Source of the DNA: Candidatus Marinacidobacterales bacterium
GTDB taxonomy: Bacteria > Acidobacteriota > Vicinamibacteria > Marinacidobacterales > DATDRI01
Assembly (NCBI GenBank): GCA_965222425.1
Contig: CBDCTW010000017.1
Coordinates: forward strand, 267,579-331,578
Direction of reading: 5' to 3'
Length of the DNA: 64,000 nt
Position numbers and translations under genes: made by a program. Within the stretch, counting starts at the first letter, position 1; each line of letters starts with the position of its first letter. The notes under the pieces are model-generated. The model ran no database searches, had not been told where the DNA came from, and was given only the letters and a program-made list of their open reading frames with translations. Shown piece by piece: positions 1-64,000 of this stretch.

Positions 1-560
1 GTGTAGGTGACGCCTCGGTTCATCAGGTAGAACGTCTTGACGCGCTCTAGCGTTGCCCGGACGTCTTTGGAATCCACGATGCGCAGTCCCATACCTAAGT
101 CACGGAACTGGACCGTGAAACCGTCAGGGATACCTATCGAAGGGTCGGGGTCGTACCTCCAGGTTACCGTCTGGTCATCGCGACTATTTTCCTTTGGACC
201 CCCCAATAATATTGCGATATGACCCATGTCCGAGCGGGAGCCCTTCCGGCCGACGTTCTTGATGTTCTTGTCCGCGGTCTTGACTCTCTCTTTGTAGTCG
301 TCGATGAACTCGTTCTTCGGCGTCATGGGGTCGGGGTCCCGGCGGGCCCAGAAGATTTCCTTGAAAAGTTTGCGATCTTTCGACTTGAGGTCTTTGAAGA
401 TCTCGATCTCGCCGGCGGTGATGAGGGCCGCGACCTCCTCCTCGAGCCATTTTTTGTCGCCCTTGCTCAGCTTGTCGCCTTTCGCGTAGGCCGACGACCC
501 CACGAGCAAAGTGAGAGCCATCGCCATCGCCAGGCTGCCGAGTTTAGCTTGAAGCGTCAA
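1..560 (-). CDS. GWxTD-domain secreted protein, 5' portion; gene runs off the window start
   Basis: Not in the ORF track (no stop in window). Minus-strand translation from TTG (560-558) with AGGAGG (rc of 569-574) 8 nt upstream gives signal peptide LTLQAKLGSLAMAMALTLLVGSSAYA then ...NIKNVGRKGSRSDMGHIAILLGGPKENSRDDQTVTWRYDPDP..., matching the GWxTD motif region. The same family is intact at 60311-62287. The listed + ORF 219-584 is antisense noise. Confidence 0.6.
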   Translation of the reverse strand, partial: MTLQAKLGSLAMAMALTLLVGSSAYAKGDKLSKGDKKWLEEEVAALITAGEIEIFKDLKSKDRKLFKEIFWARRDPDPMTPKNEFIDDYKERVKTADKNIKNVGRKGSRSDMGHIAILLGGPKENSRDDQTVTWRYDPDPSIGIPDGFTVQFRDLGMGLRIVDSKDVRATLERVKTFYLMNRGVTY

Positions 561-665
561 AATAGTTTCCTCCTAAGGGTCTAGAATGTCGATCGGTGAC
601 TGCACGATCGAACTAGGATACGTGCTCGGGTCGGAAAGTGTCAAGTTTTGCCAGTCGCCCCCCGC

Positions 666-1397
666 TTAGGGGGCGAGTCTAATATTCAGCGGCGTCGTCT
701 GTCCGAGCTGTATTTCTACTTCGGTGGAGAAGGCAGGTTGGCCGTCCCGGAGAAGCTCGATCCAGTGCGTGCCCGCGGGTAGGTGAATCGAGAGCTCTTC
801 CATTCCACCGAGGTGTCCCCACACCTCGCCGTCGATCCGGACTTGGGCCTCCGCCGGCTGCACGCGGAGCGTGAGAACGCCAAAACGGACCAGCGAGGTG
901 GAGCGAGGAACGGAAGAGGTTGGCGGTGCCGGCGCAGTGCTCGGGGGAGGCGGGGGAGGTTGCCGTGGCTCAGGCGGAGAAGCCGGTCGAGCTCCACGAT
1001 CTTGCGGTTCCGGACTTTCCGCAGCACCAGACTCCACTGGCGGTTCGGTCTCCCGTGGCCCAAGAGGGACCATCTCATGACGGATCTTCTGAGTGTGGCT
1101 CGGAGTTGCCAGGATGCGCCGCCGAAACGTTCGGTGGCCCTCGAGTCGTAGCTCGACGGCGTGCTCGCCGGGGCAAGGTAAAGCTTTTGGAACGCTCCAT
1201 CGAAGTCGTCGACGATGCCAGCGTAGTAGCCGTCGACGTAGACCTCCGCTCGCTTCGGTTTCACGAGGGTTCGAATAGCGGCCGAACCGTAGTAGTAGCC
1301 CTGATAGGAAGCGTAGGTCGGCCGAGGGTACCGACGCGCGTAGACGGGTCGGTAGTAATGGGGATAGGACGAGCCGAGCCTGACGTATGGCCGGTAG
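666..1397 (-). pseudogene. 3' portion of a sortilin/BNR-PEGA gene: Tyr/Pro/Arg-rich linker plus two PEGA domains; 5' end cut by IS copy 1, internal frameshift near 1165-1175
   Basis: PEGA motifs AEVYVDGYYAGIVDDFDG.. and AQVRIDGEVWG..LPAGTHWIEL. The reading frame is open upstream of GTG 1264 up to the IS end at 1398 (..PYRPYVRLGSSYPHYYRPVYARRYPRPTYASYQGYYYGS..). Frame switches between track ORFs 716-1264 and 666-1559 at gccccgg (KLYLAP|GEHAVEL). Confidence 0.6.
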
Positions 1398-2857
1398 GGG
1401 GATGTCCCGCCGGATGTTGAATTTGGGGTAGCTGCGGCTCCTTGGCCGGCCTAAGAATAGGTCTGCCAATAAACCGTCTCCAGAGGGGGACAAGGAGCCA
1501 CCAATGCCTAGGAAATCAAAGAAGCCAGTAAGAAAGCAAACGCACTCGCCTACGGGCAAGGTAGTTGGCCAAGTCGGTCAGATACTGCTACCGATGATAG
1601 CTGGGATCGCGGCCACGAAGGCGGATCTGACGGAATGGGTGTACGAGCAAGGACTGACAGCTCTGCACCTACTGCTCAGAGAGGACGCCGAGGAGATCGC
1701 GGGGCTCAAGGGCAAGCACGAGAAGGAGCGAACTCATAACCACTGGGGGAGCACGAACGGAGAGCTGAGCTTCGGTGGTCGTCGCATCCAAGTGTCGCGA
1801 CCTCGAGTTCGCTCGAAGTCGGGCGCGGAGGCGTCGCTTCCACACTTCGAAGCCTTCCGCGAAGAAGACCCGCTTCCAGAGCGAGTGTTGAATCAGATCT
1901 TGGTGGGCGTATCGACCCGAAATTACGAATCGAGTCTGGACAAACCCGCGGCCAAGTTGAAGTCTCGTGGCACGAGTAAGAGTGCCGCCAGCCGTCACCT
2001 CGTGAGCCAGACGACTAAGAAGCTCGAGGAATACCTGTCTCGGCGGCTAGAGGAGTTCGAGCTTGCGGCACTGATGCTGGATGGCCTTGAGGTGGCCGGA
2101 CAGACCGTCGTCGTAACTCTAGGTATCACAATAGATGGAACGAAGGTGCCCCTGGGTATATGGCTGGGCTCGACGGAGAACTCTCGGGTGTGCACCGCGA
2201 TGTTGCAGGACCTTCTCGAGCGAGGCTTGCGCGTCGATGAGTCGATTCTCTGCGTAGTGGACGGGGGCAAAGGCATCCGCAAGGCACTCGTCGACGTTTT
2301 GGGGGACCTCGCGGTCATCCAAAGGTGCTAGATCCATAAACTCCGGAATCTTCGCTCGTACCTTCCCAAGTCTCGTCACGCCTACGTGCTCCAGACGATG
2401 AAGGAAGCCTACAAGTGCAAGAGTGCCGACAAGGCGCGCAAGCGACTTCAGGCATTGGTGTCGTGGCTCGAGCGAAACGGCTACGACGAAGCTGCCGGAA
2501 GCCTTCGTGAAGGGATGGAAGAAACACTCACGGTCGTGAAGCTCGCGCCGCCCGCCTTACTTCGCCAGTCTCTTGCCACGACGAACGCCATTGAGAATCT
2601 CAACGGAACCATTCGCAGAGTATCGAGAAACGTCAAGCGTTGGAAGAGTCCTTCCATGGTTCGCCGATGGACCGCTCTTGGCGTCGTCACCGCGCAGAAA
2701 AAGTTCCGGCGTATCAAAGGCTATCGCCATATGGGCGCTCTCGTTCACGCGCTTAGAAGCAAACAGAAATCTCTTGACAGCGATGAGTTTGCTGCCTAAG
2801 AGTATTCACAGGTGCCGCCGCTACCCGACCAAATTCAACAGCGGCCGGGACATCCCC
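1398..2857 (+). mobile_element. IS256-family insertion sequence, copy 1 (1460 bp)
   Basis: Ends GGGGATGTCCCGCCGGATGTTGAATTTGGGGTAGC... / ...GGGACATCCCC form roughly 40-bp imperfect inverted repeats. Nearly identical to the elements at 7852-9311 and 12581-14040. No matching direct repeat on its own two flanks. Confidence 0.9.
1504..2799 (+). pseudogene. IS256-family (mutator-type) transposase with in-frame TAG at 2329-2331
   Basis: Same 431-aa protein as copies 2 and 3 (LDG..DGGKGIRKAL..CQIHKLRN..TTNAIENLN motifs) but CAG->TAG at 2329, splitting it into track ORFs 1504-2331 and 2386-2799. Confidence 0.85.
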
Positions 2858-3280
2858 GTGAACCTCGCCATCTTCGGTTGGCTGTCGCAGGTCTATTACG
2901 CCGGCATCCTCTTCGTTCTCCCTAGGCTCCTTCGCACCCAGCTCTACAGCGAGCGCCTTGCCCACGTGAACTGGTGGCTCTAGAATTTGATGGTCGTAGC
3001 GACCCTCATCACCCTTCCTATGGGACACACGCAAGGCCGTGAGTACGCGGAGATGATATGGCCGCTCGATCTGCTGTTCGTTCTCAACATCGTTCTGCTG
3101 GCGATCAACATATGGGGAACCGTTGCACGTCGTCGCGAGCCCAAGATCTACGTGAGCGTCTGGAACTTCATGGCGGCAACGATGGTCATGGTTCCAATCT
3201 ACGCGGTCGGCAACAAGATTTGGGATCCCTCCGGTGCCTACTACGGGAGCAGATTGGCAAACAAAGTGCTCACACGCTAG
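2858..3280 (+). pseudogene. ccoN: cbb3-type cytochrome oxidase subunit I (CcoN-like) internal fragment, with in-frame TAG at 2981-2983 and truncated about 3270
   Basis: VNLAIFGWLSQVYYAGILFV..HVNWWL*NLMVVATLITLPMGHTQGREYAEMIWPLDLLFVLNIVLLAINIWGTVARRREPKIYVSVWNFMAATMVMV resembles CcoN helices (GYTQxKEYAE..FGTIAKRK..IYVANWF). Starts exactly at the IS copy 1 junction and continues the fragment at 9312-9565. Confidence 0.6.
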
Positions 3281-3483
3281 TGTACGAGACCGCGATGAAG
3301 GCACATGAGGCAGATCGCCCGCTAAAGGATGCTCTTCTGGAAAGTCATGCCATCCGCAAGCACTTGTCCGCGGAGGCAATCGAGGCTCTCTTCGACTACC
3401 GCCGACATGCGGGTTTCTGTAGCGAGCAAGTCGATCGGGTGCTGGAGAGGGCGAATCAAGAGAGGAAGAGCGATTCGGAGTGA
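3271..3483 (+). pseudogene. purB: 3'-terminal fragment (about 65 codons) of adenylosuccinate lyase
   Basis: VYETAMKAHEADRPLKDALLESHAIRKHLSAEAIEALFDYRRHAGFCSEQVDRVLERA matches the ADSL C-terminal domain. No upstream purB body. The stop TGA overlaps the GTG of the next gene (GTGA). Confidence 0.5.
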
Positions 3484-3890
3484 AACCTTGCTTCTACATC
3501 TTGTCTGCGCTGATACTGCTCACCTTCGGAGCGTGTGGCGGCGGCGCCGCTGGCGAGATCAAACCCCTCCCTACCGGCAACGCGACAGACGGAGAAAGCG
3601 TCTTCATGGGTACGTGTATCAAATGCCACGGCAAAGATGCGACCGGGATCGAGGGCTCGGGAACAAACCTGACCATCAGCGAGTTCGTCAGAGACCATGC
3701 TGACGCCGAGCTCGTCGATTACATCAAGACCGGTCGACCCATGAACGATCCACTCAACACAACGGGAATCGCGATGCCACCCTATGGTGCCAATCCTATG
3801 CTGACCGATCAGGATCTCGCCGACGTCGTGGCGTACCTCAGGACCGTCTTGCGGGACACCCACAGTCTGAATGAACGTCCGACTGGATAA
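3480..3890 (+). CDS. mono-heme c-type cytochrome, lipoprotein
   Basis: Lipobox LTFGAC, CIKCHG heme-binding site, distal Met in MPPYG; 136 aa. Confidence 0.7.
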   Translation: MKPCFYILSALILLTFGACGGGAAGEIKPLPTGNATDGESVFMGTCIKCHGKDATGIEGSGTNLTISEFVRDHADAELVDYIKTGRPMNDPLNTTGIAMPPYGANPMLTDQDLADVVAYLRTVLRDTHSLNERPTG

Positions 3891-3896
3891 CCTTCT

Positions 3897-4892
3897 ATGT
3901 CAACACCCTCTCGTTTCAAGCTAGGCATTCTTCCCACACCGCTCGTCGAGGCCTCGCGCTTAACGCGTGCTCTCGAGGGTCCCCGGATCCTTATCAAGCG
4001 CGATGACCTGACGGGTTTCGGCTTCGGCGGCAACAAAATACGCGGGCTCGAGTATTCCATCGCCGACGCCATCGCGCAGAAAGCCGATGTCGTCGTCACC
4101 GGAGCGGGCCCCCAATCGAACTACATCCGCGCCACGGCAGCCGCGGCACGAGCCGCCGGGCTCGATGCGGTCGCCGTCATGCACGGCAACCGCCCCGCCG
4201 AAACGCAGGGGAATCTTCTCCTCGATCAATGGCTAGAAGTGGATATCCGTTTCACGAACGACCCCAATCGCGAACTGGTGGACAACAAGATCGAGGAGGT
4301 CGCGGAGGAGCTCCGACAAGCGGGACGGCGACCTTATGCCATTCCGCGTGGTGGTGCTTCCGCACTCGGCGCCTACGGTTACTTGCAGTGTGCCCGCGAA
4401 ATGGGAGAACAGCTGGTAGACATGGGCGCCCGACCCCACTGGCTGGTCGTTGCAACCGGCGCCTGTGCCACCCAGGCGGGTCTCCTCGCGGGTTCGAAGA
4501 TTTACGATGCGCCGTATCGCATCCTCGGTGTCACCGTTAGCCGCCCGGTCGAGGAGTGCGAGGAACGGATCGCACGCCTGGCGCGAGAGGCGGCGAAGCT
4601 GGTTCAACCTCAAGATGAAGCCATCCATATCGCTCCCGACGACATCTCGGTCCGCGACGGTTTTATCGGTGACGGGTATGGGGTCCCCTCACCTGAGGGC
4701 ATCGAAGCGATCCGCCTGCTGAGCCGGACAGAAGGGTTGTTCTTGGATCCGACTTACACCGGTAAGGCCATGGCGGGACTCATCGGCGAGATCCGATCGG
4801 GACGCATTCGAAAAGGCGAGACAGTCATCTTCATTCACACCGGCGGAGAGCCTGCTCTCTTTGCCCACCCGGAGATCGCAGCGCGTTCATGA
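3897..4892 (+). CDS. PLP-dependent ACC deaminase / D-cysteine desulfhydrase family protein
   Basis: KRDDLTGFGFGGNKIRGLEY plus the rest of the fold-type II PLP enzyme; 331 aa, apparently intact. Confidence 0.8.
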   Translation: MSTPSRFKLGILPTPLVEASRLTRALEGPRILIKRDDLTGFGFGGNKIRGLEYSIADAIAQKADVVVTGAGPQSNYIRATAAAARAAGLDAVAVMHGNRPAETQGNLLLDQWLEVDIRFTNDPNRELVDNKIEEVAEELRQAGRRPYAIPRGGASALGAYGYLQCAREMGEQLVDMGARPHWLVVATGACATQAGLLAGSKIYDAPYRILGVTVSRPVEECEERIARLAREAAKLVQPQDEAIHIAPDDISVRDGFIGDGYGVPSPEGIEAIRLLSRTEGLFLDPTYTGKAMAGLIGEIRSGRIRKGETVIFIHTGGEPALFAHPEIAARS

Positions 4893-5535
4893 AAAGCAGC
4901 CTGCCCGCTGCGACGTGCTGGATTACGATCCTCTTGCTGGTCACACCTAGCCGGGGCGCGCCGCAGGAAGAGCTTCGCGCCACTTGGGAAGCCGACAATC
5001 CGATCCAACCAATCCCCGCGAGTCCTCCATCGCCGACTACGAACGGACCCGGCTGAGCGGAAACTCGCCTTGGGACCGATGGACCGCCGGCGCATCAAAT
5101 ACGCTATCTGATGTCGCGCAGCTTGGTCGGCAAATCTTCTTCGGAAAGGGACGCTGTACACGTTGCCATAGCGCACGCGATTTCACCGACGACGAGTTCC
5201 ATAACGAAGGCATCGGATGGGTTACCGAGGCACAATCCTTCGTCGACGAGGGTCGCTTCGCGGTGAGCAAACTGGGCATCGACCGCGGTGCACTTAAGAC
5301 TCCCACCCTCCGTGACGTCGGCCTCCACCCTCCCTTCATGCACGACGGCTCCATCGCCACACTCCGCGGAGTCGTCGAGCACTACAACAGGGGCGGCAAC
5401 CCCAATCCCTACCTGGATCCCGATATCGAGCCGCTCGACCTGAAAGACTCGGAGCTCGATGGCCTCGTCGCCTTCCTCGAAGCGCTCGCCAGGGAAGGCT
5501 ACCAAGACGAGGCTCCAGCGACGTTCCCTCACTGA
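4889..5535 (+). pseudogene. di-heme cytochrome c peroxidase (CcpA/MauG family), frameshifted and missing most of the N-terminal heme domain
   Basis: ATG 4889 (ATGA overlap with upstream stop) gives signal peptide MKSSLPAATCWITILLLV... then a stop. The 4984 frame carries ..RLSGNSP.. then one CxxCH (CTRCHS), FHNEGIG, LKTPTLRDV, PPFMHDGS, TLRGVVEHYN (C-terminal CCP domain). The first heme motif is absent. Confidence 0.6.
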
Positions 5536-5912
5536 GAATGGCGCCGCGGCAGCAGCTCACTGTCGTGGACTTGGTACTCCACCAATCGATATTCGAGCTG
5601 ACCTTCTCCGGCGAACATCTTCAAGCGCAGCGGTACTAACCCTTCATCAGTCCAAAACTCGAACGTCGAGTCCTCCCAACCGCCTGGGTAGCGAAGCTGG
5701 AAGCGGTGCCCCGGCACCGGGCCCGACGGTCCGTCCACGGTGACCGGCCCAAAGGAGCGCAACTTCGCTTCCTGATGATCTGCGAGACCATATTCGTACC
5801 TCCTCACCAGCCATCGAAGAACCGGCCGGTCCACCATACTGTATGCATCACGTTTGACCGGTGGAAGTGCGGCAAATAGAATACGCCGTCTCGGGCGGCT
5901 GCGGCGACGGTT
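5529..5912 (-). CDS. hypothetical protein (about 127 aa)
   Basis: Start MNRRRSRPRRRILFAAL... The rest of track ORF 5529-6479 overlaps the sortilin gene on the other strand and is discounted. No family recognised. Confidence 0.3.
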   Translation of the reverse strand, partial: NRRRSRPRRRILFAALPPVKRDAYSMVDRPVLRWLVRRYEYGLADHQEAKLRSFGPVTVDGPSGPVPGHRFQLRYPGGWEDSTFEFWTDEGLVPLRLKMFAGEGQLEYRLVEYQVHDSELLPRRHSQ

Positions 5913-5975
5913 CATGCCTCGCCCAACGCCAGCAGCAAGTTGCAGCAAACGCGTAACAAGGAAAAGGAGCCGAAG

Positions 5976-7851
5976 GTGAACCACTCTTGCACTCACGGAA
6001 CCATTCCCATCGTCGCACTGCTGCTGGCCGCGTTGGCGCCTAATGTCGTTGCCGAGTCCTACGACCCCGACGTCTACCAAGCGATGAAGTGGCGTCTCAT
6101 CGGCCCCCACCGCGGGGGTCGCGTAACGACCGCGGTCGGAGTCCCTGGACAACCGAACGTCTACTACCAAGGGGCCACCGGCGGAGGCGTTTGGAAAACC
6201 ACCGACGGCGGGCTTGCCTGGAAGAACGTCTCGGACGGGTTCTTCAAGACCGGCTCGGTAGGTGTCGTTGCGGTGGCGCCCTCCGACCCCAACGTTCTCT
6301 ACGTGGGGATGGGTGAGGTATGCATCCGCAGCAACTTCTCCCACGGTGACGGCGTCTATAAATCGACCGATGCCGGCAAGACCTGGACGCATATTGGGCT
6401 TTCTGACACTCGACAGATCGGTCAAATACGCATCCATCCCGAGAACCCTGACCTGGTCTACGTGGCGGCGCTCGGGCACGTTTTCGGACCCAACGAGGAA
6501 CGTGGCGTGTTCCGCTCCAAGGACGGAGGAAAGAATTGGGAGAAAGTCCTTTATATAGATGACAAGACCGGCGCCGTGGATCTCAGCCTAGACGTCACGA
6601 ACCCTGATGTGATCTACGCGGGCACGTGGCAGGTGATCCGACAATCGTGGGGCATCTTGCCGACCGGGCCGGGAAGCGGAATCTACAAAACGACCGACGG
6701 TGGCGATTCCTGGAACGAGCTGGCCAAGGGCCTGCCGGAATCGGATCTCGGAAGGATCGGAGTATCGGTCTCTCCCGTGAATCCCAACCGGGTCTGGGCG
6801 CTCGTCGAGGCCGAGGGCGGAGACCTTCTCCTCTCCGACGACGACGGCGCCAGTTGGACGATGGTCAACGACGACTTCCACCTGCAGCGCCGACCGTACT
6901 ATTACGGCCACATCTATGCCGACACTCAGGAGGTCGACACCGTCTACGTCCTCACCTCCCCTTTCATGAAATCGGTGGACGCCGGAAAGAACTTCGAGCA
7001 AGTCAGCGTCCCCCACGGGGACAACCACGACCTCTGGATCGCACCCGAGGACAATAAGAGAATGATCAACGCCAACGACGGTGGCGCTAACGTGTCCTTC
7101 GACGGTGGTAAGAGCTGGAGCCGCATCGACAACCAACCCACCGCTCAGTTTTATTGGGTGCTCACAGACGATCAGTTCCCTTACCGCGTATACGGAGCGC
7201 AGCAGGACAACACGACCGTTTCCATCACTAGCCGCAGCGACACCTTCGGCATCACGCCCCAACACTGGTTTGCGGTGGCGGGGGGCGAGAGCGGCTATAT
7301 CGCACCCAAGCCGGGCGATCCCGACATCACTTACGGCGGAAGCTACTGGGGTTTCATGACCCGCCACGATAGACGCACCGGCGAGACCCGCTCGATTTCT
7401 CCCTGGCCCGATCGGCCCTTGGGTCGGACTGGAGCCGGTCTCAAGTACCGCTTCAATTGGACCTACCCCATCGTCATCTCACCGCATGATCCCGAAACGA
7501 TTTACGCGGCGGCGAACGTCGTCTTCAAATCGACGAACGAGGGACAGAGCTGGGACGTGATCGGTGCAGATCTGACCCACGACGACAAGCGCAAGCAACA
7601 GCTCGGACGGCTCACCGACTTCTACGGCACCATCACAACGCTCGCCGAGTCGAAACTCCAAAAAGGTCTGATCTGGGTCGGCTCCGACGATGGCCGCGTT
7701 CACGTAACAACCGACGGTGGGAAAAACTGGCAGGACGTCACCCCTCCCCAAATGGAGGCATGGAGCTGGATCAAGATCGTCGAGCCTTCGCCCCATGACG
7801 CGGGATCGGCGTACCTAGCGGTTCATCGTTATCACCTCGACGATTACCGAC
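5976..7851 (+). pseudogene. Sortilin/VPS10-like BNR (Asp-box) repeat protein, N-terminal 625 aa; 3' end cut by IS copy 2
   Basis: GTG 5976 with AAGGAG 6 nt upstream; signal peptide. Eight S/TxDxGxxW repeats (STDAGKTW, SKDGGKNW, TTDGGDSW, SDDDGASW, ...). ORF reads ..VHRYHLDDYR then into IS sequence (RGCPGRC*). Confidence 0.75.
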
Positions 7852-9311
7852 GGGGATGTCCCGGCCGCTGTTGAATTTGGTCGGGTAGCGGCGGCACCTG
7901 TGAATACTCTTAGGCAGCAAACTCATCGCTGTCAAGAGATTTTTGTTTGCTTCTAAGCGCGTGAACGAGAGCGCCCATATGGCGATAGCCTTTGATACGC
8001 CGGAACTTTTTCTGCGCGGTGACGACGCCAAGAGCGGTCCATCGGCGAACCATGGAAGGACTCTTCCAACGCTTGACGTTTCTCGATACTCTGCGAATGG
8101 TTACGTTGAGATTCTCAATGGCGTTCGTCGTGGCAAGAGACTGGCGAAGTAAGGCGGGCGGCGCGAGCTTCACGACCGTGAGTGTTTCTTCCATCCCTTC
8201 ACGAAGGCTTCCGGCAGCTTCGTCGTAGCCGTTTCGCTCGAGCCACGACACCAATGCCTGAAGTCGCTTGCGCGCCTTGTCGGCACTCTTGCACTTGTAG
8301 GCTTCCTTCATCGTCTGGAGCACGTAGGCGTGACGAGACTTGGGAAGGTACGAGCGAAGATTTCGGAGTTTATGGATCTGGCACCTTTGGATGACCGCGA
8401 GGTCCCCCAAAACGTCGACGAGTGCCTTGCGGATGCCTTTGCCTCCGTCCACTACGCAGAGAATCGACTCATCGACGCGCAAGCCTCGCTCGAGAAGGTC
8501 CTGCAACATCGCGGTGCACACCCGAGAGTTCTCCGTCGAGCCCAGCCATATACCCAGGGGCACCTTCGTTCCATCTATTGTGATACCTAAAGTTACGACG
8601 ACGGTCTGTCCGGCCACCTCAAGGCCATCCAGCATCAGTGCCGCAAGCTCGAACTCCTCTAGCCGCCGAGACAGGTATTCCTCGAGCTTCTTAGTCGTCT
8701 GGCTCACGAGGTGACGGCTGGCGGCACTCTTACTCGTGCCACGAGACTTCAACTTGGCCGCGGGTTTGTCCAGACTCGATTCGTAATTTCGGGTCGATAC
8801 GCCCACCAAGATCTGATTCAACACTCGCTCTGGAAGCGGGTCTTCTTCGCGGAAGGCTTCGAAGTGTGGAAGCGACGCCTCCGCGCCCGACTTCGAGCGA
8901 ACTCGAGGTCGCGACACTTGGATGCGACGACCACCGAAGCTCAGCTCTCCGTTCGTGCTCCCCCAGTGGTTATGAGTTCGCTCCTTCTCGTGCTTGCCCT
9001 TGAGCCCCGCGATCTCCTCGGCGTCCTCTCTGAGCAGTAGGTGCAGAGCTGTCAGTCCTTGCTCGTACACCCATTCCGTCAGATCCGCCTTCGTGGCCGC
9101 GATCCCAGCTATCATCGGTAGCAGTATCTGACCGACTTGGCCAACTACCTTGCCCGTAGGCGAGTGCGTTTGCTTTCTTACTGGCTTCTTTGATTTCCTA
9201 GGCATTGGTGGCTCCTTGTCCCCCTCTGGAGACGGTTTATTGGCAGACCTATTCTTAGGCCGGCCAAGGAGCCGCCGCTACCCCAAATTCAACATCCGGC
9301 GGGACATCCCC
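7852..9311 (-). mobile_element. IS256-family insertion sequence, copy 2
   Basis: Same ends as copy 1, inverted orientation. Flanks TTACCGAC (7844-7851) and AGGTTCAC (9312-9319). Confidence 0.9.
7910..9205 (-). CDS. IS256-family transposase, intact (431 aa)
   Basis: Full-length ORF. Differs from copy 3 by a few substitutions (e.g. ENLNVTIRR). Confidence 0.9.
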   Translation of the reverse strand: MPRKSKKPVRKQTHSPTGKVVGQVGQILLPMIAGIAATKADLTEWVYEQGLTALHLLLREDAEEIAGLKGKHEKERTHNHWGSTNGELSFGGRRIQVSRPRVRSKSGAEASLPHFEAFREEDPLPERVLNQILVGVSTRNYESSLDKPAAKLKSRGTSKSAASRHLVSQTTKKLEEYLSRRLEEFELAALMLDGLEVAGQTVVVTLGITIDGTKVPLGIWLGSTENSRVCTAMLQDLLERGLRVDESILCVVDGGKGIRKALVDVLGDLAVIQRCQIHKLRNLRSYLPKSRHAYVLQTMKEAYKCKSADKARKRLQALVSWLERNGYDEAAGSLREGMEETLTVVKLAPPALLRQSLATTNAIENLNVTIRRVSRNVKRWKSPSMVRRWTALGVVTAQKKFRRIKGYRHMGALVHALRSKQKSLDSDEFAA

Positions 9312-9565
9312 AGGTTCACGTGAGTCGGTCTCAGGCGACCGAAGCTCAGATACGGTTTGATGGAAAGCGGGAGCTCATCGGCCACTGCCGGGACGTACAG
9401 GAAAGTGGCTAGGATCAAACCGAAAACGCCCGGCACGATGAGCCAGAAGACGGACGCGTAGCAGAAGCGAAGGCTTGCGCTTCTCGGCTCGTTGCTGGTC
9501 ATTCTGAACATTCTCGAGAGGGACAAAGCGGCGAGGATTGTAACCCGGCCGTGGAGGTGAGGCAA
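9312..9565 (-). pseudogene. ccoN: CcoN-like heme-copper oxidase subunit I, 5' fragment separated from its 3' part by IS plus inversion
   Basis: ..FWLIVPGVFGLILATFLYVPAVADELPLSIKPYLSFGRLRPTHVNL then IS. FGRLRP(L)HTN is a CcoN loop motif. Continues in frame at 2858. Confidence 0.6.
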
Positions 9566-9569
9566 GGTA

Positions 9570-10041
9570 CTAGGCGCGAGTGTTGGGAGGGGTTTTTTCC
9601 TTGATGTCTTGGACGAACGCCTCGTTGTTCACCCGCTTCTTGTATTTCTGGGCTAGCCGCTCGACCTTCGGGACCGCCCAGGTCCATAGGCGCCCCAGAT
9701 GTTTCTCGGCAGCTTCCAAGTCGGTGCGGAGAGGGCCATGACCTTCCCGATACTTCTCTTCGATCTCTGCGACGACCTCGGGTGGAGCCAACCGCGTGAA
9801 CATTTCCATGGCGGCGAGCAGAACGAGCAGATCGTCGACTCGCCCGAGAACCGGGATGAAGTCTGGGATGAGGTCGAGCGGGCTTGCGACATAGGCGAGC
9901 ACTCCCAATAAGACCGCCTTGAGGGACAACGGGACCCTGGGATCTCGGAAGAGACCCCAAGCGAGGTTTACCAGAAGCGGAATCCGTGGCAGGTTCTGCT
10001 TTGCCCAGGCGAGCCCTTGTCCTCCCCAGAAAGGCGACATG
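9570..10041 (-). CDS. DUF1232 (YkvA-like) membrane protein
   Basis: SPLDLIPDFIPVLGRVDDLLV motif. Likely start MSPFWGGQGL at 10041. Confidence 0.55.
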
Positions 10042-10086
10042 GCGAGGAGTTTAGCAGGTAAGGACTCGAGGTCCAGCAGGAAGTTC

Positions 10087-10455
10087 TTACAGGATGATCT
10101 GCTCCCGGCGAAGGAACTCCGGGTCCAACGCGTCACGGCTGAGCGAGAGCAGCTTGTTCTCGAGACTGTCCACGACGAAGCGGTCCAGGCTGTTACGTTC
10201 GGTGTATCGGAGATCGAGGAAACGCGCCCCCAGCTGGTAACGGAACGTCATGTCGGAGCTCCCTTGATCGGCGAGCCAGACGACCTCGCTCTCGGCGGGT
10301 AGAATTCCCGCGCCCCTCGCAACGCTGGCGAGATGGATGGTCAGACCGTTGCCTTTTTCGAACGGTGTGTTGCAGAGTAGAAGCACACCTCCGCAACTTA
10401 GGTTTCCCACTTGTGCGCGATCGACGGTCCCGTTCTTGTTTACAACGACTTCCAT
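10087..10455 (-). CDS. small PilZ-like domain protein (putative)
   Basis: VGNLSCGGVLLL resembles the D/NxSxxG half of PilZ. No RxxxR half found. Confidence 0.3.
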   Translation of the reverse strand: MEVVVNKNGTVDRAQVGNLSCGGVLLLCNTPFEKGNGLTIHLASVARGAGILPAESEVVWLADQGSSDMTFRYQLGARFLDLRYTERNSLDRFVVDSLENKLLSLSRDALDPEFLRREQIIL

Positions 10456-10463
10456 ATCGGTGT

Positions 10464-10837
10464 TTACGCGAAGCCGATCCCGCTAGAAAGGGCGTGTGGC
10501 TTGCCTAGCCAACCTTCGGGAAGGGGAGGGCAGAATACCGGCACGAGTCGCGCGTCGCTGGCTCGGCGTTCGATCTCTGCCGCCGTGCCGTCGGTCGAGC
10601 CGTCATCCACCACGATGACCTCAAAGCTCGGATAGTCTTGCGCCAAAGCCGCATCCAGCGTCGGGCCGATGTCTCTCTCCTCGTTGCGCGCAGTATGACG
10701 ATGGAGACCATCGGCCAGCTCTGGCGTGGGCCGGGTGGGTCGGTGGGTCTTAGCTCGTGAAACACCAGCAGGTTAACGACCGTCTGCGCCAAGAGAAGGC
10801 CCCAGAAGACAAAAAGCGCGAGAGCGAAGTAGGTCAT
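10464..10837 (-). pseudogene. family-2 glycosyltransferase, N-terminal about 120 aa only; frameshifted and truncated
   Basis: MTYFALALFVFWGLLLAQTVV..SIVIL then frame switch to ARNEERDIGPTLDAALAQDYPSFEVIVVDDGSTDGT..GWLGKPHAL, then stop. Confidence 0.6.
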
Positions 10838-10859
10838 CTGGAAGCGAGACGGCGGTCCA

Positions 10860-11576
10860 TCATCGTCCCATCATCCGGAGCAAGTCTTCTAGACTTGACG
10901 CACGAAGCGCATAGTTCGTCTGGCGCTGTTCGCCGAGCGTTGAGGTGGGCCGTTCCGCGTAGTCGTGTCCGGGGTAGAGGAGCACGTCATCGGGAAGCTT
11001 TGCCAGGCGCTGGGTAAGGGTCCGGTACATCTCGGCGGGGTCGCCTCCCGGAAGGTCGACTCGACCGCATCCCTGAACGAAGAGCGTGTCGCCCGCGACC
11101 AATCGTCCGCGCACCAGGAAGCATTGGCTCCCCGGCGTATGTCCAGGAGTGTGTACGAACTCGATTTCGACTTCGCCGAGGCTCAGCCGATCGCCGCCGT
11201 CGTGGAGAGTCAAGTCGGTATCGGATAGCCCGGTCATCAAGCGGACGCCCTCGGCCTCCGGTTTCTGAACGTGCACCTTCATGCCCTTCAGCTCGAGGAG
11301 CCGTGCCAGTCCCTCGATATCGTGACCGAAGAGGTCACCGCCAATGTGGTCGGGATGGTAGTGGGTGGCGAGGGCGCCGACCAGTTCCATGCCGTCCTTT
11401 TCGGCGGCGTCGACCAGATCCTTGACGTCCCAAGCCGGATCCACGACGATCGTCTTCCGCGTCGAGCGATCCCCGATCAGATAGCAGAAGTTGGCCATCT
11501 GCTCGGCAATCAGATTGTTGCGGGCGAAGTCCCGCCCGGCAAGGAGTTGACGAAAATAGAGGTTGTCGTTGCTCAT
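10860..11576 (-). CDS. MBL-fold metallo-hydrolase (glyoxalase II-like)
   Basis: THYHPDHIGG and HTPGHTPG motifs; 238 aa. Confidence 0.8.
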   Translation of the reverse strand: MSNDNLYFRQLLAGRDFARNNLIAEQMANFCYLIGDRSTRKTIVVDPAWDVKDLVDAAEKDGMELVGALATHYHPDHIGGDLFGHDIEGLARLLELKGMKVHVQKPEAEGVRLMTGLSDTDLTLHDGGDRLSLGEVEIEFVHTPGHTPGSQCFLVRGRLVAGDTLFVQGCGRVDLPGGDPAEMYRTLTQRLAKLPDDVLLYPGHDYAERPTSTLGEQRQTNYALRASSLEDLLRMMGR

Positions 11577-11714
11577 CGGCGATACGCGAGAAACATGTTA
11601 GCCCATAAAAACGACTGCAGGAAAGTGGTTTCAGTGGCTGACACCGTCATGGCGCCGAGGTATCTTCGGCCGCTCAAATTCAGTCCGAAATCTTTGTCCG
11701 GAGAGGGATCGATC

Positions 11715-12325
11715 ATGAAAACATTTACTTTTGCTTTTTGTCTCGTCTTGGTCGTGCCGGTCGGGGGCGTCGGGCCGGTGCTGGGGCGCAGGAAATGAGC
11801 GCCGAAGATAAGGCCATGATGGAAGCGATGGAGAAGGCAGCCACGCCCGGTGATCCGCACAAGAAACTCGAGGCCTTAGCCGGCACGTGGGATGCCCAGA
11901 GTAAGTTTTGGATGGACCCTTCCGCGCCGCCACAAGAGTCCAAGGGGGCGAGCACGAACAAGATGCTCTACAACGGGCGTTACCTATACCAAAAGTACCA
12001 GGGACAGATGATGGGGCAGACGTTCCGGGGAATGGGTGTTTGGGGATACGACAACGTAAAAAAGAAATTCGTCTCCAGCTGGCTCGATAACTCCAGCACC
12101 GGGATCTCTTATAGCGAAGGCGAGTGGGATGCCGACAAGAACACCATCGTGTTTCACTCTGAGCGGATCGACCCGGTGACCAGCAAACCCGTCAAGGAAA
12201 AGATGGTCATCGGCATCGTAAGCGAGGATAAGCACGTCTTCGAGGTGTTTATGATAGACGAGGGCGGAAACGAACAGAAGAGTATGGAGATCGTCTACAC
12301 CAAGAAGAAGTCGGAGACCGATTAG
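11715..12325 (+). CDS. DUF1579-family secreted protein; signal peptide out of frame with body (1-nt indel in a G-run about 11781-11790)
   Basis: ATG 11715 MKTFTFAFCLVLVVPVGGVGPVLG then stop. Body in the TTG-11738 frame: ..LEALAGTWDAQSKFWMDP... Confidence 0.5.
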
Positions 12326-12341
12326 GCGTTGGCGGTTCGAA

Positions 12342-12580
12342 TCAGCTGCCAATGCTGAGGAAATGACGCTCCATTCGAAAGTACCAATGGCCGTCCACCA
12401 AAGCGGGCGAAGCCAGCGTTCGCTGCTTGAGCCGGTTGACGTGTAGCAATTCGAACTCCGGTCCAGCTTTCAAAACAAAAGTATCACCCAGGTCGTTGGT
12501 GAAGAAGACCTTGCCTTGAACTCCGATCGGGGATGCGGAAAATCCCTCACGTTGCGCCTCGCCGAGCCGTCCCTGCCACA
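12342..12580 (-). pseudogene. 3' end of a PQQ-like beta-propeller gene interrupted by IS copy 3
   Basis: GRLGEAQREGFSASPIGVQGKVFFTNDLGDTFVLKAGPEFELLHVNRLKQ..DGHWYF aligns with the C-terminus of the intact paralog at 21844-23229. Confidence 0.7.
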
Positions 12581-14040
12581 GGGGATGTCCCGGCCGCTGT
12601 TGAATTTGGTCGGGTAGCGGCGGCACCTGTGAATACTCTTAGGCAGCAAACTCATCGCTGTCAAGAGATTTCTGTTTGCTTCTAAGCGCGTGAACGAGAG
12701 CGCCCATATGGCGATAGCCTTTGATACGCCGGAACTTTTTTTGCGCGGTGACGACGCCAAGAGCGGTCCATCGGCGAACCATGGAAGGACTCTTCCAACG
12801 CTTGACGTTTCTCGATACTCTGCGAATGGTTCCGTTGAGATTTTCAATGGCGTTCGTCGTGGCAAGAGACTGGCGAAGTAAGGCGGGCGGCGCGAGCTTC
12901 CCGACCGTGAGTGTTTCTTCCATCCCTTCACGAAGGCTTCCGGCAGCTTCGTCGTAGCCGTTTCGCTCGAGCCACGACACCAATGCCTGAAGTCGCTTGC
13001 GCGCCTTGTCGGCACTCTTGCACTTGTAGGCTTCCTTCATCGTCTGGAGCACGTAGGCGTGACGAGACTTGGGAAGGTACGAGCGAAGATTTCGGAGTTT
13101 ATGGATCTGGCACCTTTGGATGACCGCGAGGTCCCCCAAAACGTCGACGAGTGCCTTGCGGATGCCTTTGCCTCCGTCCACTACGCAGAGAATCGACTCA
13201 TCGACGCGCAAGCCTCGCTCGAGAAGGTCCTGCAACATCGCGGTGCACACTCGAAAGTTTTCCGTCGAGCCCAGCCATATACCCAGGGGCACCTTCGTTC
13301 CATCTATTGTGATACCTAGAGTTACGACGACGGTCTGTCCGGCCACCTCAAGGCCATCCAGCATCAGTGCCGCAAGCTCGAACTCCTCTAGCCGCCGAGA
13401 CAGGTATTCCTCGAGCTTCTTAGTCGTCTGGCTCACGAGGTAACGGCTGGCGGCACTCTTACTCGTGCCACGAGACTTCAACTTGGCCGCGGGTTTGTCC
13501 AGACTCGATTCGTAATTTCGGGTCGATACCCCCACCAAGATCTGATTCAACACTCGCTCTGGAAGCGGGTCTTCTTCGCGGAAGGCTTCGAAGTGTGGAA
13601 GCGACGCCTCCGCGCCCGACTTCGAGCGAACTCGAGGTCGCGACACTTGGATGCGACGACCACCGAAGCTCAGCTCTCCGTTCGTGCTCCCCCAGTGGTT
13701 ATGAGTTCGCTCCTTCTCGTGCTTGCCCTTGAGCCCCGCGATCTCCTCGGCGTCCTCTCTGAGCAGTAGGTGCAGAGCTGTCAGTCCTTGCTCGTACACC
13801 CATTCCGTCAGATCCGCCTTCGTGGCCGCGATCCCAGCTATCATCGGTAGCAGTATCTGACCGACTTGGCCAACTACCTTGCCCGTAGGCGAGTGCGTTT
13901 GCTTTCTTACTGGCTTCTTTGATTTCCTAGGCATTGGTGGCTCCTTGTCCCCCTCTGGAGACGGTTTATTGGCAGACCTATTCTTAGGCCGGCCAAGGAG
14001 CCGCAGCTACCCCAAATTCAACATCCGGCGGGACATCCCC
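12581..14040 (-). mobile_element. IS256-family insertion sequence, copy 3, with perfect 8-bp TSD CTGCCACA (12573-12580 and 14041-14048)
   Basis: Ends identical to copies 1 and 2. The direct repeat CTGCCACA immediately flanks both ends. Confidence 0.95.
12639..13934 (-). CDS. IS256-family transposase, intact (431 aa)
   Basis: Full-length. A few unique substitutions (SRYLVSQ, STENFRV, LTVGKLAPP). Confidence 0.9.
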   Translation of the reverse strand: MPRKSKKPVRKQTHSPTGKVVGQVGQILLPMIAGIAATKADLTEWVYEQGLTALHLLLREDAEEIAGLKGKHEKERTHNHWGSTNGELSFGGRRIQVSRPRVRSKSGAEASLPHFEAFREEDPLPERVLNQILVGVSTRNYESSLDKPAAKLKSRGTSKSAASRYLVSQTTKKLEEYLSRRLEEFELAALMLDGLEVAGQTVVVTLGITIDGTKVPLGIWLGSTENFRVCTAMLQDLLERGLRVDESILCVVDGGKGIRKALVDVLGDLAVIQRCQIHKLRNLRSYLPKSRHAYVLQTMKEAYKCKSADKARKRLQALVSWLERNGYDEAAGSLREGMEETLTVGKLAPPALLRQSLATTNAIENLNGTIRRVSRNVKRWKSPSMVRRWTALGVVTAQKKFRRIKGYRHMGALVHALRSKQKSLDSDEFAA

Positions 14041-15636
14041 CTGCCACATAACCCCACCGCTTTTCGCGTCGTAGCAGGTCGCGACGCTTTGTATATCGTT
14101 CACCATGTAGAGGTAGTCGCCGCACAGGAGTGGTGAGGGGACGAAAGGAGAGCCCTTGGGGCTCTTCCACACCACGTGAGTGTCGGTCACGTTGCCGCTG
14201 CCGCCGGGTCGAATGGCGAGTGTCGGGCCGGCACGTCCTGAAGAGCAATACACGAGACCGTGGCCGACCACCGGGGTGGGGATGACTTCGTACAGGTTGC
14301 CACCACAGGTCCAGAGCTCTTTGCCGGTGTCGGGATTGTACGCATAGACACGCTTCTGACTGCTCACGATGAGCTCGTCACGATCACCGGTAGCGATCAC
14401 AATGGGCGTTCCCCAACCAACTGTTTTGTCGCGGTGGGTCGACCATTTCACTTTGCCAGTGCTCTTGTCGAATGCGGCCACGAAAGAAGTACCACCCTCG
14501 TGGTCTTGGTAGAGAATGACGCTGTTCTTATAGAGCAGGGGAGAGCCCGCGGCGCCGTGGAAGGCCGGTATCGCGGCGAAGGGCCGATGCCATGCCATCT
14601 TGCCGCTTAGGTCCACCGCCACAAGGCCATGATTTCCTAGATACGCGTAGACGCGCACACCGTCGGTTGTCGGTGTTCCCGAGGCGTGTCCATTTCTCCG
14701 GTGCGGACTCTCCGGCGTGGCCTTGGGTGCAAAGACTTCCCACAACAGCTCCCCGTCGGAGCGGCGGAAACAGAGGACGGAGATCCGTTTGCCGCCATCG
14801 TAAGCGGTGGTCAAGAAGATCTTCCAGTGCTCTACGACTCGAAAGTTAGCGTTCAAGTCGAGCGAGGTGTAGGACTCGACGTCGCCCTGAAAGACCCCGA
14901 CCGACCACCGAAAATCGTCCACCCACCGCACCGCGAAGTCGGCGTCCCACCGATCGGTGATGTAACCGAGCCCGGCCCGGAACGTGTTCTCAAGTGTGTT
15001 CGGAGCAAGTAGTGGCTCGAAACCCGGAGGAATGTCTGCCTGAGGCTGAAAGTCGAACCATGAGTACGAGAACGGATGAGGGTGGCCACCCGCCGGTTTG
15101 AGCGAGCTGTTGAAACCACGAGTGTTCACGTTGTAATCGTAGAGTCCGCTCTGCGTGACGTTGACGCCGGGCGTGAACTCCACGAGCTTGGGAATCTGAC
15201 CGTATGCGGCTTTGCGAGCGATCTGTTCTTTGGAGATGACGGTTATCGCGGCCGGGGCCTCGACGATGCGCTCCGTATGCAAGGAAGCTGAGGTCACGGT
15301 CATGGTCTCGACAAAACCCATCTCCCAGTCGACCGTTTTTTCAACGGTTGCCGTCATGCCAACCGTGACCTCGATGCCCGACTCCGAGTCGGAGTTTTCT
15401 CCTAAGATGAACGTGATCGAGTACGTTCCCACCGGCACGTTGTCGAAGGCGAAGGACCCTCCCTGGTCCGTGATGTCGGCCATCGAGATCTCATTGATGA
15501 CCACGGTGACGCTTCCGACGCCCGTTCCATCCTCACGAGCGACGCGACCGGCGATGCGACCGGTTTCTTGCGCAAACGTCGTCATTGCGAAAAGTGGAAT
15601 GAAGACAAGTACGAAGAGAAAAGGCCGCTTTGTCAT
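14041..15636 (-). pseudogene. chimeric ORF: TonB-dependent receptor N-terminus (signal, CarboxypepD_reg-like domain, plug, last barrel strands) fused in frame to a PQQ-like beta-propeller lacking its first blade; 3' end cut by IS copy 3
   Basis: GRIAGRVAREDGTGVGSVTVVINE.. (CarboxypepD_reg), ..TVTSASLHTERIVEAPAAITVISKEQI..NTRGFNSS (plug), ..YTSLDLNANFRVVEHWKIFLTT (TBDR C-terminal strands), then RISVLCFRRSDGELLWE.. (propeller, aligns from about residue 130 of the paralog). Ends ..YDAKSGGVMWQ at the TSD. Confidence 0.55.
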
Positions 15637-15692
15637 GGGTTCCTCCTTCGTAGCAGGCTGGGTGGCTTATGGCACGCTGCCGACCGACTCGT

Positions 15693-16040
15693 CTAGTTCG
15701 TGGCCGGTCGTTTTCTGGGTGACCAACGGTATCGAGAAAGGTCAAGGGTGTTGTCTCGGCGGAAGCGCACGCCTTCTGCTTCTAGTAGAGCGCGTTGAAG
15801 GCCCGGCGGATTATCCGGTAGGTGATCGGTGGAGCAACCGCCCGACGCGTTCACGACACGATGCCACGGCAGGCCGTCGGGACATTGTCGCATCGCCCAG
15901 CCGACCGCCCGCGCGGAGAGCGGCCGCTTGAGAAGTTGAGCGATCTGGCCGTAGTTCATCACTCTTCCCCGGGGGATGCGTCGAACGATTCGATACACCT
16001 CATTCCAGGCACTTTGCTTACGTGCGGCTTGGGGCATCTC
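15693..16040 (-). CDS. alkyltransferase-like protein (ATL/YbaZ type; MGMT DNA-binding domain with Trp replacing the active-site Cys)
   Basis: VYRIVRRIPRGRVMNYGQIA..LPWHRVVNASG: PWHRV in place of PCHRV. Likely start MREMPQ.. near 16040. Confidence 0.55.
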   Translation of the reverse strand, partial: EMPQAARKQSAWNEVYRIVRRIPRGRVMNYGQIAQLLKRPLSARAVGWAMRQCPDGLPWHRVVNASGGCSTDHLPDNPPGLQRALLEAEGVRFRRDNTLDLSRYRWSPRKRPATN

Positions 16041-16084
16041 GCGCATAGAAGGGAAACGATTTCGGCCATTCTTGTCAAGCGGCT

Positions 16085-19000
16085 GTGTGGCCGTCGAAAC
16101 AAGTAATTGCTGCTGATCAACCTCGCCAGACGGCAGTTCTCTTGCATGGGGCCCGGCTGTATAATTGGCGCCGTCGCGCTCCGACAGTATTCGGGTCGTC
16201 GTCATCCGCTCGGGAGGCGCTCGTGGTTGGCAAAACGCTCGGCCGCTACAAGATCCTGGAAAAGCTCGGCAGCGGAGGGATGGGAGAAGTCTTCGTTGCC
16301 CAAGACACCAAGCTCGCTTGCAAAGTAGCCCTCAAAATACTCCCCCCGGACGTCGCCGATTCACCCGCTCGCCGCGAGCGTTTCGAGCGTGAAGCACGAG
16401 CCGTAGCGGCTCTCTCTCATCCCAATGTCCTTGCCATTCATGATTTTGGTGAGGATCAAGGCGTCATCTTCGCGGTGACGGAGCTCTTGGAAGGTAAGAC
16501 GCTGCGTGAGCGACTCGCCGAGGGCACGATGTCACCGGTCGAAGCGGTCGGGTATGCACGGCAAATCGCGGATGGGCTGGCTGCGGCTCACGCGCGCGGC
16601 ATCGTGCATCGTGACCTGAAGCCAGAAAGTCTCTTCATCACCAAGAACGGCAAGATAAAGGTTCTCGACTTCGGGCTCGCCAAACAAGCCGGAGAAGGAG
16701 GAGGGGAAGAAGCGGCGACGAAGACTCGCGCCACCGAGCCGGGGACGATCATGGGCACCGTGGGGTACATGTCTCCGGAGCAAGTGCGAGGCCAATCGGC
16801 CGACCAGCGATCCGATGTGTTCTCCTTCGGCGCGATCCTCTATGAGATGCTGACCGGCGAAAGGGCCTTCGATGGTGAGTCCGCCGGCGTCGTCATGTCT
16901 GCGATCCTCAAGGAGGATCCGTCCCCGCTCTTGAAGAAGAAGCCCAACCTCCCCTCGAGCCTCGAACAGATTGTCGATTGGTGCCTGAAGAAGAATCCCG
17001 ACGAACGCCTTCAGACCGCGGTCGACGTCGGTAACGCGATCGACGCGCTGTCGGAGGAAACAACGACCGAGCACCCCGCGGTCAAGGACGATGAGCCTCC
17101 GAAGAAGAAAGGGCGCTGGAAGATCTTCTTGGCGTTCTTGATTGTTTTCGTCCCGGCGGTGGGAGCGATTTGGTTTCTCCAGGCCACGAGCAAGTTGCGA
17201 TGGGCAAGAGAGCAGATACCACGAATCATGGAGCTTGCCGAGCAAGACAGGTTGTTCCCCGCCTTTAAACTTGCCCGGCAAGCAGAAGAGCACTTACCTG
17301 AAGATCTATCCCTCGCAAGATTCTTCCAGGATTTCACGCGTGCCATTTCCGTCGAGACCACTCCTCCCGACGCAGATGTGTACATCGGAGAGTATCGGAC
17401 TCCCGAGAGCGATTGGATGTACGTTGGCAAGACCCCAATCGATCGAGTCAGAGTGCCGCGAGGTGTCTTGGAATACAAGTTGCTCAAAGAAGGATTTGCT
17501 ACGGCGCGTGGTGCCGTGCACCACTGGTTTGGAAACAAACTAAGCGTTTCCTTGGACGAGAAATCGACTCTTCCTGCTGGAATGGTTCGAGCCGGGGGTG
17601 ACGGTGAGCTTTTAATTAATGGTCTAGAGCACCTCGATCCCGGCCCACTGGATGACTATTTCATCGACAAGTACGAGGTCACAAACAGAGAGTTCAAGAA
17701 ATTTGTCGATGCCGGCGGATACAAGAAGCGTGAATATTGGAAGCACGAATTCACCAAGGATGGGGCCGGGTTGTCATGGGACAAAGCGATGGCCCAGTTC
17801 GTGGACGCAACCGGACGGCCTGGGCCGGCCACCTGGGAGGCTGGGGACTACCCAGAGGGTGAGGATGATTATCCGGTGGGCGGTGTGAGCTGGTACGAGG
17901 CCGTGGCCTATGCGGAGTACGCCGGAAAGAGTCTGCCAACCATCTTTCATTGGAACAAGGCCGCGTCGACATGGGTGAGCGGAAAGCTCGTTCCCCTTAG
18001 CAATTTCGGCTCCGGACCCACCGCGGCTGGCAGTCATCAGGGAATGAGTGCTTACGGCACGTACGATATGGCAGGGAACGTTCGGGAATGGTGCCTGAAT
18101 GAAGATAATCGAGGCGGGAGATTCATACTAGGGGGTGGCTGGAACGACGCCTTTTATGCTTTTACCGATGCGTACGCCCAGGATCCAATGGATCGCTCTC
18201 CCGTGAATGGATTTCGGTGCGTGAAGACCATTGGCGCTCCACAAGATCTACCGACCCTTTCGGCGCGTGTAGAAGTTCCCTATCGTGACTACCGCCAGGA
18301 AAAGCCGGTTTCCGATGAGATCTTCACCGTCTACAAGCGTCTCTACGCCTACGATAGCACGGACCTCAATGCTGAGATCGAATTCGAGGACGAGAGCGCC
18401 GAAGATTGGGTGAAGCAGAAGGTAGTGTTCGATGCAGCGTACGGTGGTGAGCGGATGTTTGCCTATCTCTTCCTTCCGAAGACTGCACCCTCGCCCTATC
18501 AGGTAGTCGTCTTCTTTCCAGGCTCGGGAGCTATTCACAGCAGATCTAGCAAAGATCTTACCCTAGGTCGGTGGCAGAACTTCATTATCAAGAGCGGCCG
18601 GGCGGTAATGTGGCCGATTTACAAGAGCACGTTTGAGCGAGGGGACGGTTTAGATTTCGATTATCCAGACGAAAGTAATTTGTTCAAAGATCACGTGATC
18701 ATGTGGGCGAAGGACCTGGGTCGATCGATTGACTATCTCGAAACCCGTGACGATATCGATGCCGACAAACTAGCTTTTTTCGGGGATAGTTGGGGGGGCT
18801 ACTTAGGGGCAGTCATGCTTGCCGTGGAAGAACGCTTCGATGCCGGTGTGCTATTCGTAGGGGGATTCGTCTTTCAGAGGGCCCAGCCCGAGGTCGACCA
18901 AATAAACTTCGTTCCGCGCATTACCCTGCCAGTGTTAATGCTTAACGGACGTTATGACTTTTTCTTTCCCGTGGAGACCGCTCAGAAGCCATTCTTCGAC

Positions 19001-19126
19001 CTACTCGGTACCCCACCTGAGCACAAGCGGCTCTACATCTCTGAAGGGGGACACGATGTGCCCCGCACCGAGCTCATCAAAGAAACCCTCAACTGGCTCG
19101 ACCGCTACTTGGGCCCGGTGAGCTAG
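16085..19126 (+). CDS. multidomain Ser/Thr protein kinase: kinase domain, TM segment, FGE/SUMF1-like domain, C-terminal alpha/beta-hydrolase
   Basis: GSGGMGEVF..HRDLKPESL..DFGLAK..GTVGYMSPEQ (kinase). Hydrophobic IFLAFLIVFVPAVGAIWFL. GNVREWC (FGE-sulfatase fold). FFGDSWGGYLG (GxSxG), peptidase S9/DLH-like. True start probably downstream of 16085. Confidence 0.8.
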   Translation: MWPSKQVIAADQPRQTAVLLHGARLYNWRRRAPTVFGSSSSAREALVVGKTLGRYKILEKLGSGGMGEVFVAQDTKLACKVALKILPPDVADSPARRERFEREARAVAALSHPNVLAIHDFGEDQGVIFAVTELLEGKTLRERLAEGTMSPVEAVGYARQIADGLAAAHARGIVHRDLKPESLFITKNGKIKVLDFGLAKQAGEGGGEEAATKTRATEPGTIMGTVGYMSPEQVRGQSADQRSDVFSFGAILYEMLTGERAFDGESAGVVMSAILKEDPSPLLKKKPNLPSSLEQIVDWCLKKNPDERLQTAVDVGNAIDALSEETTTEHPAVKDDEPPKKKGRWKIFLAFLIVFVPAVGAIWFLQATSKLRWAREQIPRIMELAEQDRLFPAFKLARQAEEHLPEDLSLARFFQDFTRAISVETTPPDADVYIGEYRTPESDWMYVGKTPIDRVRVPRGVLEYKLLKEGFATARGAVHHWFGNKLSVSLDEKSTLPAGMVRAGGDGELLINGLEHLDPGPLDDYFIDKYEVTNREFKKFVDAGGYKKREYWKHEFTKDGAGLSWDKAMAQFVDATGRPGPATWEAGDYPEGEDDYPVGGVSWYEAVAYAEYAGKSLPTIFHWNKAASTWVSGKLVPLSNFGSGPTAAGSHQGMSAYGTYDMAGNVREWCLNEDNRGGRFILGGGWNDAFYAFTDAYAQDPMDRSPVNGFRCVKTIGAPQDLPTLSARVEVPYRDYRQEKPVSDEIFTVYKRLYAYDSTDLNAEIEFEDESAEDWVKQKVVFDAAYGGERMFAYLFLPKTAPSPYQVVVFFPGSGAIHSRSSKDLTLGRWQNFIIKSGRAVMWPIYKSTFERGDGLDFDYPDESNLFKDHVIMWAKDLGRSIDYLETRDDIDADKLAFFGDSWGGYLGAVMLAVEERFDAGVLFVGGFVFQRAQPEVDQINFVPRITLPVLMLNGRYDFFFPVETAQKPFFDLLGTPPEHKRLYISEGGHDVPRTELIKETLNWLDRYLGPVS

Positions 19127-19221
19127 GTGACGAGACAGAGGGAAAAAAGATCGAAAAAAGACTTGACAGGTTTCGCGCAACAATTTAGGGAAGCGATGGA
19201 CCATTAACGTAAATACCTTCG

Positions 19222-19892
19222 GGGTCTACGCGGATTCGTGTGGGTTGAAGACGGCATTTCTGGGTAATAGCGGAAGGAATGCCGCCACGATCTTCAGCTT
19301 GAGATATTCCTCGTCGCGATAGCCGTAGGCGCGTCGTTGCAGCACACGGATTTTGTTGTTGACCCCTTCAACTAGGAGGCGCAGACGTTCCATCTCGGCC
19401 ACCGCCTTGTCCGGCATATCCCGGCACAGCTTGCCCACATGCGTCGCAAAACGCTAGGTGTAGCGCGAGTTGTTCGCCAGCCAGTCCAGGTGTTCTACAT
19501 GCAAACCGCCGCACCCAGGACAGTTGACGCGCCAACGCTCGTATTCCAGAGAGATCCGCCAGCCTGCCAACGACAGGTCGCGGACCCGGCACATTTGCTT
19601 GTCATAGCGCCCCCGGCACCGTTGCCCACAGTAAGAGCAAACAGCTGTTTTTTTCGCCTCTTGAGCTGGATGACGCGGGCGTATCGGTCATCGAATACAC
19701 CCTTCAATCCGGCACCAGCCACGAAACCTGGCAGCGCAAACAGCGAGCGGATCGACTGGGAATTTTTCACTCGGTTAGCCTATCCGAAAAATGGACCACT
19801 TTTCAGCACCTGATGAAGTCTGGATATTTTTTCCACACAATGAGTTACACTGTTTTCCGTCAGGACTTACCCACACGAATCCGCGTAGACCC
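19222..19892. mobile_element. ISL3-derived non-autonomous element (MITE-like, 671 bp) with 24-bp perfect TIRs and 8-bp TSD TACCTTCG
   Basis: GGGTCTACGCGGATTCGTGTGGGT at 19222-19245; its reverse complement at 19869-19892. TACCTTCG at 19214-19221 and 19893-19900. Minus-strand content: zf-ISL3 remnant (..CSYCGQRCRGRYDKQMCRVRDL..CPGCGGLHVEH..) joined to the ISL3 transposase C-terminal tail (LVEGVNNKIRVLQRRAYGYRDEEYLKLKI). The DDE core is deleted. Confidence 0.75.
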
Positions 19893-19916
19893 TACCTTCG
19901 TAAAGCGCATAGACGC

Positions 19917-19985
19917 CCTCTCACATCCTCTCACATCCTCTCACATCCTCTCACATCCTCTCACATCCTCTCTCATCCTCTCTCA
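19917..19985. repeat. tandem repeat, 10-bp unit TCACATCCTC x about 6.5
   Basis: Five perfect copies at 19921-19970, one variant (TCTCATCCTC), partial copies at both ends. Sits 120 bp upstream of the HNH gene. Confidence 0.9.
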
Positions 19986-20104
19986 ACGATTTCAGCATTT
20001 TCTTCATTTCAGTCCATTTACTTTCGTCTGGCGGCGGCTAAGGACCAAGAAAAACACGTTGCTATGATTGAAGAAGCAAGACTAGAAGTGAGGGAGCGAC
20101 AATC

Positions 20105-21088
20105 ATGATTGAAAAACTGAAGACGTACTTCGAGAGGCTGGAAGGTCTTACGACTGAAGAGCTCGATCATTCTGTGGAGAAGCTGGTACGCGCCGAGAAG
20201 CGAAACGTGGCACTCGTTATCGCTCATATCGCAGAAATGTCGAGGAGAAAGGGCCATCTCGAGCGCGGCTACAAGAATCTCTTCGATTACTGCGTAAGAC
20301 GACTTGGCCTGAACGAAGGCTCGGTCGCCCGGCGGCTTCAGGTGGCCAATGTGTCGAGACGTTTTCCCCAGATCCTCATTGCGTTGGTCGAAAACCGGAT
20401 AAGCCTCACCGTTGCCGGACTGCTCGCACCCCATCTTCACGAGGAAAACGTCGAGAGGCTTCTCTCGGATTGTGCCGGAATGACGAAGCGCGAGGCCGAG
20501 GAGTACCTCGTCGCGCTCCGTCCAAAGCCCGTCTATGCTCCCTCGATTCGGAAGGCACCTTCTTTGACGGCGTCACCCCAACCGTCTCTCCCTCAAGCGG
20601 CGACGCCACGACTCGTTCCGCGGGTCTCACCAAGTATCCTCGAGCCGGCAAGGCCAGAGGTGTTCAATTTTCGCTTTGCGGCCGACCGGGAGTTTAAGGA
20701 GAAGTTCGAGCGTCTGGCGGAGGTTCTCGGGGTCGAGAACCCTCTCCAACAGATGGCCGAGATCATGGACCGGGCTATCGACATCGCGCTCGACAAGAAA
20801 GACCTGAAGCGAAAGCGTGCACGGCGTCTACTGCGGAAGTCGAGAGGCATCTACAAATCTTGCCCGGGCAAGATTCCTGCAGAGTCGCGTTACATTCCTT
20901 CACACGTCCGCGAATTAGTGCACGAGAGGGCGGGTTATCAATGTGAATTCCGGGGGCGGGACGGGACTCGTTGCCGCGCGCGGACGGGGCTTCAGATCGA
21001 GCACCTGCGGGCCTTTGCGTTGCGGGGAAGCCACGATGAGAAGAACTTATGCCTTCACTGCAGGCCGCACAATCGTTTAACGGAGTAG
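20105..21088 (+). CDS. HNH endonuclease with DUF222-like N-terminal domain
   Basis: C-terminal HVRELVHERAGYQCEFRG..RTGLQIEHLRAFALRGSHDEKNLCLHCRPHN (HNH). N-terminal region typical of DUF222. A 14-codon uORF (20064-20108) overlaps the start (ATGA). Confidence 0.7.
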   Translation: MIEKLKTYFERLEGLTTEELDHSVEKLVRAEKRNVALVIAHIAEMSRRKGHLERGYKNLFDYCVRRLGLNEGSVARRLQVANVSRRFPQILIALVENRISLTVAGLLAPHLHEENVERLLSDCAGMTKREAEEYLVALRPKPVYAPSIRKAPSLTASPQPSLPQAATPRLVPRVSPSILEPARPEVFNFRFAADREFKEKFERLAEVLGVENPLQQMAEIMDRAIDIALDKKDLKRKRARRLLRKSRGIYKSCPGKIPAESRYIPSHVRELVHERAGYQCEFRGRDGTRCRARTGLQIEHLRAFALRGSHDEKNLCLHCRPHNRLTE

Positions 21089-21199
21089 CGGACGTTCGGC
21101 GTAGCGTTCGTGCAACAGAAGATCGATGCTTCTCGACGACCGCCCTCGGCGCCGACTCATCGTAGCCAGGGCCCGGTGAGCTGAACCGCTTTAAGCGGA

Positions 21200-21540
21200 A
21201 CCCGAACTTCAAGCTATGTGTAGGATGAAGCTGTTCGGTGGTCTTTTCGCAGTCGACGGCAGACGGGTGTCCGAGCCGGCGCACGATCAACCGGTTGTCG
21301 AGCGTAAATAACTTGAGCCGGACGATGCACGATGTGTTCAGACTCGCTTCATCGAGCCTAACAATCGGCGTATCGCCCGGCCACGGCTGGTGAGCCCTTG
21401 TTGTAACCATTGCGAGAACGGAGTTTCCGCCCTCATTGAAGCTCGTCTTGCTGACAGCCAAGGCCGGCCTTCGGTTGGTCCCCGCTCCCCCCGACAAATG
21501 GGAAGGGGACGGCGACCACGTCCCAAGGTTCACAAATCAC
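21200..21540 (-). pseudogene. MazF/PemK-family toxin, frameshifted in a C6/G6 run (21486-21491); 3' end uncertain
   Basis: GTG overlapping the antitoxin stop: (M)ICEPWDVVAVPFPFVGG.. then a different frame ..RRPALAVSKTSFNEGGNSVLAMVTTRAHQPWPGDTPIVRLDEASLNTSCIVRLKLFTLDNRLIVRRLG.., the MazF pattern (RPALVVS..iTs...LDq..t.D..RL..r.G). No in-frame stop where the family normally ends. Confidence 0.4.
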
Positions 21541-21760
21541 GGAAAGCCTCGTCGTCCTCGGGTGTGTTCCATTCGTCCAATGTCTCGGAGAGTGCAGAGT
21601 GAAACGGTGCATCGAACGAGTCCAATCGGCGAATAGAAACGACCCTGTTGTCCAGCTCATACGCGATCAGGTCTCCGGGCTTCAGCCCCAAGCTCTCCCG
21701 GATCTTCTTGGGAAGAGTGACCTGCCCCTTTGATGACACTCTGCTGAGCTCCATTGCCAA
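21530..21760 (-). CDS. AbrB/MazE/SpoVT-family antitoxin
   Basis: SKGQVTLPKKIRESLGLKPGDLIAYE (SpoVT_AbrB swapped-hairpin); 76 aa, immediately upstream of the MazF-like ORF. Confidence 0.65.
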   Translation of the reverse strand: MAMELSRVSSKGQVTLPKKIRESLGLKPGDLIAYELDNRVVSIRRLDSFDAPFHSALSETLDEWNTPEDDEAFRDL

Positions 21761-21843
21761 GGCCTCCGTTTTTTCCGTAATAGGTTTGTTACCCCGGGAT
21801 GGGTCACGTGATCTACGACCCCGTTTTCTTTGCCGGCGGTCAG

Positions 21844-23229
21844 CTACTCTTCCGCGATGGCGTACAGATTCCGATGTCCCCGAAAATAAATCGTGTCGCC
21901 GACAACCGCCGGTGACGCATCGAACCGGTCATCCAAATCGTTGGTGGCTAACACCTCGAACTTGGGGCCGTGTCGGATGATCAAGGTCGTGCCCCCTCGG
22001 CCGGTGATGTAGACGCGGTCCTGGGCTCCGACCGGCGAGGCGTAGACGTTCATCACGTCCCCCAAACGTTGTGGACCGTAGTACGGCTTTCCAGACTTGG
22101 CGTTGAAGCAGGAAAGAATTCCCGAGTTGCTCTTGAAGAAATAGATCGCGTCTTTATAGAGGAGGGGTGACGGCACATAGGGCGTGTCCCTATCGTAAGT
22201 CCACACGATGGCCTTCGACCCATCGATGTCGCCCTTGGCATCGGCAAGGCGTATGGCCAACAAGGCGCTGCCGCGGAAGCCACTCGTCGCGTACACCATG
22301 CCGTCCGCTGCGACCGGCGTCGGGATGGTGTTGACGGTCATCCCACTCGCCTCCCAGATGGCCTTGCCGGTGTCGAGGTCATAGCTTCGGATGTGGTTGG
22401 TCGCGCTGGTAATGACCTGGGCCTTGCCGTCGTGCCCGACGATCAGGGGTGAAGACCAAGATGTAGTCTCGTCGCGGTTCGTTCTCCAGACTTCTTTCCC
22501 GGTCATCTTGTCCAGGGCAACGGTGAACGATTGTCCTTCGTGATCCCAGTTCACCACCAGCTTGTCGCCGTGGAGCGCCGGCGAGCTGCCTTCACCGAAG
22601 CCTTGTAGTGTCTTCATTTCTCCGAGGTCGACTTCCCAAACGGGATTACCTTTCACATCGAAGCAGTAAAGTCCGTGCGAGCCGAAGTAGGCATAAACGT
22701 GCTCGCCGTCGGTGATCGCAGACGCAGAGGCCCAGCTTCCGTCGGGATGGGTGCCTTCGTGAGGAATCTCTTCGCGGGCCGTTTTCTCCCAAAGGATGGA
22801 ACCGTCCCGGCGGTCGATCGCCATGACGACAAACTTTTGCATCGATGGAGTGATTTTTGGTCTTCTCCGGCTCCGGCCACCCTCTTGGGGCTCCAGCGCT
22901 GGTGCTGCAGCTTGCTCTTCGACGGCTACGGCGGTCAGAACGAAGAGCCGATCTCCCCAAACGACGGGCGTTCCGTATCCCTTGCCGGGGATCTCGATCT
23001 TCCAGCGTACGTTCTTGGTTTCGCTCCACTCGATGGGTGGGTTGCCGTGCGGCGCGACGCCGGTAGCCTCGGGACCTCGCCACTGTCCCCAGTACTTTTC
23101 GGCGTCGGCTGGAGGCTCGGCCGCCCAGGCAACGAAAGAAGCGACACAGAGAACAACGAGTCCAACGCTGGCTAGTGCAAGTTTTTGCATCGAGGTTAGC
23201 CCTCTCGAGTTTGTTTGATAGTTTTCCAC
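21844..23229 (-). CDS. PQQ-like beta-propeller repeat protein (BamB/YfgL-like), secreted
   Basis: Signal peptide. Repeated ..DG.VYA...G.L.A.D..TGK..W.. blades. Intact paralog of the IS-disrupted gene at 12342-15636. Confidence 0.8.
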   Translation of the reverse strand: MENYQTNSRGLTSMQKLALASVGLVVLCVASFVAWAAEPPADAEKYWGQWRGPEATGVAPHGNPPIEWSETKNVRWKIEIPGKGYGTPVVWGDRLFVLTAVAVEEQAAAPALEPQEGGRSRRRPKITPSMQKFVVMAIDRRDGSILWEKTAREEIPHEGTHPDGSWASASAITDGEHVYAYFGSHGLYCFDVKGNPVWEVDLGEMKTLQGFGEGSSPALHGDKLVVNWDHEGQSFTVALDKMTGKEVWRTNRDETTSWSSPLIVGHDGKAQVITSATNHIRSYDLDTGKAIWEASGMTVNTIPTPVAADGMVYATSGFRGSALLAIRLADAKGDIDGSKAIVWTYDRDTPYVPSPLLYKDAIYFFKSNSGILSCFNAKSGKPYYGPQRLGDVMNVYASPVGAQDRVYITGRGGTTLIIRHGPKFEVLATNDLDDRFDASPAVVGDTIYFRGHRNLYAIAEE

Positions 23230-23989
23230 ACAGCACCGAACTCGTCGTCAGCCCCCTCCGGCGGTTCGCTGAGCAGACTGACGACAATCGTTGCCAAGAA
23301 TCTCGCCGCGAACCCGGGGATCATCTCATAAAGATCGTAAAAGTATAGCTTCAAGGCTATCACCCAGATCACAGCAGTGAGAAATCCAGCCAACATCCCG
23401 GCGATGGCGCCGGCCCTGGTGGTCCTTTTCCAAAAGAGAGAGCAGAGGACGACGGGCGAGAAAGCGGAGCCGAGGCCAGACCACGCGAAGAGAGGACCAC
23501 CCAGACCGCATGGATCCCGACCATGTAGCCTATCCCCGTGAGCCCAAGGAGTAGCCACGCACTTTCACCGGTGGAGTTGGTGCTGAAGGCGATGACCGAG
23601 GAGGGAAGTTTCTTTTCCGCGAGGTAGTAGCCGGCGACGCTGCCTCCCAACCAGGTGAGGGAAAGCTCCTGCCGGGAAGGTGTGAGAAGCTCACCCGTTT
23701 CCTCGCCACGAATCCAGCGAGGCACTTTTACCGGTTGTAACGAGACGCGAAGGCCGTCGGCTCGCATTCTCGCCGCGGTCCATTCGACGGCCGCTTCGGC
23801 GCCGGCCGAGCCGCTGAGGCGCGGGCCGATACGGTCCGTAAGGTGCCGGAGAATGCCAATGCCCCGGGAATTGCTTCGGGCGGCTTTTAGGATCTGAGAT
23901 GCCGCCTTCTCGAAGGATTCGTCGCTCTCGGCCTGACCGGAACAGGGCAACATCAAGAGGAGCGCAAGCGACAACGTTCTCAAGGCCAT
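23196..23989 (-). pseudogene. fusion scar: N-terminal about 130 aa of an M28-family peptidase joined to the C-terminal about 150 aa of a sodium:solute symporter (SSS); extra frameshift
   Basis: MALRTLSLALLLMLPCSG..LTDRIGPRLSGSAGAEAAVEW.. (M28 N-terminus), then ..SVIAFSTNSTGESAWLLLGLTGIGYMVGI / GGPLFAWSGLGSAFSPVVLCSLFWKRTTRAGAIAGMLAGF..LYEMIPGFAARFLATIVVSLLS (SSS C-terminal helices). Confidence 0.5.
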
Positions 23990-24061
23990 ACGAGGAGTCC
24001 TCCGTTCGGCGCAATATATACGCTCGCCCCGATTTCTCCCAGCGCGGTGTAGAATTCCTCC

Positions 24062-25975
24062 GTGCCCGTACTCAAGACGGCGTCGCTTCTCGCTGTTTTC
24101 CTTTTGGCGACATCGCTAGCCTTCAATTGGAGCTCACCTCCTCGAGTTATCCTCTTCATCTGGGACGGTGCGGCCCAGTGGATTGCGTCGCGAATCCTGG
24201 CGGAGGGCAAGCTGCCTCATCTGCAACGGATGGTGCGCGAGGGGGCATGGTCGGATGGAATGGTCACGAGTTATCCGACCAAGACCGCAGCCGCACTTGC
24301 CGTCTTCTGGACCGGGGTCTATGGACACACCAACGGAATCACCGGGAACTCTGTGCTCCTCGAACCGGCCGCCGAGCACACTCGGTTGGAAAAGGAATCG
24401 GCGTTTTTCTCCCATCCGCTGCGGGCCGATCCGGTCTGGGTGATGACGGCGCGCGCCGGTCTGATGACCTACGTCTTCCACGCGACGCAGTCCTATCCTT
24501 TCGCCGATAGCCGCGATCGATTGCGTCCCGAAGAAACCGAGAACTTGAGGCTGCTCTACGGCTACTCGGGCCAACGCATCAACGCGGACATACTCACCGA
24601 ACGGCGCATCACCGTCGCGCCCGCGTGGGGCTGGACGATCGCGGAAGCGGAGGGGAACGAGGCACGAGAGTTCAGCCTGAGGGTCGGCGATCGATCTTTT
24701 TTGGGGCTTTTCTTCGACGACTCGTTCGATCCCGCTACCGGCTGTGACACGCTGGGGATCATTGCCAACAAGCAAGCCCGTGAATTCCTAGCACGAGTCA
24801 AGCCCGGCAAGGGTGGATCCTTCTCAGTACCTATCGCGACGACACTTCAAGGAGAGGAACTTTGGTTCTCGCTACGAGTCTTCGAGCTCGATGAGACGGC
24901 GTCTCGGTTCCTGATCTATCGGAGCAGCGCGGAAGCGATCTTCGCTTCTTCGAAGGCTTTTCCAGGACTGGGTGAGACAGCGATCGAGGCCTTCGCCGGA
25001 AATGCGGGCGACCGACTGTACAAGACGGGACGATTCGGCAGGACGCTGATGGACGGCGGTGACGGTTCGGCGGAAGAGCGGCTCCTCGCGACCGAGGCCC
25101 ATCTCAACGAACAGATTCGAAGGCAGACGGTCCGCGTTCTGGATGAAGGGGACTACCGGCTCCTCATCATGTACTCGCCGGTCACGGATGAGCTGACGCA
25201 TGCGTTCGTCGGTTACGTGGATCCTTCTATGCCAGGGTTCGACCCTGTCGTGGCCGAGAAAGTGTGGCCGACGCTCGTTTCGGCCTTCGAGATCCAAGAC
25301 GATCTGTTGGGCGCGATCATGGACTACGCCTCCCGCGACCGAGCACACGTTGTGCTGCTGGCAGATCATGGCATGGCGGGGACGAATCGGTACTTCAACG
25401 TCAATGTGGCCCTCGCCAAAGCCGGTCTTCTCGCTCTCAACTCCGATCGATCCATCGATCTCGAGCGAACCCAGGCCCTCCTCTTACCGACCGCCGACAC
25501 TTCCATCGCGGTGAATACCGTCGACCGAAAGGGCGGAAGCGTACCCCTCGAAGAAAAACCTAGAGTGCTTGCTCGAGCTCGCAAGGTTCTCGAGGCGATT
25601 GAGGACCCGGTGACCGACGAGCGAATCGTGACCGCTTTTTTCGAGCCGGCCACCCAAGGTCTCCTTCAACCCGGTGGCAGCAATACCGGTGATCTTTTTC
25701 TAGACCTGGCACGCGGGTATTACTTCTCCGATCGAACCGATAAGGACGAAGTCGTGTCACCCATGACTCCGGCAGGAAATCACATCTTCGTGCCGACGCG
25801 GCGGGACATGCTCGCGATCTGCGCGGCCTGGGGGCCGAAGGTTCCGTGGGGTAGCAAATGGTCGCGCGTTCGCGCCATCGACATCGTTCCCACGGTCCTC
25901 GACATACTGGAGTTGGTGATACCGGCCCACCTGCCCGGCAGAAGTCTGCTTCCCGAAGATTCGCTCGTTCAATGA
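24062..25975 (+). CDS. alkaline phosphatase-superfamily nucleotide pyrophosphatase/phosphodiesterase (ENPP-like), secreted
   Basis: IWDGAAQW..MVTSYPTKTAAALAVFWTGVYGHTNGITGN..LLADHGMAGT; 637 aa with signal peptide. Confidence 0.7.
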   Translation: MPVLKTASLLAVFLLATSLAFNWSSPPRVILFIWDGAAQWIASRILAEGKLPHLQRMVREGAWSDGMVTSYPTKTAAALAVFWTGVYGHTNGITGNSVLLEPAAEHTRLEKESAFFSHPLRADPVWVMTARAGLMTYVFHATQSYPFADSRDRLRPEETENLRLLYGYSGQRINADILTERRITVAPAWGWTIAEAEGNEAREFSLRVGDRSFLGLFFDDSFDPATGCDTLGIIANKQAREFLARVKPGKGGSFSVPIATTLQGEELWFSLRVFELDETASRFLIYRSSAEAIFASSKAFPGLGETAIEAFAGNAGDRLYKTGRFGRTLMDGGDGSAEERLLATEAHLNEQIRRQTVRVLDEGDYRLLIMYSPVTDELTHAFVGYVDPSMPGFDPVVAEKVWPTLVSAFEIQDDLLGAIMDYASRDRAHVVLLADHGMAGTNRYFNVNVALAKAGLLALNSDRSIDLERTQALLLPTADTSIAVNTVDRKGGSVPLEEKPRVLARARKVLEAIEDPVTDERIVTAFFEPATQGLLQPGGSNTGDLFLDLARGYYFSDRTDKDEVVSPMTPAGNHIFVPTRRDMLAICAAWGPKVPWGSKWSRVRAIDIVPTVLDILELVIPAHLPGRSLLPEDSLVQ

Positions 25976-26004
25976 TTCACAAGTCGCCGGGGTCAGATCT
26001 AGTT

Positions 26005-26292
26005 TTATGTCGTCCCTACCGTCAGGGCAAGCAGCTTCTTTCGGCCGAAACGGTCCCCGTAGGGGGATAGAAACACACCGCCAAAGGGGCGAGCGACAAA
26101 TCCGATTGCGAACGTGAGAAATGTAAGGAGGAGTGCGGTCCGCGCGTCATGCTCGGGGAAAAACTGGGACGCGAACACCGGCGCCATGAGCCCGTAGATG
26201 GTCCAGTCGTACCATTCAATGAGGTTGCCCAACGCTCCGGCGGTGACGTCACGCCATCGTCTAGTCTGACCGGCACTCGATTTGTCGGGCAT
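26005..26292 (-). pseudogene. MFS (MHS/ProP-like) transporter, N-terminal about 95 aa only
   Basis: GNLIEWYDWTIYGLMAPVFASQFFP..FVARPFGGVFLSPYGDRFGRKK then stop. The remaining 10-11 helices are absent. Confidence 0.5.
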
Positions 26293-26304
26293 GCAGCCTG
26301 TCCT

Positions 26305-27473
26305 TTAGCCGGATTGTTTCACCGCCGCGACGAGGTCGTACAGGATCTCGTCGCCTTGGCTCCAGTCGAACCAACGCAGGACGAAAACGAGGTCATTCTC
26401 CGGATCCACCCAAACGATCCCTGAGCCGGCGCCCCGCGCCGCGAAGCTCGTTCGGGGAGCGCGAGGCCAATTCTTTCCCTCGGTGTTGACCCACCACATG
26501 TAGCCATACTCGTAGTCCGGATAGACCTCGCAAGGGATCAACGCGGCATCGATCCACTGCTCGGACAAGAGCTGCTGGTCTTTCCACTTACCCCGTCGGA
26601 GGTGCAGATAGCCGAAACGTGCCAGGTCGCGCGTGCTCATCCACACCCCACCGCCCCAATGGCCTCCCCCACTCACGGAGAGCATCTTTTCTCCGTCCAC
26701 GTCGACCTCGGAGTTCCGGTACCCGTGCCACTGCCACGTGTCGGATGCGTCGATGGGATCCATGATGTATTCCTTCAGGACATCGGGTAGCGGCCGCTGC
26801 AACAACCGAAGCAATGACAGGGAGAGACGATTGATGCGCACGTCGTTATGCCCCAAGACGGCTCCCGGTTTTTGACGCACGTGCCCCGGCTTCTCCTCCG
26901 CCCAGTGCGGCTTGTCGAAGAGCGTCCCCTCCCACTCGCTCGTCTGCTGAAGGAAGTGGTGCCAGGTGATCTTGGCATTGTGCGGAGAATCAAAACCGCC
27001 GTCGTCGACCGACTTCTTCACCGGATCGTGGAAGTTCTCGATGAGCCCCTGGTCGAAAGCCAGGCCCGCGATGGTGGCGAGAAAGCTTTTCGTGATGCTG
27101 AAGGCCATGTCGACCCGCCTGGTGTCGCCAAACTCGGCCACGAGGTAACCATGCCGGAGAACGATTCCGTTGATCTCGGCCCGTTCCTTGGTGGGACCGA
27201 TGAGTTCGTTGTGCGGCTCGTCGGCGATGCGCACGCGCATCATCTCCGCGGGATCCATCGGAATGTCGGCCGGGTACTTTTTCGCGGTGGCGATTGCCTT
27301 GTCGACTCCTCCACGGCTCATCCCTACCTGCTCGGGTGTCTTCGCAATCCAGGCATCGCCGGGGCCTGGGAAGTAAACTTCAGGCTCGGGGTCGGATTGG
27401 GGTTGGGAAGCGCAACCGCTGCCGAAGATGCTGAACGTGAGGGCCAATGCCGAATAGGGGGCGCCCTGTTTCA
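26305..27473 (-). CDS. serine hydrolase, beta-lactamase/penicillin-binding-related family, lipoprotein
   Basis: Lipobox FGSGC. SITK (SxxK) active-site motif. Likely start MKQGAPYS.. at 27473. Confidence 0.75.
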
Positions 27474-27769
27474 TGGCGCGGCAAGTCTGCCACTCAGGAC
27501 CGATGGACGCAAGGTCTTCTTCTTGGGTATTGTCTGGTTTTCTATATCTAGCGGAGTAGAGTATCGGATGCCGCGTCCTGTAAGCGTCTTTGTCAGTTTT
27601 GCTATCGTTCTTGGGGCAACCTCTCTTGTTGGCCAGACTGCGGGTCCCTCGCAAGACCCTTTGATTCTGATCCCTTCCTGGCCGTAAAATCCTGACCTAA
27701 GGAGACGATTTCCATGGGCGAGCAGCAAGTCCAGCCCGATATCTCTGGTGTGAACAGCTGCGGCTCTTC

Positions 27770-29470
27770 ATGAGGAGCCTACTGAACGATCTACGGACGT
27801 TCGAGACGATGCTCGAAGAGGGCATGATCGAGTCGGACGTGCGGCGCATCGGAGCCGAACAGGAGTTTTTCTTGGTGGACGAGGGCTGGCGTCCGGCCAG
27901 TTTGGCGCTCGAGGTGCTCGACAAGATCAACGATTCCCATTTCACCACCGAGCTCGACAAGTTCAATCTCGAGGTGAATCTGGATCCGCCGGATTTCTGA
28001 TTTCTGCGGCGATTGCCTCTCCCGACTCGAATCGCGGCTCACCGAGATGCTGACCAAGGCCAGGGAGGCGGCCCAACGCTGCGGCGGGGAAATCGTGTTG
28101 ACCGGCATTCTCCCAACTCTCCGTAAATCAGATTTGGGGCTCGAGAACATGACGCCGCTCCCGCGTTATTTTGCGCTGAATCGGGCACTCAGTCGGCTAC
28201 GAGGCGGGGCCTACGAGTTCCGAATCAAGGGTGTCGATGAAGTTTTGATCAAGCATGACTCCGTCATGCTCGAGGCTTGCAACACGAGCTTCCAAATACA
28301 CTTTCAAGTGGGAGCGGAGGAGTTTTCGAACCTCTACAACGTCGCGCAAACGGTTACCGCTCCCGTGATTGCGGTGGCCACCAACTCGCCGCTTCTTTTT
28401 GGTCGCCGTCTATGGCGCGAGACGAGAATCGCTCTTTTTCAACAGGCCGTAGATACGCGAAGCTCCAGCCACCACCTGCGCGACCGCAGCCCTCGTGTCA
28501 GCTTCGGCCGGAGCTGGGTTAAGAGCTCGGCCGCCGAGCTTTTCAAGGAAGACATCGCCCGGTTCAAGATCATTCTGGGAACGGAGTTGGACGAGGATCC
28601 CTTCGCCAAGCTCGAGAAGGGTGAGGCTCCTAAGCTCAAGGCGATATCTCTGCACAACGGGACCGTCTATCGATGGAACCGCGCCTGTTATGGGATAACC
28701 GACGGCAAACCGCACCTCCGAATCGAGAACCGTGTCCTGCCATCGGGGCCGACGCCGCTCGACGAAATCGCCAATGCCGCGTTCTGGTTCGGTCTGATCA
28801 GCGCACTCTCCCACGAGTACGAGGACATCACGCAAGTCATGGAGTTCGAGGATGCAGCTGCCAACTTCATGGCCGCCAGTCAGCAGGGGCTGAGTGCCGA
28901 GCTTACTTGGTTAGAGGGAAAGACCATCCCGGCGGGGGAGCTTGTTCTGGAGAGCCTGCTACCCTTGGCGCGGAAGGGGCTCGCTCGGCGCAACATCGTT
29001 GTTGCCGACATCGATCGATACCTCGGCGTGGTCGAAGAGAGAGTCGCATCCAAGATGACGGGCTCACAGTGGATTCTGACTTCGCTCGCCGGAATGAAAG
29101 ATCACGGCACGCCTGGAGAGCGGTTGAGCGCCTTGACCGCGGCAACCGTCCATCGTCAGAAGGAAGGGAAACCGATCGCGACTTGGGAGCCGGCAAGGCT
29201 CGAAGAGGCGGGTGGTTGGAAACAGCACTACCTGAAGGTCGAGCAGTTCATGACCACCGACCTTTTTACGGTTCACGAGGACGAGCCCGTCGACCTGGTA
29301 GCCAGCTTGATGGACTGGGAGAGAATCCGCCACGTGCCGGTGGAAGACCATGACAGTCGTTTGGTGGGGCTGATCTCCTATCGTGCGCCCATCCATCTAT
29401 TGGCCCAAGGGCACCCCGAGACGGACGGGCCGCCTATCCCGGTGGGGGACATCATGAAGAAAGACCCCTT
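27770..29470 (+). pseudogene. glutamate-cysteine ligase family 2 (YbdK-type carboxylate-amine ligase) fused to a CBS domain; disrupted by a 7-bp tandem duplication and truncated after the first CBS
   Basis: RRIGAEQEFFLVD..LEVNLDPPDF* then GATTTCT GATTTCT (27992-28005), then out of frame CGDCLSRLE..MLTKAREAAQRCGGEIVLTGILPTL..QIHFQV.. (GCS2). Then VEQFMTTDLFTVHEDEPVDLVASLMDWERIRHVPVED..IPVGDIMKKDPLT (CBS). The frame collapses about 29470. Confidence 0.65.
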
Positions 29471-29900
29471 GACGTGGGGTAGCCGGCCGCCCAAATGGCT
29501 TCCCACGACGCCGCGGACACACCCATGGCGGGATGGCTGTCCGAGAGGGCGACCCATGCTGTTACAGATTCTTCGCTATGGAAATGCTCGTTGTAGTTGT
29601 CCTGATGCCAGGAAACGTAGGATGTCGCGTCGGCCGACCTGTAGAGCACTTGTTCTTTCAAACCAGGATATTCGGGCCTATGGTGTCTTCCACCGCGTCC
29701 AGGACCGCTGGGTGACGGATGAGTTCGTCGGCCCACAGCTGGACCAAGTGCATTTGCAGGAGATGGTTCTTGAGATCGTCGCCACACGACGCGAGCAAGT
29801 CTTCGGCACAGGCACGGTAGTGGGTGACCTCTTGTCGGGAAAGGACCGGAAAGGAAGCCGTCCCGCCGGTACGCTTCCAGCCGTTCGCTGGTGAGACTTT
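29452..29900 (-). pseudogene. phytanoyl-CoA dioxygenase (PhyH) family protein, frameshifted and truncated
   Basis: MGKSLTSERLEAYRRDGFL / FPVLSRQEVTHYRACAEDLLA..IRHPAVLDAVEDTIGPNILV / ..VSWHQDNYNEHFHSEESVTAWVALSDSHPAMG.. spread across three frames. Stops where the convergent GCS2-CBS gene is truncated. Confidence 0.45.
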
Positions 29901-29908
29901 TGCCCATC

Positions 29909-30907
29909 TCAACCTCCAGTCTTCGCAGTCCTGCTGGCATCTTCTGGCAGAACGCAGCGGTAGCCGTGACATCCGTCGGCGATCTGCCATCCGACATCGT
30001 CGTCTTTACATTCCGGGAGTGCAACCGCACACCGGGGCTCGAATCGACAGCCCCTCGTGCCGGGCGAGATAGTTGGGGGGCTTCCCTTGATGGGGACGAG
30101 CGGTGCGCGCCCCTTCCAGGACGGCACCGCTTCCAGAAGCGCGGCGGTGTAGGGATGCCGGGGCGTTTTCAGAATCGCCGATACGCTCCCGTCCTCGACG
30201 ATCTGGCCCCCGTAGATCACGACGATGCGATCACAAAGCTCCGCCGCCAACAGAATGTTGTGCGTGAGGAACAGCAACGCCTTCCTTTGACGGACGGTGA
30301 GCTCCCGGAGGGGTGTAACGACCTCGGCCTGCGTGCTCGCATCCAGCGCGGACGTGCACTCGTCGGTAACGATCAGGTCCGGCTCGGCGAGTACCGCGAT
30401 GGCGATGGAGACCCTCTGGCTCATCCCGCCCGAAAGCTGGTGCGGGTAGGCTTTCAGAACACGCTTCGTATCTTGGAAGCCCATCGCGCGGAGCGCGCTT
30501 TCGATACGCGCGTCCGTTTCCGCATGTCCGAGCGACAGGTGTTGCTGCAGGACTTCCCTCATCTGGGTGGACACTTTGAGCACCGGGTTGAGCGACGCTG
30601 CGGCGTTTTGAAAGACCATCCCGATGCGACGTCCTCTCACGCTCACCCGGTCGTCCGTCCCTTCCCCAAAAATGTCCTTCCCCCCGAAACGGATCGACCC
30701 TTCGACCACGCGACAGTTGCGGTGAAGGAGTCCGACCAGAGACCGGACGAACGTGCTCTTGCCGCTTCCCGACTCGCCGATGAGTGCTACCCGCTCGCCC
30801 GGACGGATCGACAGGCTCGAGCCGGCCACCGCAAGCACTTGCCCCGCGGCAGTCTCACATTGGACGCGTAAGTCCCGGACCTCTAGTAACGGCGCGCTAC
30901 TTGCCAT
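29909..30907 (-). CDS. oligo/dipeptide ABC transporter ATP-binding protein (DppD/OppD type)
   Basis: Walker A GESGSGKST, LSGGMSQR signature, C-terminal oligopeptide-ABC extension (HPYTAALL). Confidence 0.85.
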   Translation of the reverse strand: MASSAPLLEVRDLRVQCETAAGQVLAVAGSSLSIRPGERVALIGESGSGKSTFVRSLVGLLHRNCRVVEGSIRFGGKDIFGEGTDDRVSVRGRRIGMVFQNAAASLNPVLKVSTQMREVLQQHLSLGHAETDARIESALRAMGFQDTKRVLKAYPHQLSGGMSQRVSIAIAVLAEPDLIVTDECTSALDASTQAEVVTPLRELTVRQRKALLFLTHNILLAAELCDRIVVIYGGQIVEDGSVSAILKTPRHPYTAALLEAVPSWKGRAPLVPIKGSPPTISPGTRGCRFEPRCAVALPECKDDDVGWQIADGCHGYRCVLPEDASRTAKTGG

Positions 30908-31748
30908 AACCGTATCGCTGCAACCGCGGATCGTAGGCGGATCGGAGCTTGTCCCCCAACAGGTTGACCGCTAGGACGACGAACGACATTGCGAGTCCAG
31001 GAAACGCCGCCACCCACCAGGCGTTCACCATATGACTCCTTCCCTCGGCCAACATGAGCCCCCAACTGATCTGAGGCGCTACTACGCCCAACCCCAGAAA
31101 GCTCAGGGCACCTTCGCCGAGGATCATCGCCCGCATTTCCAACGTCGCGACGACGAAGAACGTCGCGCCGATATTGGGAAGGATATGGCGGAACGCGATC
31201 CGCCACGAAGAGGCCCCGGCTCCTCGAAGGCCGAGAACGAACGGGCGTTCACGGAGCGCGAGCGTCTCTCCCCGAAGGATCCGCGCGTACTGCGCCCATC
31301 CGTGGGTCGCGAGCACGAAGATTACAATGAAGATGGAGCGACCGCTGCTGGCAATAATGGAGATCGCGAGCAGCATGAACGGCAAAGCGAGCTGCGCATC
31401 GATCAGGCGCGAGATCACCGCATCCAACCACCCTCGGTGGTAGCCGGCCAGAATGCCGAGCAGTCCCCCGACCGCGGCCGAAAAGACGACGCCGGCGAGC
31501 GTAATGAAGAACGTGAGCCGCGCGCCATAGAGAAGGCGCGCCGCCATGTCGCGGCCGAGATGATCGGTACCCAATAGATGCTTCACATTCCCACCCGCCT
31601 GCCAGCTAGGCGGCCTCAGTCGTTCCCCGAGATTCTGCTCGCCCGGATCCGGTAGAGGCAGCCAGGGAACGATCGCGACGAGAACGAAGACGATCGCAAG
31701 AACGATCGTGAGCGGCAGCCACCTAGCCTTCCCGTTGCGTCGATTCAT
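30897..31748 (-). CDS. peptide ABC transporter permease (DppC/OppC type)
   Basis: Inner-membrane BPD_transp_1 component; N-terminal OppC-type segment. Confidence 0.85.
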   Translation of the reverse strand: MNRRNGKARWLPLTIVLAIVFVLVAIVPWLPLPDPGEQNLGERLRPPSWQAGGNVKHLLGTDHLGRDMAARLLYGARLTFFITLAGVVFSAAVGGLLGILAGYHRGWLDAVISRLIDAQLALPFMLLAISIIASSGRSIFIVIFVLATHGWAQYARILRGETLALRERPFVLGLRGAGASSWRIAFRHILPNIGATFFVVATLEMRAMILGEGALSFLGLGVVAPQISWGLMLAEGRSHMVNAWWVAAFPGLAMSFVVLAVNLLGDKLRSAYDPRLQRYGYGK

Positions 31749-31757
31749 CGCGTTCGC

Positions 31758-32672
31758 TCAGCTTCCGCTCCACCGGATGCGGGGGTCGATGGCGCCATAT
31801 AAAAGATCCACGGCAAGGTTGATGGCCACGAAAAGACTCGCGCCGACGACGACGATGGCCTGCACGAGAAAAAAGTCTCGGAACCGTAGCGCGCCCACCG
31901 CCAGGGCACCGAGGCCGGGCCACGAGAACACGACTTCGAGCGTCACCACTCCCGAGAGCATTTGCCCCAGGTGGAGCCCGATGATCGTCACCACCGGTAA
32001 AGCCGCGTTTCTCAAGATGTGAACCGTGGCCACCCGCCAGTGCGACAAGCCGCGAGCCCGCGCCGCCGTCACGTAGTCTTCTTCCATGACGTCGATGGCA
32101 CTCGAGCGGGTCAACCGTGCGACACGCGCCATCGGATAGGCGGAGAGCGATACCGCCGGCAAGATGATGTGCTTCCAGCTTCCGCTCTGGCCCGCCGGCA
32201 ACCACCCCAGCTCCACTGCAAAGAGAAGGATGAGCATCATACCCAACCAGAAGAGCGGGAGCGACTGACCGATGAGAGCCAAGAGCATCATGACCCGATC
32301 GACGACAGTCCCCTCCCGGAGCGCCGCGAAGAGCCCGATCGGAACCCCGATCACAATGGCCAAGAGGATCGCGACACCGGCCAGCTGCAGCGAAGCCACG
32401 AGCCGACTGGCGATGAGTCGTCCGTTCGACTGCTGGTATCTCAGAGACTCACCGAGATCGCCTGTGAGCAAGCTCCCCATGTAGGAGACGTATTGGGCGA
32501 TGAGCGGACGGTCGAGGCCGAGCTCTTGACGCTTCGCTTCTATCTGCTCGGGCGGCGCCAGGCCACCGAGCATATGAACGACGGGATCTCCCGCCAAGCG
32601 AACGAGGAAAAACGCGAGGGTGACCGCGAGAAGCAACGTGATGACACCTCCCACGAGCCTTCGGAGCAGCAT
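31758..32672 (-). CDS. peptide ABC transporter permease (DppB/OppB type)
   Basis: MLLRRLVGGVITLLLAVTLAFFLVRLAGDPV start typical of DppB/OppB. Confidence 0.85.
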   Translation of the reverse strand: MLLRRLVGGVITLLLAVTLAFFLVRLAGDPVVHMLGGLAPPEQIEAKRQELGLDRPLIAQYVSYMGSLLTGDLGESLRYQQSNGRLIASRLVASLQLAGVAILLAIVIGVPIGLFAALREGTVVDRVMMLLALIGQSLPLFWLGMMLILLFAVELGWLPAGQSGSWKHIILPAVSLSAYPMARVARLTRSSAIDVMEEDYVTAARARGLSHWRVATVHILRNAALPVVTIIGLHLGQMLSGVVTLEVVFSWPGLGALAVGALRFRDFFLVQAIVVVGASLFVAINLAVDLLYGAIDPRIRWSGS

Positions 32673-32690
32673 GCCTTCGCTCTCGCCGTC

Positions 32691-34232
32691 TCAGAACTCG
32701 GATTTCAACGAGACGGTGTGGAGATCCCACATTTGGTCGCCTCGAGGCACGAACCCTTGGACCCGGCTGGCGACACCGAAGCTACGGATCTGGATGTAGA
32801 GCGGGATGGGGCAGACTTCTTCGATGATCAAGAGTCGCTCGATCTGGTTGTACACGCGGTCTTGCTCGTCACCTTCCGCCGATGCCGCTTCCTCGACAAG
32901 ACGATCAACCCGGGGGTCGGCGCAGTACGTCACGACGCTCTTAGTCGTCCAATAGGAACGGATGGGCCCGTCTTCATGCGCGAATGTCGGGATGGTGCTG
33001 ATGAGATGCAAACCGCTCATGTCGTCGGTCAGGAGTAGATCGAGGAACGCTCCTTCTTCCATCGGATCGCGATTGACTGTGAAACCGGCGGCTTCCAGCA
33101 TGCCCGCGATCGCTTCCCCTACTTCGTTATCCAACATGTAGCGACCGACGGTGTAGTGGAAGTCGATCGGCGGCAGATCGCCGACCTCCTCGAGAATGGC
33201 TCGTGTCGCAGAAACGTCATGGGTTACGTAGTCGTCGTGTCCTCCGGCACTCAGGAACATCGGATGGAACAAGTTGGGATCGGAGATCGCACCATCGGTT
33301 CCGAAGATCGCTTCGACGAGAAGCTCGGTGTCGATTGCGTGGGCGACCGCCTTCCTCACCCGGAGATCGTCGAACGGGGGTGCCCTCCGATTCATCTGCA
33401 ACATCATCTTGGTGAGCTCCGGGACGCGGAGCACGTTGGCGTCCGGTGCCGTTTCGACCATCTCGGTGAGTTGTGGAGGCAAGTCAGCGACGATGTCCGC
33501 CGCACCGGACACCAGAAGGGCGGCCCGCGAGCTAGCCTCAGCGCTCCAGCTCAAGCGGACTCCCCCCAGAGTCGGCGTCCCGCGATAGAACGCCTCGTTC
33601 CGAGCCAAGACGATCTCCCGTCCCTTGTTCCACGCCTCCAGCTCGAACGGCCCGGTTCCCACTGGCGCGAGCCCGATACCAGTGGCTCCCACGGCGAGGT
33701 AGTGCTCCTTCGGAAACACCGGCACCATCATCATCATCATGGGCAGGAACGACAGCGGCTGCGACGTCATCACGCGCAGGGTGTCCTCGTCGATCGTCTC
33801 GATCGATTCGAGCGCCGCGAAGTACCGGGAGGAGACCCCCGTCACTTCGTCTCGTGCCCTCAGGATATTGAACGCCGCCACCTCGGCATCGAAGACCTCG
33901 CCGTTATGGAATCGGACGCTGGTCCGCACGTCGAATTCCCACGTCAACCTATCGACACGGCGCCAGTCCACCGTCAGGCCGTCCTTCGTTGCCTGGTAGG
34001 TTCTAGAGTCGGGAGCCACCAGTGCTTCGATGACCAAGCGACCGATGCCGACGCTCGCCCGGCTGTTGTCGATGAACGGATGGAAAGAGCGGGGTTCCGA
34101 GCCGAGAACGATCCGTAATCGTCGGTCCGCCGCAGCCACGCGGTCCGCCCGCGGCCCACTCACGCACGCCACGGCGAGCAAGCAAAGCCCGATCATCATC
34201 CCGGTCGATATCGGTGACAGGAAACCTCCCAT
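32691..34232 (-). CDS. ABC transporter substrate-binding protein, family 5 (peptide/nickel)
   Basis: 513 aa, signal peptide, SBP_bac_5 architecture. Confidence 0.8.
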   Translation of the reverse strand: MGGFLSPISTGMMIGLCLLAVACVSGPRADRVAAADRRLRIVLGSEPRSFHPFIDNSRASVGIGRLVIEALVAPDSRTYQATKDGLTVDWRRVDRLTWEFDVRTSVRFHNGEVFDAEVAAFNILRARDEVTGVSSRYFAALESIETIDEDTLRVMTSQPLSFLPMMMMMVPVFPKEHYLAVGATGIGLAPVGTGPFELEAWNKGREIVLARNEAFYRGTPTLGGVRLSWSAEASSRAALLVSGAADIVADLPPQLTEMVETAPDANVLRVPELTKMMLQMNRRAPPFDDLRVRKAVAHAIDTELLVEAIFGTDGAISDPNLFHPMFLSAGGHDDYVTHDVSATRAILEEVGDLPPIDFHYTVGRYMLDNEVGEAIAGMLEAAGFTVNRDPMEEGAFLDLLLTDDMSGLHLISTIPTFAHEDGPIRSYWTTKSVVTYCADPRVDRLVEEAASAEGDEQDRVYNQIERLLIIEEVCPIPLYIQIRSFGVASRVQGFVPRGDQMWDLHTVSLKSEF

Positions 34233-34238
34233 GCACCA

Positions 34239-35039
34239 CTACCTGGAAAGGATTACGTCCCGGCCCGGCACGGTCCGGATCAGCTTCTGCGTATAAGGAT
34301 GTTCCGGCGCATCGAGAACCTCGTCGGTCGATCCCTGCTCGACGATCGCTCCCCGGAGCATGACGTAGACGTAGTCACAGATATGCCGCACGATCGCCAG
34401 ATCATGACTCACGAACAAGATCGCGATGCCCTCCTGATCTCTCAATCCCGACAGAAGGTTGAGGATCTGCGCCTGCACCGAAACATCGAGTGCCGACGTC
34501 GGCTCGTCCGCGAGGAGGAGCTTCGGCCGGAAGAGGAGAGCCCGCGCGATGACCACCCGCTGCGCTTGGCCTCCGCTCAACTGCCTCGGGATCCGATCCA
34601 AAACATCGGCCGGGAGACCCACCGTCCCTAACAGATCTTCGAACGCGCTCGAGCCGGCGCGTTCTGGATTCAATCCGCGGAGCTCTTCGAGACCAGAGCG
34701 AACGGTCTGCAGTGGATCCAAGGCCGCATGTGGATCTTGAAACACGAGCTGTATGTCAGATCTTTGCCGACGCAGGGTGCGGCCCCGCATCCTTCCGAAG
34801 TCTCGGCCCAGCAGACGAAGCTCACTCGATGAAGCCTCGAGAAGCCGACTGGCCGCCAAAACGAGCGACGATTTTCCCGATCCCGATTGACCGACCAGGC
34901 CGACGATCTCGCTCGCGTGGACGGAGAGAGACACGTCGTCGACGGCGTTCACGTCAGGATAGACGACGTTCAGATGATCGATGGCGAGAACCGGCTCGCT
35001 CGTTCTGCGGGCCGCTTCGAGTCGAGCGAGATCGAGCAT
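34239..35039 (-). CDS. peptide ABC transporter ATP-binding protein (DppF/OppF type)
   Basis: GQSGSGKSS Walker A, LSGGQAQR; first gene of the five-gene minus-strand operon. Confidence 0.85.
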   Translation of the reverse strand: MLDLARLEAARRTSEPVLAIDHLNVVYPDVNAVDDVSLSVHASEIVGLVGQSGSGKSSLVLAASRLLEASSSELRLLGRDFGRMRGRTLRRQRSDIQLVFQDPHAALDPLQTVRSGLEELRGLNPERAGSSAFEDLLGTVGLPADVLDRIPRQLSGGQAQRVVIARALLFRPKLLLADEPTSALDVSVQAQILNLLSGLRDQEGIAILFVSHDLAIVRHICDYVYVMLRGAIVEQGSTDEVLDAPEHPYTQKLIRTVPGRDVILSR

Positions 35040-35150
35040 TGAGACTATTTAGGAAGAGTAAAAGGCGGACATCACGGGCTCTTTTCGCTCACCCATCGGG
35101 GTCTGCGCTTCGCGATGACGGTTTTTCTTCATCGCATCGCCGTTCCCGCG

Positions 35151-36380
35151 TCAGGAGTCCGGGGCGTCGTTCCGCACAACCTCCCCCCCCTTCATGACGA
35201 AACGCAGCTTCCGGTAGGCCGAGATGTCCTCCAGCGGATTCCCGTCGACACCGACGAGATCCGCGTACTTCCCCGACTCTATCGTGGCGAGCTGGTCCAC
35301 GACACCCAACCACTCCGCTGGCTTCAGCGTCGCCGCTCGCAACGCCTGCCGCGGCGTCATGCCCGCTTCCACCAAATACTCGAGCTCCCGCACTGTGGCG
35401 GTCGTGCCCTCGAACGGCTCGGCGGGAAGCATGTCCGTCCCGAGAGCGACGTCCACTCCGGACTCGATGGCGAGCTTGAGCCCAGCCATATGTGCCGGTC
35501 CTTTCCCGAGCGCTCGCTCCACCATCCACGCTGGCGCCTTGATCCGTTCGTAGAATTCCTTGCAACGCGTCACCAGAATCGTCGGCACGAGCCACGTTCC
35601 GCGCTCCACCATGAGCTGCACGACCTCCTCATTCAGCTCGTAGCCGTGCTCGATACAGTCGAGGCCGCACTCGATCCCCATCTTGATGACATGCGCCGGC
35701 CCGGCATGTGCGGTCACTTTCTTGTCCCACCCATGCGCGACTTCCGTCACCGCGCGGAGCTCGTCCGGCGCCACCTGAGAGTCCATCCTGCCTTCGAACT
35801 CTCCCGAAATACCGCCCGAGATCATGACCTTGATGAGATCGGCACCCGCCTTGAGCTGCGCCCGCGCCACTTTGCGAAACTCCGCCGGCCCATCGGCCTC
35901 CACCGAGCCAGCTCCCCGGCCATGTCCTCCGGTGCAGGAAATCGCGCTTCCTGCCGTAAAGAGGCGAGGACCTTGGGCTTCGCCGCGAGCGATCGCTTTC
36001 CTCAGCGCGAAATCCGCGTGGCGCTTCTCCGAGACGAGCCGCAGCGACGTGGCTCCGGCGTGAAGCGCCTTCCGCGCGTTGGAAGCGATCCGGAGTGCGA
36101 GCTCGGCATCGTTCTCGCTCGCGAGCCGCGTCGCCTCCGCGCCCGGCAGTGCGAGGCAGAGGTGTACGTGCATATTGATGAGACCGGGCGTGACGTACGC
36201 GCCCCGGAGATCGAGGGTCTCCGTCACCCCCGCTTTCTTGGCGCGATTGACGACCTGCTCCGCGTTTCCCACCTCCTCGATGTGCTCACGCTTCACCCAG
36301 ATGGCCGCGTCCTTGAGCGGCGCTTCGAGCGTCGCATCGACCGCGTGACAGTTTGTCAGTACTAGCTCTCGCTCTTTCAA
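35151..36380 (-). CDS. metal-dependent amidohydrolase
   Basis: HVHL metal-binding start, TIM-barrel amidohydrolase fold; 409 aa. Confidence 0.8.
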   Translation of the reverse strand: MKERELVLTNCHAVDATLEAPLKDAAIWVKREHIEEVGNAEQVVNRAKKAGVTETLDLRGAYVTPGLINMHVHLCLALPGAEATRLASENDAELALRIASNARKALHAGATSLRLVSEKRHADFALRKAIARGEAQGPRLFTAGSAISCTGGHGRGAGSVEADGPAEFRKVARAQLKAGADLIKVMISGGISGEFEGRMDSQVAPDELRAVTEVAHGWDKKVTAHAGPAHVIKMGIECGLDCIEHGYELNEEVVQLMVERGTWLVPTILVTRCKEFYERIKAPAWMVERALGKGPAHMAGLKLAIESGVDVALGTDMLPAEPFEGTTATVRELEYLVEAGMTPRQALRAATLKPAEWLGVVDQLATIESGKYADLVGVDGNPLEDISAYRKLRFVMKGGEVVRNDAPDS

Positions 36381-36443
36381 GTTCTTGCTCCTATGTCATG
36401 ACTCTCACTAGAACCTAGAGAAACTCGGGCAGGCGGTCACTGT

Positions 36444-37877
36444 ATGCAAGGACCCGATCCGGTGTCAATCTCGTGTATAAGGGGACTTATGACTCGAGAA
36501 TTATATCAGCTCGGCGTTCGCGCGTTGACGACTCGTTACCGAGAGCGGAAGATCTCACCCACCGAAGCCGTGGCGGCGATCGCCCGGCGGATCGAGCGCA
36601 TCGACCCTACCATTGACTCCTTCGCGGCGCTCACCCTCGAGAAAGCTCGAGAAGAGGCGAAGGTCCTCACCGAAGAGCTGGCTCGAGGTGAGAGCCGGGG
36701 CGCCTTGCACGGGATTCCCGTCGCACTCAAGGAGCTCTTCCACGTCGAGGGCGTCCCGACCTCCTACGGGTCGGCGTTAATAAAGGTGGTGCCGGATCAG
36801 GACGCGGCGTCCGTGCACCGTCTTCGTGAGGCCGGTGCGATCGTCGTCGGTCTTACCCGCTCCCACGAATGGGGTTGGGGCATCACCACCCAGCACCCAG
36901 ATGGTGGTGGCACGCGGAATCCCTGGAATCTCGGTCGGGTGCCCGGCGGCTCCAGCGGGGGCTCCGCAGCGGCGGTCGCGGCGGGGCTCGTCCCTCTAGC
37001 ACTGGGAACCGATACCGGAGGATCCGTCCGCCAACCCGCGAGCTACTGCGGCGTCGTCGGCCTCAAACCCACGTACGGTCGCATCAGCCGGAACGGCGTC
37101 TTACCCCTTGCGCCGTCCTTCGACCATGTTGGCATCATGGCTCGCGACGCCGGAGACACTGCGATCGCGCTTTCCGTTCTCGCCGGCGGCGATCCTGAAT
37201 TGCCTGAACTGATGGTGCGCGGTCTCCGCGTCGGCCTCGCTCCAGACTTGAACGTTCTCGAGCTCAAACCCGAGTACGCGGCCACGTTGGATCACGTGAT
37301 CCAGCTCCTCACCAAAGAAGGTGCCATTCTGACCGAGCGGCGCGGACCCGATCCGGAGGAGATCCTCGCCACTTACCTCACCATCCAAATGACCGAAGCG
37401 TACGACGTGCACCACGACCGGCTCGAGACCTACCCGAAGAGAGCCGCCGACTACTCCCCGCGCATTCGTGCACGCCTCCAAGAGGCTGAAAAGATCGATC
37501 CGTCTCGTGTCTCGGAAGCTCGCGCGAACGTCCCACGGATCCAGAAACAGTTCGAGACGTTCTTCGAAGGTATCGACGTCCTTTTGACGCCCGTTGCCGC
37601 CGCAGGACCTTCCCTCGTCGCAAGACCAGATACCGTTTCACACCGAGGCGTCGAGTTGCCGTTCCGGGATGCGGCGATGCACTACGTGATCCACCAGAAC
37701 CTCACCGGTTTTCCGGCTATCACGACCCGAGCCGGCTTCGATGAAGAAGGTGTTCCGGTCGGTGTTCAGCTTACCGCCCCTCCGGAAAAGGAGAACCTGC
37801 TCCTCCGACTGGCGGGGAAGCTCGAAGGAATGCTCGCGAGTGAGGAGCGCAATTGGCCGCCGCTCGCAGATGATTGA
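36444..37877 (+). CDS. amidase (amidase-signature family)
   Basis: GGSSGGSAAAVAAG signature; possible start also MTRELYQ at 36489. Confidence 0.85.
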   Translation: MQGPDPVSISCIRGLMTRELYQLGVRALTTRYRERKISPTEAVAAIARRIERIDPTIDSFAALTLEKAREEAKVLTEELARGESRGALHGIPVALKELFHVEGVPTSYGSALIKVVPDQDAASVHRLREAGAIVVGLTRSHEWGWGITTQHPDGGGTRNPWNLGRVPGGSSGGSAAAVAAGLVPLALGTDTGGSVRQPASYCGVVGLKPTYGRISRNGVLPLAPSFDHVGIMARDAGDTAIALSVLAGGDPELPELMVRGLRVGLAPDLNVLELKPEYAATLDHVIQLLTKEGAILTERRGPDPEEILATYLTIQMTEAYDVHHDRLETYPKRAADYSPRIRARLQEAEKIDPSRVSEARANVPRIQKQFETFFEGIDVLLTPVAAAGPSLVARPDTVSHRGVELPFRDAAMHYVIHQNLTGFPAITTRAGFDEEGVPVGVQLTAPPEKENLLLRLAGKLEGMLASEERNWPPLADD

Positions 37878-38009
37878 GACTTCAGGAGGATCTAATAATC
37901 GTGACGGCCGACACTCCGATTGTAGAAACCTCCGGTGCAAACACCAGGTAATGAGCGGTTAGCCACACCAAAGTCCGGCTACTTCTGTTTCACGAGTTGC
38001 CCTCGAATT

Positions 38010-39908
38010 TCAGGCCTGTCTTACGGGTAGGCGGATTCTGAAGGTCGTCCCCTTGCCGAGCTCGCTCTCCACTTCGATGTCCCCGTGGTGTCGTTGCACG
38101 ATCGCATGGCTGTTGGCGAGGCCGGCGTGCATGCGTAGATGCGAACCCTTTTGACTGATTCCTATATCGAAGATCTTCCCGAGCTCGTCGGGTGGTATGC
38201 CTTTGCCGGTGTCCGCAGTCGTCACCGAAACCTCCCCGTTATGGGTCGAGGTCTGCACGGTGATCGTTCCTTCGCCTTCGATCGCCTCCGAAGCATTGAG
38301 GAGCAAGGTCACGAAGACCTGATTCAGCGCGTTGGGATAGCATTCGGTATTCGGTAACACCCCGAATTCTGTGACGATCCGGATGCGGTCCTTCAGTTGC
38401 GGCGCGATGAGACTAAGAGTACTCTCCAAGCCCTCATGAACATCGACCAGCTGGAACTCTGCTTCGTCCAGCCGGGCAAAGTTCTTCAGGCGGTTCACGA
38501 GCTCGGAAATCCGCCGTCCCGCCGTCTCGGTGGTTTCGTTGTTCGCCTTCAGCGTGTCTAGCAATCGCTGAAGGTCGCGATTGCTGTTGAGCTCGTCGAT
38601 CGAATGACTCGAGTCGAGCGCGCGAGCGATCTTCTCGACTACGCGCTGTGAGACATTAGCATTGCTCTGGATGGCGCCGAGCGGTGTGTTCACCTCGTGG
38701 GCGACTCCGGCGACCAGTCGACCCACCGCCGCCATCCTCTCCGATTGGATGAGCTGTGCCTGGGCTGCCTTCAGCTTTTGTAGCGCGTCGGCAAGCTCCA
38801 CGTTTCGCAGCCGGTGGATCTTCGCCTCCTTCTCTGCTTTTTCGACCTCGAAGCTAACTTGGCGGTTCTTCAATCGGGTGGTGGTCTCGTCGCTGAAGAC
38901 TGCCTCCTTGATACGGTGGAAGGCGCGCTCATGCTCGAGTGCGGTGGCATGGTCGCCCAGGGTGGCATAGGTCTCGGAGAGCGCTTGGTGAGACTGGTAC
39001 ATCTTTGGCTTGGCACCAAGCTCAGTAGAGAGGGCCAGGGCCGGTTCCAGGAACCCAAGTGCCGTCTCGGGCTCTTTTTCTTGCTTGTAGAGCTTTCCTA
39101 GGTTGATGAGGCTCGTCGTCTCGGCGTGCCTCGTGCCAAGCTTGCGCCGGATCTCGAGGGCTTCGGTGTGGAATTGAAGAGCCTCGTCGAACTTGTGCTG
39201 AGCTTGATGGATGGTGCCGATATCGTTCAACGCTCGCGCAAGACCCATTTTGTGGTCGGTTTGTCTGAAGAGCTTGAGTGCCTTACGGTGGTATTCGAGG
39301 GCGCGAGCGTGTTTATTCTGCCGTTGGTAGACAGTGCCGATACCGGTCAGGGACCGTCCTTCACCGTTTCGGTCTCCGAGGGAGCAGAAAAGCTCGAGGC
39401 TACGGTTGTGGAACTCCAGCGCCTTGTCCAGGTTGCCTAGATTCTCGTAGATTCCGCCGATCGAGGTGACGACCCAAGCTTCTCTAGTCGGGTGCGCCAG
39501 CTCGCGGAATAAATCCAGGCTCTCGTGCATGTACTGAAGCGCCTTTTCGAAGTCGCCCAGGGACCAGTGGACCATACCGAGCCCGAAGAGGGCGTTGGCC
39601 TCTCCGCCCCGCTCGCCGATCTCGCGGAATAGATCGAGGGCCTCGCGACGACCGGCGAGCGCCCTTTGGTGTTGCGCGAAGTAATAGTCGCCGAAGGCTT
39701 CGTTCAGCCCGCTGAAGGCGATGCCCTTCTGATAGGAGCGCTCGGTTGCCAATGCCTTGGCTTCCAGCGTCAGCTCGGCGGCTCGATCGACGTTTTGAAA
39801 GCCAATCTCCCATGCCAGCTGATTGAGCAGATCGATACGTTCCTCGACAACCGAGTCGTCCTTGGGGAGTGCGGCAAGCCTTCCCTCGAACTCTTCGATA
39901 GAGGCCAT
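38010..39908 (-). CDS. cytoplasmic TPR-repeat sensor histidine kinase
   Basis: N-terminal TPR repeats, HisKA H-box VAGVAHEVNTPLGAI, HATPase_c (GTGKGIPPD..). No adjacent response regulator; upstream abuts the ISKra4-like element. Confidence 0.8.
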   Translation of the reverse strand: MASIEEFEGRLAALPKDDSVVEERIDLLNQLAWEIGFQNVDRAAELTLEAKALATERSYQKGIAFSGLNEAFGDYYFAQHQRALAGRREALDLFREIGERGGEANALFGLGMVHWSLGDFEKALQYMHESLDLFRELAHPTREAWVVTSIGGIYENLGNLDKALEFHNRSLELFCSLGDRNGEGRSLTGIGTVYQRQNKHARALEYHRKALKLFRQTDHKMGLARALNDIGTIHQAQHKFDEALQFHTEALEIRRKLGTRHAETTSLINLGKLYKQEKEPETALGFLEPALALSTELGAKPKMYQSHQALSETYATLGDHATALEHERAFHRIKEAVFSDETTTRLKNRQVSFEVEKAEKEAKIHRLRNVELADALQKLKAAQAQLIQSERMAAVGRLVAGVAHEVNTPLGAIQSNANVSQRVVEKIARALDSSHSIDELNSNRDLQRLLDTLKANNETTETAGRRISELVNRLKNFARLDEAEFQLVDVHEGLESTLSLIAPQLKDRIRIVTEFGVLPNTECYPNALNQVFVTLLLNASEAIEGEGTITVQTSTHNGEVSVTTADTGKGIPPDELGKIFDIGISQKGSHLRMHAGLANSHAIVQRHHGDIEVESELGKGTTFRIRLPVRQA

Positions 39909-40249
39909 GAGACTGGTCAGATGTTAGTCCGGGGGCAAGATGTGGGCAAATGGTCGCGGCTTCCAGGCGCCGTGTACGCCAAACGGTGGTCGTCTCGATC
40001 CCGAGTGCAGCCCGTGATCCGCGGCCGCGCCGGATCGGCTGGGATCACAACCGTCGCTGCGATACCCCGGCTTGCTGCACGGGAGGTTGAGCCCTCGCGC
40101 TTTTGGGGTGACCGCGACAAGTGTTGCAATTAAATGGCTTGTAGAAGTCACTCGTTACTAAGTGTAAGCTATGCAGTTTTTCTGACAAGGGGCGGAGCGA
40201 AAAACCGCCTGAGTCGAAGATGGGTGTGCGTCATAAATGTGGGGTGAGA

Positions 40250-41149
40250 CTACCCGCAGCGGGCCTCCCAGAACTGCTCCCAGCGACGGCTGAGTTCGCA
40301 GCATCTGAGGGCGATGATGGCATTGGCACCGCGGACGGTCCAGCGCATTCCGGATTGCTTGAGCCGACGGCCGACGATGGTTTTGCATGCCGCCTCGACG
40401 ACGCCGGAGCCGACGAACAAACCTTGTTCACGGAAGCGCTGGTAGCGCATCCGCTCCGTGTTGGTCTGGAAGTAAGCCGTTGCCTTTCTGAGCTCGTCCT
40501 TGACGAATTCGCTTTTGGGGCGCAAGCGAGCAAAGGTCGAGAGAAGCCCTTCAAGGTTGGCTTCATCAAGCAGTTGGATGGATGCCTCTGTCCACGCCTT
40601 GGCCTGGAGTGGTTCGTACAGCACCTTGGCAAGGTCTGAAACATGCTCGCGGGCATGGTAGAGGTCGAGGATCTCGGTGGCATCCGCAAAGTGCTCAGCC
40701 GCAAGATTCCAGATCCAGGGCGCACCATCTCCGATGACAATGACCTGTTCGGCAAAGCGCAGGCCCCGCCGGATGGCCTCGGTAAAGATTCGTTGGCCGA
40801 ACTCTTCGGCGGTTTCGATGGCGCCGACGTAAGTGGTGGAGTCCGGATCACGAAGAGCAAAGCCCTCGTCGTCCAAGCTTGTCTGCGTGAACACGCAACC
40901 GAGCTTGGCCTCCCTGCTCTTCGCCATGCCCGAGTCGTCTTTGCCTTGCCGTCCTTGTGTCTCATGTGGGACCATGGGCACTCCGGTGCCGTCGATGGCG
41001 ATGTACATCTTGGGCACCGGTTTGATCCGAACTATTTTTCCGGACAACACCAGCTTACGCTCCTTGCCAGCGATAGCCTCGACCTGTTGCCCAAGTCTTT
41101 CTGAGACCCGTTCCACCTCTTTCGTATTGACCACGATTCCAGCTAGTAG
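40250..41149 (-). pseudogene. C-terminal part of the ISKra4-like DDE transposase (interrupted by the nested IS)
   Basis: ..IDGTGVPMVP..VIGDGAPWIWN..ILDLYHAREHV..ANAIIALRC.. Family assignment from memory of ISKra4-type motifs; moderate. Confidence 0.6.
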
Positions 41150-41157
41150 TTCTAGAT

Positions 41158-42547
41158 GGTGATGTCTTAAGATTCCTGTCAAAGAAAAACGATGTATGGT
41201 TCCCCAAGCTCAAACCCGTCCCCGCCATGGGGACAGAAAAGGAGAACCATACATCATGGGAAAGGTACTACCGAGTCAGCGATTGCTCAAGCAGTTCGAG
41301 GAACAACTGGTATTTGGGGAGATGAATCTCTCGGAGATCGTCCGGTCGGGAGCTCAGATGATGCTTCAATATGCGTTGGAGCGCGAGGTGACGGAGGCGT
41401 TGGGTCGAAACTACTATGAGAACGCTCCGGCAACGACGAAGGAGAAGGGACGACGCAACGGGTATGAGTCGCATCGGGTCCTCACGGGCGAGGGAGCGGT
41501 AACGGTGCAAGTGCCGCAGGTACGAGAAACAGAGAAGGTGTTTCAGTCAAAAATTCTCGACGCCTACGTGAGCCGGACCGAGAAATTCGATGAACTGATC
41601 GCGCGGATGTACGTCCACGGGATGTCGACGCGTGACATTGAGGCGACGTTCGCGGACGTGCTGAGCGGCACGGGTGTCTCGAAGTCGGTGGTGAGCCGGG
41701 TCACACGGTGTCTGTCGGAGGATTTCGAGGCGTTTCGAAAACGGGATCTCTCGAACGAGAAGCTGTTGTATCTCGAGCTCGACGGCACGTACCTGCGCTA
41801 CCACCAAGGAGCGGAGAGGAAAGAGCCCATCCTCGTTGCGACCGGCTATCGCGCTGATGGGACGCGAGTTCTTCTTCATATCGGTGTCGGCAACCGAGAA
41901 TCCTACGAGAACTGGAAGGGGTTCTTGCAGGAGATGGTGGCCCGAGGAATGAGGGAGCCGTTGCTCATCGTGACGGACGGGAATCCTGGAGTGCTCAAAG
42001 CGATCGCAGAGGTCTTCCCTCGAAGCCTCAAGCAACGTTGCCAGAAGCACCGCCTCGAGAACATCCTGGGCAAGGCTCCGAAGGAAGTGCGCGACGAACT
42101 CAAGGCGGCCATCCTTGAGTCGTTCCATGCGAACAGCTACGAGCAAGGGCTGAAGAAGGGTCGGGAGGTGATCGCTCGGTACCGCCAACGATTCCCGAGC
42201 GCGATGAAGTGCATGGAAGAGACCCTCGAAGCGTGTCTTCAGGCGCTACGCCTTCCTGCGGCGGATCACAAAAGGCTTCGCACGTCGAATCTACTTGAGC
42301 GCACGTTCGGAGAGCACAAACGTCGCACAAAGGTCATTCCTCACTTCTTCACCGAGGAGGCCGCGATGAAACTCTCGTTCGCTGTGCTCTTGGCCGTCGC
42401 AAACAAATGGCGCGGCGTGAGGATGGATGTCTTCGCCGCTAGGAAAGTCGAGGAGCTTCGCAACGAGCTTCTCCCGCAAGGCACGTCGGAGGAATCAGCA
42501 GCTTAACCGAGCGCGGGGAACCGTACGGAGATTTGACAGGAAAATTA
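41158..42547 (+). mobile_element. second IS256-family element (1390 bp) nested in the ISKra4-like transposase gene; perfect 8-bp TSD TTCTAGAT
   Basis: 26-bp imperfect TIRs GGTGATGTCTTAAGATTCCTGTCAAA / rc GGTCAAGTCTTAATTTTCCTGTCAAA. TTCTAGAT at 41150-41157 and 42548-42555. Removing element plus one TSD (1398 bp, multiple of 3) restores the host ORF. Confidence 0.85.
41256..42506 (+). CDS. IS256-family (mutator-type) transposase, apparently intact
   Basis: AAGGAG RBS. MSTRDIE, YLELDGTYL, ..RCQKHRLENI.., ..LRTSNLLERTFGEHKRRTKV motifs; divergent from the 3-copy element. Confidence 0.8.
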   Translation: MGKVLPSQRLLKQFEEQLVFGEMNLSEIVRSGAQMMLQYALEREVTEALGRNYYENAPATTKEKGRRNGYESHRVLTGEGAVTVQVPQVRETEKVFQSKILDAYVSRTEKFDELIARMYVHGMSTRDIEATFADVLSGTGVSKSVVSRVTRCLSEDFEAFRKRDLSNEKLLYLELDGTYLRYHQGAERKEPILVATGYRADGTRVLLHIGVGNRESYENWKGFLQEMVARGMREPLLIVTDGNPGVLKAIAEVFPRSLKQRCQKHRLENILGKAPKEVRDELKAAILESFHANSYEQGLKKGREVIARYRQRFPSAMKCMEETLEACLQALRLPAADHKRLRTSNLLERTFGEHKRRTKVIPHFFTEEAAMKLSFAVLLAVANKWRGVRMDVFAARKVEELRNELLPQGTSEESAA

Positions 42548-42555
42548 AGACTTGA

Positions 42556-43055
42556 CCTTCTAGATCTTGGCGCCCCTCGTCGAAGGGTTCCCTGCTGCCG
42601 ACGCGTCCCATGAGGCGCCGCACGCCGGGAGAGAAGGAGGTTGCCACGATGTCCAGCTCACGGTCCCTGGGAATACTGCCCTGCTGGCAGTCTGGACAGT
42701 GGTAATAGGCCCTTCGAAGCTCGACCTTCGAGAGGACGGTCCGGAGCGTCTTGCTTCGGTGGTCCACGAACGTGGCCAGGTGACCCTTGCCGCAGTCGAT
42801 CCGGTGACCTCGATACCCATCGTCCGCAGCGAGCAGCTTTTCCAGCAGGACACCACCCATCTCGTGCATCGAGTTCCGCACGGCCATCTCGGTTGCCTCG
42901 AGATCGACGCGGGCGGCTCGAGCGCTCCCGGGCACAACGCGTAAGAGCAAACGCTCTACTTCCCGTGCGAACTCCTCTTGGACGAGTTGCGTGAGGTTTT
43001 TTTTAACGCGGTCTTTTCCGAATCGGCTGCGGGCTCCTCGGGGCGCGCGTTGCAA
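42556..43055 (-). pseudogene. N-terminal part of the ISKra4-like transposase
   Basis: ..YYHCPDCQQG.. Cys-rich N-terminal region. Ends ..RQDLE at the nested-IS TSD. Confidence 0.55.
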
Positions 43056-43366
43056 ATCCCCTCGTTGACTTGCAGCAGCTGCTGGGTGAGGAACCGGAAG
43101 CGCTTATAGGTCTCGACCTCCCGCTCGATCTTGGCGAGCCGCGGCCCGGGGCGGAGTTGCAAGGTTTTGGTCTTGCCCTCGACCTTGGTGGTGAAAGCGT
43201 AATAGGGACCGTGGCCAGGATGCTTGCGCTCGGAGCAACAACAGCCGGACTTTCCACAGGAGCGGAAGACCTCTGTGATAGTGCCTCGACGCATGTCACC
43301 GAGCTCAGCGATCTGGCAAAGGATGGCTTCGCGCTGGGTCAGGAGTGGGGGAAGCAGGTCTGGCAT
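42956..43366 (-). CDS. small Cys-rich ORF at the 5' end of the ISKra4-like element (accessory ORF, function unknown)
   Basis: ..CGKSGCCCSERKHPGHGPYYAFTTKVEGK..; overlaps the transposase start by about 100 nt in another frame. Confidence 0.3.
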   Translation of the reverse strand: MPDLLPPLLTQREAILCQIAELGDMRRGTITEVFRSCGKSGCCCSERKHPGHGPYYAFTTKVEGKTKTLQLRPGPRLAKIEREVETYKRFRFLTQQLLQVNEGICNARPEEPAADSEKTALKKTSRNSSKRSSHGK

Positions 43367-43474
43367 GGGCGGTCCTCCCTCTGATAGTTACAATACTATC
43401 AGAACATCGCGCCTCACATGCACCCTTCCAAATCTACCTACTTTCATGACGCACACCCGTCGAAGATTTCACGC

Positions 43475-43504
43475 TTGACAGATCACCCCCGGATCCCATA
43501 TGAT
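43475..43504 (+). promoter_or_regulatory. sigma70-like promoter (TTGACA - 17 nt - ATATGA/TATGAT) directed toward leuB
   Basis: TTGACA 43475-43480, 17-nt spacer, TATGAT 43499-43504; 8 bp downstream of the IS TSD. Confidence 0.45.
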
Positions 43505-43708
43505 GACCGTGCCCGGCCTAGCTTAGTGAAATATGCATTGGTGTTCCTCTGTTGGGTTAATTCGACCGAGGGTCCACTTGAGGCCCGTAAAGCATAGTAT
43601 GCGGTGCCAATCCCGTCCAACGATCGAAGCCGCAATATCTGTCCGCTACATCTTTATCCACGTCCCTAACAACTCCACATAGTCTCTCGGTTCTTGACAG
43701 GGGGTTCG

Positions 43709-43737
43709 GGGGGCGCCTCGCGCGCCCCCTTTTTTTT
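43709..43737 (+). terminator. intrinsic terminator-like hairpin (8-bp GC stem GGGGGCGC/GCGCCCCC, loop CTCGC, T8) 36 nt upstream of the leuB start
   Basis: Perfect stem 43709-43716 / 43722-43729 followed by TTTTTTTT 43730-43737. Confidence 0.6.
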
Positions 43738-43773
43738 GATCGGAAACCGCTCTCGCCGGTTATAAAGGAGACC

Positions 43774-44844
43774 ATGAAGCTCGAAATAACAGTCCTTCCA
43801 GGAGACGGCATCGGTCCCGAAGTCACGACAGAGGCCATCCGTGTGCTCGAAGCTGTGGCGAGTCGTTTCGGCCATCAGATCGTAGCGCAGGAATACCCAT
43901 TTGGAACCCGCGCCTACGCCCAGTTCGGCAAAGCCTTCCCCGACGAGACGCGAAAGGCTTGTCTCGACAGCCAGGCGGTGTTCCTGGGCGCGGTGGGAGA
44001 TCCCGCCTATGGCAAGTTCCCCCCCGGTGAGCGCCCGGAGGCGGCCCTGCTGGAGCTGCGGCGCCAACTCGGTAATTTCGCCAACCTTCGCCCCATCGTG
44101 TCGCAATTCAATCCCGAGGGCTCGCCGTTTCGCGATGAAGCGCTGAAGGGCTTGGACGTTCTCATCGTCAGAGAGCTTATCGGCGGTTTGTACTTCGGCG
44201 AGCCGCGGGGAAGGGAAGGGGATGGAGCGGGGGCCCGCGCTTGGAACACCCTAGTTTACACGGCCGAAGAGGTCGAGAGGATCACTCGGGTCGCTTTCGA
44301 GGCCGCCACGGGGCGGAAGGGGCACGTCACTTCGGTGGACAAAGCCAACGTGCTCGAGACGTACAAGATGTGGCGGGAGGTCGTCGAATCCGTCGGTAAA
44401 GACTATCTGGAAGTCCGGCTCGATCATATGTACGTCGATCGGGCAGCGATGGAGCTCATCTCGAACCCCCGGCAGTTCGACGTCATGGTGACGGGCAATC
44501 TATTCGGCGACATCTTGAGCGACGAGGCGTCGGTGTTGGCCGGCTCTTTGGGGCTTCTGCCTTCGGCAAGTATCGGGGGCAAGGTCGGGATCTACGAGCC
44601 CGTGCACGGCTCCGCTCCCGACATCGCCGGAAGAGGAATCGCGAATCCCATCGGTGCCATCGGTTCGATGGCGATGATGCTCCGCTACTCTTTTGATTTG
44701 AATGAGGAGGCCGCCGCCATAGACGGAGCGATCACGGCTGCCATGGACAAGGGCTTCTTGACCGCCGACCTGGTGGGCTCGGATGCGGCCAAGTCCACGA
44801 AGGTGGTAGGTGGTTTCATCGCGGATGCCGTCTCCGGGGATTAG
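43774..44844 (+). CDS. leuB: 3-isopropylmalate dehydrogenase
   Basis: MKLEITVLPGDGIGPEV.., full-length isocitrate/isopropylmalate dehydrogenase fold, AAGGAG RBS. Confidence 0.95.
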   Translation: MKLEITVLPGDGIGPEVTTEAIRVLEAVASRFGHQIVAQEYPFGTRAYAQFGKAFPDETRKACLDSQAVFLGAVGDPAYGKFPPGERPEAALLELRRQLGNFANLRPIVSQFNPEGSPFRDEALKGLDVLIVRELIGGLYFGEPRGREGDGAGARAWNTLVYTAEEVERITRVAFEAATGRKGHVTSVDKANVLETYKMWREVVESVGKDYLEVRLDHMYVDRAAMELISNPRQFDVMVTGNLFGDILSDEASVLAGSLGLLPSASIGGKVGIYEPVHGSAPDIAGRGIANPIGAIGSMAMMLRYSFDLNEEAAAIDGAITAAMDKGFLTADLVGSDAAKSTKVVGGFIADAVSGD

Positions 44845-44862
44845 CCCCAGATTCTAAAGACA

Positions 44863-45381
44863 CTAAGTCTCAGACCGCGGCTTATTCTCGGCCGCTTCCC
44901 GTTTCAGAGAGTCCTGCGCCCTGAGCTTGGCGTCGATGAAATCCGAGTGGCGGACGTGAATGAGCTTGGCGACCTTTCGGATGAGATGCTCTTCGTGCTT
45001 TTCGAGCTCGGCGTCGCTGAGCGCCACGCGCCAAAGCAGCTCCACGACGTGTTTTTTCTGTTCCAAGGCAAAGCCACGATCGATGAGCCGTGTGAAGTCG
45101 TAGATCGATACCGACTGCCGCGACTCCTCATCGGCGAGACCAATGAGCTCCGCGGTCTCCTCCGGTGATAGATCGAAAGTGCGCCGGATCGCTTCTCCCA
45201 CCATGCGTCGCTCGCTCTCTTCGACCTTGAAGTCGGCGCGCGTCATCTCGATCAGCAGCGCGGCGGTTGCAAGTTGCAGAGAGTGCTCCGAGCCGGTCGA
45301 GTCCGGAGAACCTGTTCGCCCACTACTCGTGGCGGGTTGAATTCTGGTATCGAAAAACTGCTGTATCGCCTTTAGTACCAT
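44863..45381 (-). CDS. TerB-like (tellurite-resistance TerB family) protein
   Basis: 172 aa, TerB-type helical domain (..LLIEMTRADFKVEESERRMV..). Confidence 0.55.
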   Translation of the reverse strand: MVLKAIQQFFDTRIQPATSSGRTGSPDSTGSEHSLQLATAALLIEMTRADFKVEESERRMVGEAIRRTFDLSPEETAELIGLADEESRQSVSIYDFTRLIDRGFALEQKKHVVELLWRVALSDAELEKHEEHLIRKVAKLIHVRHSDFIDAKLRAQDSLKREAAENKPRSET

Positions 45382-45407
45382 CTCTTATTTGGACTCTGGG
45401 CCATCAT

Positions 45408-45725
45408 CTAGATCTGGGTCGGCGCGTTCTGCGTTGCTCGAGGCTCGAAGAAGTACAGGGTGAGCGCGCCCAGGCCCCACAAGCATACCGCTAGATCCGC
45501 CAGCCACCCAACGAACGGAACCAACCACACGACGTGGATCAGGGCCAGCCCCAGGGCGAGCCTTCCGATGGCGTCGCCTTGCCCTACCGGCGGCCCCAGG
45601 AGCTCTCGTCCCAGCCACGCTCCAACGAAGACCTGCGCCGAATAGACGGCTGCGACGTAAGCCACGAAGGCGAGGATTCCAACCGGGAGTCCGACCAGCG
45701 TCAGGCAGATCATCGTCGCGATCAC
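45408..45725 (-). CDS. small integral membrane protein (3 predicted TM helices)
   Basis: Hydrophobic 105-aa ORF; start overlaps the stop of the upstream C39-like gene (ATGA). Confidence 0.4.
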   Translation of the reverse strand: MIATMICLTLVGLPVGILAFVAYVAAVYSAQVFVGAWLGRELLGPPVGQGDAIGRLALGLALIHVVWLVPFVGWLADLAVCLWGLGALTLYFFEPRATQNAPTQI

Positions 45726-46375
45726 TGGAACGGCGACGAGGGCGGCGGCACCGATTCCGATCGATAGGCCGTACCTCGGTATTCGGCGAGCACGCCGGCG
45801 ACCAGTCTTGCCAAAGCCTTCCAGTCCGGATCAGCAGATGCTTGTTCGATCAGATCGCGTGAAGTGTTTTTTTGAACCTTCAGGGCATCGAGCCTCGACT
45901 CGATGGCGCCTCGCGCCTCGTCGGATCCCGACCACTCACGCCAGGCGGCGGCTGGGACCCGCATGGTGTGCTCGTAGAGCTCCTGCAAGAACCGTGTCTC
46001 GGAGATCCATCTTCGTCCGAACGCAGGATCCATGATTTGCACGAGTCGACCGTGGCGACTCCACACGATGACAAAATGCGCCGCACCGTTCGGCAGCTCG
46101 GCTACCGCCAAAGCGAGTAGGGCATGCGCCGCCGGCAAGAGAACGTGATCGGCCGGCACCAAGATCTGTTCCGCTTCAAGCCCGAGCTCGACGGCTACGT
46201 TTTCCAAGGTGTCGATGGAGGTGCCGTCGACATCGGTTTGGCAGGCTTCTCGCAGACGGCCGTAGCTAACGGGAAGCGCGAAGCCGTCCAACAAGCTCTT
46301 GAGGGCGGCCGGTCCGCAGTCCATCGCGGACGACTGGACGACCTCCGGCGCGAAGAAACGATGCCGTGTGCGCAA
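45722..46375 (-). CDS. stand-alone papain-like C39 peptidase-domain protein
   Basis: SAMDCGPAALKSLLDGFALPVSYGRLRE..GTSIDTLENVAVELGL (Cys motif) and ..AHFVIVW.. (His). No fused ABC transporter. Confidence 0.55.
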   Translation of the reverse strand: MRTRHRFFAPEVVQSSAMDCGPAALKSLLDGFALPVSYGRLREACQTDVDGTSIDTLENVAVELGLEAEQILVPADHVLLPAAHALLALAVAELPNGAAHFVIVWSRHGRLVQIMDPAFGRRWISETRFLQELYEHTMRVPAAAWREWSGSDEARGAIESRLDALKVQKNTSRDLIEQASADPDWKALARLVAGVLAEYRGTAYRSESVPPPSSPFQ

Positions 46376-46386
46376 AGTCCGGAGCC

Positions 46387-46827
46387 TCAGTCGCGCCCGA
46401 TGGAACGAAGTAGGAGCGACGAGGGTGTGACGCGTTCGACTTCGATCTCGACCCTCCCTCGAAAGTGGTTTTGGTTCGATGGAAGTGGACCGGCATCTTC
46501 GTCAACGGTGAGCTCGACTCGCGTTTTTCCGTCACCGCCGGAAACCGGCTCGCTATCGACTCGAGTTACCGTCGCGGGCAGCGCACGTGCGCCCGTCAAC
46601 CGAACCCACGCTCTCTACTTGGGTCTGACGTCTGCCGCTTCACAGGCATCGAGCTCCGCGATAATTTTTGTCGAAGGGCCGTTTGCATTCAGAGAGAAGG
46701 TGTCGGTAACCGCATACAACGGGACCGTCGCCAGAAAGAACCAAGCACCCCACGCTCCAAGCAGCGGCGCAGCAATGAGCAAGGCGGCTAGAGTGAAACG
46801 AAACCCGTCGCGTTCGAGCGAGCGCAT
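46387..46827 (-). pseudogene. small membrane-anchored protein with an in-frame TAG (46615-46617)
   Basis: MRSLERDGFRFTLAALLIAAPLLGAWGAWFFLATVPLY..DVRPK*RAWVRLTGARALPATVTRVDSEPVSGGDGKTRVELTVDED..: track ORFs 46615-46962 and 46387-46599 are in the same frame. Confidence 0.3.
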
Positions 46828-46951
46828 CGAGCGGCAAAGTTGGCGGACATGAAGCGAAACGCTAATGTAGCACAGTCTCGCTGCTTTGCTCTGTGGTCGC
46901 CCTATGACTATGATGCCCTGTGATCTTGTCAGCCTGTAAGGAGGAAGGTTC

Positions 46952-48184
46952 TTGAGCCGCAAACGCCGTTGGGTCTGGAAATTGCTCGCCGTTTTGCTCG
47001 TCGGTCTCTTTGGATTCGGTGCCTACACCCTAGATCGGATGGCGCTCTCGTATCTCACGGGACAGCGCCGTGTTCCGGGTCGAGACTTCTTTGGAGCCAC
47101 GGTTCGGGATGGTGGTCCGGTGCCGGGCTTCGCCTTTCTGGGTTGGACCCAACGTTCAGAGAATCCCGAAGGAGTCAAGATCCTCCGACCTTGGGAGTCG
47201 GGACGGGAGATCGGGCTGCGCTCCGGCGACGTGATCACTCGTGTCGATGGCACTCTGCTTCTGGACGGCAGGGACCTTCACAGTGTGTTCCTCACCGAGT
47301 ACGAGGCGGGCGATGCCGTGTCGCTGACCGTGGAGAGAGAAGCGGAGCCCTCTCGGGACGTTCAGTTAGTGCTCAAACCGTTTCTCCGAAACCCGGGAGA
47401 CCTGGGGCTCCCCTACGAGGACGTCGAGGTTGCCTCGTCGAGCGGTTTCAATCTCCAAGGTTGGTTCATTCCGCCTCCGGAAGGAAGCGATGGACGAGTC
47501 GGAGTCTTCGTGCATGGCGCGAAATCATCGCGGTTCCAAGGATTAGAAGGCGCCAAGCACTGGTATCGTCGCGGGTATGGTCTTCTTACTATGGATTTGA
47601 GCGGCCGCGGAACGAGTGAAGGTGATTTCGTGACGTATACCGTGAACGAGCGTCTCGACGTCGCCAGCATGACCAAGTGGATCCGCCAGCAGGAGTTGGT
47701 CCGGCCGGACGCGGTGGTGATCTTTGGAACCTCGAACGGTGCGGCATCTGCCATCTTTGCCGCGGCAGAGGATCCCGCGCTCGCCGCTTTGGCTCTCGAC
47801 GCGCCTTACTCGGACCTTTGGGCCGCCGCCGGTGAAATGCTGGGGTCGCGAGGGGTGAGCATGTGGTTCCGCTATCCGCTCAGCTTGGCGGTCCGTTGGC
47901 GTGCCGGCATCGATCTAAAGAGCATACGTCCGGCCGACGTCATTACCCAGATTCAGGCCCCGGTGTTGTTCCTTCACGGCGACGCCGACGATCAGGTGCC
48001 GCCGTACCACTCCGAGCTTCTCGACGATCTTCGCCGCGAAGCGAGCCTTCCAAGTGAGCGATGGGTGTTGCCGGGCGGCGAGCATGGTTTCGACAAGTAC
48101 CCGCCCCCGGGCATCTTCTGGAATCGAGTCCTGGACTTTTTCGACGCCGCCCTGGGGGGCGCGCCGGCTGATTTGACGCTTTAG
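46952..48184 (+). CDS. membrane-anchored PDZ-domain alpha/beta-hydrolase
   Basis: N-terminal TM. PDZ (GLRSGDVITRVDG..AGDAVSLTVER). GTSNGAASA (GxSxG) and DLH/S9-like C-terminus. Confidence 0.75.
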   Translation: MSRKRRWVWKLLAVLLVGLFGFGAYTLDRMALSYLTGQRRVPGRDFFGATVRDGGPVPGFAFLGWTQRSENPEGVKILRPWESGREIGLRSGDVITRVDGTLLLDGRDLHSVFLTEYEAGDAVSLTVEREAEPSRDVQLVLKPFLRNPGDLGLPYEDVEVASSSGFNLQGWFIPPPEGSDGRVGVFVHGAKSSRFQGLEGAKHWYRRGYGLLTMDLSGRGTSEGDFVTYTVNERLDVASMTKWIRQQELVRPDAVVIFGTSNGAASAIFAAAEDPALAALALDAPYSDLWAAAGEMLGSRGVSMWFRYPLSLAVRWRAGIDLKSIRPADVITQIQAPVLFLHGDADDQVPPYHSELLDDLRREASLPSERWVLPGGEHGFDKYPPPGIFWNRVLDFFDAALGGAPADLTL

Positions 48185-48367
48185 GTTCTGTGATTCGTTT
48201 TTCCGGTCCAATGTAGGGGCGCAATGGGAGTTGGAGCGGCGAACTAGTTTTTCCCGTCCAAACCCGTGGAAGGCAGCCCGGATCCTTCGTCTCTAGAGAA
48301 GTCGACGCCCCGTGTGAAGGTTCATAACACACGACGACCGTCGATTCGCCGAGGCTAAGCCGAGAAG

Positions 48368-48835
48368 CTAGGCGGCTTTGCGGGTCAGAACCGGCAGCAG
48401 CCTGTCCGCGTCGAGATAGGCGATCTCAAAAGGCGAATCGACGGGTCCTTCGCGAGGTCGTGCTCGAGGAGGAGGGACGGCGGTCCAGTGAGCTGGAGTG
48501 TGACCGAAGTGGATTTCGGCCGGTGTCGCCCCTCCCAAACCCTGGTGCGGTCTCAGGTAGGTGTAGTAGTAAAGCCCGAGATGGAGCCGTTGTTGGAGAT
48601 CGGCCTTGACCAAGGGTTTTAAAGAGCGAAGTTTCAACGCGTCTTTGAGTGTTCTCCAGAGTCTTTCGATGATCGCAATGGAGCCGTACTTACCGATGGC
48701 ACCGAAGCGCTGCCGCGCGCCGAGCCGGCGAAGGGATTTGCGAAATCGCTTCGCCGTGAACTGCTTTCCCTTATCGGAGGCGAAGTGTTGGGGAGGACCG
48801 AACCGGTGGACCGTGGTTCGGAGCAACCGGGTCAT
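48368..48835 (-). pseudogene. IS3-family integrase-core (rve) C-terminal remnant, truncated by the IS481-like element
   Basis: ..[51 protein letters not shown].. from the second catalytic Asp onward. Confidence 0.55.
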
Positions 48836-48915
48836 GTCTCGTGCGGAGGGCGTTTGGTGCAAAAACTCGGCCGGGCACCCGATGCAGCCGCAAGTGGCTT
48901 CCGCTACGATGCTTT

Positions 48916-49989
48916 GCAATGAGCACATTCGTCTCGCCTCAACTCTTCCTGGTCTCCCTCTTGGCGCGCTGGCTGAACCAAGAGCAGCAGAAAATCCTTG
49001 AATTCCTCCAAGAGGAAAACCGCGTTTTGAAAGAGCAGCCCGGTGCGCGGCTCTACTTCAGTGATGACCAACGCCGCCGGCTCGCGGCGAAGGGCAAGGA
49101 GCTTGGCCGGAAACTGCTTGAGGAAGTGGCAACTCTGGTCACTCCGGACACGATCCTTCGATGGCACCGGCAGCTCATCGCGCGGAAATGGACATACCCT
49201 CGCCGTTAAACGGGACGTCCGCCGGTCTCGCGGAAAATAGAAGAGCTGGTCGTTCGCATGGCGACGGCAAATCCGCGCTGGGGTTACGACCGAATCCAAG
49301 GAGCTTTGGCCAACCTCGGGCACACGATCGCTCCGAATACGGTGAAGCGCATCCTGAAAGACCACGCCGTCGAGCCCGCGCCTGTGCGACGGGGGAAAAC
49401 GACGTGGAGCCAGTTCTTGAGTACCCATTGGGACACGCTAGCCGGTGCCGACTTCTTCACCACCGAAATCTGGACTCCCATGGGTCTGGTCACCTTCTAC
49501 GTCTTCTTCGTTATTCAACTGAGGACTCGTCGCGTTCATATCTCGTCGCCGACACCCAACCCGGATCGATTCTTTATGAAGCAAGTGGGGCTCGATATCA
49601 CCGCATTCGACGATAGCTTTATCCAAGGCTACTCGCACCTCATCATCGACCGAGATTCGAAATATACAACGGAGTTCCGGGAGATCCTGCAGGAAAACGA
49701 CGTCGGCGTCGTCCTGATTCCTCCAAAATCTCCGAACTGCAATCCTCACGCGGAGCGATTCGTGCGGTCGATCAAAGAGGAGTGCCTCGACCGCATGATC
49801 TTGTTTAGCCGGAATGCGCTGGAACGCGCTCTCCGCGAATACGGTCGCCATTATCTTCGAGAGCGGAATCACCAAGGCCTCGGAAACAGCCTAATCGAAT
49901 CGATTCCACACGCTTCGGATGGGCCCACCGTCGCATGTAGCGAACGACTCGGTGGGCTCCTGCGATACTACTACCGTTGCGCTGCCTGA
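48916..49989 (+). pseudogene. IS481-like (rve-superfamily) transposase with an in-frame TAA at 49207-49209
   Basis: N-terminal HTH/coiled region ..[44 protein letters not shown] then the same frame continues TGRPPVSRKIEELVVRMATANPRWGYDRIQGAL..HLIIDRDSKYTTEF..NPHAERFVRSIKEECL.. Confidence 0.65.
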
Positions 49990-50194
49990 AACGACCCAAC
50001 CGATCACCTGCTCGGCCCGTCTTTGTTGTCGTGTCCCTCGTCGCGATCGCGTGTCGACTCGATGAGCGGTGGTCAGCCTTGATTGGTAACGTCGTCGCGA
50101 TTTTCGCCAGCTTCACGTCCCAGTCGATCGTCGACGCGCCGACGCAATTCTTGCACTTTACGGGTTACCACCAACGAAGTCTGGAAAGACTGAG

Positions 50195-50463
50195 ATGAGC
50201 CATATCGATCTTGAATTAACCTATCGGGACGGTCGTCCTCCGCTTGGTTACTTGTACCTTTCTGAAGATCCGAACGAGAAGAGCGAGCACTCCCGCCGGG
50301 TTGAACCTGTGATGGTCATCGACTCAATAAAGACGGCAAGCTCATCGGCATCGAGCTCCTGGCTCCGAGCATGGTGACTCTCGAGGTCATCAGCGGCATC
50401 CTCAAAGCGTACGGAATGGAGCCTCTTAAAAAATCTGACCTGGCCCCGTTTCTCGCTGCCTAG
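50195..50463 (+). pseudogene. DUF2283-family small protein, 1-nt frameshift about 50325-50335
   Basis: MSHIDLELTYRDGRPPLGYLYLSEDP..VEPVMVIDS then in the +2 frame KDGKLIGIELLAPSMVTLEVISGILKAYGMEPL.. (DUF2283 pattern). Confidence 0.4.
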
Positions 50464-50555
50464 ACTAGTCGACCTACCGAATATCGGTGTCCGTCAAGCG
50501 AACCCAGGCGTTCGCCTCCTTCGCCACTGAGTGGAAAAATAGGATATAAAAGGTC

Positions 50556-51302
50556 ATGTCCTTATTGGATCAAGCCTTGTCTGTGCTCAAAGACCTGACG
50601 AGCACAGAGGGAAGGCTCAAGCTACGAATCGACCATAACACCAAGAAGCTCCTCGAGCGGTACGCGCAAAGTGAAGCGCGTATGGACGCAGCGAGGAAGT
50701 TGAAAGCCATCGGCACCCCTCAGGCGATCTATTGTTTGGCACGCCGTTTTTCGGTGACGACCGAGAACCTGGGAGTCGATCAGGACGAAAAGCGATACGT
50801 CCGCGACGAGCTCGTCGGTTTCGGTCAAGAAGTGGTCGAACCACTGAAACTCTATCTTCGTCGCCATAACCAGGTGACGTGGGCGGTAGACGCCCTCAGT
50901 ACGCTCCGTCCCGACGAAGACGTCGCTCCTTTTCTCCTCGAGATCTTGTTTCAGGGCGATCCGGTCCACATTCGAGGAGAAAAGGCCACCCAGATCCTCA
51001 AGGCGCTCGAGTTGATGCACATTGAGGGGGTCGTGGAAGGCGTGATCCCGTGCCTCAAGAGTGCCGATGACACCGTGCGAATTGCAGCTGTCGAGTGCCT
51101 CGAGGTACACGCCGACGAGCGTGCGCGCGAGCCACTACTAGAGGCCCTCGTGAGCGACGAAGAGGACTCCGTCCGCGTCCAGACCCGCATCACCGAGACC
51201 TTGGAGCGACTCGGTTGGGAAGTGACAGGATTCCGAAAAAAAATCGAGGCCGTGTTGCCCGAGCCGTACCGTGTGAGCTCCAAGGGCAAAGTGATCCGCT
51301 AG
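50556..51302 (+). CDS. HEAT/PBS-lyase-type repeat protein
   Basis: Repeated ..D..VR..A...L..... helical hairpins ([39 protein letters not shown]). Confidence 0.55.
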
Positions 51303-52960
51303 TGTTCGATAGGGGTCGCCGTGGTGACCGCTCCGTCCGAAGCCGACGAGACCAGTCGCGCGTATTTGGCCATCACGCCCTTAAGTTTTTCGGTCGAAGG
51401 GGGCTTCCAGCCGGCACGGCGGTCGTCCAAATTCGCCTCGACGTCGAGACGCCGGGCCTCGATGTCGAACCGAATCGTATCGCCCTCCTGTACGAAGGCA
51501 ATGGGGCCTCCGGCCGCGGCTTCCGGCGCGACGTGCCCGACCATGAGGCCGTGCGTAGCACCACTGAAGCGGCCGTCGGTGACGAGCGCTACCGAGTCTC
51601 CTAGCCCTTGGCCAACCAGCGCCGCGGTCACGGCGAGCATCTCCCGCATGCCCGGACCGCCTTTGGGACCTTCGTAGCGAATCACGATGACATCGCCGAG
51701 CCGGATCTCGCCACTTTGTACAGCTCGGAAGGCGTCTTCCTCGCGTTCGAAGACGCGGGCCGGTCCTTCGTGCAGCACTCTTTCATGCCCCGCGAGCTTG
51801 ACGACGCACCCTTCGGGGGCGAGTGACCCGTGTAGGATCGCGAAACCGCCCGAGGCCTTCAGTGGCTTATCCACGGAGCGTATGACGGTTTGCCCGGCAG
51901 TTTCTTTTGCAAGCTTCGCCTCCTCGAAAAGAGTGCGGCCACTGACCGTGGGTTGGTCGTTCAAGAAACCTCCATCCATCAGGCGCTCGGCCAGAAGTCG
52001 CATGCCGCCCGCTCGCTCGAGATCGGGGGCGGTGAAGCGTCCGGCGGGTTTGAGGTCGGCGATGATCGGTGTCTTGGCGGCGATGGCATCGAAGTCCGAA
52101 AGCGCTAGAGGCACGCCTGCCTCCCGGGCGATCGCCAGAAGATGAAGTACCGCGTTGGTCGAACCGCCGGTGGCGGCAACCGACGTGATGGCGTTCTCGA
52201 GCGCGGGGCGGGTGATGATTTTGCTGGGCCGGATGTCTTTTTCCAGGAGCGCCATGACCAGCTCGCCGCACCGGAAGGCCGCCGCGTCCTTTTCCTTCGC
52301 CACTGCCGGGATGTCGTTCACCCCCATCGGGGAGATACCGAGCATCGTCATGGCGGTGGACATCGTATTGGCCGTGAACTGACCGCCACATGCGCCGGCG
52401 CCAGGGCAAGCGTGGTCCTCGAGCTCGTGGAGCTCGGCTTCCGTCATGCGGCCCGCGGCACATGCCCCAACGGCTTCGAAGACATCTTGGATCGTGACGT
52501 CTCGTCCTTGAAAACTCCCCGGAAGGATGGATCCCCCGTAAAGCATTAGGGAGGGAAGATCCAGCCGAACCAAGGCCATCACCGTCCCGGGGATGGTTTT
52601 GTCGCATCCGGAGATGGCGACGACGCCGTCGAAGAGGTGTCCGTCTACCACGAGCTCGATAGAATCGGCGATGATTTCTCTCGACACCAACGACGCCTTC
52701 ATTCCTTCCGAGCCCATCGCGATCCCATCGGAAACGGTGATCGTATTGAACTCGATCGGAGTGCCCCCTGAGGAGCGAACACCCTCTTTCATTTTTTCGG
52801 CGAGCCGACGCAGATGAAAGTTGCAAGGCGTTACTTCGGTCCAAGTATTGGCGACGGCGACGAGCGGCCGTGCCAAGTCCTCGTCGGTGAGGCCAGTGGC
52901 TTTGAGCATCGCGCGGGCAGGCGCACGGGAAAGTCCTTTTTTTACAGCATCGCTACGCAT
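51299..52960 (-). CDS. ilvD: dihydroxy-acid dehydratase
   Basis: [29 protein letters not shown].., full-length ILVD_EDD family including CPGAGACGG. Confidence 0.9.
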
Positions 52961-53086
52961 GTTCTCTCCATTCTCGCCGGAGTATACATCACGCGGTCGT
53001 TGCTTCCGGGGCACTAAGCGCTTTCGAACGTTTGATTACGTTGGAGCGAGCCGATAGTCTGCGGCTCCACCAAGATCGGGAGGGGT

Positions 53087-54619
53087 ATGGAGGACGAGAG
53101 TACCCAACAGGCTCAACAGGCCAAACAGGCCCAACATGGACGACGCCAGGGATCCCACCTTCCACCTCTAGCGTCCGCCGAACTACCTTCTTATCCGGGC
53201 AATTTCTGGCGACTGGTTGGGCCGGGAGCGGTCCTGGTTGGCCTATCTATTGGAGCGGGCGAACTGATCATTTGGCCGACCGCGGTCGGGCGCTACGGCG
53301 CGGGCATGATATGGGCCGCCGGTATCGGGATTCTTCTGCAAATGGTCATCAACCTCGAGGTGGCGCGCTACGCGCTGGCCACTGGCGAGACCGCCTACAC
53401 CGGTTACGCTCGATTGTGGCGGGGCTTCGCTATCGTATTTGTGCTCCTCAACCTCACCTCATGGCTCTTACCGGGTTGGGCCAGAAGCTGTGGGGTAGCG
53501 CTTCGTGCGCTGGTGCTCGGCCCTCGCGTCACGCCCCTCGAGGGGGGCCCGGATTGGGTGTGGACCGCTCTTGCCTTCTTCGTTGTGGCGCTCATGCTGT
53601 TCGGTCCCAAGGTGATCTATCGATCGGTGGAGCGATGGACTTCGTTGATGGTCGTCGTTGCGATAGTCGGTTTGGTGAGCCTCGCGGTGCTGCTCGGTAG
53701 AAGTGATCTTTGGCTCGCCGTCGCGAAGGGAGCCGTCAACCTGGGACACAAAGAACCGGCCGTGAGCTACCCCCAGTTCTTTAGCTGGATCGTTTTCGCG
53801 GGCGCCGGAGGGACGGCGAATCTTTTTTTCTGTTTCTACTTACGCGACAAGAACATGGGGATGGGGGGCCGCATTCCGGTCTTGACCAACGTTCTTCGCG
53901 ACCGCGAACCGAGAGAGTCCCTCACCGGCTATCGTTTTCCCGACGATGCGGAGAACGGGAGTCGGTGGCGGCGCTGGTGGCTTCATGCGGTTCGAGAGCA
54001 GGTCCTTTTCTTCTGGTTTCTGAACACCTTAACCATCCTGCTCTTCATCTTTGCTTCGCTGGCCGTGGTCTACCCATTGACACAATCGGGCGTCGTCCAG
54101 TGGGAAGGGTTGCGGGCTTTCTATGAAGGAAAGGAGATCAGCTTTCTCGCGTTGGAGGCGGTGGCTTTGGGAAATGTATTTGCGCCACTCACAACGTTAT
54201 TCCTACTCGTTGCGGTCGCGACGCTCCTGTCCACTCAACTGACTCTGGTGGACGGGGTCGCGCGCAGCTTGTCCGACATCGTCCACACGAATTTCGCCGC
54301 GGCTCGAAAGCGACCCCTCGGTTTCTGGTATGTGGTGGTGGCCGCTGCCTGGATTCTCCTCGGTTGTTTTCTCACTTACGTATTGGAATCCAGTACCCGG
54401 GCTCAGAGCTTCCTGTTCTTGACCGGCTTCTCCGGAGGGATCGCGATGGCGATCTACTGTCCATTGACCCTGGTGATGAACCGGCGTTTCCTTCCGGCGG
54501 CCGCGACGCCCGGACGGTTGATGACGACGCTGATGGCCTTGACCAGCCTTTTCTACATCGGCTGCGCGGTCTACTCTGTGCTGACCCTTCTTCAGGGTTG
54601 GCTAGGCCCTGTCTACTAA
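53087..54619 (+). CDS. polytopic membrane transporter, NRAMP/SLC11-like (putative)
   Basis: About 11-12 TM; N-terminal GPGAVLVGLSIGAGELIIWPT..GAGMIWAAGIGILLQMVINLEVARYALATGE recalls the Nramp first helices but lacks DPGN; assignment weak. Confidence 0.4.
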   Translation: MEDESTQQAQQAKQAQHGRRQGSHLPPLASAELPSYPGNFWRLVGPGAVLVGLSIGAGELIIWPTAVGRYGAGMIWAAGIGILLQMVINLEVARYALATGETAYTGYARLWRGFAIVFVLLNLTSWLLPGWARSCGVALRALVLGPRVTPLEGGPDWVWTALAFFVVALMLFGPKVIYRSVERWTSLMVVVAIVGLVSLAVLLGRSDLWLAVAKGAVNLGHKEPAVSYPQFFSWIVFAGAGGTANLFFCFYLRDKNMGMGGRIPVLTNVLRDREPRESLTGYRFPDDAENGSRWRRWWLHAVREQVLFFWFLNTLTILLFIFASLAVVYPLTQSGVVQWEGLRAFYEGKEISFLALEAVALGNVFAPLTTLFLLVAVATLLSTQLTLVDGVARSLSDIVHTNFAAARKRPLGFWYVVVAAAWILLGCFLTYVLESSTRAQSFLFLTGFSGGIAMAIYCPLTLVMNRRFLPAAATPGRLMTTLMALTSLFYIGCAVYSVLTLLQGWLGPVY

Positions 54620-54620
54620 C

Positions 54621-54669
54621 TTGACCCCGGGCCCCACATGCGCTACACTAGGAGCTACCGACCGGTCGG
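54621..54669 (+). promoter_or_regulatory. candidate ilvB promoter (TTGACC - 17 nt - TACACT) followed by a 12-bp perfect palindrome CCGACCGGTCGG
   Basis: TTGACC 54621-54626, TACACT 54644-54649, palindrome 54658-54669; 38 nt before the ilvB ATG. Confidence 0.3.
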
Positions 54670-54706
54670 TCGGGATATTATTCTGGGAGAAATCTCGAGA
54701 GCCAAA

Positions 54707-56410
54707 ATGAAACAAACCGGCGCACAGATCATCTGGGAAGTGTTGACACGAGAGGGGATAGAGGTCGTCTTCGGCTATCCAGGGGGTGCGATCCTTCCGG
54801 CCTACGATGCGCTCGTGGATTATCCCGTCCGACACGTTTTGGTTCGTCACGAGCAGGGCGCCGCGCATATGGCCGACGGCTATGCCCGAGCCTCGGGACG
54901 GGTCGGCGTCGCCATAGCGACGTCTGGTCCGGGTGCCACGAACCTCGTCACCGGCATCGCCACCGCGAGGCTGGATTCATCACCCATCCTTTGCATAACT
55001 GGACAAGTTCCGAGCGGAGTGATCGGCACCGACGCCTTTCAAGAGGTCGACTTCACAGGCATCACGCTTCCCATCACAAAACACAGTTACTTGGTCACGC
55101 GCCCCGAGGATATTGCGGGAGCATTGAAAGAGGCGCTGTACATCGCCAACTCCGGACGACCCGGGCCGGTGCTGGTCGACATCTCCAAAGATGCTCAACA
55201 GGGTAGCTGCGATTTCGAGTGGGACGACTCGCCGGTTCGACTGCCAGGTTATCGGCCCGACCTCCGTGCTCTCCCCAAAGACTTCGAACAATCGATCGAG
55301 CTCATCAACGAGGCGAAGCGTCCCATTATCCTCGCAGGACACGGAGTCCTCATGTCCGGTGCCACCCAGGTGCTCTTGGATTTCGTCGAGAAGACACGTA
55401 TTCCGGTTGCCTCGACGCTTCTCGGCCTGGGCGGATTTCCAGCCAGCCATCCACTCAGTCTCGGTATGATGGGTATGCACGGAGAAGCCTGGGTCAACAA
55501 CGCGATTCAGGAAGCGGATCTGTTATTGGCGTTCGGTATGCGTTTCGATGACCGGGTCATCGGCAGGCCGGAGACCTATGCGGTCAACGCGCGGAAGATC
55601 CACGTCGAGATCGACGCGACCGAAATCAATAAGAACATCAAGGTCGACGTTGGAATCGTCGGTGATCTACGAGAGACGTTGGAAGTTTTTCTCGAAGGCA
55701 CTGATTCGCGCGATCGCACGGAGTGGCACGAGCGGATGCGGGAGCTCAAGGGGGACTCGGCGGTCCGGGACGTGCTCCAACTTGCCGACAGTGGGCACCT
55801 CTATGCCGCACACGTCATCAACGACCTTTGGGTTTACACCGAAGGAAAAGCTCTCGTGGTCACCGACGTCGGGCAGCATCAGATGTGGGAAGCCCAATAC
55901 TACAAGCATGATTATCCGCGAAAGCTCATCACATCGGGTGGGCTTGGCACCATGGGCTTCGCGCTTCCCGCTGCCATCGGGGCGAAGATGGCCAAACCCG
56001 ACGAGGAAGTATGGGTAATCGTGGGTGACGGCGGGATTCAGATGACGGCAGCGGAACTCTCGACCTGCGCGCAAGAAGAAATCAAGGTCAACGTCGCGAT
56101 CATCAACAACGGCTACCTCGGTATGGTGCGGCAATGGCAAGAGTTCTTCTACGGCGGAAGGTACAGCGCGACACCCATGCGTAACCCTGACTTCGTCAAG
56201 CTTGCTGAAGCTCATGGTTTGGCGGGGCTGCGCGTGGATCGACGCGAGGAGATCAAGGACGCCGTCGAGCAAGCCCGCGCGGAGCCCGGCTCGGTGGTCA
56301 TCGATTTCAAAGTGGAGAAGGAAGACACCGTCTTCCCCATGGTCGCGGCCGGAGCCGATCTAAACGAGATGATTCGCCGGCCATTACCGGTCGCCAACAA
56401 AGAAAAGTAG
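54707..56410 (+). CDS. ilvB: acetolactate synthase large subunit
   Basis: MKQTGAQIIWEVLTREGIEVVFGYPGG.., TPP/FAD-binding AHAS catalytic subunit. Confidence 0.9.
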   Translation: MKQTGAQIIWEVLTREGIEVVFGYPGGAILPAYDALVDYPVRHVLVRHEQGAAHMADGYARASGRVGVAIATSGPGATNLVTGIATARLDSSPILCITGQVPSGVIGTDAFQEVDFTGITLPITKHSYLVTRPEDIAGALKEALYIANSGRPGPVLVDISKDAQQGSCDFEWDDSPVRLPGYRPDLRALPKDFEQSIELINEAKRPIILAGHGVLMSGATQVLLDFVEKTRIPVASTLLGLGGFPASHPLSLGMMGMHGEAWVNNAIQEADLLLAFGMRFDDRVIGRPETYAVNARKIHVEIDATEINKNIKVDVGIVGDLRETLEVFLEGTDSRDRTEWHERMRELKGDSAVRDVLQLADSGHLYAAHVINDLWVYTEGKALVVTDVGQHQMWEAQYYKHDYPRKLITSGGLGTMGFALPAAIGAKMAKPDEEVWVIVGDGGIQMTAAELSTCAQEEIKVNVAIINNGYLGMVRQWQEFFYGGRYSATPMRNPDFVKLAEAHGLAGLRVDRREEIKDAVEQARAEPGSVVIDFKVEKEDTVFPMVAAGADLNEMIRRPLPVANKEK

Positions 56411-56416
56411 GGATAC

Positions 56417-57010
56417 GTGCCAAATAAAGCGGGTCAAGCCAAGCCGAAGTCACTCCGGACATTCGTCGTGTATGTCGAAGACAAGCCCGGTGTTCTCAAC
56501 CGGGCGGTGTCTTTGTTTCGTCGACGAAATTTCAACATCGACTCGCTGGCCGTCGGTCACTCGGATCAGCCCGGTGTTTCCCGAATGACGATCGTGATAG
56601 AAGCCGATGCCAGAACCGCCCGACTGGTTGAGGCAAACCTCTACAAGTTGGTCAATGTCTTGCGGGTCGAGGATGTGAGCCAGAGCCCGGCGGTGATGCG
56701 GGACCTCGCGCTCATCAAGGTGCGCGCCACCGCGGAGGAGCGTCCCCAGGTTCTTCAGATCGTCGAAGTATTCCGGGCCCGCGTCGTGGACGTCACGACC
56801 GATGCGCTAATGGTGGAGATCACCGGCACCGAGGACAAGATCGAAGGGCTTCTGGATGTGCTGCGGCCGTTCGGCATCATCGAAATGGCGCGCACCGGCA
56901 CGGTTGCGATGCGGCGCGGATCCGAGGCCGCGACCGTCGACCCTGGGTTCGTCCATGCACGAGTGCCAAATGGTTTGCGCGAAGAACCTGCCCATCCCGC
57001 GATCGGCTAA
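56417..57010 (+). CDS. ilvN: acetolactate synthase small (regulatory) subunit
   Basis: GTG start; ACT domain ..TFVVYVEDKPGVLNRAVSLFRRRNFNIDSLAVG..SRMTIV.. plus ALS_ss_C. Confidence 0.85.
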   Translation: MPNKAGQAKPKSLRTFVVYVEDKPGVLNRAVSLFRRRNFNIDSLAVGHSDQPGVSRMTIVIEADARTARLVEANLYKLVNVLRVEDVSQSPAVMRDLALIKVRATAEERPQVLQIVEVFRARVVDVTTDALMVEITGTEDKIEGLLDVLRPFGIIEMARTGTVAMRRGSEAATVDPGFVHARVPNGLREEPAHPAIG

Positions 57011-57034
57011 AGGATTCGAAAAGGAGCAACGTTT

Positions 57035-58048
57035 ATGGCAAAGATCTACTACGACAAGGATGCGGATCTCTCGCTCATCCTAGAGAAAAAAATCGCTATC
57101 ATCGGCTATGGATCGCAGGGCCACGCTCACGCCTTGAACCTGCAGGACAGCGGCGTATCGGTTCGAGTGGCCTTGAGACCGGACAGCAAGCGTCGGGCCA
57201 TCGCGAAGGAGCAGGGCGTCGAAGTCACCGACGTCTCGGAAGCTTCTAAGTGGGCCGACGTCATCATGGTGCTCGCTCCCGACACCAAGCAGCCGAAAAT
57301 CTACGAGGACGAGATTGCGCCTCACTTGGAGTCGGGCAATACGCTGATGTTTAGCCACGGATTCAACATTAGGTACGGGACGATCACGCCTCCGAAGAAT
57401 ATCGACGTCAGCATGATCGCGCCCAAAGCGCCGGGACACCGTGTGCGAGAGACCTACGTGGCTCAGCAGGGGACACCGGCACTCTTGGCCGTGGAGCAAG
57501 ACGTTAGTGGGCAGGCGGAAGAGCAGGCGCTTTCCTACGCCAAGGCCCTAGGTGCCACGCGGGCCGGCGTCTTGGTCACGACTTTTGCGGAGGAGACCGA
57601 GACCGACCTTTTCGGCGAGCAAGCCGTGCTTTGCGGCGGCGTGTCGGCTCTGGTCAAGGCCGGTTTCAACACGCTGGTCAAGGCTGGCTACCAGCCCGAG
57701 GTGGCCTATTTCGAGTGCCTTCACGAGCTGAAGCTCATCGTCGATCTGATGTACCGGGGCGGCTTGAACTACATGCGCTATTCAATCAGCGACACCGCCG
57801 AGCATGGCGACTACACGGGAGGTCCACGCATCGTGAATGAGGAGACCATCAAGGAGATGGAGAAGATGCTCTGTGACATCAAGGACGGGACCTACGCTCG
57901 AGGATGGATCGAAGAGAACAAGGCGGGACGGCCCGAGTTCAACAAGATACGCGCCAATGAGCAGGAGCAGCTTCTCGAGCGTGTCGGCGCGGAACTTCGG
58001 GAGATGATTCCGTTCCTGGATCCGGTGAGGGTTCGCCCCGGTGATTAG
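57035..58048 (+). CDS. ilvC: ketol-acid reductoisomerase
   Basis: [36 protein letters not shown].., class I KARI. Confidence 0.95.
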
Positions 58049-58056
58049 CGCCGACG

Positions 58057-58404
58057 TTGGCGCTTTCCGAGTCCACGAAGAGTCGGATCTTCACCGTCTT
58101 CTGGGGGGTGGCCCAAGCGATCGTCGCGTTGTTGGCGCAAAGGGCCTCTTCCGCACTCGAGGCCGGGCTCGCGGCTTTGTCGTACGCGTCGGGTCCCACG
58201 GTGGGTGCTTTCTTGCTCGGTGTATCGAGCCCTCGAGTCACATCGACGGGGACTCTGATCGGGATGTTGGCGGGCCTGACCGCGCCCACGCTGGTCGGCC
58301 TTTTGACCCCTTTGGCCTGGACCTGGAATGTCGCGGTCGGGGCAATTACCACATATTCCGTGGGCTACCTATGCTCCCGAATTCTGACGAAGCGCTCACT
58401 TTGA
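58057..58404 (+). pseudogene. C-terminal fragment (3 helices) of a sodium:solute symporter-like membrane protein
   Basis: ..LSYASGPTVGAFLLGVSSPRVTSTGTLIGMLAGLTAPTLV.. resembles the SSS C-terminus; no N-terminal body. Confidence 0.35.
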
Positions 58405-58474
58405 GCGTAGGACCACTGTCAATTGAATTATGATGTGGGGCCGAACTAGAGAGGTTCTTTAAGGAGGAGATGCA

Positions 58475-59089
58475 ATGAGTGAATCCGGAAACGGGCTACG
58501 AGTTGGACATCCGGTGCCTAATTTCGAGCTCGCGACATACGATCCAGTAAAGGAAGACTTCGGGACGATCAGCCTCGATGGTCTGAAGTCACAGAATAAA
58601 TGGACTATCCTGTTCTTCTATCCCGCCGACTTCACATTCGTCTGAGCGACTGAATTTGCTGCTCTGGCAGAGCAGTACGATCGTTTCAAGAAAATGGGTG
58701 CGGAGATCGTCACCGTTAGCTGTGACACGCAGTTCGTGCACCTCGCGTGGAGACGGCACGAGAAAGAATTGGCGAACGTCAAGTATCCGATGGGCGCCGA
58801 CCCGACCGGCAACGTGGGCAGGATGTTCGGCGTTTACGAAGAAGGAGCGGGGCTGGCTCTGCGAGGGACATTCATCATCAACCCTGAGGGAACGCTTCTG
58901 AACTCAGAGGTGAATTTTTTCAACATGGGGCGAAACATCGACGAGCTGATGAGGAAGTTCAAGGCCAATCTCTATCTGGCGAAGAAACAGGCAGAGGCCT
59001 GCCCTGCCAAGTGGAAGGACGAAGGAGATCAAACCTTGACTCCGGGTCCCGAGCTGGTAGGCCGGGTCCACGAGGCCCTGCAGAAATAA
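58475..59089 (+). CDS. 2-Cys peroxiredoxin (AhpC/Prx1 type) with in-frame TGA at the peroxidatic-Cys codon (58643-58645): candidate selenoprotein
   Basis: AAGGAGG RBS. ..WTILFFYPADFTFV[TGA]ATEFAALAEQYDRFKKMGAEIVTVSCDTQFVHLAW..; frame continuous across TGA. Resolving Cys in EACPAKW. The ORF track starts at internal Met 58694. Confidence 0.65.
58657..58677 (+). promoter_or_regulatory. SECIS-like hairpin 11 nt downstream of the in-frame UGA
   Basis: GCUGCUCU / AGAGCAGU-type stem (8 bp incl. one G-U) 58657-58664 / 58670-58677, apical loop UGGCA. Confidence 0.45.
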
Positions 59090-59096
59090 GCACTTG

Positions 59097-59136
59097 GGGG
59101 CAGGTGATTTTTCTTAATTACCTGTCCCTACTTTTT
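59097..59136 (+). terminator. possible intrinsic terminator after the peroxiredoxin gene
   Basis: 9-bp stem GGGGCAGGT / ACCTGTCCC (one G-U), 14-nt loop, then UACUUUUU. Confidence 0.35.
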
Positions 59137-59137
59137 C

Positions 59138-60265
59138 CTAAGCAGGTTGAGGCGTCTTGGAGCGCAGGGAAAGAAGCTTTTCCGAGAGATCCCAGCCGCG
59201 GCTCGACTCCGAGAACGGACAAACCTCGAGACATATCGCACACCCGTAATTGTCGCTGAAGTACGGCACGCAGCGATCGAAGTCCACGTACCATTTCTGT
59301 GTGCCGCGCACCCATTGCTTTTCGTCCGCGATGGCGTCCGGTGGGCATTCGACCGTGCAGACGCGACACCGGGTGCAAAGATCCTCGACTCCGATGTCGA
59401 CGGGTTGATCCACCGCCATCGGTAGGTCGGTGACGACCGACGTCAGTCGAAAATTAGAGCCGTACTCTTTCGATATCAGTGAGCCGTGTTTGCCCAGCTC
59501 GCCCAGGCCCGCGGCGATGGCAATGGGGATGTGGAGGTACTCGCCGCTGCTGTTGATGGGCAGTCCCTCGGCCGGCCATCCCATCGAGCGAATGTGGCGG
59601 GTCAGGTCCACGGTGAGCTTGGAGCAACGATGGTAGACCCGCAAGACCTCGCGCCCCGACTTGAGGCGCGGTGCTTGTAACATGATCTCGCGATCCATCG
59701 GGAAGCCCAGCGCGATGGCGTAGCGATAGGGGGAGCTGGCTCCCTCGATCAGGAACTGATCGCGCATCTTGCAGATCCCGACGATACCCGCGCCCAACTC
59801 TTTCGCCTTCGCCTTGATCTCGGCGGCCATGGCCGCGGGATCGGTGACCACTCGGCGCTGGCTGGCTATCTTGCCTTGTGGACGAAAGGCCAACCACATG
59901 CTCTTGAGCAGACGCGGCAACATCCATCCCGGATACGTGTAACGAAAGTGGGTTTGCATCTCGTCCCACGGCAGCGGGCCGGTTTTGAAATTTGAGTGGA
60001 AGACGTAGCTCGCTCGGCGTGATGAGGTTTCCCCCAGGCCGTTGATCTTGTTCCCCGAAGGCGGCGCATCACGATACACGAAAACGGACTCGGCGGGAGG
60101 CCGTGACTTCAGTTTCACTGTATTGACCTCATATGTAGTACTTCTCTCCTCTCCATTTGAGGTAGCGGCGACGCATTCGAATCGCGGTGCCGATGGTGAG
60201 GTGCCGCACCGAGTACGCGAGAGCAGGGGGGAGAAAGTGCCAGAGTCGGATCCAGAAGGAGTCAC
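59138..60265 (-). CDS. QueG/RdhA-superfamily iron-sulfur protein (epoxyqueuosine reductase- or reductive-dehalogenase-like)
   Basis: ..IGKHGSLISKEYGSNFRLTSVVTDLPM..CTRCRVCTVECPPDAI..CAICLEVCPF: two 4Fe-4S ferredoxin motifs after a QueG/RdhA-like core. Confidence 0.5.
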   Translation of the reverse strand: MTPSGSDSGTFSPLLSRTRCGTSPSAPRFECVAATSNGEERSTTYEVNTVKLKSRPPAESVFVYRDAPPSGNKINGLGETSSRRASYVFHSNFKTGPLPWDEMQTHFRYTYPGWMLPRLLKSMWLAFRPQGKIASQRRVVTDPAAMAAEIKAKAKELGAGIVGICKMRDQFLIEGASSPYRYAIALGFPMDREIMLQAPRLKSGREVLRVYHRCSKLTVDLTRHIRSMGWPAEGLPINSSGEYLHIPIAIAAGLGELGKHGSLISKEYGSNFRLTSVVTDLPMAVDQPVDIGVEDLCTRCRVCTVECPPDAIADEKQWVRGTQKWYVDFDRCVPYFSDNYGCAICLEVCPFSESSRGWDLSEKLLSLRSKTPQPA

Positions 60266-60310
60266 TCTCTATCTGGGGAAGGACTGGTCGATGCGCGGAC
60301 TTCATCGCGG

Positions 60311-62287
60311 TCAGCCCGAGATCTCTTGTCGCACCGCGGTGGCCTTCTCCATTTCGCCGAGCTTGTCGTACAAGGACGCGAGAGCCCGAAGGAGTTTTTC
60401 GTCCGCTTGCTCTGCGTCGCGGGCCCGCTCGTAGTACTTAACGGCTTCGTCGAGGCGGCCGAGCTTCTCGGATGCGTAGCCGGCGAGGACGAGCATGTCG
60501 TAGTGGAACGGATCGCTCATCAAGCTTGGCACGATACCGTTCAGTGCCCGTTCGGGTTGACCTAGACCCAAGGCTAGGACGCCCAATTGGAGGCGGGCCG
60601 AGTCCAAGTCGGGCGTCCGCTCGACGGCCTTCTCGAGAGATTCGAGCGCGGCGAGGTTCTGCCCCAGAGCGATGTGCTGCTTGGCCCGTTCCACGTTCCA
60701 GAGACCACTCGTATTCGGCATCTCGGCGGGGCTGTTGACCAAAGGCGGTACCAGCTTCGGGCCAAGCTCGATTGTAAACGGTAGGCTGCGCTTTTGCCCC
60801 GAGCTCAGCTCGAGCTCCAGACGATGGTCGCCAGGCATGAGGGAGCTTCGGAGGCCAATCTCAAGGGCCATGAGAGCCGGCAGGCCGGGCGTGCCTCCGG
60901 AGAACTCCTGGTTCACGACGTGGATGAGCTCATCACCGTACATGATTTCACCTTTCACTCTGAGCGGTTCCTTCGATTCGGAAGGCGTTAGCACGAGGAA
61001 AGCGCGGAGAGCACCGCCCGGACGGTAGATTGCGGTTGGATGCGGCACGGGTAGCGCATCTCGGAAATGGAATGCGAGCTGCTTACCGAATCGGTCACGC
61101 CGTTGAAAGAAACTCGCCGGAACCATGTGGGAGACATCGATTTTTTCGGGTACGCGAATCCGTGTCTCGTAGGAATCGAAGACGCGCGCGGTGCGGCTGC
61201 GTACCAGGAAACGGAGCACGAACTCGCCCGGCACGATGGGTAAGCGTCCTTGGAGGCTTATCGGCCGCATCCTTGCGTCCTCCCAGGCACTCTCCCCCAC
61301 TTCGATCTCTCGCTTATCTCGGACTTGATAAACAGTCTTGCCGTCCGGCGTCTCGACGAGGACCTCGACGTCGAAAACGGTGTAATACGTCGTTTCGTAT
61401 CGATTGTATTTGGCACCCTCGGCGGGCAACTCGAGTGTGTAATGAACGAAAGTTCCGTTCGCGGAAGGCAGGAGAGCGACGAGGGCAGCCAAATTCGTCT
61501 TACGGAACATGTAGTCCACGTCGACGATGGCGCGGCCCGGCTCGTAGCGGCCCCGGAATTCGGGGTTCATGCTTTGGTTAGGGTAGTCCTCAATGACGGC
61601 GAGGATCTCGTGATGCGCAAAGGCTTGGGAGGAGCGCGGCTCCCCTGGAACCGGTGCGGTCACCGCCTGGTAGAGATCGCCGTCGACCTGGTAGAAGTAG
61701 CGATCCAACTGTCCTTGCCGCGCGCCCGGCATGAAGGCCGACGCGATTAAGGCTTGGGGGCCGTCACCGATCATGTTCCAGAGGCGATAGCGACCCGCCC
61801 CCCCCTTGCGGTAGAAGAGGAGATAGAAGAAGTCTGGCAGAGCGGGATCTGACGTTTGATAAAACCACAGTTCCATCGGATAAAGATCTCGCGCCTGATC
61901 GTAGCTCCTTCGTTCCCGGGGGCGGCCCAGCAGGATGTACGTACGACCCCGCTCGGTTCTCCAGCCTTCTCGCCCGTAGCCGCGAAAGAGCTTGTTGGCC
62001 TCCTTGGTCCGCTCAACGAATTCGTCGTGGAACTCGTTGCGGGTCGTGCCTGGCGTGGGATCCCGCACCTCCCAAAACGAAGCGATGAATCGATCGCGTT
62101 CCTCATCGGTCCTGAGCATCTTGTAGACTTCTTCCTCTTGCTCGGTAATGAGGTAGACCGCTTCTTGCTCGAGAAACCGTTGGTACTTGCCGGAGAGGGG
62201 AGTCGCTGACCCTTGCGCATTCGCCGGGACGGCACCCCCGAAGAGGAGGCCAACGCTAACGACGAGCGAGCTGATGAATCGCGACAT
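60311..62287 (-). CDS. GWxTD-domain protein with C-terminal TPR repeats, secreted
   Basis: Signal peptide; ..GYGREGWRTERGRTYILLGRP..; C-terminal TPR helices (..LGQPERALNGIVPSL..YYERARDAEQ..). Confidence 0.8.
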   Translation of the reverse strand: MSRFISSLVVSVGLLFGGAVPANAQGSATPLSGKYQRFLEQEAVYLITEQEEEVYKMLRTDEERDRFIASFWEVRDPTPGTTRNEFHDEFVERTKEANKLFRGYGREGWRTERGRTYILLGRPRERRSYDQARDLYPMELWFYQTSDPALPDFFYLLFYRKGGAGRYRLWNMIGDGPQALIASAFMPGARQGQLDRYFYQVDGDLYQAVTAPVPGEPRSSQAFAHHEILAVIEDYPNQSMNPEFRGRYEPGRAIVDVDYMFRKTNLAALVALLPSANGTFVHYTLELPAEGAKYNRYETTYYTVFDVEVLVETPDGKTVYQVRDKREIEVGESAWEDARMRPISLQGRLPIVPGEFVLRFLVRSRTARVFDSYETRIRVPEKIDVSHMVPASFFQRRDRFGKQLAFHFRDALPVPHPTAIYRPGGALRAFLVLTPSESKEPLRVKGEIMYGDELIHVVNQEFSGGTPGLPALMALEIGLRSSLMPGDHRLELELSSGQKRSLPFTIELGPKLVPPLVNSPAEMPNTSGLWNVERAKQHIALGQNLAALESLEKAVERTPDLDSARLQLGVLALGLGQPERALNGIVPSLMSDPFHYDMLVLAGYASEKLGRLDEAVKYYERARDAEQADEKLLRALASLYDKLGEMEKATAVRQEISG

Positions 62288-63147
62288 CAGTCCCCTCGCG
62301 ACATTTGTTTGAGGCCCCTTTTCACCAGAACTTCTACCATCTGCCGCCGGTAATTGCCGCTGGCACGGAAATCGTCGATGGGACGGGCTTCTTTAGCAGC
62401 GACAGAAGCGGCTTCCGCGATGGTCGACTCGGTCAAAGCTTCTCCCTGGAGGATTTCCTCGGCCTTAGGGGCGCGCATGGCGACCGGCGCCACCGCACCC
62501 AGGGCGATGCGGACCCGGTCCACTTTACCTCGTTCGAGCTTCACCGTCATGGCGACACTGACGATCGAGATCGCATCGGCCTTGCGCTTCCCGAGCTTGT
62601 AGTAAAACCAGCGCTCATCGTCATCGGGTTTGGCGAACTCGACGCTCGTAACCAGCTCATCCGCGCGTCGAGCGGTCTTGCGAACGCCCTGGAAGAATTC
62701 CGGGAGCGGCAAGGTGCGTGAGCCTCCCGAAGCGCTTTCCAGCTTAACGATGGCGTCGAGCACGAGCAAGGGAGGAGAGACATCGGCGGCAGGAGAAGCG
62801 TCGCAGATATTCCCGCCAACGGTTGCAAGGTTGCGGATGAGCGGGCCGGCGAAGGCGGCGCACATCGGTCGCATCAGCCCTTCTACCGCGCCACCTGGGC
62901 TCCATTCGAGGAGGCGAGTGAACGTGACACCTGCTCCCAGGCTGATGGTTCCGTTGTCGCTCGAGATCGGTTGCAAGGCTTCGAGTCGCGTTAAATCGAC
63001 GACCAGGTCGGCCTCCAAGGGCGCGCGTTTCATGTTGACCAACACATTGGTACCGCCCGCTACTGGTACGACCTGACCTTTTTCGGTGAGCGCCTGGAGC
63101 GCTTCTGAAACATCACGAGGCTGCGTGAACTCGAAGTCGTTGATCAT
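62287..63147 (-). CDS. FAD-binding subunit of a xanthine dehydrogenase / CO dehydrogenase-family molybdoenzyme (CoxM/XdhB-like)
   Basis: FAD_binding_5 (..VPVAGGTNVLVNMK..) and CO_deh_flav_C. Confidence 0.8.
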   Translation of the reverse strand: MINDFEFTQPRDVSEALQALTEKGQVVPVAGGTNVLVNMKRAPLEADLVVDLTRLEALQPISSDNGTISLGAGVTFTRLLEWSPGGAVEGLMRPMCAAFAGPLIRNLATVGGNICDASPAADVSPPLLVLDAIVKLESASGGSRTLPLPEFFQGVRKTARRADELVTSVEFAKPDDDERWFYYKLGKRKADAISIVSVAMTVKLERGKVDRVRIALGAVAPVAMRAPKAEEILQGEALTESTIAEAASVAAKEARPIDDFRASGNYRRQMVEVLVKRGLKQMSRGD

Positions 63148-64000
63148 GATTTTCGTGACCCGATGAGTGCGGTGACCTCTTCAGGAGTCAGCGGAAGGCG
63201 ATCGACGTCGACGTTGAGCACTTCGGTCAGCGCGTTGGCAACCGCGCCAGTGGGCGGTGCGATGGGTGGCTCCCCGACTCCCTTGGCCCCGACCGGTCCC
63301 TCGGTCGCCGCTTTCTCGACCAAAATCGTTTTCATCGGAGGCATGTCCTCGGCGGTCAAGAGCAGGTAGTCGGCAAAGGTTGGATTCAGGACCTTCCCCT
63401 TTACCTCGCGCAGTTCCTCCATCATTGCGAGGCCGAGTCCCATTGCGACGCCGCCCTCGATCTGCCCTTCACAGGCCGTGGGGTTGATGGCTTTACCGAC
63501 ATCGTGAGCGGCCGCGTAGCGCGTCACGGAAACCTCACCGGTTTCGTCGTCCACGGCGAGCTCCACCGCATGGGCGCAGAAGCTCGGGGCCGGCATCGCG
63601 GGGTAGGGATGGAAGCGGTGTCGTCCCTTGGGCGTCGGAGGGGGCTCGTCGAGGATCGACGAGCGGCCGATCAACGGCCCACCGTGCTTCTTGTGACGGT
63701 AGTAGCAAGCCTTCGACAAAGGCACCGAGCGAGAGGGATCCTCGCGGACGAAAATGCGATCCCCCTCGAGTGCGAGCGCCTCCACCGGAGCCTCGAGATG
63801 GTAGGCACCCTCTTCGAGCAACTGATGCTTGAGATCTTCGGCAGCTTCGTAGGCCGAACGTGCGACGGTGAACGCCATACGGCTGCCGCCGTGCCCATGA
63901 TCCCAGGGGAGCGTGTCGGTATCACCCCGAACGAGCTGGATCACCTCGGGAGGCACGCCGAGACCGGCCGCCGCCATTTGCAGCACACTCGTGGTCATGG
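63144..64000 (-). CDS. molybdopterin-binding large subunit (CoxL/XdhA-like), C-terminal about 285 aa; 5' part beyond window end
   Basis: ..AAHDVGKAINPTACEGQIEGGVAMGLGLAMMEEL..GAKGVGEPPIAPPTGAVANAL.. Confidence 0.8.
   Translation of the reverse strand, partial: MTTSVLQMAAAGLGVPPEVIQLVRGDTDTLPWDHGHGGSRMAFTVARSAYEAAEDLKHQLLEEGAYHLEAPVEALALEGDRIFVREDPSRSVPLSKACYYRHKKHGGPLIGRSSILDEPPPTPKGRHRFHPYPAMPAPSFCAHAVELAVDDETGEVSVTRYAAAHDVGKAINPTACEGQIEGGVAMGLGLAMMEELREVKGKVLNPTFADYLLLTAEDMPPMKTILVEKAATEGPVGAKGVGEPPIAPPTGAVANALTEVLNVDVDRLPLTPEEVTALIGSRKS

Follow-up and report, generated by a model that had tools for sequence, protein, structure and literature searches.

Evidence for an IS256-family element nested in the transposase gene of an ISKra4-family element upstream of leuB

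Introduction

Insertion sequences (ISs) of the IS256 family are about 1.2-1.5 kb long and carry a single transposase ORF between imperfect terminal inverted repeats. Elements of the ISMich2 group measure 1.25-1.4 kb and have 8-bp duplications (ISfinder table).

Guerillot et al. (2014, PMC3942029) have already described promoter-targeted insertion in the ISKra4 group, the only group of the ISKra4 family in which they found it. Several members of the group, though not all, insert about 16 bp upstream of the -35 boxes of sigma-A promoters, on either side (PMC3942029). The group is listed with direct repeats of 9 bp and inverted repeats ending in ...GCACCC (PMC3942029 supplement), and its transposases are described as being about 440-460 aa (PMC3942029). 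In that paper, a -1 frameshift is reported only for the sister ISMich2 group (PMC3942029). The p-MULT elements produce duplications of 8 or 9 bp, and random insertion has been reported for the IS256 family (PMC3942029).

Here we describe a locus upstream of leuB, found in a 64-kb stretch of DNA (hereafter the window), at which two successive transpositions have very probably left an IS256-family element nested in the transposase gene of an ISKra4-family element, the outer element lying 16 bp from the leuB promoter.

Results

The outer element occupies positions 40222-43458, and the whole nest is 3237 bp long. It is flanked by two copies of the 9-bp target-site duplication GTCGAAGAT (40213-40221 on the left and 43459-43467 on the right), which are the only two occurrences in the window and directly adjoin the outer terminal repeats, exactly where the first-pass annotation had placed them. 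The terminal inverted repeats lie at 40222-40243 (orfB-distal end, + strand, GGGTGTGCGTCATAAATGTGGG), with the same ends in relatives L001-L011, and at 43437-43458 (orfA-proximal end, - strand), identified by its match to the other end. Both ends contain GGGTGTGCGTCAT, which is perfect at 13/13 positions; the match is 19/22 when extended. The termini are GGG...CCC. About 45 relatives of the outer element also have perfect 9-bp duplications.

The inner element is 1400 bp long (41158-42557, + strand), as defined by its terminal repeats and duplication. Its terminal repeats (41158-41183 and 42532-42557), 26 bp long and imperfect as had been described, match at 22 of the 26 positions, and the pattern GTCTTAANNTTCCTGTCAAA is present only at these two ends, with 0 matches expected by chance. 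Directly outside the repeats stand the only two occurrences of the 8-bp sequence TTCTAGAT in the window. The left copy (41150-41157), of which uninterrupted outer copies hold a single copy, and the perfection of the repeat had been reported correctly; the right copy reads at 42558-42565, 10 bp to the right of the earlier assignment to 42548-42555, where the sequence is AGACTTGA.

The transposase of the inner element (41256-42506, + strand) is a protein of 416 aa of the IS256/Mutator family (PF00872, 256.6 bits). It scores 288.9 bits against the IS256 model NF033543 (cutoff 150) over model positions 2-335 of 338, and shares 99% identity with the representative of a cluster of 655 members that are commonly 416 aa at full length; the earlier descriptions of this transposase as intact and as IS256 both hold. 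The free inner element was found at ten other sites as a 1400-bp element of 99.5% identity with the same ends, and 9 of the 10 have 8-9-bp duplications of their own. With one 416-aa ORF and 22/26 repeats in 1400 bp, the element conforms to the IS256 layout. These features support its assignment to the IS256 family.

Excision in silico of the inner element together with one TTCTAGAT leaves an outer element of 1829 bp and gives a continuous reading through ..FDEGRQDLELLAGIVVNTKEVERV.. to the C-terminal motifs DGTGVPM, GDGAPWIWN and LYHAREH, so the restoration of the outer DDE frame, as claimed in the first-pass annotation, is borne out. The argument offered for it, that the inner element plus one duplication is 1398 bp and a multiple of three, is false and also unnecessary: the length is 1408 bp, not divisible by 3, and the frame is restored because the two orfB halves sit in frames one base apart. 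The restored transposase scores 313.9 bits against the ISKra4 model NF033572 (cutoff 205), with residues 114-560 matching model positions 13-422 of 422, a match obtained only after excision of the insert. The earlier ISKra4 call thus stands. No relative was found in the PDB by sequence search with the 569-aa fusion protein described below. The model score, GGG ends, 9-bp duplication and promoter spacing together support placement of the outer element in the ISKra4 group of the ISKra4 family.

A search for uninterrupted outer copies, as had been proposed, found the 1829-bp element in four other contigs (L099, L100, L101 and L102) at 99.78-99.84% nucleotide identity. The junction was checked in L099, L100 and L102, and in all three the halves abut and overlap exactly by the single 8-mer. 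Alignments with relatives of 90-93.5% identity span the whole element and have no gap in the junction region, and the length of about 60 complete relatives is 1.8-1.9 kb. An IS256 element at the inner insertion position was found in none of about 90 related loci. A scan of genome contigs gave no copy above 92% identity, and the species from which the window comes is therefore probably not a GTDB representative.

The outer transposase gene consists of two ORFs. The first, orfA (42956-43366, - strand), encodes 136 aa with a DUF6788 domain (PF20586, 82.4 bits) and a Cys/His-rich motif, CGKSGCCCSERKHPGH; in every uninterrupted relative an identical 136-aa ORF is called ahead of orfB. A literature search on DUF6788 found no papers. 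The A8 run at 42997-43004 (- strand), which reads TTA AAA AAA ACC in the orfA frame, is proposed from its conservation as the -1 recoding site. The N-terminal fragment of orfB extends from this site to codon 270 of the fusion (42558-43004, - strand) and contains a Cys/His-rich stretch, HRIDCGKGH...YYHCPDCQ; in the nest its frame continues into the end of the IS256 element as far as a stop at 42495. The C-terminal fragment (40250-41157, - strand), severed from its start, holds the whole DDE catalytic region according to its translation, motif positions and NF033572 match, including all of the residues D323, D411 and E438 of the fusion. The transposase of about 470 aa described earlier corresponds to the orfB stop-to-stop frame, 465 codons from TTG; the full protein of 569 aa requires in addition orfA (43366..42956, -) and a -1 shift at A8. 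YYHCPDCQQG, described earlier as N-terminal, falls at residues 221-230 of the 569-aa fusion.

We examined the boundary between orfA and orfB in 87 related loci. The -1 relation was found in 72 of them, at 41-92% identity, in several phyla and in both short- and long-read assemblies, mostly with an A-run at the boundary. With two exceptions, the distinct -1 contexts have runs of A7-A10, and reading of run length and phase gave an in-phase A AAA AAN heptamer in 29 of the 31 contexts; run length and phase co-vary so that the heptamer is preserved. Homology in the orfB frame begins right at the run, and orfA stops 13-21 codons past it in all -1 contexts. The other 15 loci lack the -1 relation. Four of these were left out of the run analysis, their orfA and orfB being non-adjacent or the copy rearranged; six others have an A7 run where sister copies in the same genomes have A8, for which homopolymer errors or decay of the copies may account. 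Homologues of 575 and 585 aa fused into a single ORF also occur; P0007, a 575-aa NCBI 'ISKra4 family transposase', is from a different locus than L012. Shuffled sequence folds as well as the 97 nt that follow the A8 run (z = -0.20), and a stimulatory hairpin or pseudoknot after A8 was dropped as a candidate.

A sigma-70-type promoter (TTGACA-18 nt-TATGAT, 11/12 matches to consensus, + strand) lies at 43475-43504, with its -35 box at 43475-43480 and its -10 box at 43499-43504, and faces leuB (3-isopropylmalate dehydrogenase; 43774-44844, + strand; TIGR00169, 437.2 bits, cutoff 353.2), the gene downstream. The first-pass annotation had recorded this promoter outside the right duplication as a side remark; it is present as described, and its meaning was under-read. 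Between the end of the outer repeat (43458) and TTGACA (43475) there are 16 bp. TTGACA with at least 5/6 matches stands at this offset in 23 of 141 unique flanks of the clade against a background of 0.48 per offset (Poisson P ~1e-30), and perfect TTGACA stands there in 6/6 sites of this exact outer IS. IS256 control flanks gave no TTGACA signal at offset 16. Across the clade the promoter adjoins either end of the element. The full two-hexamer promoter at offset 15-16 was seen in only 12 of 130 flanks when scored by the strict E. coli-type consensus. The promoter beside the outer element is thus not coincidental but is the target-site signature of that element. Rfam gave nothing at gathering scores in the whole window; in the leuB leader there were weak matches only, driven by a terminator hairpin.

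The contig L101 carries the orthologous leuB locus with both promoter hexamers conserved. Its flanks are 74-84% identical to those in the window, whereas the IS is 99.84% identical, and the 9-bp duplications of the two loci differ at 4/9 positions, although in each lineage the two copies match perfectly. This combination of diverged flanks, near-identical IS and differing perfect duplications indicates that the window and L101 probably received independent insertions at the same promoter. A shared ancestral insertion is unlikely in view of the same differences. Tandem re-insertion at one promoter also occurs in the clade.

Discussion

In size, repeats, a single Mutator-type DDE ORF and 8-9-bp duplications, the inner element is like members of the IS256 family (p-MULT 1), whose prototype is IS256 of the staphylococcal Tn4001, and it likewise shows no target motif. 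It comes from an uncultured lineage, probably Acidobacteriota/Vicinamibacteria, and was placed by curated models.

The outer element resembles the ISKra4 group (p-MULT 4), represented by ISKra4 and ISAcce1, in model score, GGG...CCC termini, 9-bp duplication and the 16-bp promoter offset. It differs in that its transposase is split into orfA (DUF6788) and orfB with a conserved -1 slip at the A-run. Two ORFs restored by a group-conserved -1 frameshift are a feature of the ISMich2 group, but the outer element, at 1829 bp with a 9-bp duplication, departs from the 1.25-1.4 kb and 8 bp of that group. Moreover, the outer element targets a promoter, whereas promoter targeting is without report in the ISMich2 group (PMC3942029). 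TnGBS/ISLre2 elements (p-MULT 3) insert 15-17 bp upstream of the -35 box and keep the promoter intact, as the outer element does (PMC3942029); however, they have another transposase family and a single insertion orientation, in contrast to the use of either end in the outer clade. The outer element shares with the programmed -1 frameshifting of IS1 and IS3 (A AAA AAC, A AAA AAG) the in-phase A AAA AAN at the overlap and an orfA stop soon after it. It differs from them in a run that in its clade is mostly A8-A10 and exceeds the length required for ribosomal slippage, and in having no detected downstream stimulatory structure (z = -0.20).

Could the IS256-like segment be a natural internal part, or passenger, of a 3.2-kb outer element? 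The one feature in favor of such a composite is that the intact outer ends would be able to move the whole unit. However, the segment is bounded by its own 22/26 repeats and a perfect 8-bp duplication, and its removal restores a frame colinear with the relatives, of which some 60 complete ones are only 1.8-1.9 kb long. The four 99.8%-identical outer copies without the segment, with the single 8-mer at the junction in L099, L100 and L102, and the occurrence of the segment alone at ten other sites refute a composite origin, to which we give practically no credence. It is also very improbable that a long-read metagenome assembler fused reads of separate IS copies into a false nest. The nest is seen in a single assembly and is known from the assembled contig; the related contigs are from low-coverage (3-8x) long-read assemblies, and short-read metagenome contigs of relatives have shuffled flanks. 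A chimeric join, however, would not give perfect 8-bp and 9-bp repeats exactly at both pairs of ends, nor would it preserve the colinearity, shared orientation and restorable frame of the two outer halves.

The two-ORF layout might instead reflect damage, that is, a 1-nt homopolymer deletion or a sequencing error, so that the outer element was dead before the IS256 insertion and no programmed recoding takes place. Long-read assemblies frequently contain homopolymer indels, A7 or a fused frame is present in a few relatives, homologues of 575 and 585 aa are fused, and no stimulatory structure was found downstream of A8. Against damage stand the -1 relation with its A-run in 72/87 loci at 41-92% identity, in several phyla and in short- as well as long-read assemblies, the retention of in-phase A AAA AAN in 29/31 distinct -1 contexts with run length shifting with phase, and the end of orfA 13-21 codons past the run in every such context. 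In addition, multiple copies of this exact IS exist at 99.8% identity, and their duplications are perfect and fresh, which suggests that its two-ORF form transposes. We therefore regard damage as unlikely. Recoding at A8 is the preferred reading: orfA and the overlapping orfB in the -1 frame would be fused by a slip on A AAA AAA in the orfA frame. Runs of A8-A10 also permit transcriptional slippage, and sequence alone cannot separate this from ribosomal slippage. More speculatively, orfA alone could serve as a regulator, or as a module that recognizes the ends of the element or promoter-bound RNA polymerase.

The uninterrupted outer copies and the free inner copies agree with the relative dating given in the first-pass annotation; therefore, the outer element inserted first and the inner element second. 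The following course of events is very probable. In the first step, a 1829-bp ISKra4-group IS encoding a Mutator-superfamily DDE transposase entered the interval that separates a histidine-kinase gene from leuB, at a distance of exactly 16 bp from the -35 box of the leuB promoter on its upstream side, with duplication of 9 bp (GTCGAAGAT). The position reflects the element's own target choice, by which the promoter and the leuB leader stay intact. In the second step, the 1400-bp IS256-family element entered orfB in the opposite orientation with duplication of 8 bp (TTCTAGAT), breaking it after codon 270 of the fusion and so separating a putative N-terminal DNA-binding part from the catalytic DDE region. 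Being intact, the inner element is predicted to be active and autonomous. The outer element can now yield only a truncated protein that lacks the catalytic domain. Its transposase gene is disrupted, but 'dead', as it had been called, is better replaced by 'non-autonomous': both ends remain intact, and related metagenome contigs contain intact copies that are nearly identical. The transposase of a sister copy could in principle still mobilize the whole 3237-bp nest.

Nested insertion is ordinary biology, of which this locus is a clean example. Both elements fall in already known families, and the current understanding of transposition is unchanged. Since the ends are known exactly, along with both duplications, the allele before insertion and free copies of the two elements, the nest can be used to test IS callers. 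It also shows that the split 'hypothetical' ORFs at 40250-41182 and 42495-43366 belong together as a single disrupted ISKra4 transposase. In the outer clade, the DUF6788 ORF of 'unknown function' would be the N-terminus of a frameshift-fused transposase.

The outer-element clade is widespread in Acidobacteriota, Nitrospirota, Chloroflexota, Actinomycetota and other phyla. Promoter-targeted insertion is extended, with single-base precision, to a large clade in uncultured soil phyla. The precision of the targeting is illustrated by the apparently independent hits on the leuB promoter in two lineages, together with the tandem re-insertion at one promoter. It is possible, although we hold it only tentatively and consider it rather doubtful, that the outer element represents an undescribed subgroup of promoter-targeting ISKra4-group elements whose transposase is made solely via -1 recoding at A8-A10. 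If this is true, the clade would offer a useful natural setting in which to study how -35 boxes are read by a DDE transposase.

Results

The inner element (41158-42557) carries an ORF at 41256-42506 on the plus strand, whose 416-aa product scored 288.9 bits against the IS256 model (cutoff 150) and 256.6 bits against Pfam Transposase_mut. The protein of the outer element (40222-43458), restored by removing the insert in silico, scored 313.9 bits against the ISKra4 model (cutoff 205), and its N-terminus is Pfam DUF6788 (82.4 bits). Because both model scores exceed their cutoffs, the IS256 and ISKra4-like assignments of the first-pass annotation hold. IS256 and ISKra4 both fall within the Mutator-like superfamily of prokaryotes (Guerillot et al. 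2014, PMC3942029). The two elements are unnamed members of these known families; the protein cluster of the inner transposase has one member labelled Vicinamibacteria bacterium.

The 9-bp duplication GTCGAAGAT flanks the outer element at 40213-40221 and 43459-43467, as first annotated, and these are its only two occurrences in the 64-kb window. Both copies adjoin inverted copies of GGGTGTGCGTCAT, which match at 13/13 positions and, when extended, at 19/22, confirming the terminal repeat as well. The 8-bp duplication of the inner element, TTCTAGAT, likewise occurs only twice in the window, at 41150-41157 and 42558-42565, and both copies adjoin 26-bp imperfect inverted repeats (22/26 matches). 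Its left copy had been placed correctly, but the right one had been put at 42548-42555, a stretch 10 bp off with the sequence AGACTTGA. The inner element measures 1400 bp; with one duplication it amounts to 1408 bp, not to the 1398 bp previously given, and is no multiple of 3. Since in the window the two halves of the outer frame are offset by one base, in-silico deletion of 1408 bp still restores the frame: translation after removal gives ..FDEGRQDLELLAGIVVNTKEVERV.. and continues to the same stop as in the relatives, as expected from the earlier claim that excision repairs the gene. In the window, the upstream orfB fragment continues for 20 codons into the IS256 end, to a stop at 42495. The 64-kb window contains no second copy of either element.

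The first-pass annotation had proposed to distinguish a nested insertion from a composite element by looking for uninterrupted outer copies elsewhere. Such copies, located by exact-protein look-up with orfA, which matched many long-read metagenome contigs, favour nested insertion. The outer IS is uninterrupted, at 1829 bp, in contigs L099 (two tandem copies), L100, L101 and L102, with 99.78-99.84% identity to the excised window copy; in L099, L100 and L102 the outer halves overlap by exactly the 8-mer, which is thus present there as a single copy. Remoter uninterrupted relatives could be aligned end to end (L009, 93.5% nucleotide identity; L001-L008, 90%), and the junction-spanning region was gap-free in the alignments to L001-L010. 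About 60 complete relatives of 1.8-1.9 kb were found in many phyla, about 45 of them with perfect 9-bp duplications. The inner element was found free at ten other sites (L088-L097); over all 1400 bp these copies are 99.5% identical, their ends are identical, and 8- or 9-bp duplications flank the element at 9 of the 10 sites. A composite origin, in which the IS256 segment would be native to the outer element, is refuted by the 99.8%-identical uninterrupted outer copies together with the free inner copies. An assembly chimera is scarcely credible as the source of the nest, because it would not yield perfect duplications around both the outer and the inner element while keeping the halves colinear. 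Given the uninterrupted outer copies and the free inner copies, sequence comparison indicates that the outer element inserted first and the inner element second. Between the outer window copy and its sisters 3 of 1829 positions differ, and this copy carries no further lesions; the inner copy shows 7 differences in 1400. Both insertions look recent.

The outer transposase had been taken for a single ORF of about 470 aa, but it is encoded by two: orfA (43366..42956, minus strand; 136 aa, DUF6788) and orfB, which overlaps orfA in the -1 frame. The frames switch at an A8 run (42997-43004, minus strand), read as TTA AAA AAA ACC in the orfA frame. The motif A AAA AAA is a classic slippery heptamer. 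A -1 slip at this run, after K123, would produce an orfA-orfB fusion of 569 aa with a Cys/His-rich stretch at residues 190-230; the IS256 insertion point lies after E270, and the catalytic residues D323, D411 and E438 are all downstream of it. We compared 87 related loci (41-92% identity) from Acidobacteriota, Nitrospirota, Anaerolineales, Desulfobacterota, Bacteroidota, Actinomycetota and others. At 72 of them orfB is in the -1 frame, and most of these loci have an A-run at the orfA/orfB boundary, which is A7-A10 in all but two distinct -1 contexts. Run length and phase co-vary, so that on reading by eye an in-phase A AAA AAN heptamer is kept in 29/31 distinct -1 contexts. Homology in the orfB frame starts directly at the A-run, 37 codons ahead of the first ATG, and single-ORF fused homologues of 575 and 585 aa are known. 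Folding revealed no stimulatory structure downstream of the A8 run (z = -0.20). It is quite unlikely that the two-ORF layout merely reflects damage, since the layout is conserved and the exact element is multicopy and freshly duplicated. The recoding step is well supported by these comparisons; A8-A10 runs would also allow transcriptional slippage, so the slip may be either ribosomal or transcriptional.

Some copies in long-read Bryobacterales MAGs (L040, L041, L043, L064, L079) have A7 while sisters in the same genome have A8, which alters the orfA/orfB frame relation; the A7 runs stem either from sequencing errors in the homopolymer or from the loss of one base at the slip site, which would be inactivating. 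At L014 (2219-4008; Vicinamibacteria MAG JANODX010000054), a relative of the outer IS that is 69% identical to it carries an ISL3-like element (433-aa transposase) precisely at its A8 slip site, with A8 on either side, which makes a further case of a nested IS in this family.

A promoter-like sequence, TTGACA-18 nt-TATGAT (43475-43504; 11/12 match), faces leuB, and its -35 box begins exactly 16 bp from the outer element end (43458). The first-pass annotation had mentioned this sigma70-type promoter in passing; it is the target of the outer element. Among 141 unique outward flanks of the outer-element clade, TTGACA (at least 5/6 matches) starts at offset 16 in 23, against a background of 0.48 per offset (Poisson P ~1e-30); none of the other offsets from 0 to 69 exceeds 2. 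A strict two-hexamer rule gave 14 promoter-like sites within 45 bp, 12 of them at offset 15-16, and a perfect TTGACA stands at offset 16 at all six sites of the exact outer IS (window, L099, L100, L101, L102, L103). Control IS256 flanks (n=22) gave no TTGACA signal at offset 16. The L103 copy (5001-6160), with exact orfA, loses homology at window-equivalent 40840, has an orfB of 226 aa, and is truncated or otherwise interrupted.

At the orthologous kinase-IS-leuB locus L101, an uninterrupted outer IS (4909-6737) occupies the homologous position in the same orientation. It is 99.84% identical to the window copy whereas the flanks, from a diverged lineage, are 74-84% identical, and its 9-bp duplication GTCTTCATT, perfect within L101, differs from that of the window at 4/9 positions. 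A near-identical IS in diverged flanks, bordered by a perfect duplication of its own, points to a separate insertion event at this promoter. In L099 (3071-6737), the spacer of the tandem outer-IS pair is only the 9-bp duplication GGAAGGTGG and a single TTGACA lies at 16 bp, which indicates a repeated hit on one promoter. The promoter target can, to judge from this arrangement, survive insertion and be hit again.

The insertion upstream of leuB left the promoter and the entire leader untouched. The leader (43505-43773, plus strand, promoter to ATG) ends in a strong terminator-like hairpin followed by T8 at 43708-43740, and shares 90% identity with its L101 orthologue, the neighbouring coding flanks being only 74-84% identical. 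It gave no Rfam match over 43505-43773 and is a candidate for an undescribed attenuator or riboswitch-like leader.

A second IS256-family element, distinct from the inner one and 1460 bp long (431-aa transposase; NF033543, 220.8 bits), is present in three copies, at 1398-2857 (+), 7852-9311 (-) and 12581-14040 (-). The first has a CAG-to-TAG nonsense mutation at 2329-2331 and the other two are intact. The absence of a matching duplication at the 1398-2857 copy suggests recombination between copies. Contig L098 (ERZ25068966 ctg549896) is 99.87% identical to window 43461-50844, and there this second element (L098 1-1480) adjoins window-equivalent 43461 in place of the ISKra4::IS256 nest; the IS edge lies 14 bp ahead of the -35 box of leuB, and L098 terminates with this IS. 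The population is therefore structurally polymorphic at the site upstream of leuB. Elsewhere in the window, a 10-nt unit, CCTCTCACAT, is repeated about eight times at 19907-19986, and the roughly 680 bp just upstream of this array (19218-19892) are 95% identical to part of L100.

Discussion

Nested insertion sequences are routine, and the nested-insertion finding is correct overall. The outer element had been called dead. It is non-autonomous, as its transposase frame is cut by the inner insertion, but 'dead' is too strong because both of its ends are intact. Intact sister copies, 99.8% identical, occur commonly in related contigs of three metagenome samples.

ISKra4-group transposases have been listed at 440-461 aa with DR = 9, and a conserved -1 frameshift has been reported only for the sister ISMich2 group (PMC3942029). 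The outer element likewise has two ORFs in -1 relation. The DUF6788-orfA/-1 recoding architecture within promoter-targeting ISKra4-group elements is possibly the sole new point of this analysis.

For TnGBS, for ISLre2 and for several elements of the ISKra4 group, insertion 15-17 bp upstream of sigma-A -35 boxes has been shown, and in the ISKra4 group the promoter may be at either end (PMC3942029). The outer element and its relatives show the same targeting, so that the published promoter targeting of the ISKra4 group is extended here to a large clade, with single-base precision.

Follow-up and report, generated by a model that had tools for sequence, protein, structure and literature searches.

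A peroxiredoxin gene in the window (the whole 64-kb stretch of DNA analysed here) most probably encodes a typical 2-Cys enzyme of the AhpC/Prx1 type that uses selenocysteine (Sec) as its peroxidatic residue. We assign this reading a probability of about 0.9. The first-pass annotation had proposed a candidate selenocysteine peroxiredoxin, and the proposal holds: TGA at the Sec position is found in at least 240 sequences, the reading frame is unbroken before and after it, the SECIS hairpin that follows shows covariation, and the homologues with cysteine at this position are mostly devoid of the hairpin.

The features of the gene are listed in Table 1. The frame is open from the ATG at 58475 to the TAA, of which 59089 is the last base, and its sole interruption is the TGA at codon 57. 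The translated product reads ...ILFFYPADFTFV-TGA-ATEFAALAEQY...EACPAKW... Several statements made earlier from the sequence were borne out: a strong AAGGAGG ribosome-binding site stands ahead of the start codon, the TGA lies within the conserved active-site motif (the local peptide is FTFV-TGA-ATEF) at the position of the peroxidatic Cys of the homologues, and the resolving Cys of EACPAKW is retained. The expected mis-calling of the gene was also observed. The standard ORF listing gives only fragments, a C-terminal piece of 131 aa (58694-59089), which had been mentioned before, and also an N-terminal piece of 56 aa (58475-58645).

Table 1. Features of the predicted selenocysteine peroxiredoxin gene and their coordinates in the window.
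Feature	Position	Strand	Remarks
Shine-Dalgarno sequence AAGGAGG	58461-58467	+	7 nt 5' of ATG 58475; read directly from sequence
Peroxiredoxin gene	58475-59089	+	204 codons and TAA 59087-59089; AhpC/Prx1-type, predicted Sec at codon 57; from translation
Thr54 codon, PxxxTxxU active-site motif	58634-58636	+	Invariant column in alignment A1
In-frame TGA, predicted Sec codon 57 (peroxidatic residue)	58643-58645	+	Aligns with peroxidatic Cys of homologues
Predicted SECIS hairpin core	58658-58676	+	Stem 58658-58664/58670-58676, closing pair U58665-A58669, apical loop GGC 58666-58668; RNAalifold consensus
Arg130 codon, conserved active-site arginine (LRGTF)	58862-58864	+	Invariant column in alignment A1
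Cys176 codon, resolving cysteine in EACPAKW	59000-59002	+	Invariant in alignment A1; lines up with EVCPAKW in Salmonella AhpC
Terminator-like hairpin followed by CTTTTTCC	59095-59130	+	6 nt past the stop codon; 15-pair stem and T-run; pattern match only

The family of the protein was established with Cys substituted at codon 57. Residues 10-141 match the Pfam thioredoxin-fold domain PF00578 (AhpC-TSA) with E = 3.1e-36, and the best solved structures are those of Salmonella and E. coli AhpC (PDB 1yf1, 1yep, 4o5r and others; E = 2e-45). The residues P50 and T54, the residue-57 motif PxxxTxxC/U, R130 and C176 are all in place, P50, T54, R130 and C176 being invariant in alignment A1. C176 belongs to a C-terminal motif of the VCPxxW type. 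We take Arg130 to have its general catalytic role known in peroxiredoxins, and the Cys of EVCPAKW in Salmonella AhpC is the resolving Cys165. Since the AhpC-TSA match, the AhpC structures, and the active-site and E[VA]CPAKW motifs all align, the protein is classified from its sequence as AhpC/Prx1-type, typical 2-Cys. The PxxxTxxU form of the active-site motif has been described in PMC13188914.

The assignment does not extend to narrower families. The protein scored 194.7 bits with the AhpC equivalog model TIGR03137, below the curated cut-off of 272, and 184 bits with the NCBIfam PrxU model NF040737, below the curated cut-off of 270. The AhpC score is slightly higher than the PrxU one, and the label "PrxU type" used in the first-pass annotation had to be dropped. 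Full-length database homologues have up to 74% identity and nearly all of them read FTFVCATEF at the active site; hence the TGA falls exactly on the peroxidatic Cys. Ala replaces the near-universal Pro after the peroxidatic residue throughout the clade, in both Sec and Cys forms (U/C-A-T-E as against C-P-T-E). In the window this is codon 58646-58648, which is located outside the hairpin, and the replacement is therefore a property of the protein.

Two public collections were scanned with a degenerate DNA pattern encoding D-F-T-F-V-TGA-A-T-E-F-A. At least 120 species-representative genomes carry the motif, as do at least 120 metagenome contigs; by our own estimate, about 5e-4 matches would be expected by chance in the genome collection (596 Gb). 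Among the matches listed, the genomes represent about ten phyla and are essentially all metagenome-assembled (MAGs). The groups seen among these matches are Nitrospirota, Acidobacteriota, Planctomycetota, Methylomirabilota/Rokubacteria, Desulfobacterota including Geobacteraceae, Myxococcota, Eisenbacteria, Krumholzibacteriia, Binatia, Armatimonadota and Verrucomicrobiia. With such counts in genomes and contigs, this kind of Sec peroxiredoxin is not rare in environmental genomes, contrary to the earlier description. Two separate contigs of one Vicinamibacteria MAG, STL-ACI20 (L021 and L098), each carry a Sec-form gene, so some genomes have two Sec-form copies.

In nearly all of the at least 240 loci the frame remains open for 145-152 codons past the TGA, the window gene having 147. 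In tblastn searches residues 1-204 aligned across the TGA with up to 80% identity among the loci listed. The start of the protein, like both of its halves, is matched in the alignments with full-length homologues. The best Sec relative among these matches (80%), encoded in a Marinacidobacterales MAG (L017), is closer to the window protein than any Cys homologue. Full-length Sec homologues appear to be absent from the protein collection, in which the best full-length protein reaches 74% identity, as compared with up to 80% for the Sec loci. At the nucleotide level, the identity to the peroxiredoxin gene was at most 78% in every locus retrieved. No synteny shared between the window and the retrieved loci was found.

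These data bear on the possibility that the gene is a pseudogene, its TGA being due to a nonsense mutation or to an error of sequencing in this genome alone. Standard ORF calling does split the gene in two, and a real nonsense case exists in the same window, where an IS256-family copy has CAG>TAG at 2329. However, no fewer than 240 independent sequences, spread over about ten phyla, have TGA at the same codon within an intact frame, both halves of the protein are conserved (up to 80% identity among the loci listed), and the window retains an exact consensus SECIS, in its second most common variant. Because the TGA is conserved, the frame is open beyond it and the full-length alignment runs across it, a private mutation or error can be considered excluded, and we regard a pseudogene of this origin as highly improbable.

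The hairpin was originally described as an 8-bp stem with a 5-nt UGGCA loop at 58657-58677. Such a structure, UGCUGCUC-UGGCA-GAGCAGUA, does form and starts 11 nt past the TGA, but only the part 58658-58676 is conserved, and an extra U-A pair predicted by RNAfold reduces the loop to three nucleotides, GGC. The pair 58657-58677 forms in the window sequence outside this conserved core; the family-conserved stem starts at 12 nt. The energy calculated by RNAfold is -11.3 kcal/mol for the hairpin alone and -16.4 kcal/mol within a longer fold. The fold of this single sequence is no better than expected by chance (z = -1.59; 17 of 200 shuffles fold equally well). Hence the significance of the hairpin rests on comparative data.

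The codon-choice entropy was calculated per codon for 225 distinct Sec genes, using only sequences that carry the majority amino acid. From position +5 to +10 after the TGA the codons are GCU (0.90), GCU (0.97), CUG (1.00), GCA (0.97), GAG (1.00) and CAG (1.00). The entropy H at these positions is 0-0.6 bit versus 1.5-1.8 bits for the Ala, Leu, Thr and Gly codons in other parts of these genes, where GCU is the rarest codon for Ala. The fixation of these codons is not an effect of ascertainment, given that the pattern used for the search extends no further than the second base of codon +5.

Covariation was analysed in an alignment of 150 distinct 54-nt segments, comprising all 36 stem variants and 114 segments that have the consensus stem. 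Across the eight pairs of the stem, 99.2% of cells are paired. Compensatory two-sided changes were observed in columns 18-32 (U-A to C-G or G-U, 17 sequences), 20-30 (C-G to A-U, 8 sequences) and 21-29 (U-A to C-G, 11 sequences). Several of the compensatory changes replace an amino acid (A by D, E by G or D, Q by R or L); therefore the pairing is kept at the expense of the protein. RNAalifold recovers the same hairpin without guidance, and the hairpin of the window matches the consensus SECIS exactly, in the form that is the second most common variant. When the 3' partners were slid by 1-3 columns, pairing over the whole structure tested, with its two helices taken together, dropped to 28-44%. 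A conserved lower stem including the UGA (columns 4-10 with 40-47) was also considered; it is paired in only 56% of cells and was rejected.

The published model of bacterial SECIS elements (bSECIS; PMC13188914) has an apical loop of 3-9 nt, an upper stem of 4-16 bp, minimum free energy of at most -7.5 kcal/mol and 16-37 nt between the UGA and the loop. A G is present within the first two loop positions, mostly in the arrangement N1-G-[G/U]-N-N2 with N1 and N2 paired. The window hairpin, with its U-GGC-A loop, a stem of 7-8 bp, spacing of 19 nt and the energy of -11.3 kcal/mol, agrees with the model in every respect. In the Rfam search, no SECIS or other family was found at the gathering thresholds in the whole window, and around the gene at E <= 10 only chance matches to miRNAs and snoRNAs were obtained. 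Given the near-zero synonymous variation, the covariation and the agreement with the published bSECIS criteria, the presence of a SECIS-like hairpin 3' of the TGA is upheld. Judged from these comparative data, the hairpin 58658-58676 is a bacterial SECIS.

If TGA were reassigned in this organism, as in genetic code 4 or 25, codon 57 would encode Trp or Gly. One database homologue does have W at the Sec position: it is a full-length protein from JGI sample 3300075153 (P0002) with FTFVWATEF. This Trp could be encoded by TGG, or by TGA to which the annotation pipeline applied another code. In the window, however, TGA is the stop codon of 14 of the 37 Pfam-supported genes, and these 37 genes contain 239 TGG codons against a single in-frame TGA, codon 57 itself. 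Moreover, an enzyme with Trp or Gly as its peroxidatic residue would be catalytically inactive. As TGA stops 14 of the 37 genes and codon 57 is their only in-frame TGA, code reassignment is excluded, its probability being negligible. Sec is retained as the predicted residue 57.

Eight Cys-form genes (TGC or TGT at codon 57) were compared with the Sec genes. Seven of them have varied codons in the hairpin stretch and no equivalent hairpin. A Cys-form gene with TGT (P0001, L242 42-659), neighboured by desulfoferrodoxin and hemerythrin genes, has the near-intact hairpin GCUGCUU-UGGCA-GAGCAGU, which suggests a recent Sec-to-Cys conversion with a relic hairpin. In a gene from a JGI metagenome (P0025, L241 1501-2097) the TGA is replaced by CGA (Arg) at 1648-1650; its hairpin is intact with the loop UGUCA and its N-terminal region is scrambled. 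These features suggest a copy in decay or an error of assembly. One MAG contig (L010) contains on its minus strand both a Cys gene (2604-3212) and the active-site motif of a Sec gene (2342-2373), the two being tandem paralogues on the same strand.

On a rough neighbor-joining tree of 205 Sec and 111 Cys forms, built from a short protein and without support values, the two states are interleaved, with at least 22 changes by parsimony. This is in agreement with the published dynamic exchange between Sec and Cys. A further, tentative proposal is that the AhpC-like clade with U/C-ATEF is a distinct lineage that passes no NCBIfam equivalog model and is routinely mis-called, and that its coding of A-A-L-A-E-Q may explain the frequent switching between Cys and Sec. 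We hold it as a possibility that falls well short of the main reading. The SECIS core is a nearly invariant 19-nt sequence, GCUGCUCUGGCAGAGCAGY, across about ten phyla among the matches listed. The conserved peptide A-A-L-A-E-Q can encode the hairpin by synonymous choices alone, and switching could be frequent for this reason. The cases of switching are the changes on the rough tree (at least 22), the relic hairpin in one Cys form and the tandem Sec/Cys paralogues in one MAG. If the proposal is true, this clade would be a natural model of a SECIS arising inside a pre-existing coding sequence.

The genes for Sec incorporation were searched for in the same data. ARAGORN found no tRNA in the 64-kb window and no tRNA-Sec in 248 loci. 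No SelA, SelB or SelD domains were detected by the Pfam scan of 47 window ORFs, and tblastn with the E. coli SelA, SelB and SelD produced no match in the window or in any retrieved locus. These absences carry little weight, because 64 kb is only about 1% of a typical genome, but because of them a small probability remains that the genome has lost the trait and retains the gene as a relic. With the Sec machinery lacking or lost, UGA57 of a Sec-type gene would terminate translation or be read through at a low level by near-cognate Trp or Cys tRNA, and the gene would be a relic or weakly functional. Apart from the four genes missing from the window, such decay has parallels in the relative that has CGA at the Sec codon and a disrupted N-terminus, and in the frequent interconversion of Sec and Cys forms, including the relic hairpin. 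On the other hand, the ORF, the ribosome-binding site, the SECIS and the terminator of the window gene are all intact, the SECIS is identical to the consensus, and four genes missing from so small a part of the genome say little. We consider this alternative unlikely.

The preferred reading, a functional Sec peroxiredoxin, implies the following sequence of events. UGA57 would be read as Sec and not as a stop during translation, by SelB-dependent decoding in this organism. The SECIS at 58658-76 is expected to bind SelB with GTP and Sec-tRNA(Sec), and the SelB complex would be delivered to the ribosome when the UGA is in the A site. The selenolate of U57, presumably activated by T54 and R130, would attack peroxide and form selenenic acid. 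Cys176 of the partner subunit would then resolve the selenenic acid to a selenenylsulfide, and a thioredoxin-like reductant would recycle the enzyme.

The peroxiredoxin gene is located after ilvB-ilvN-ilvC and is convergent with a ferredoxin-domain gene. The product of this convergent gene (59138-60265, minus strand) has 375 aa, and its Pfam match, to a 4Fe-4S dicluster domain, covers only the last 80 or so residues. Between ilvD and ilvB there is a 510-aa ORF (53087-54619, plus strand) with no Pfam match. The Pfam scan revealed no AhpF gene near the peroxiredoxin gene in the window. In about 240 related loci, the recurrent neighbours encode superoxide reductase (17 loci), rubrerythrin (17), a Fur/PerR-type regulator (16), an ArsP-type permease (15), a CsoR-type repressor (13) and a flavodiiron protein (10). 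None of the families is a majority neighbour, the best ones occurring in 10-17 of the approximately 240 loci, and no conserved reductase partner emerged from this set. Superoxide reductase, rubrerythrin, Fur/PerR-type regulators and flavodiiron proteins are encoded by oxidative-stress genes typical of anaerobes and microaerophiles. The recurrent neighbours fit a role in oxidative-stress defence, as far as gene context can indicate it.

The rest of the window contains a number of mobile elements. An insertion sequence of the IS256/Mutator family is present in three 1.46-kb copies (1393-2859, 7850-9311 and 12581-14045) that are more than 99% identical, the first one being inverted relative to the other two. 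In the copy at 1393-2859, the CAG>TAG nonsense mutation at 2329 cuts the transposase to 275 aa. A fourth, different transposase of the Mutator family is encoded at 41196-42506, and a fragment of an rve integrase, at 48368-48928. The 183-aa ORF at 4984-5535 (plus strand) may be a truncated or disrupted gene, since its match to the di-haem cytochrome c peroxidase domain is confined to the first half of the domain (positions 4-76 of 149 in the CCP_MauG profile). Pairs of ORFs split by TGA were inspected by eye for other selenoprotein candidates in the window. All of them turned out to be frames on the antisense strand, neighbouring genes that share a frame, or IS elements.

For annotation, it follows that one selenoprotein of 204 residues should be called in place of the fragments of 56 and 131 aa, and the same applies to the at least 240 homologues in MAGs and metagenomes; genes of this widespread kind are routinely split by gene callers. 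The gene is a marker of probable selenocysteine use by its host, which would have a selenium-dependent peroxide defence. The practical value of the finding lies mainly in the annotation and in this marker. The comparative set is also an unusually clean case in which an RNA structure inside a coding region restricts synonymous sites and even amino acids.

The best-known point of comparison for the hairpin is the SECIS of E. coli fdhF, whose minimal upper stem-loop is situated about 11 nt past the UGA, with a G in the apical loop that is essential. Likewise, the window hairpin lies inside the coding sequence just 3' of the UGA, 11 nt after it. Its sequence is unrelated to that of fdhF: the loop is (U)GGC(A) instead of GGUC, and the bulged U is missing. 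A lower stem that includes the UGA is not conserved in the window family.

Among proteins, Salmonella and E. coli AhpC share with the window protein an active site of the FTFVC/U form and, at the C-terminus, the resolving-Cys motif E[VA]CPAKW. They differ from it in having Cys for Sec and CPTE for UATE, and the window protein is below the TIGR03137 cut-off. Unlike in AhpC systems, no AhpF gene adjoins the window gene, and AhpF is not a recurrent neighbour in the related loci. PrxU from Eubacterium acidaminophilum was the first Sec peroxiredoxin shown experimentally, according to the account of Sohling et al. 2001 given in PMC13188914. The window protein resembles PrxU in being a peroxiredoxin with predicted Sec at the peroxidatic position, but its NF040737 score of 184 bits versus 270 shows that it is not a PrxU equivalog.

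The closest known system is the Sec-Prx family (TxxU, PF00578), an established and abundant family of bacterial selenoproteins in the selenoproteome surveys of Zhang and Gladyshev. The 2006 survey reported 12 Sec-Prx genes and five Cys-to-Sec events, in organisms that include Geobacter metallireducens, Anaeromyxobacter, Syntrophus and Syntrophobacter. The reference Sec-Prx in the review literature is WP_011365628.1. The window gene and this family have in common the AhpC-TSA domain, Sec in T-x-x-U (predicted in the window gene), and a UGA followed directly by a bSECIS with G in a small apical loop. The window clade is carried by Geobacteraceae MAGs. There is no essential difference between the window gene and this family, the window clade having Ala and not Pro after the catalytic residue. 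The current understanding of selenoproteins is unchanged by the window gene, which is a further member of the established Sec-Prx family.
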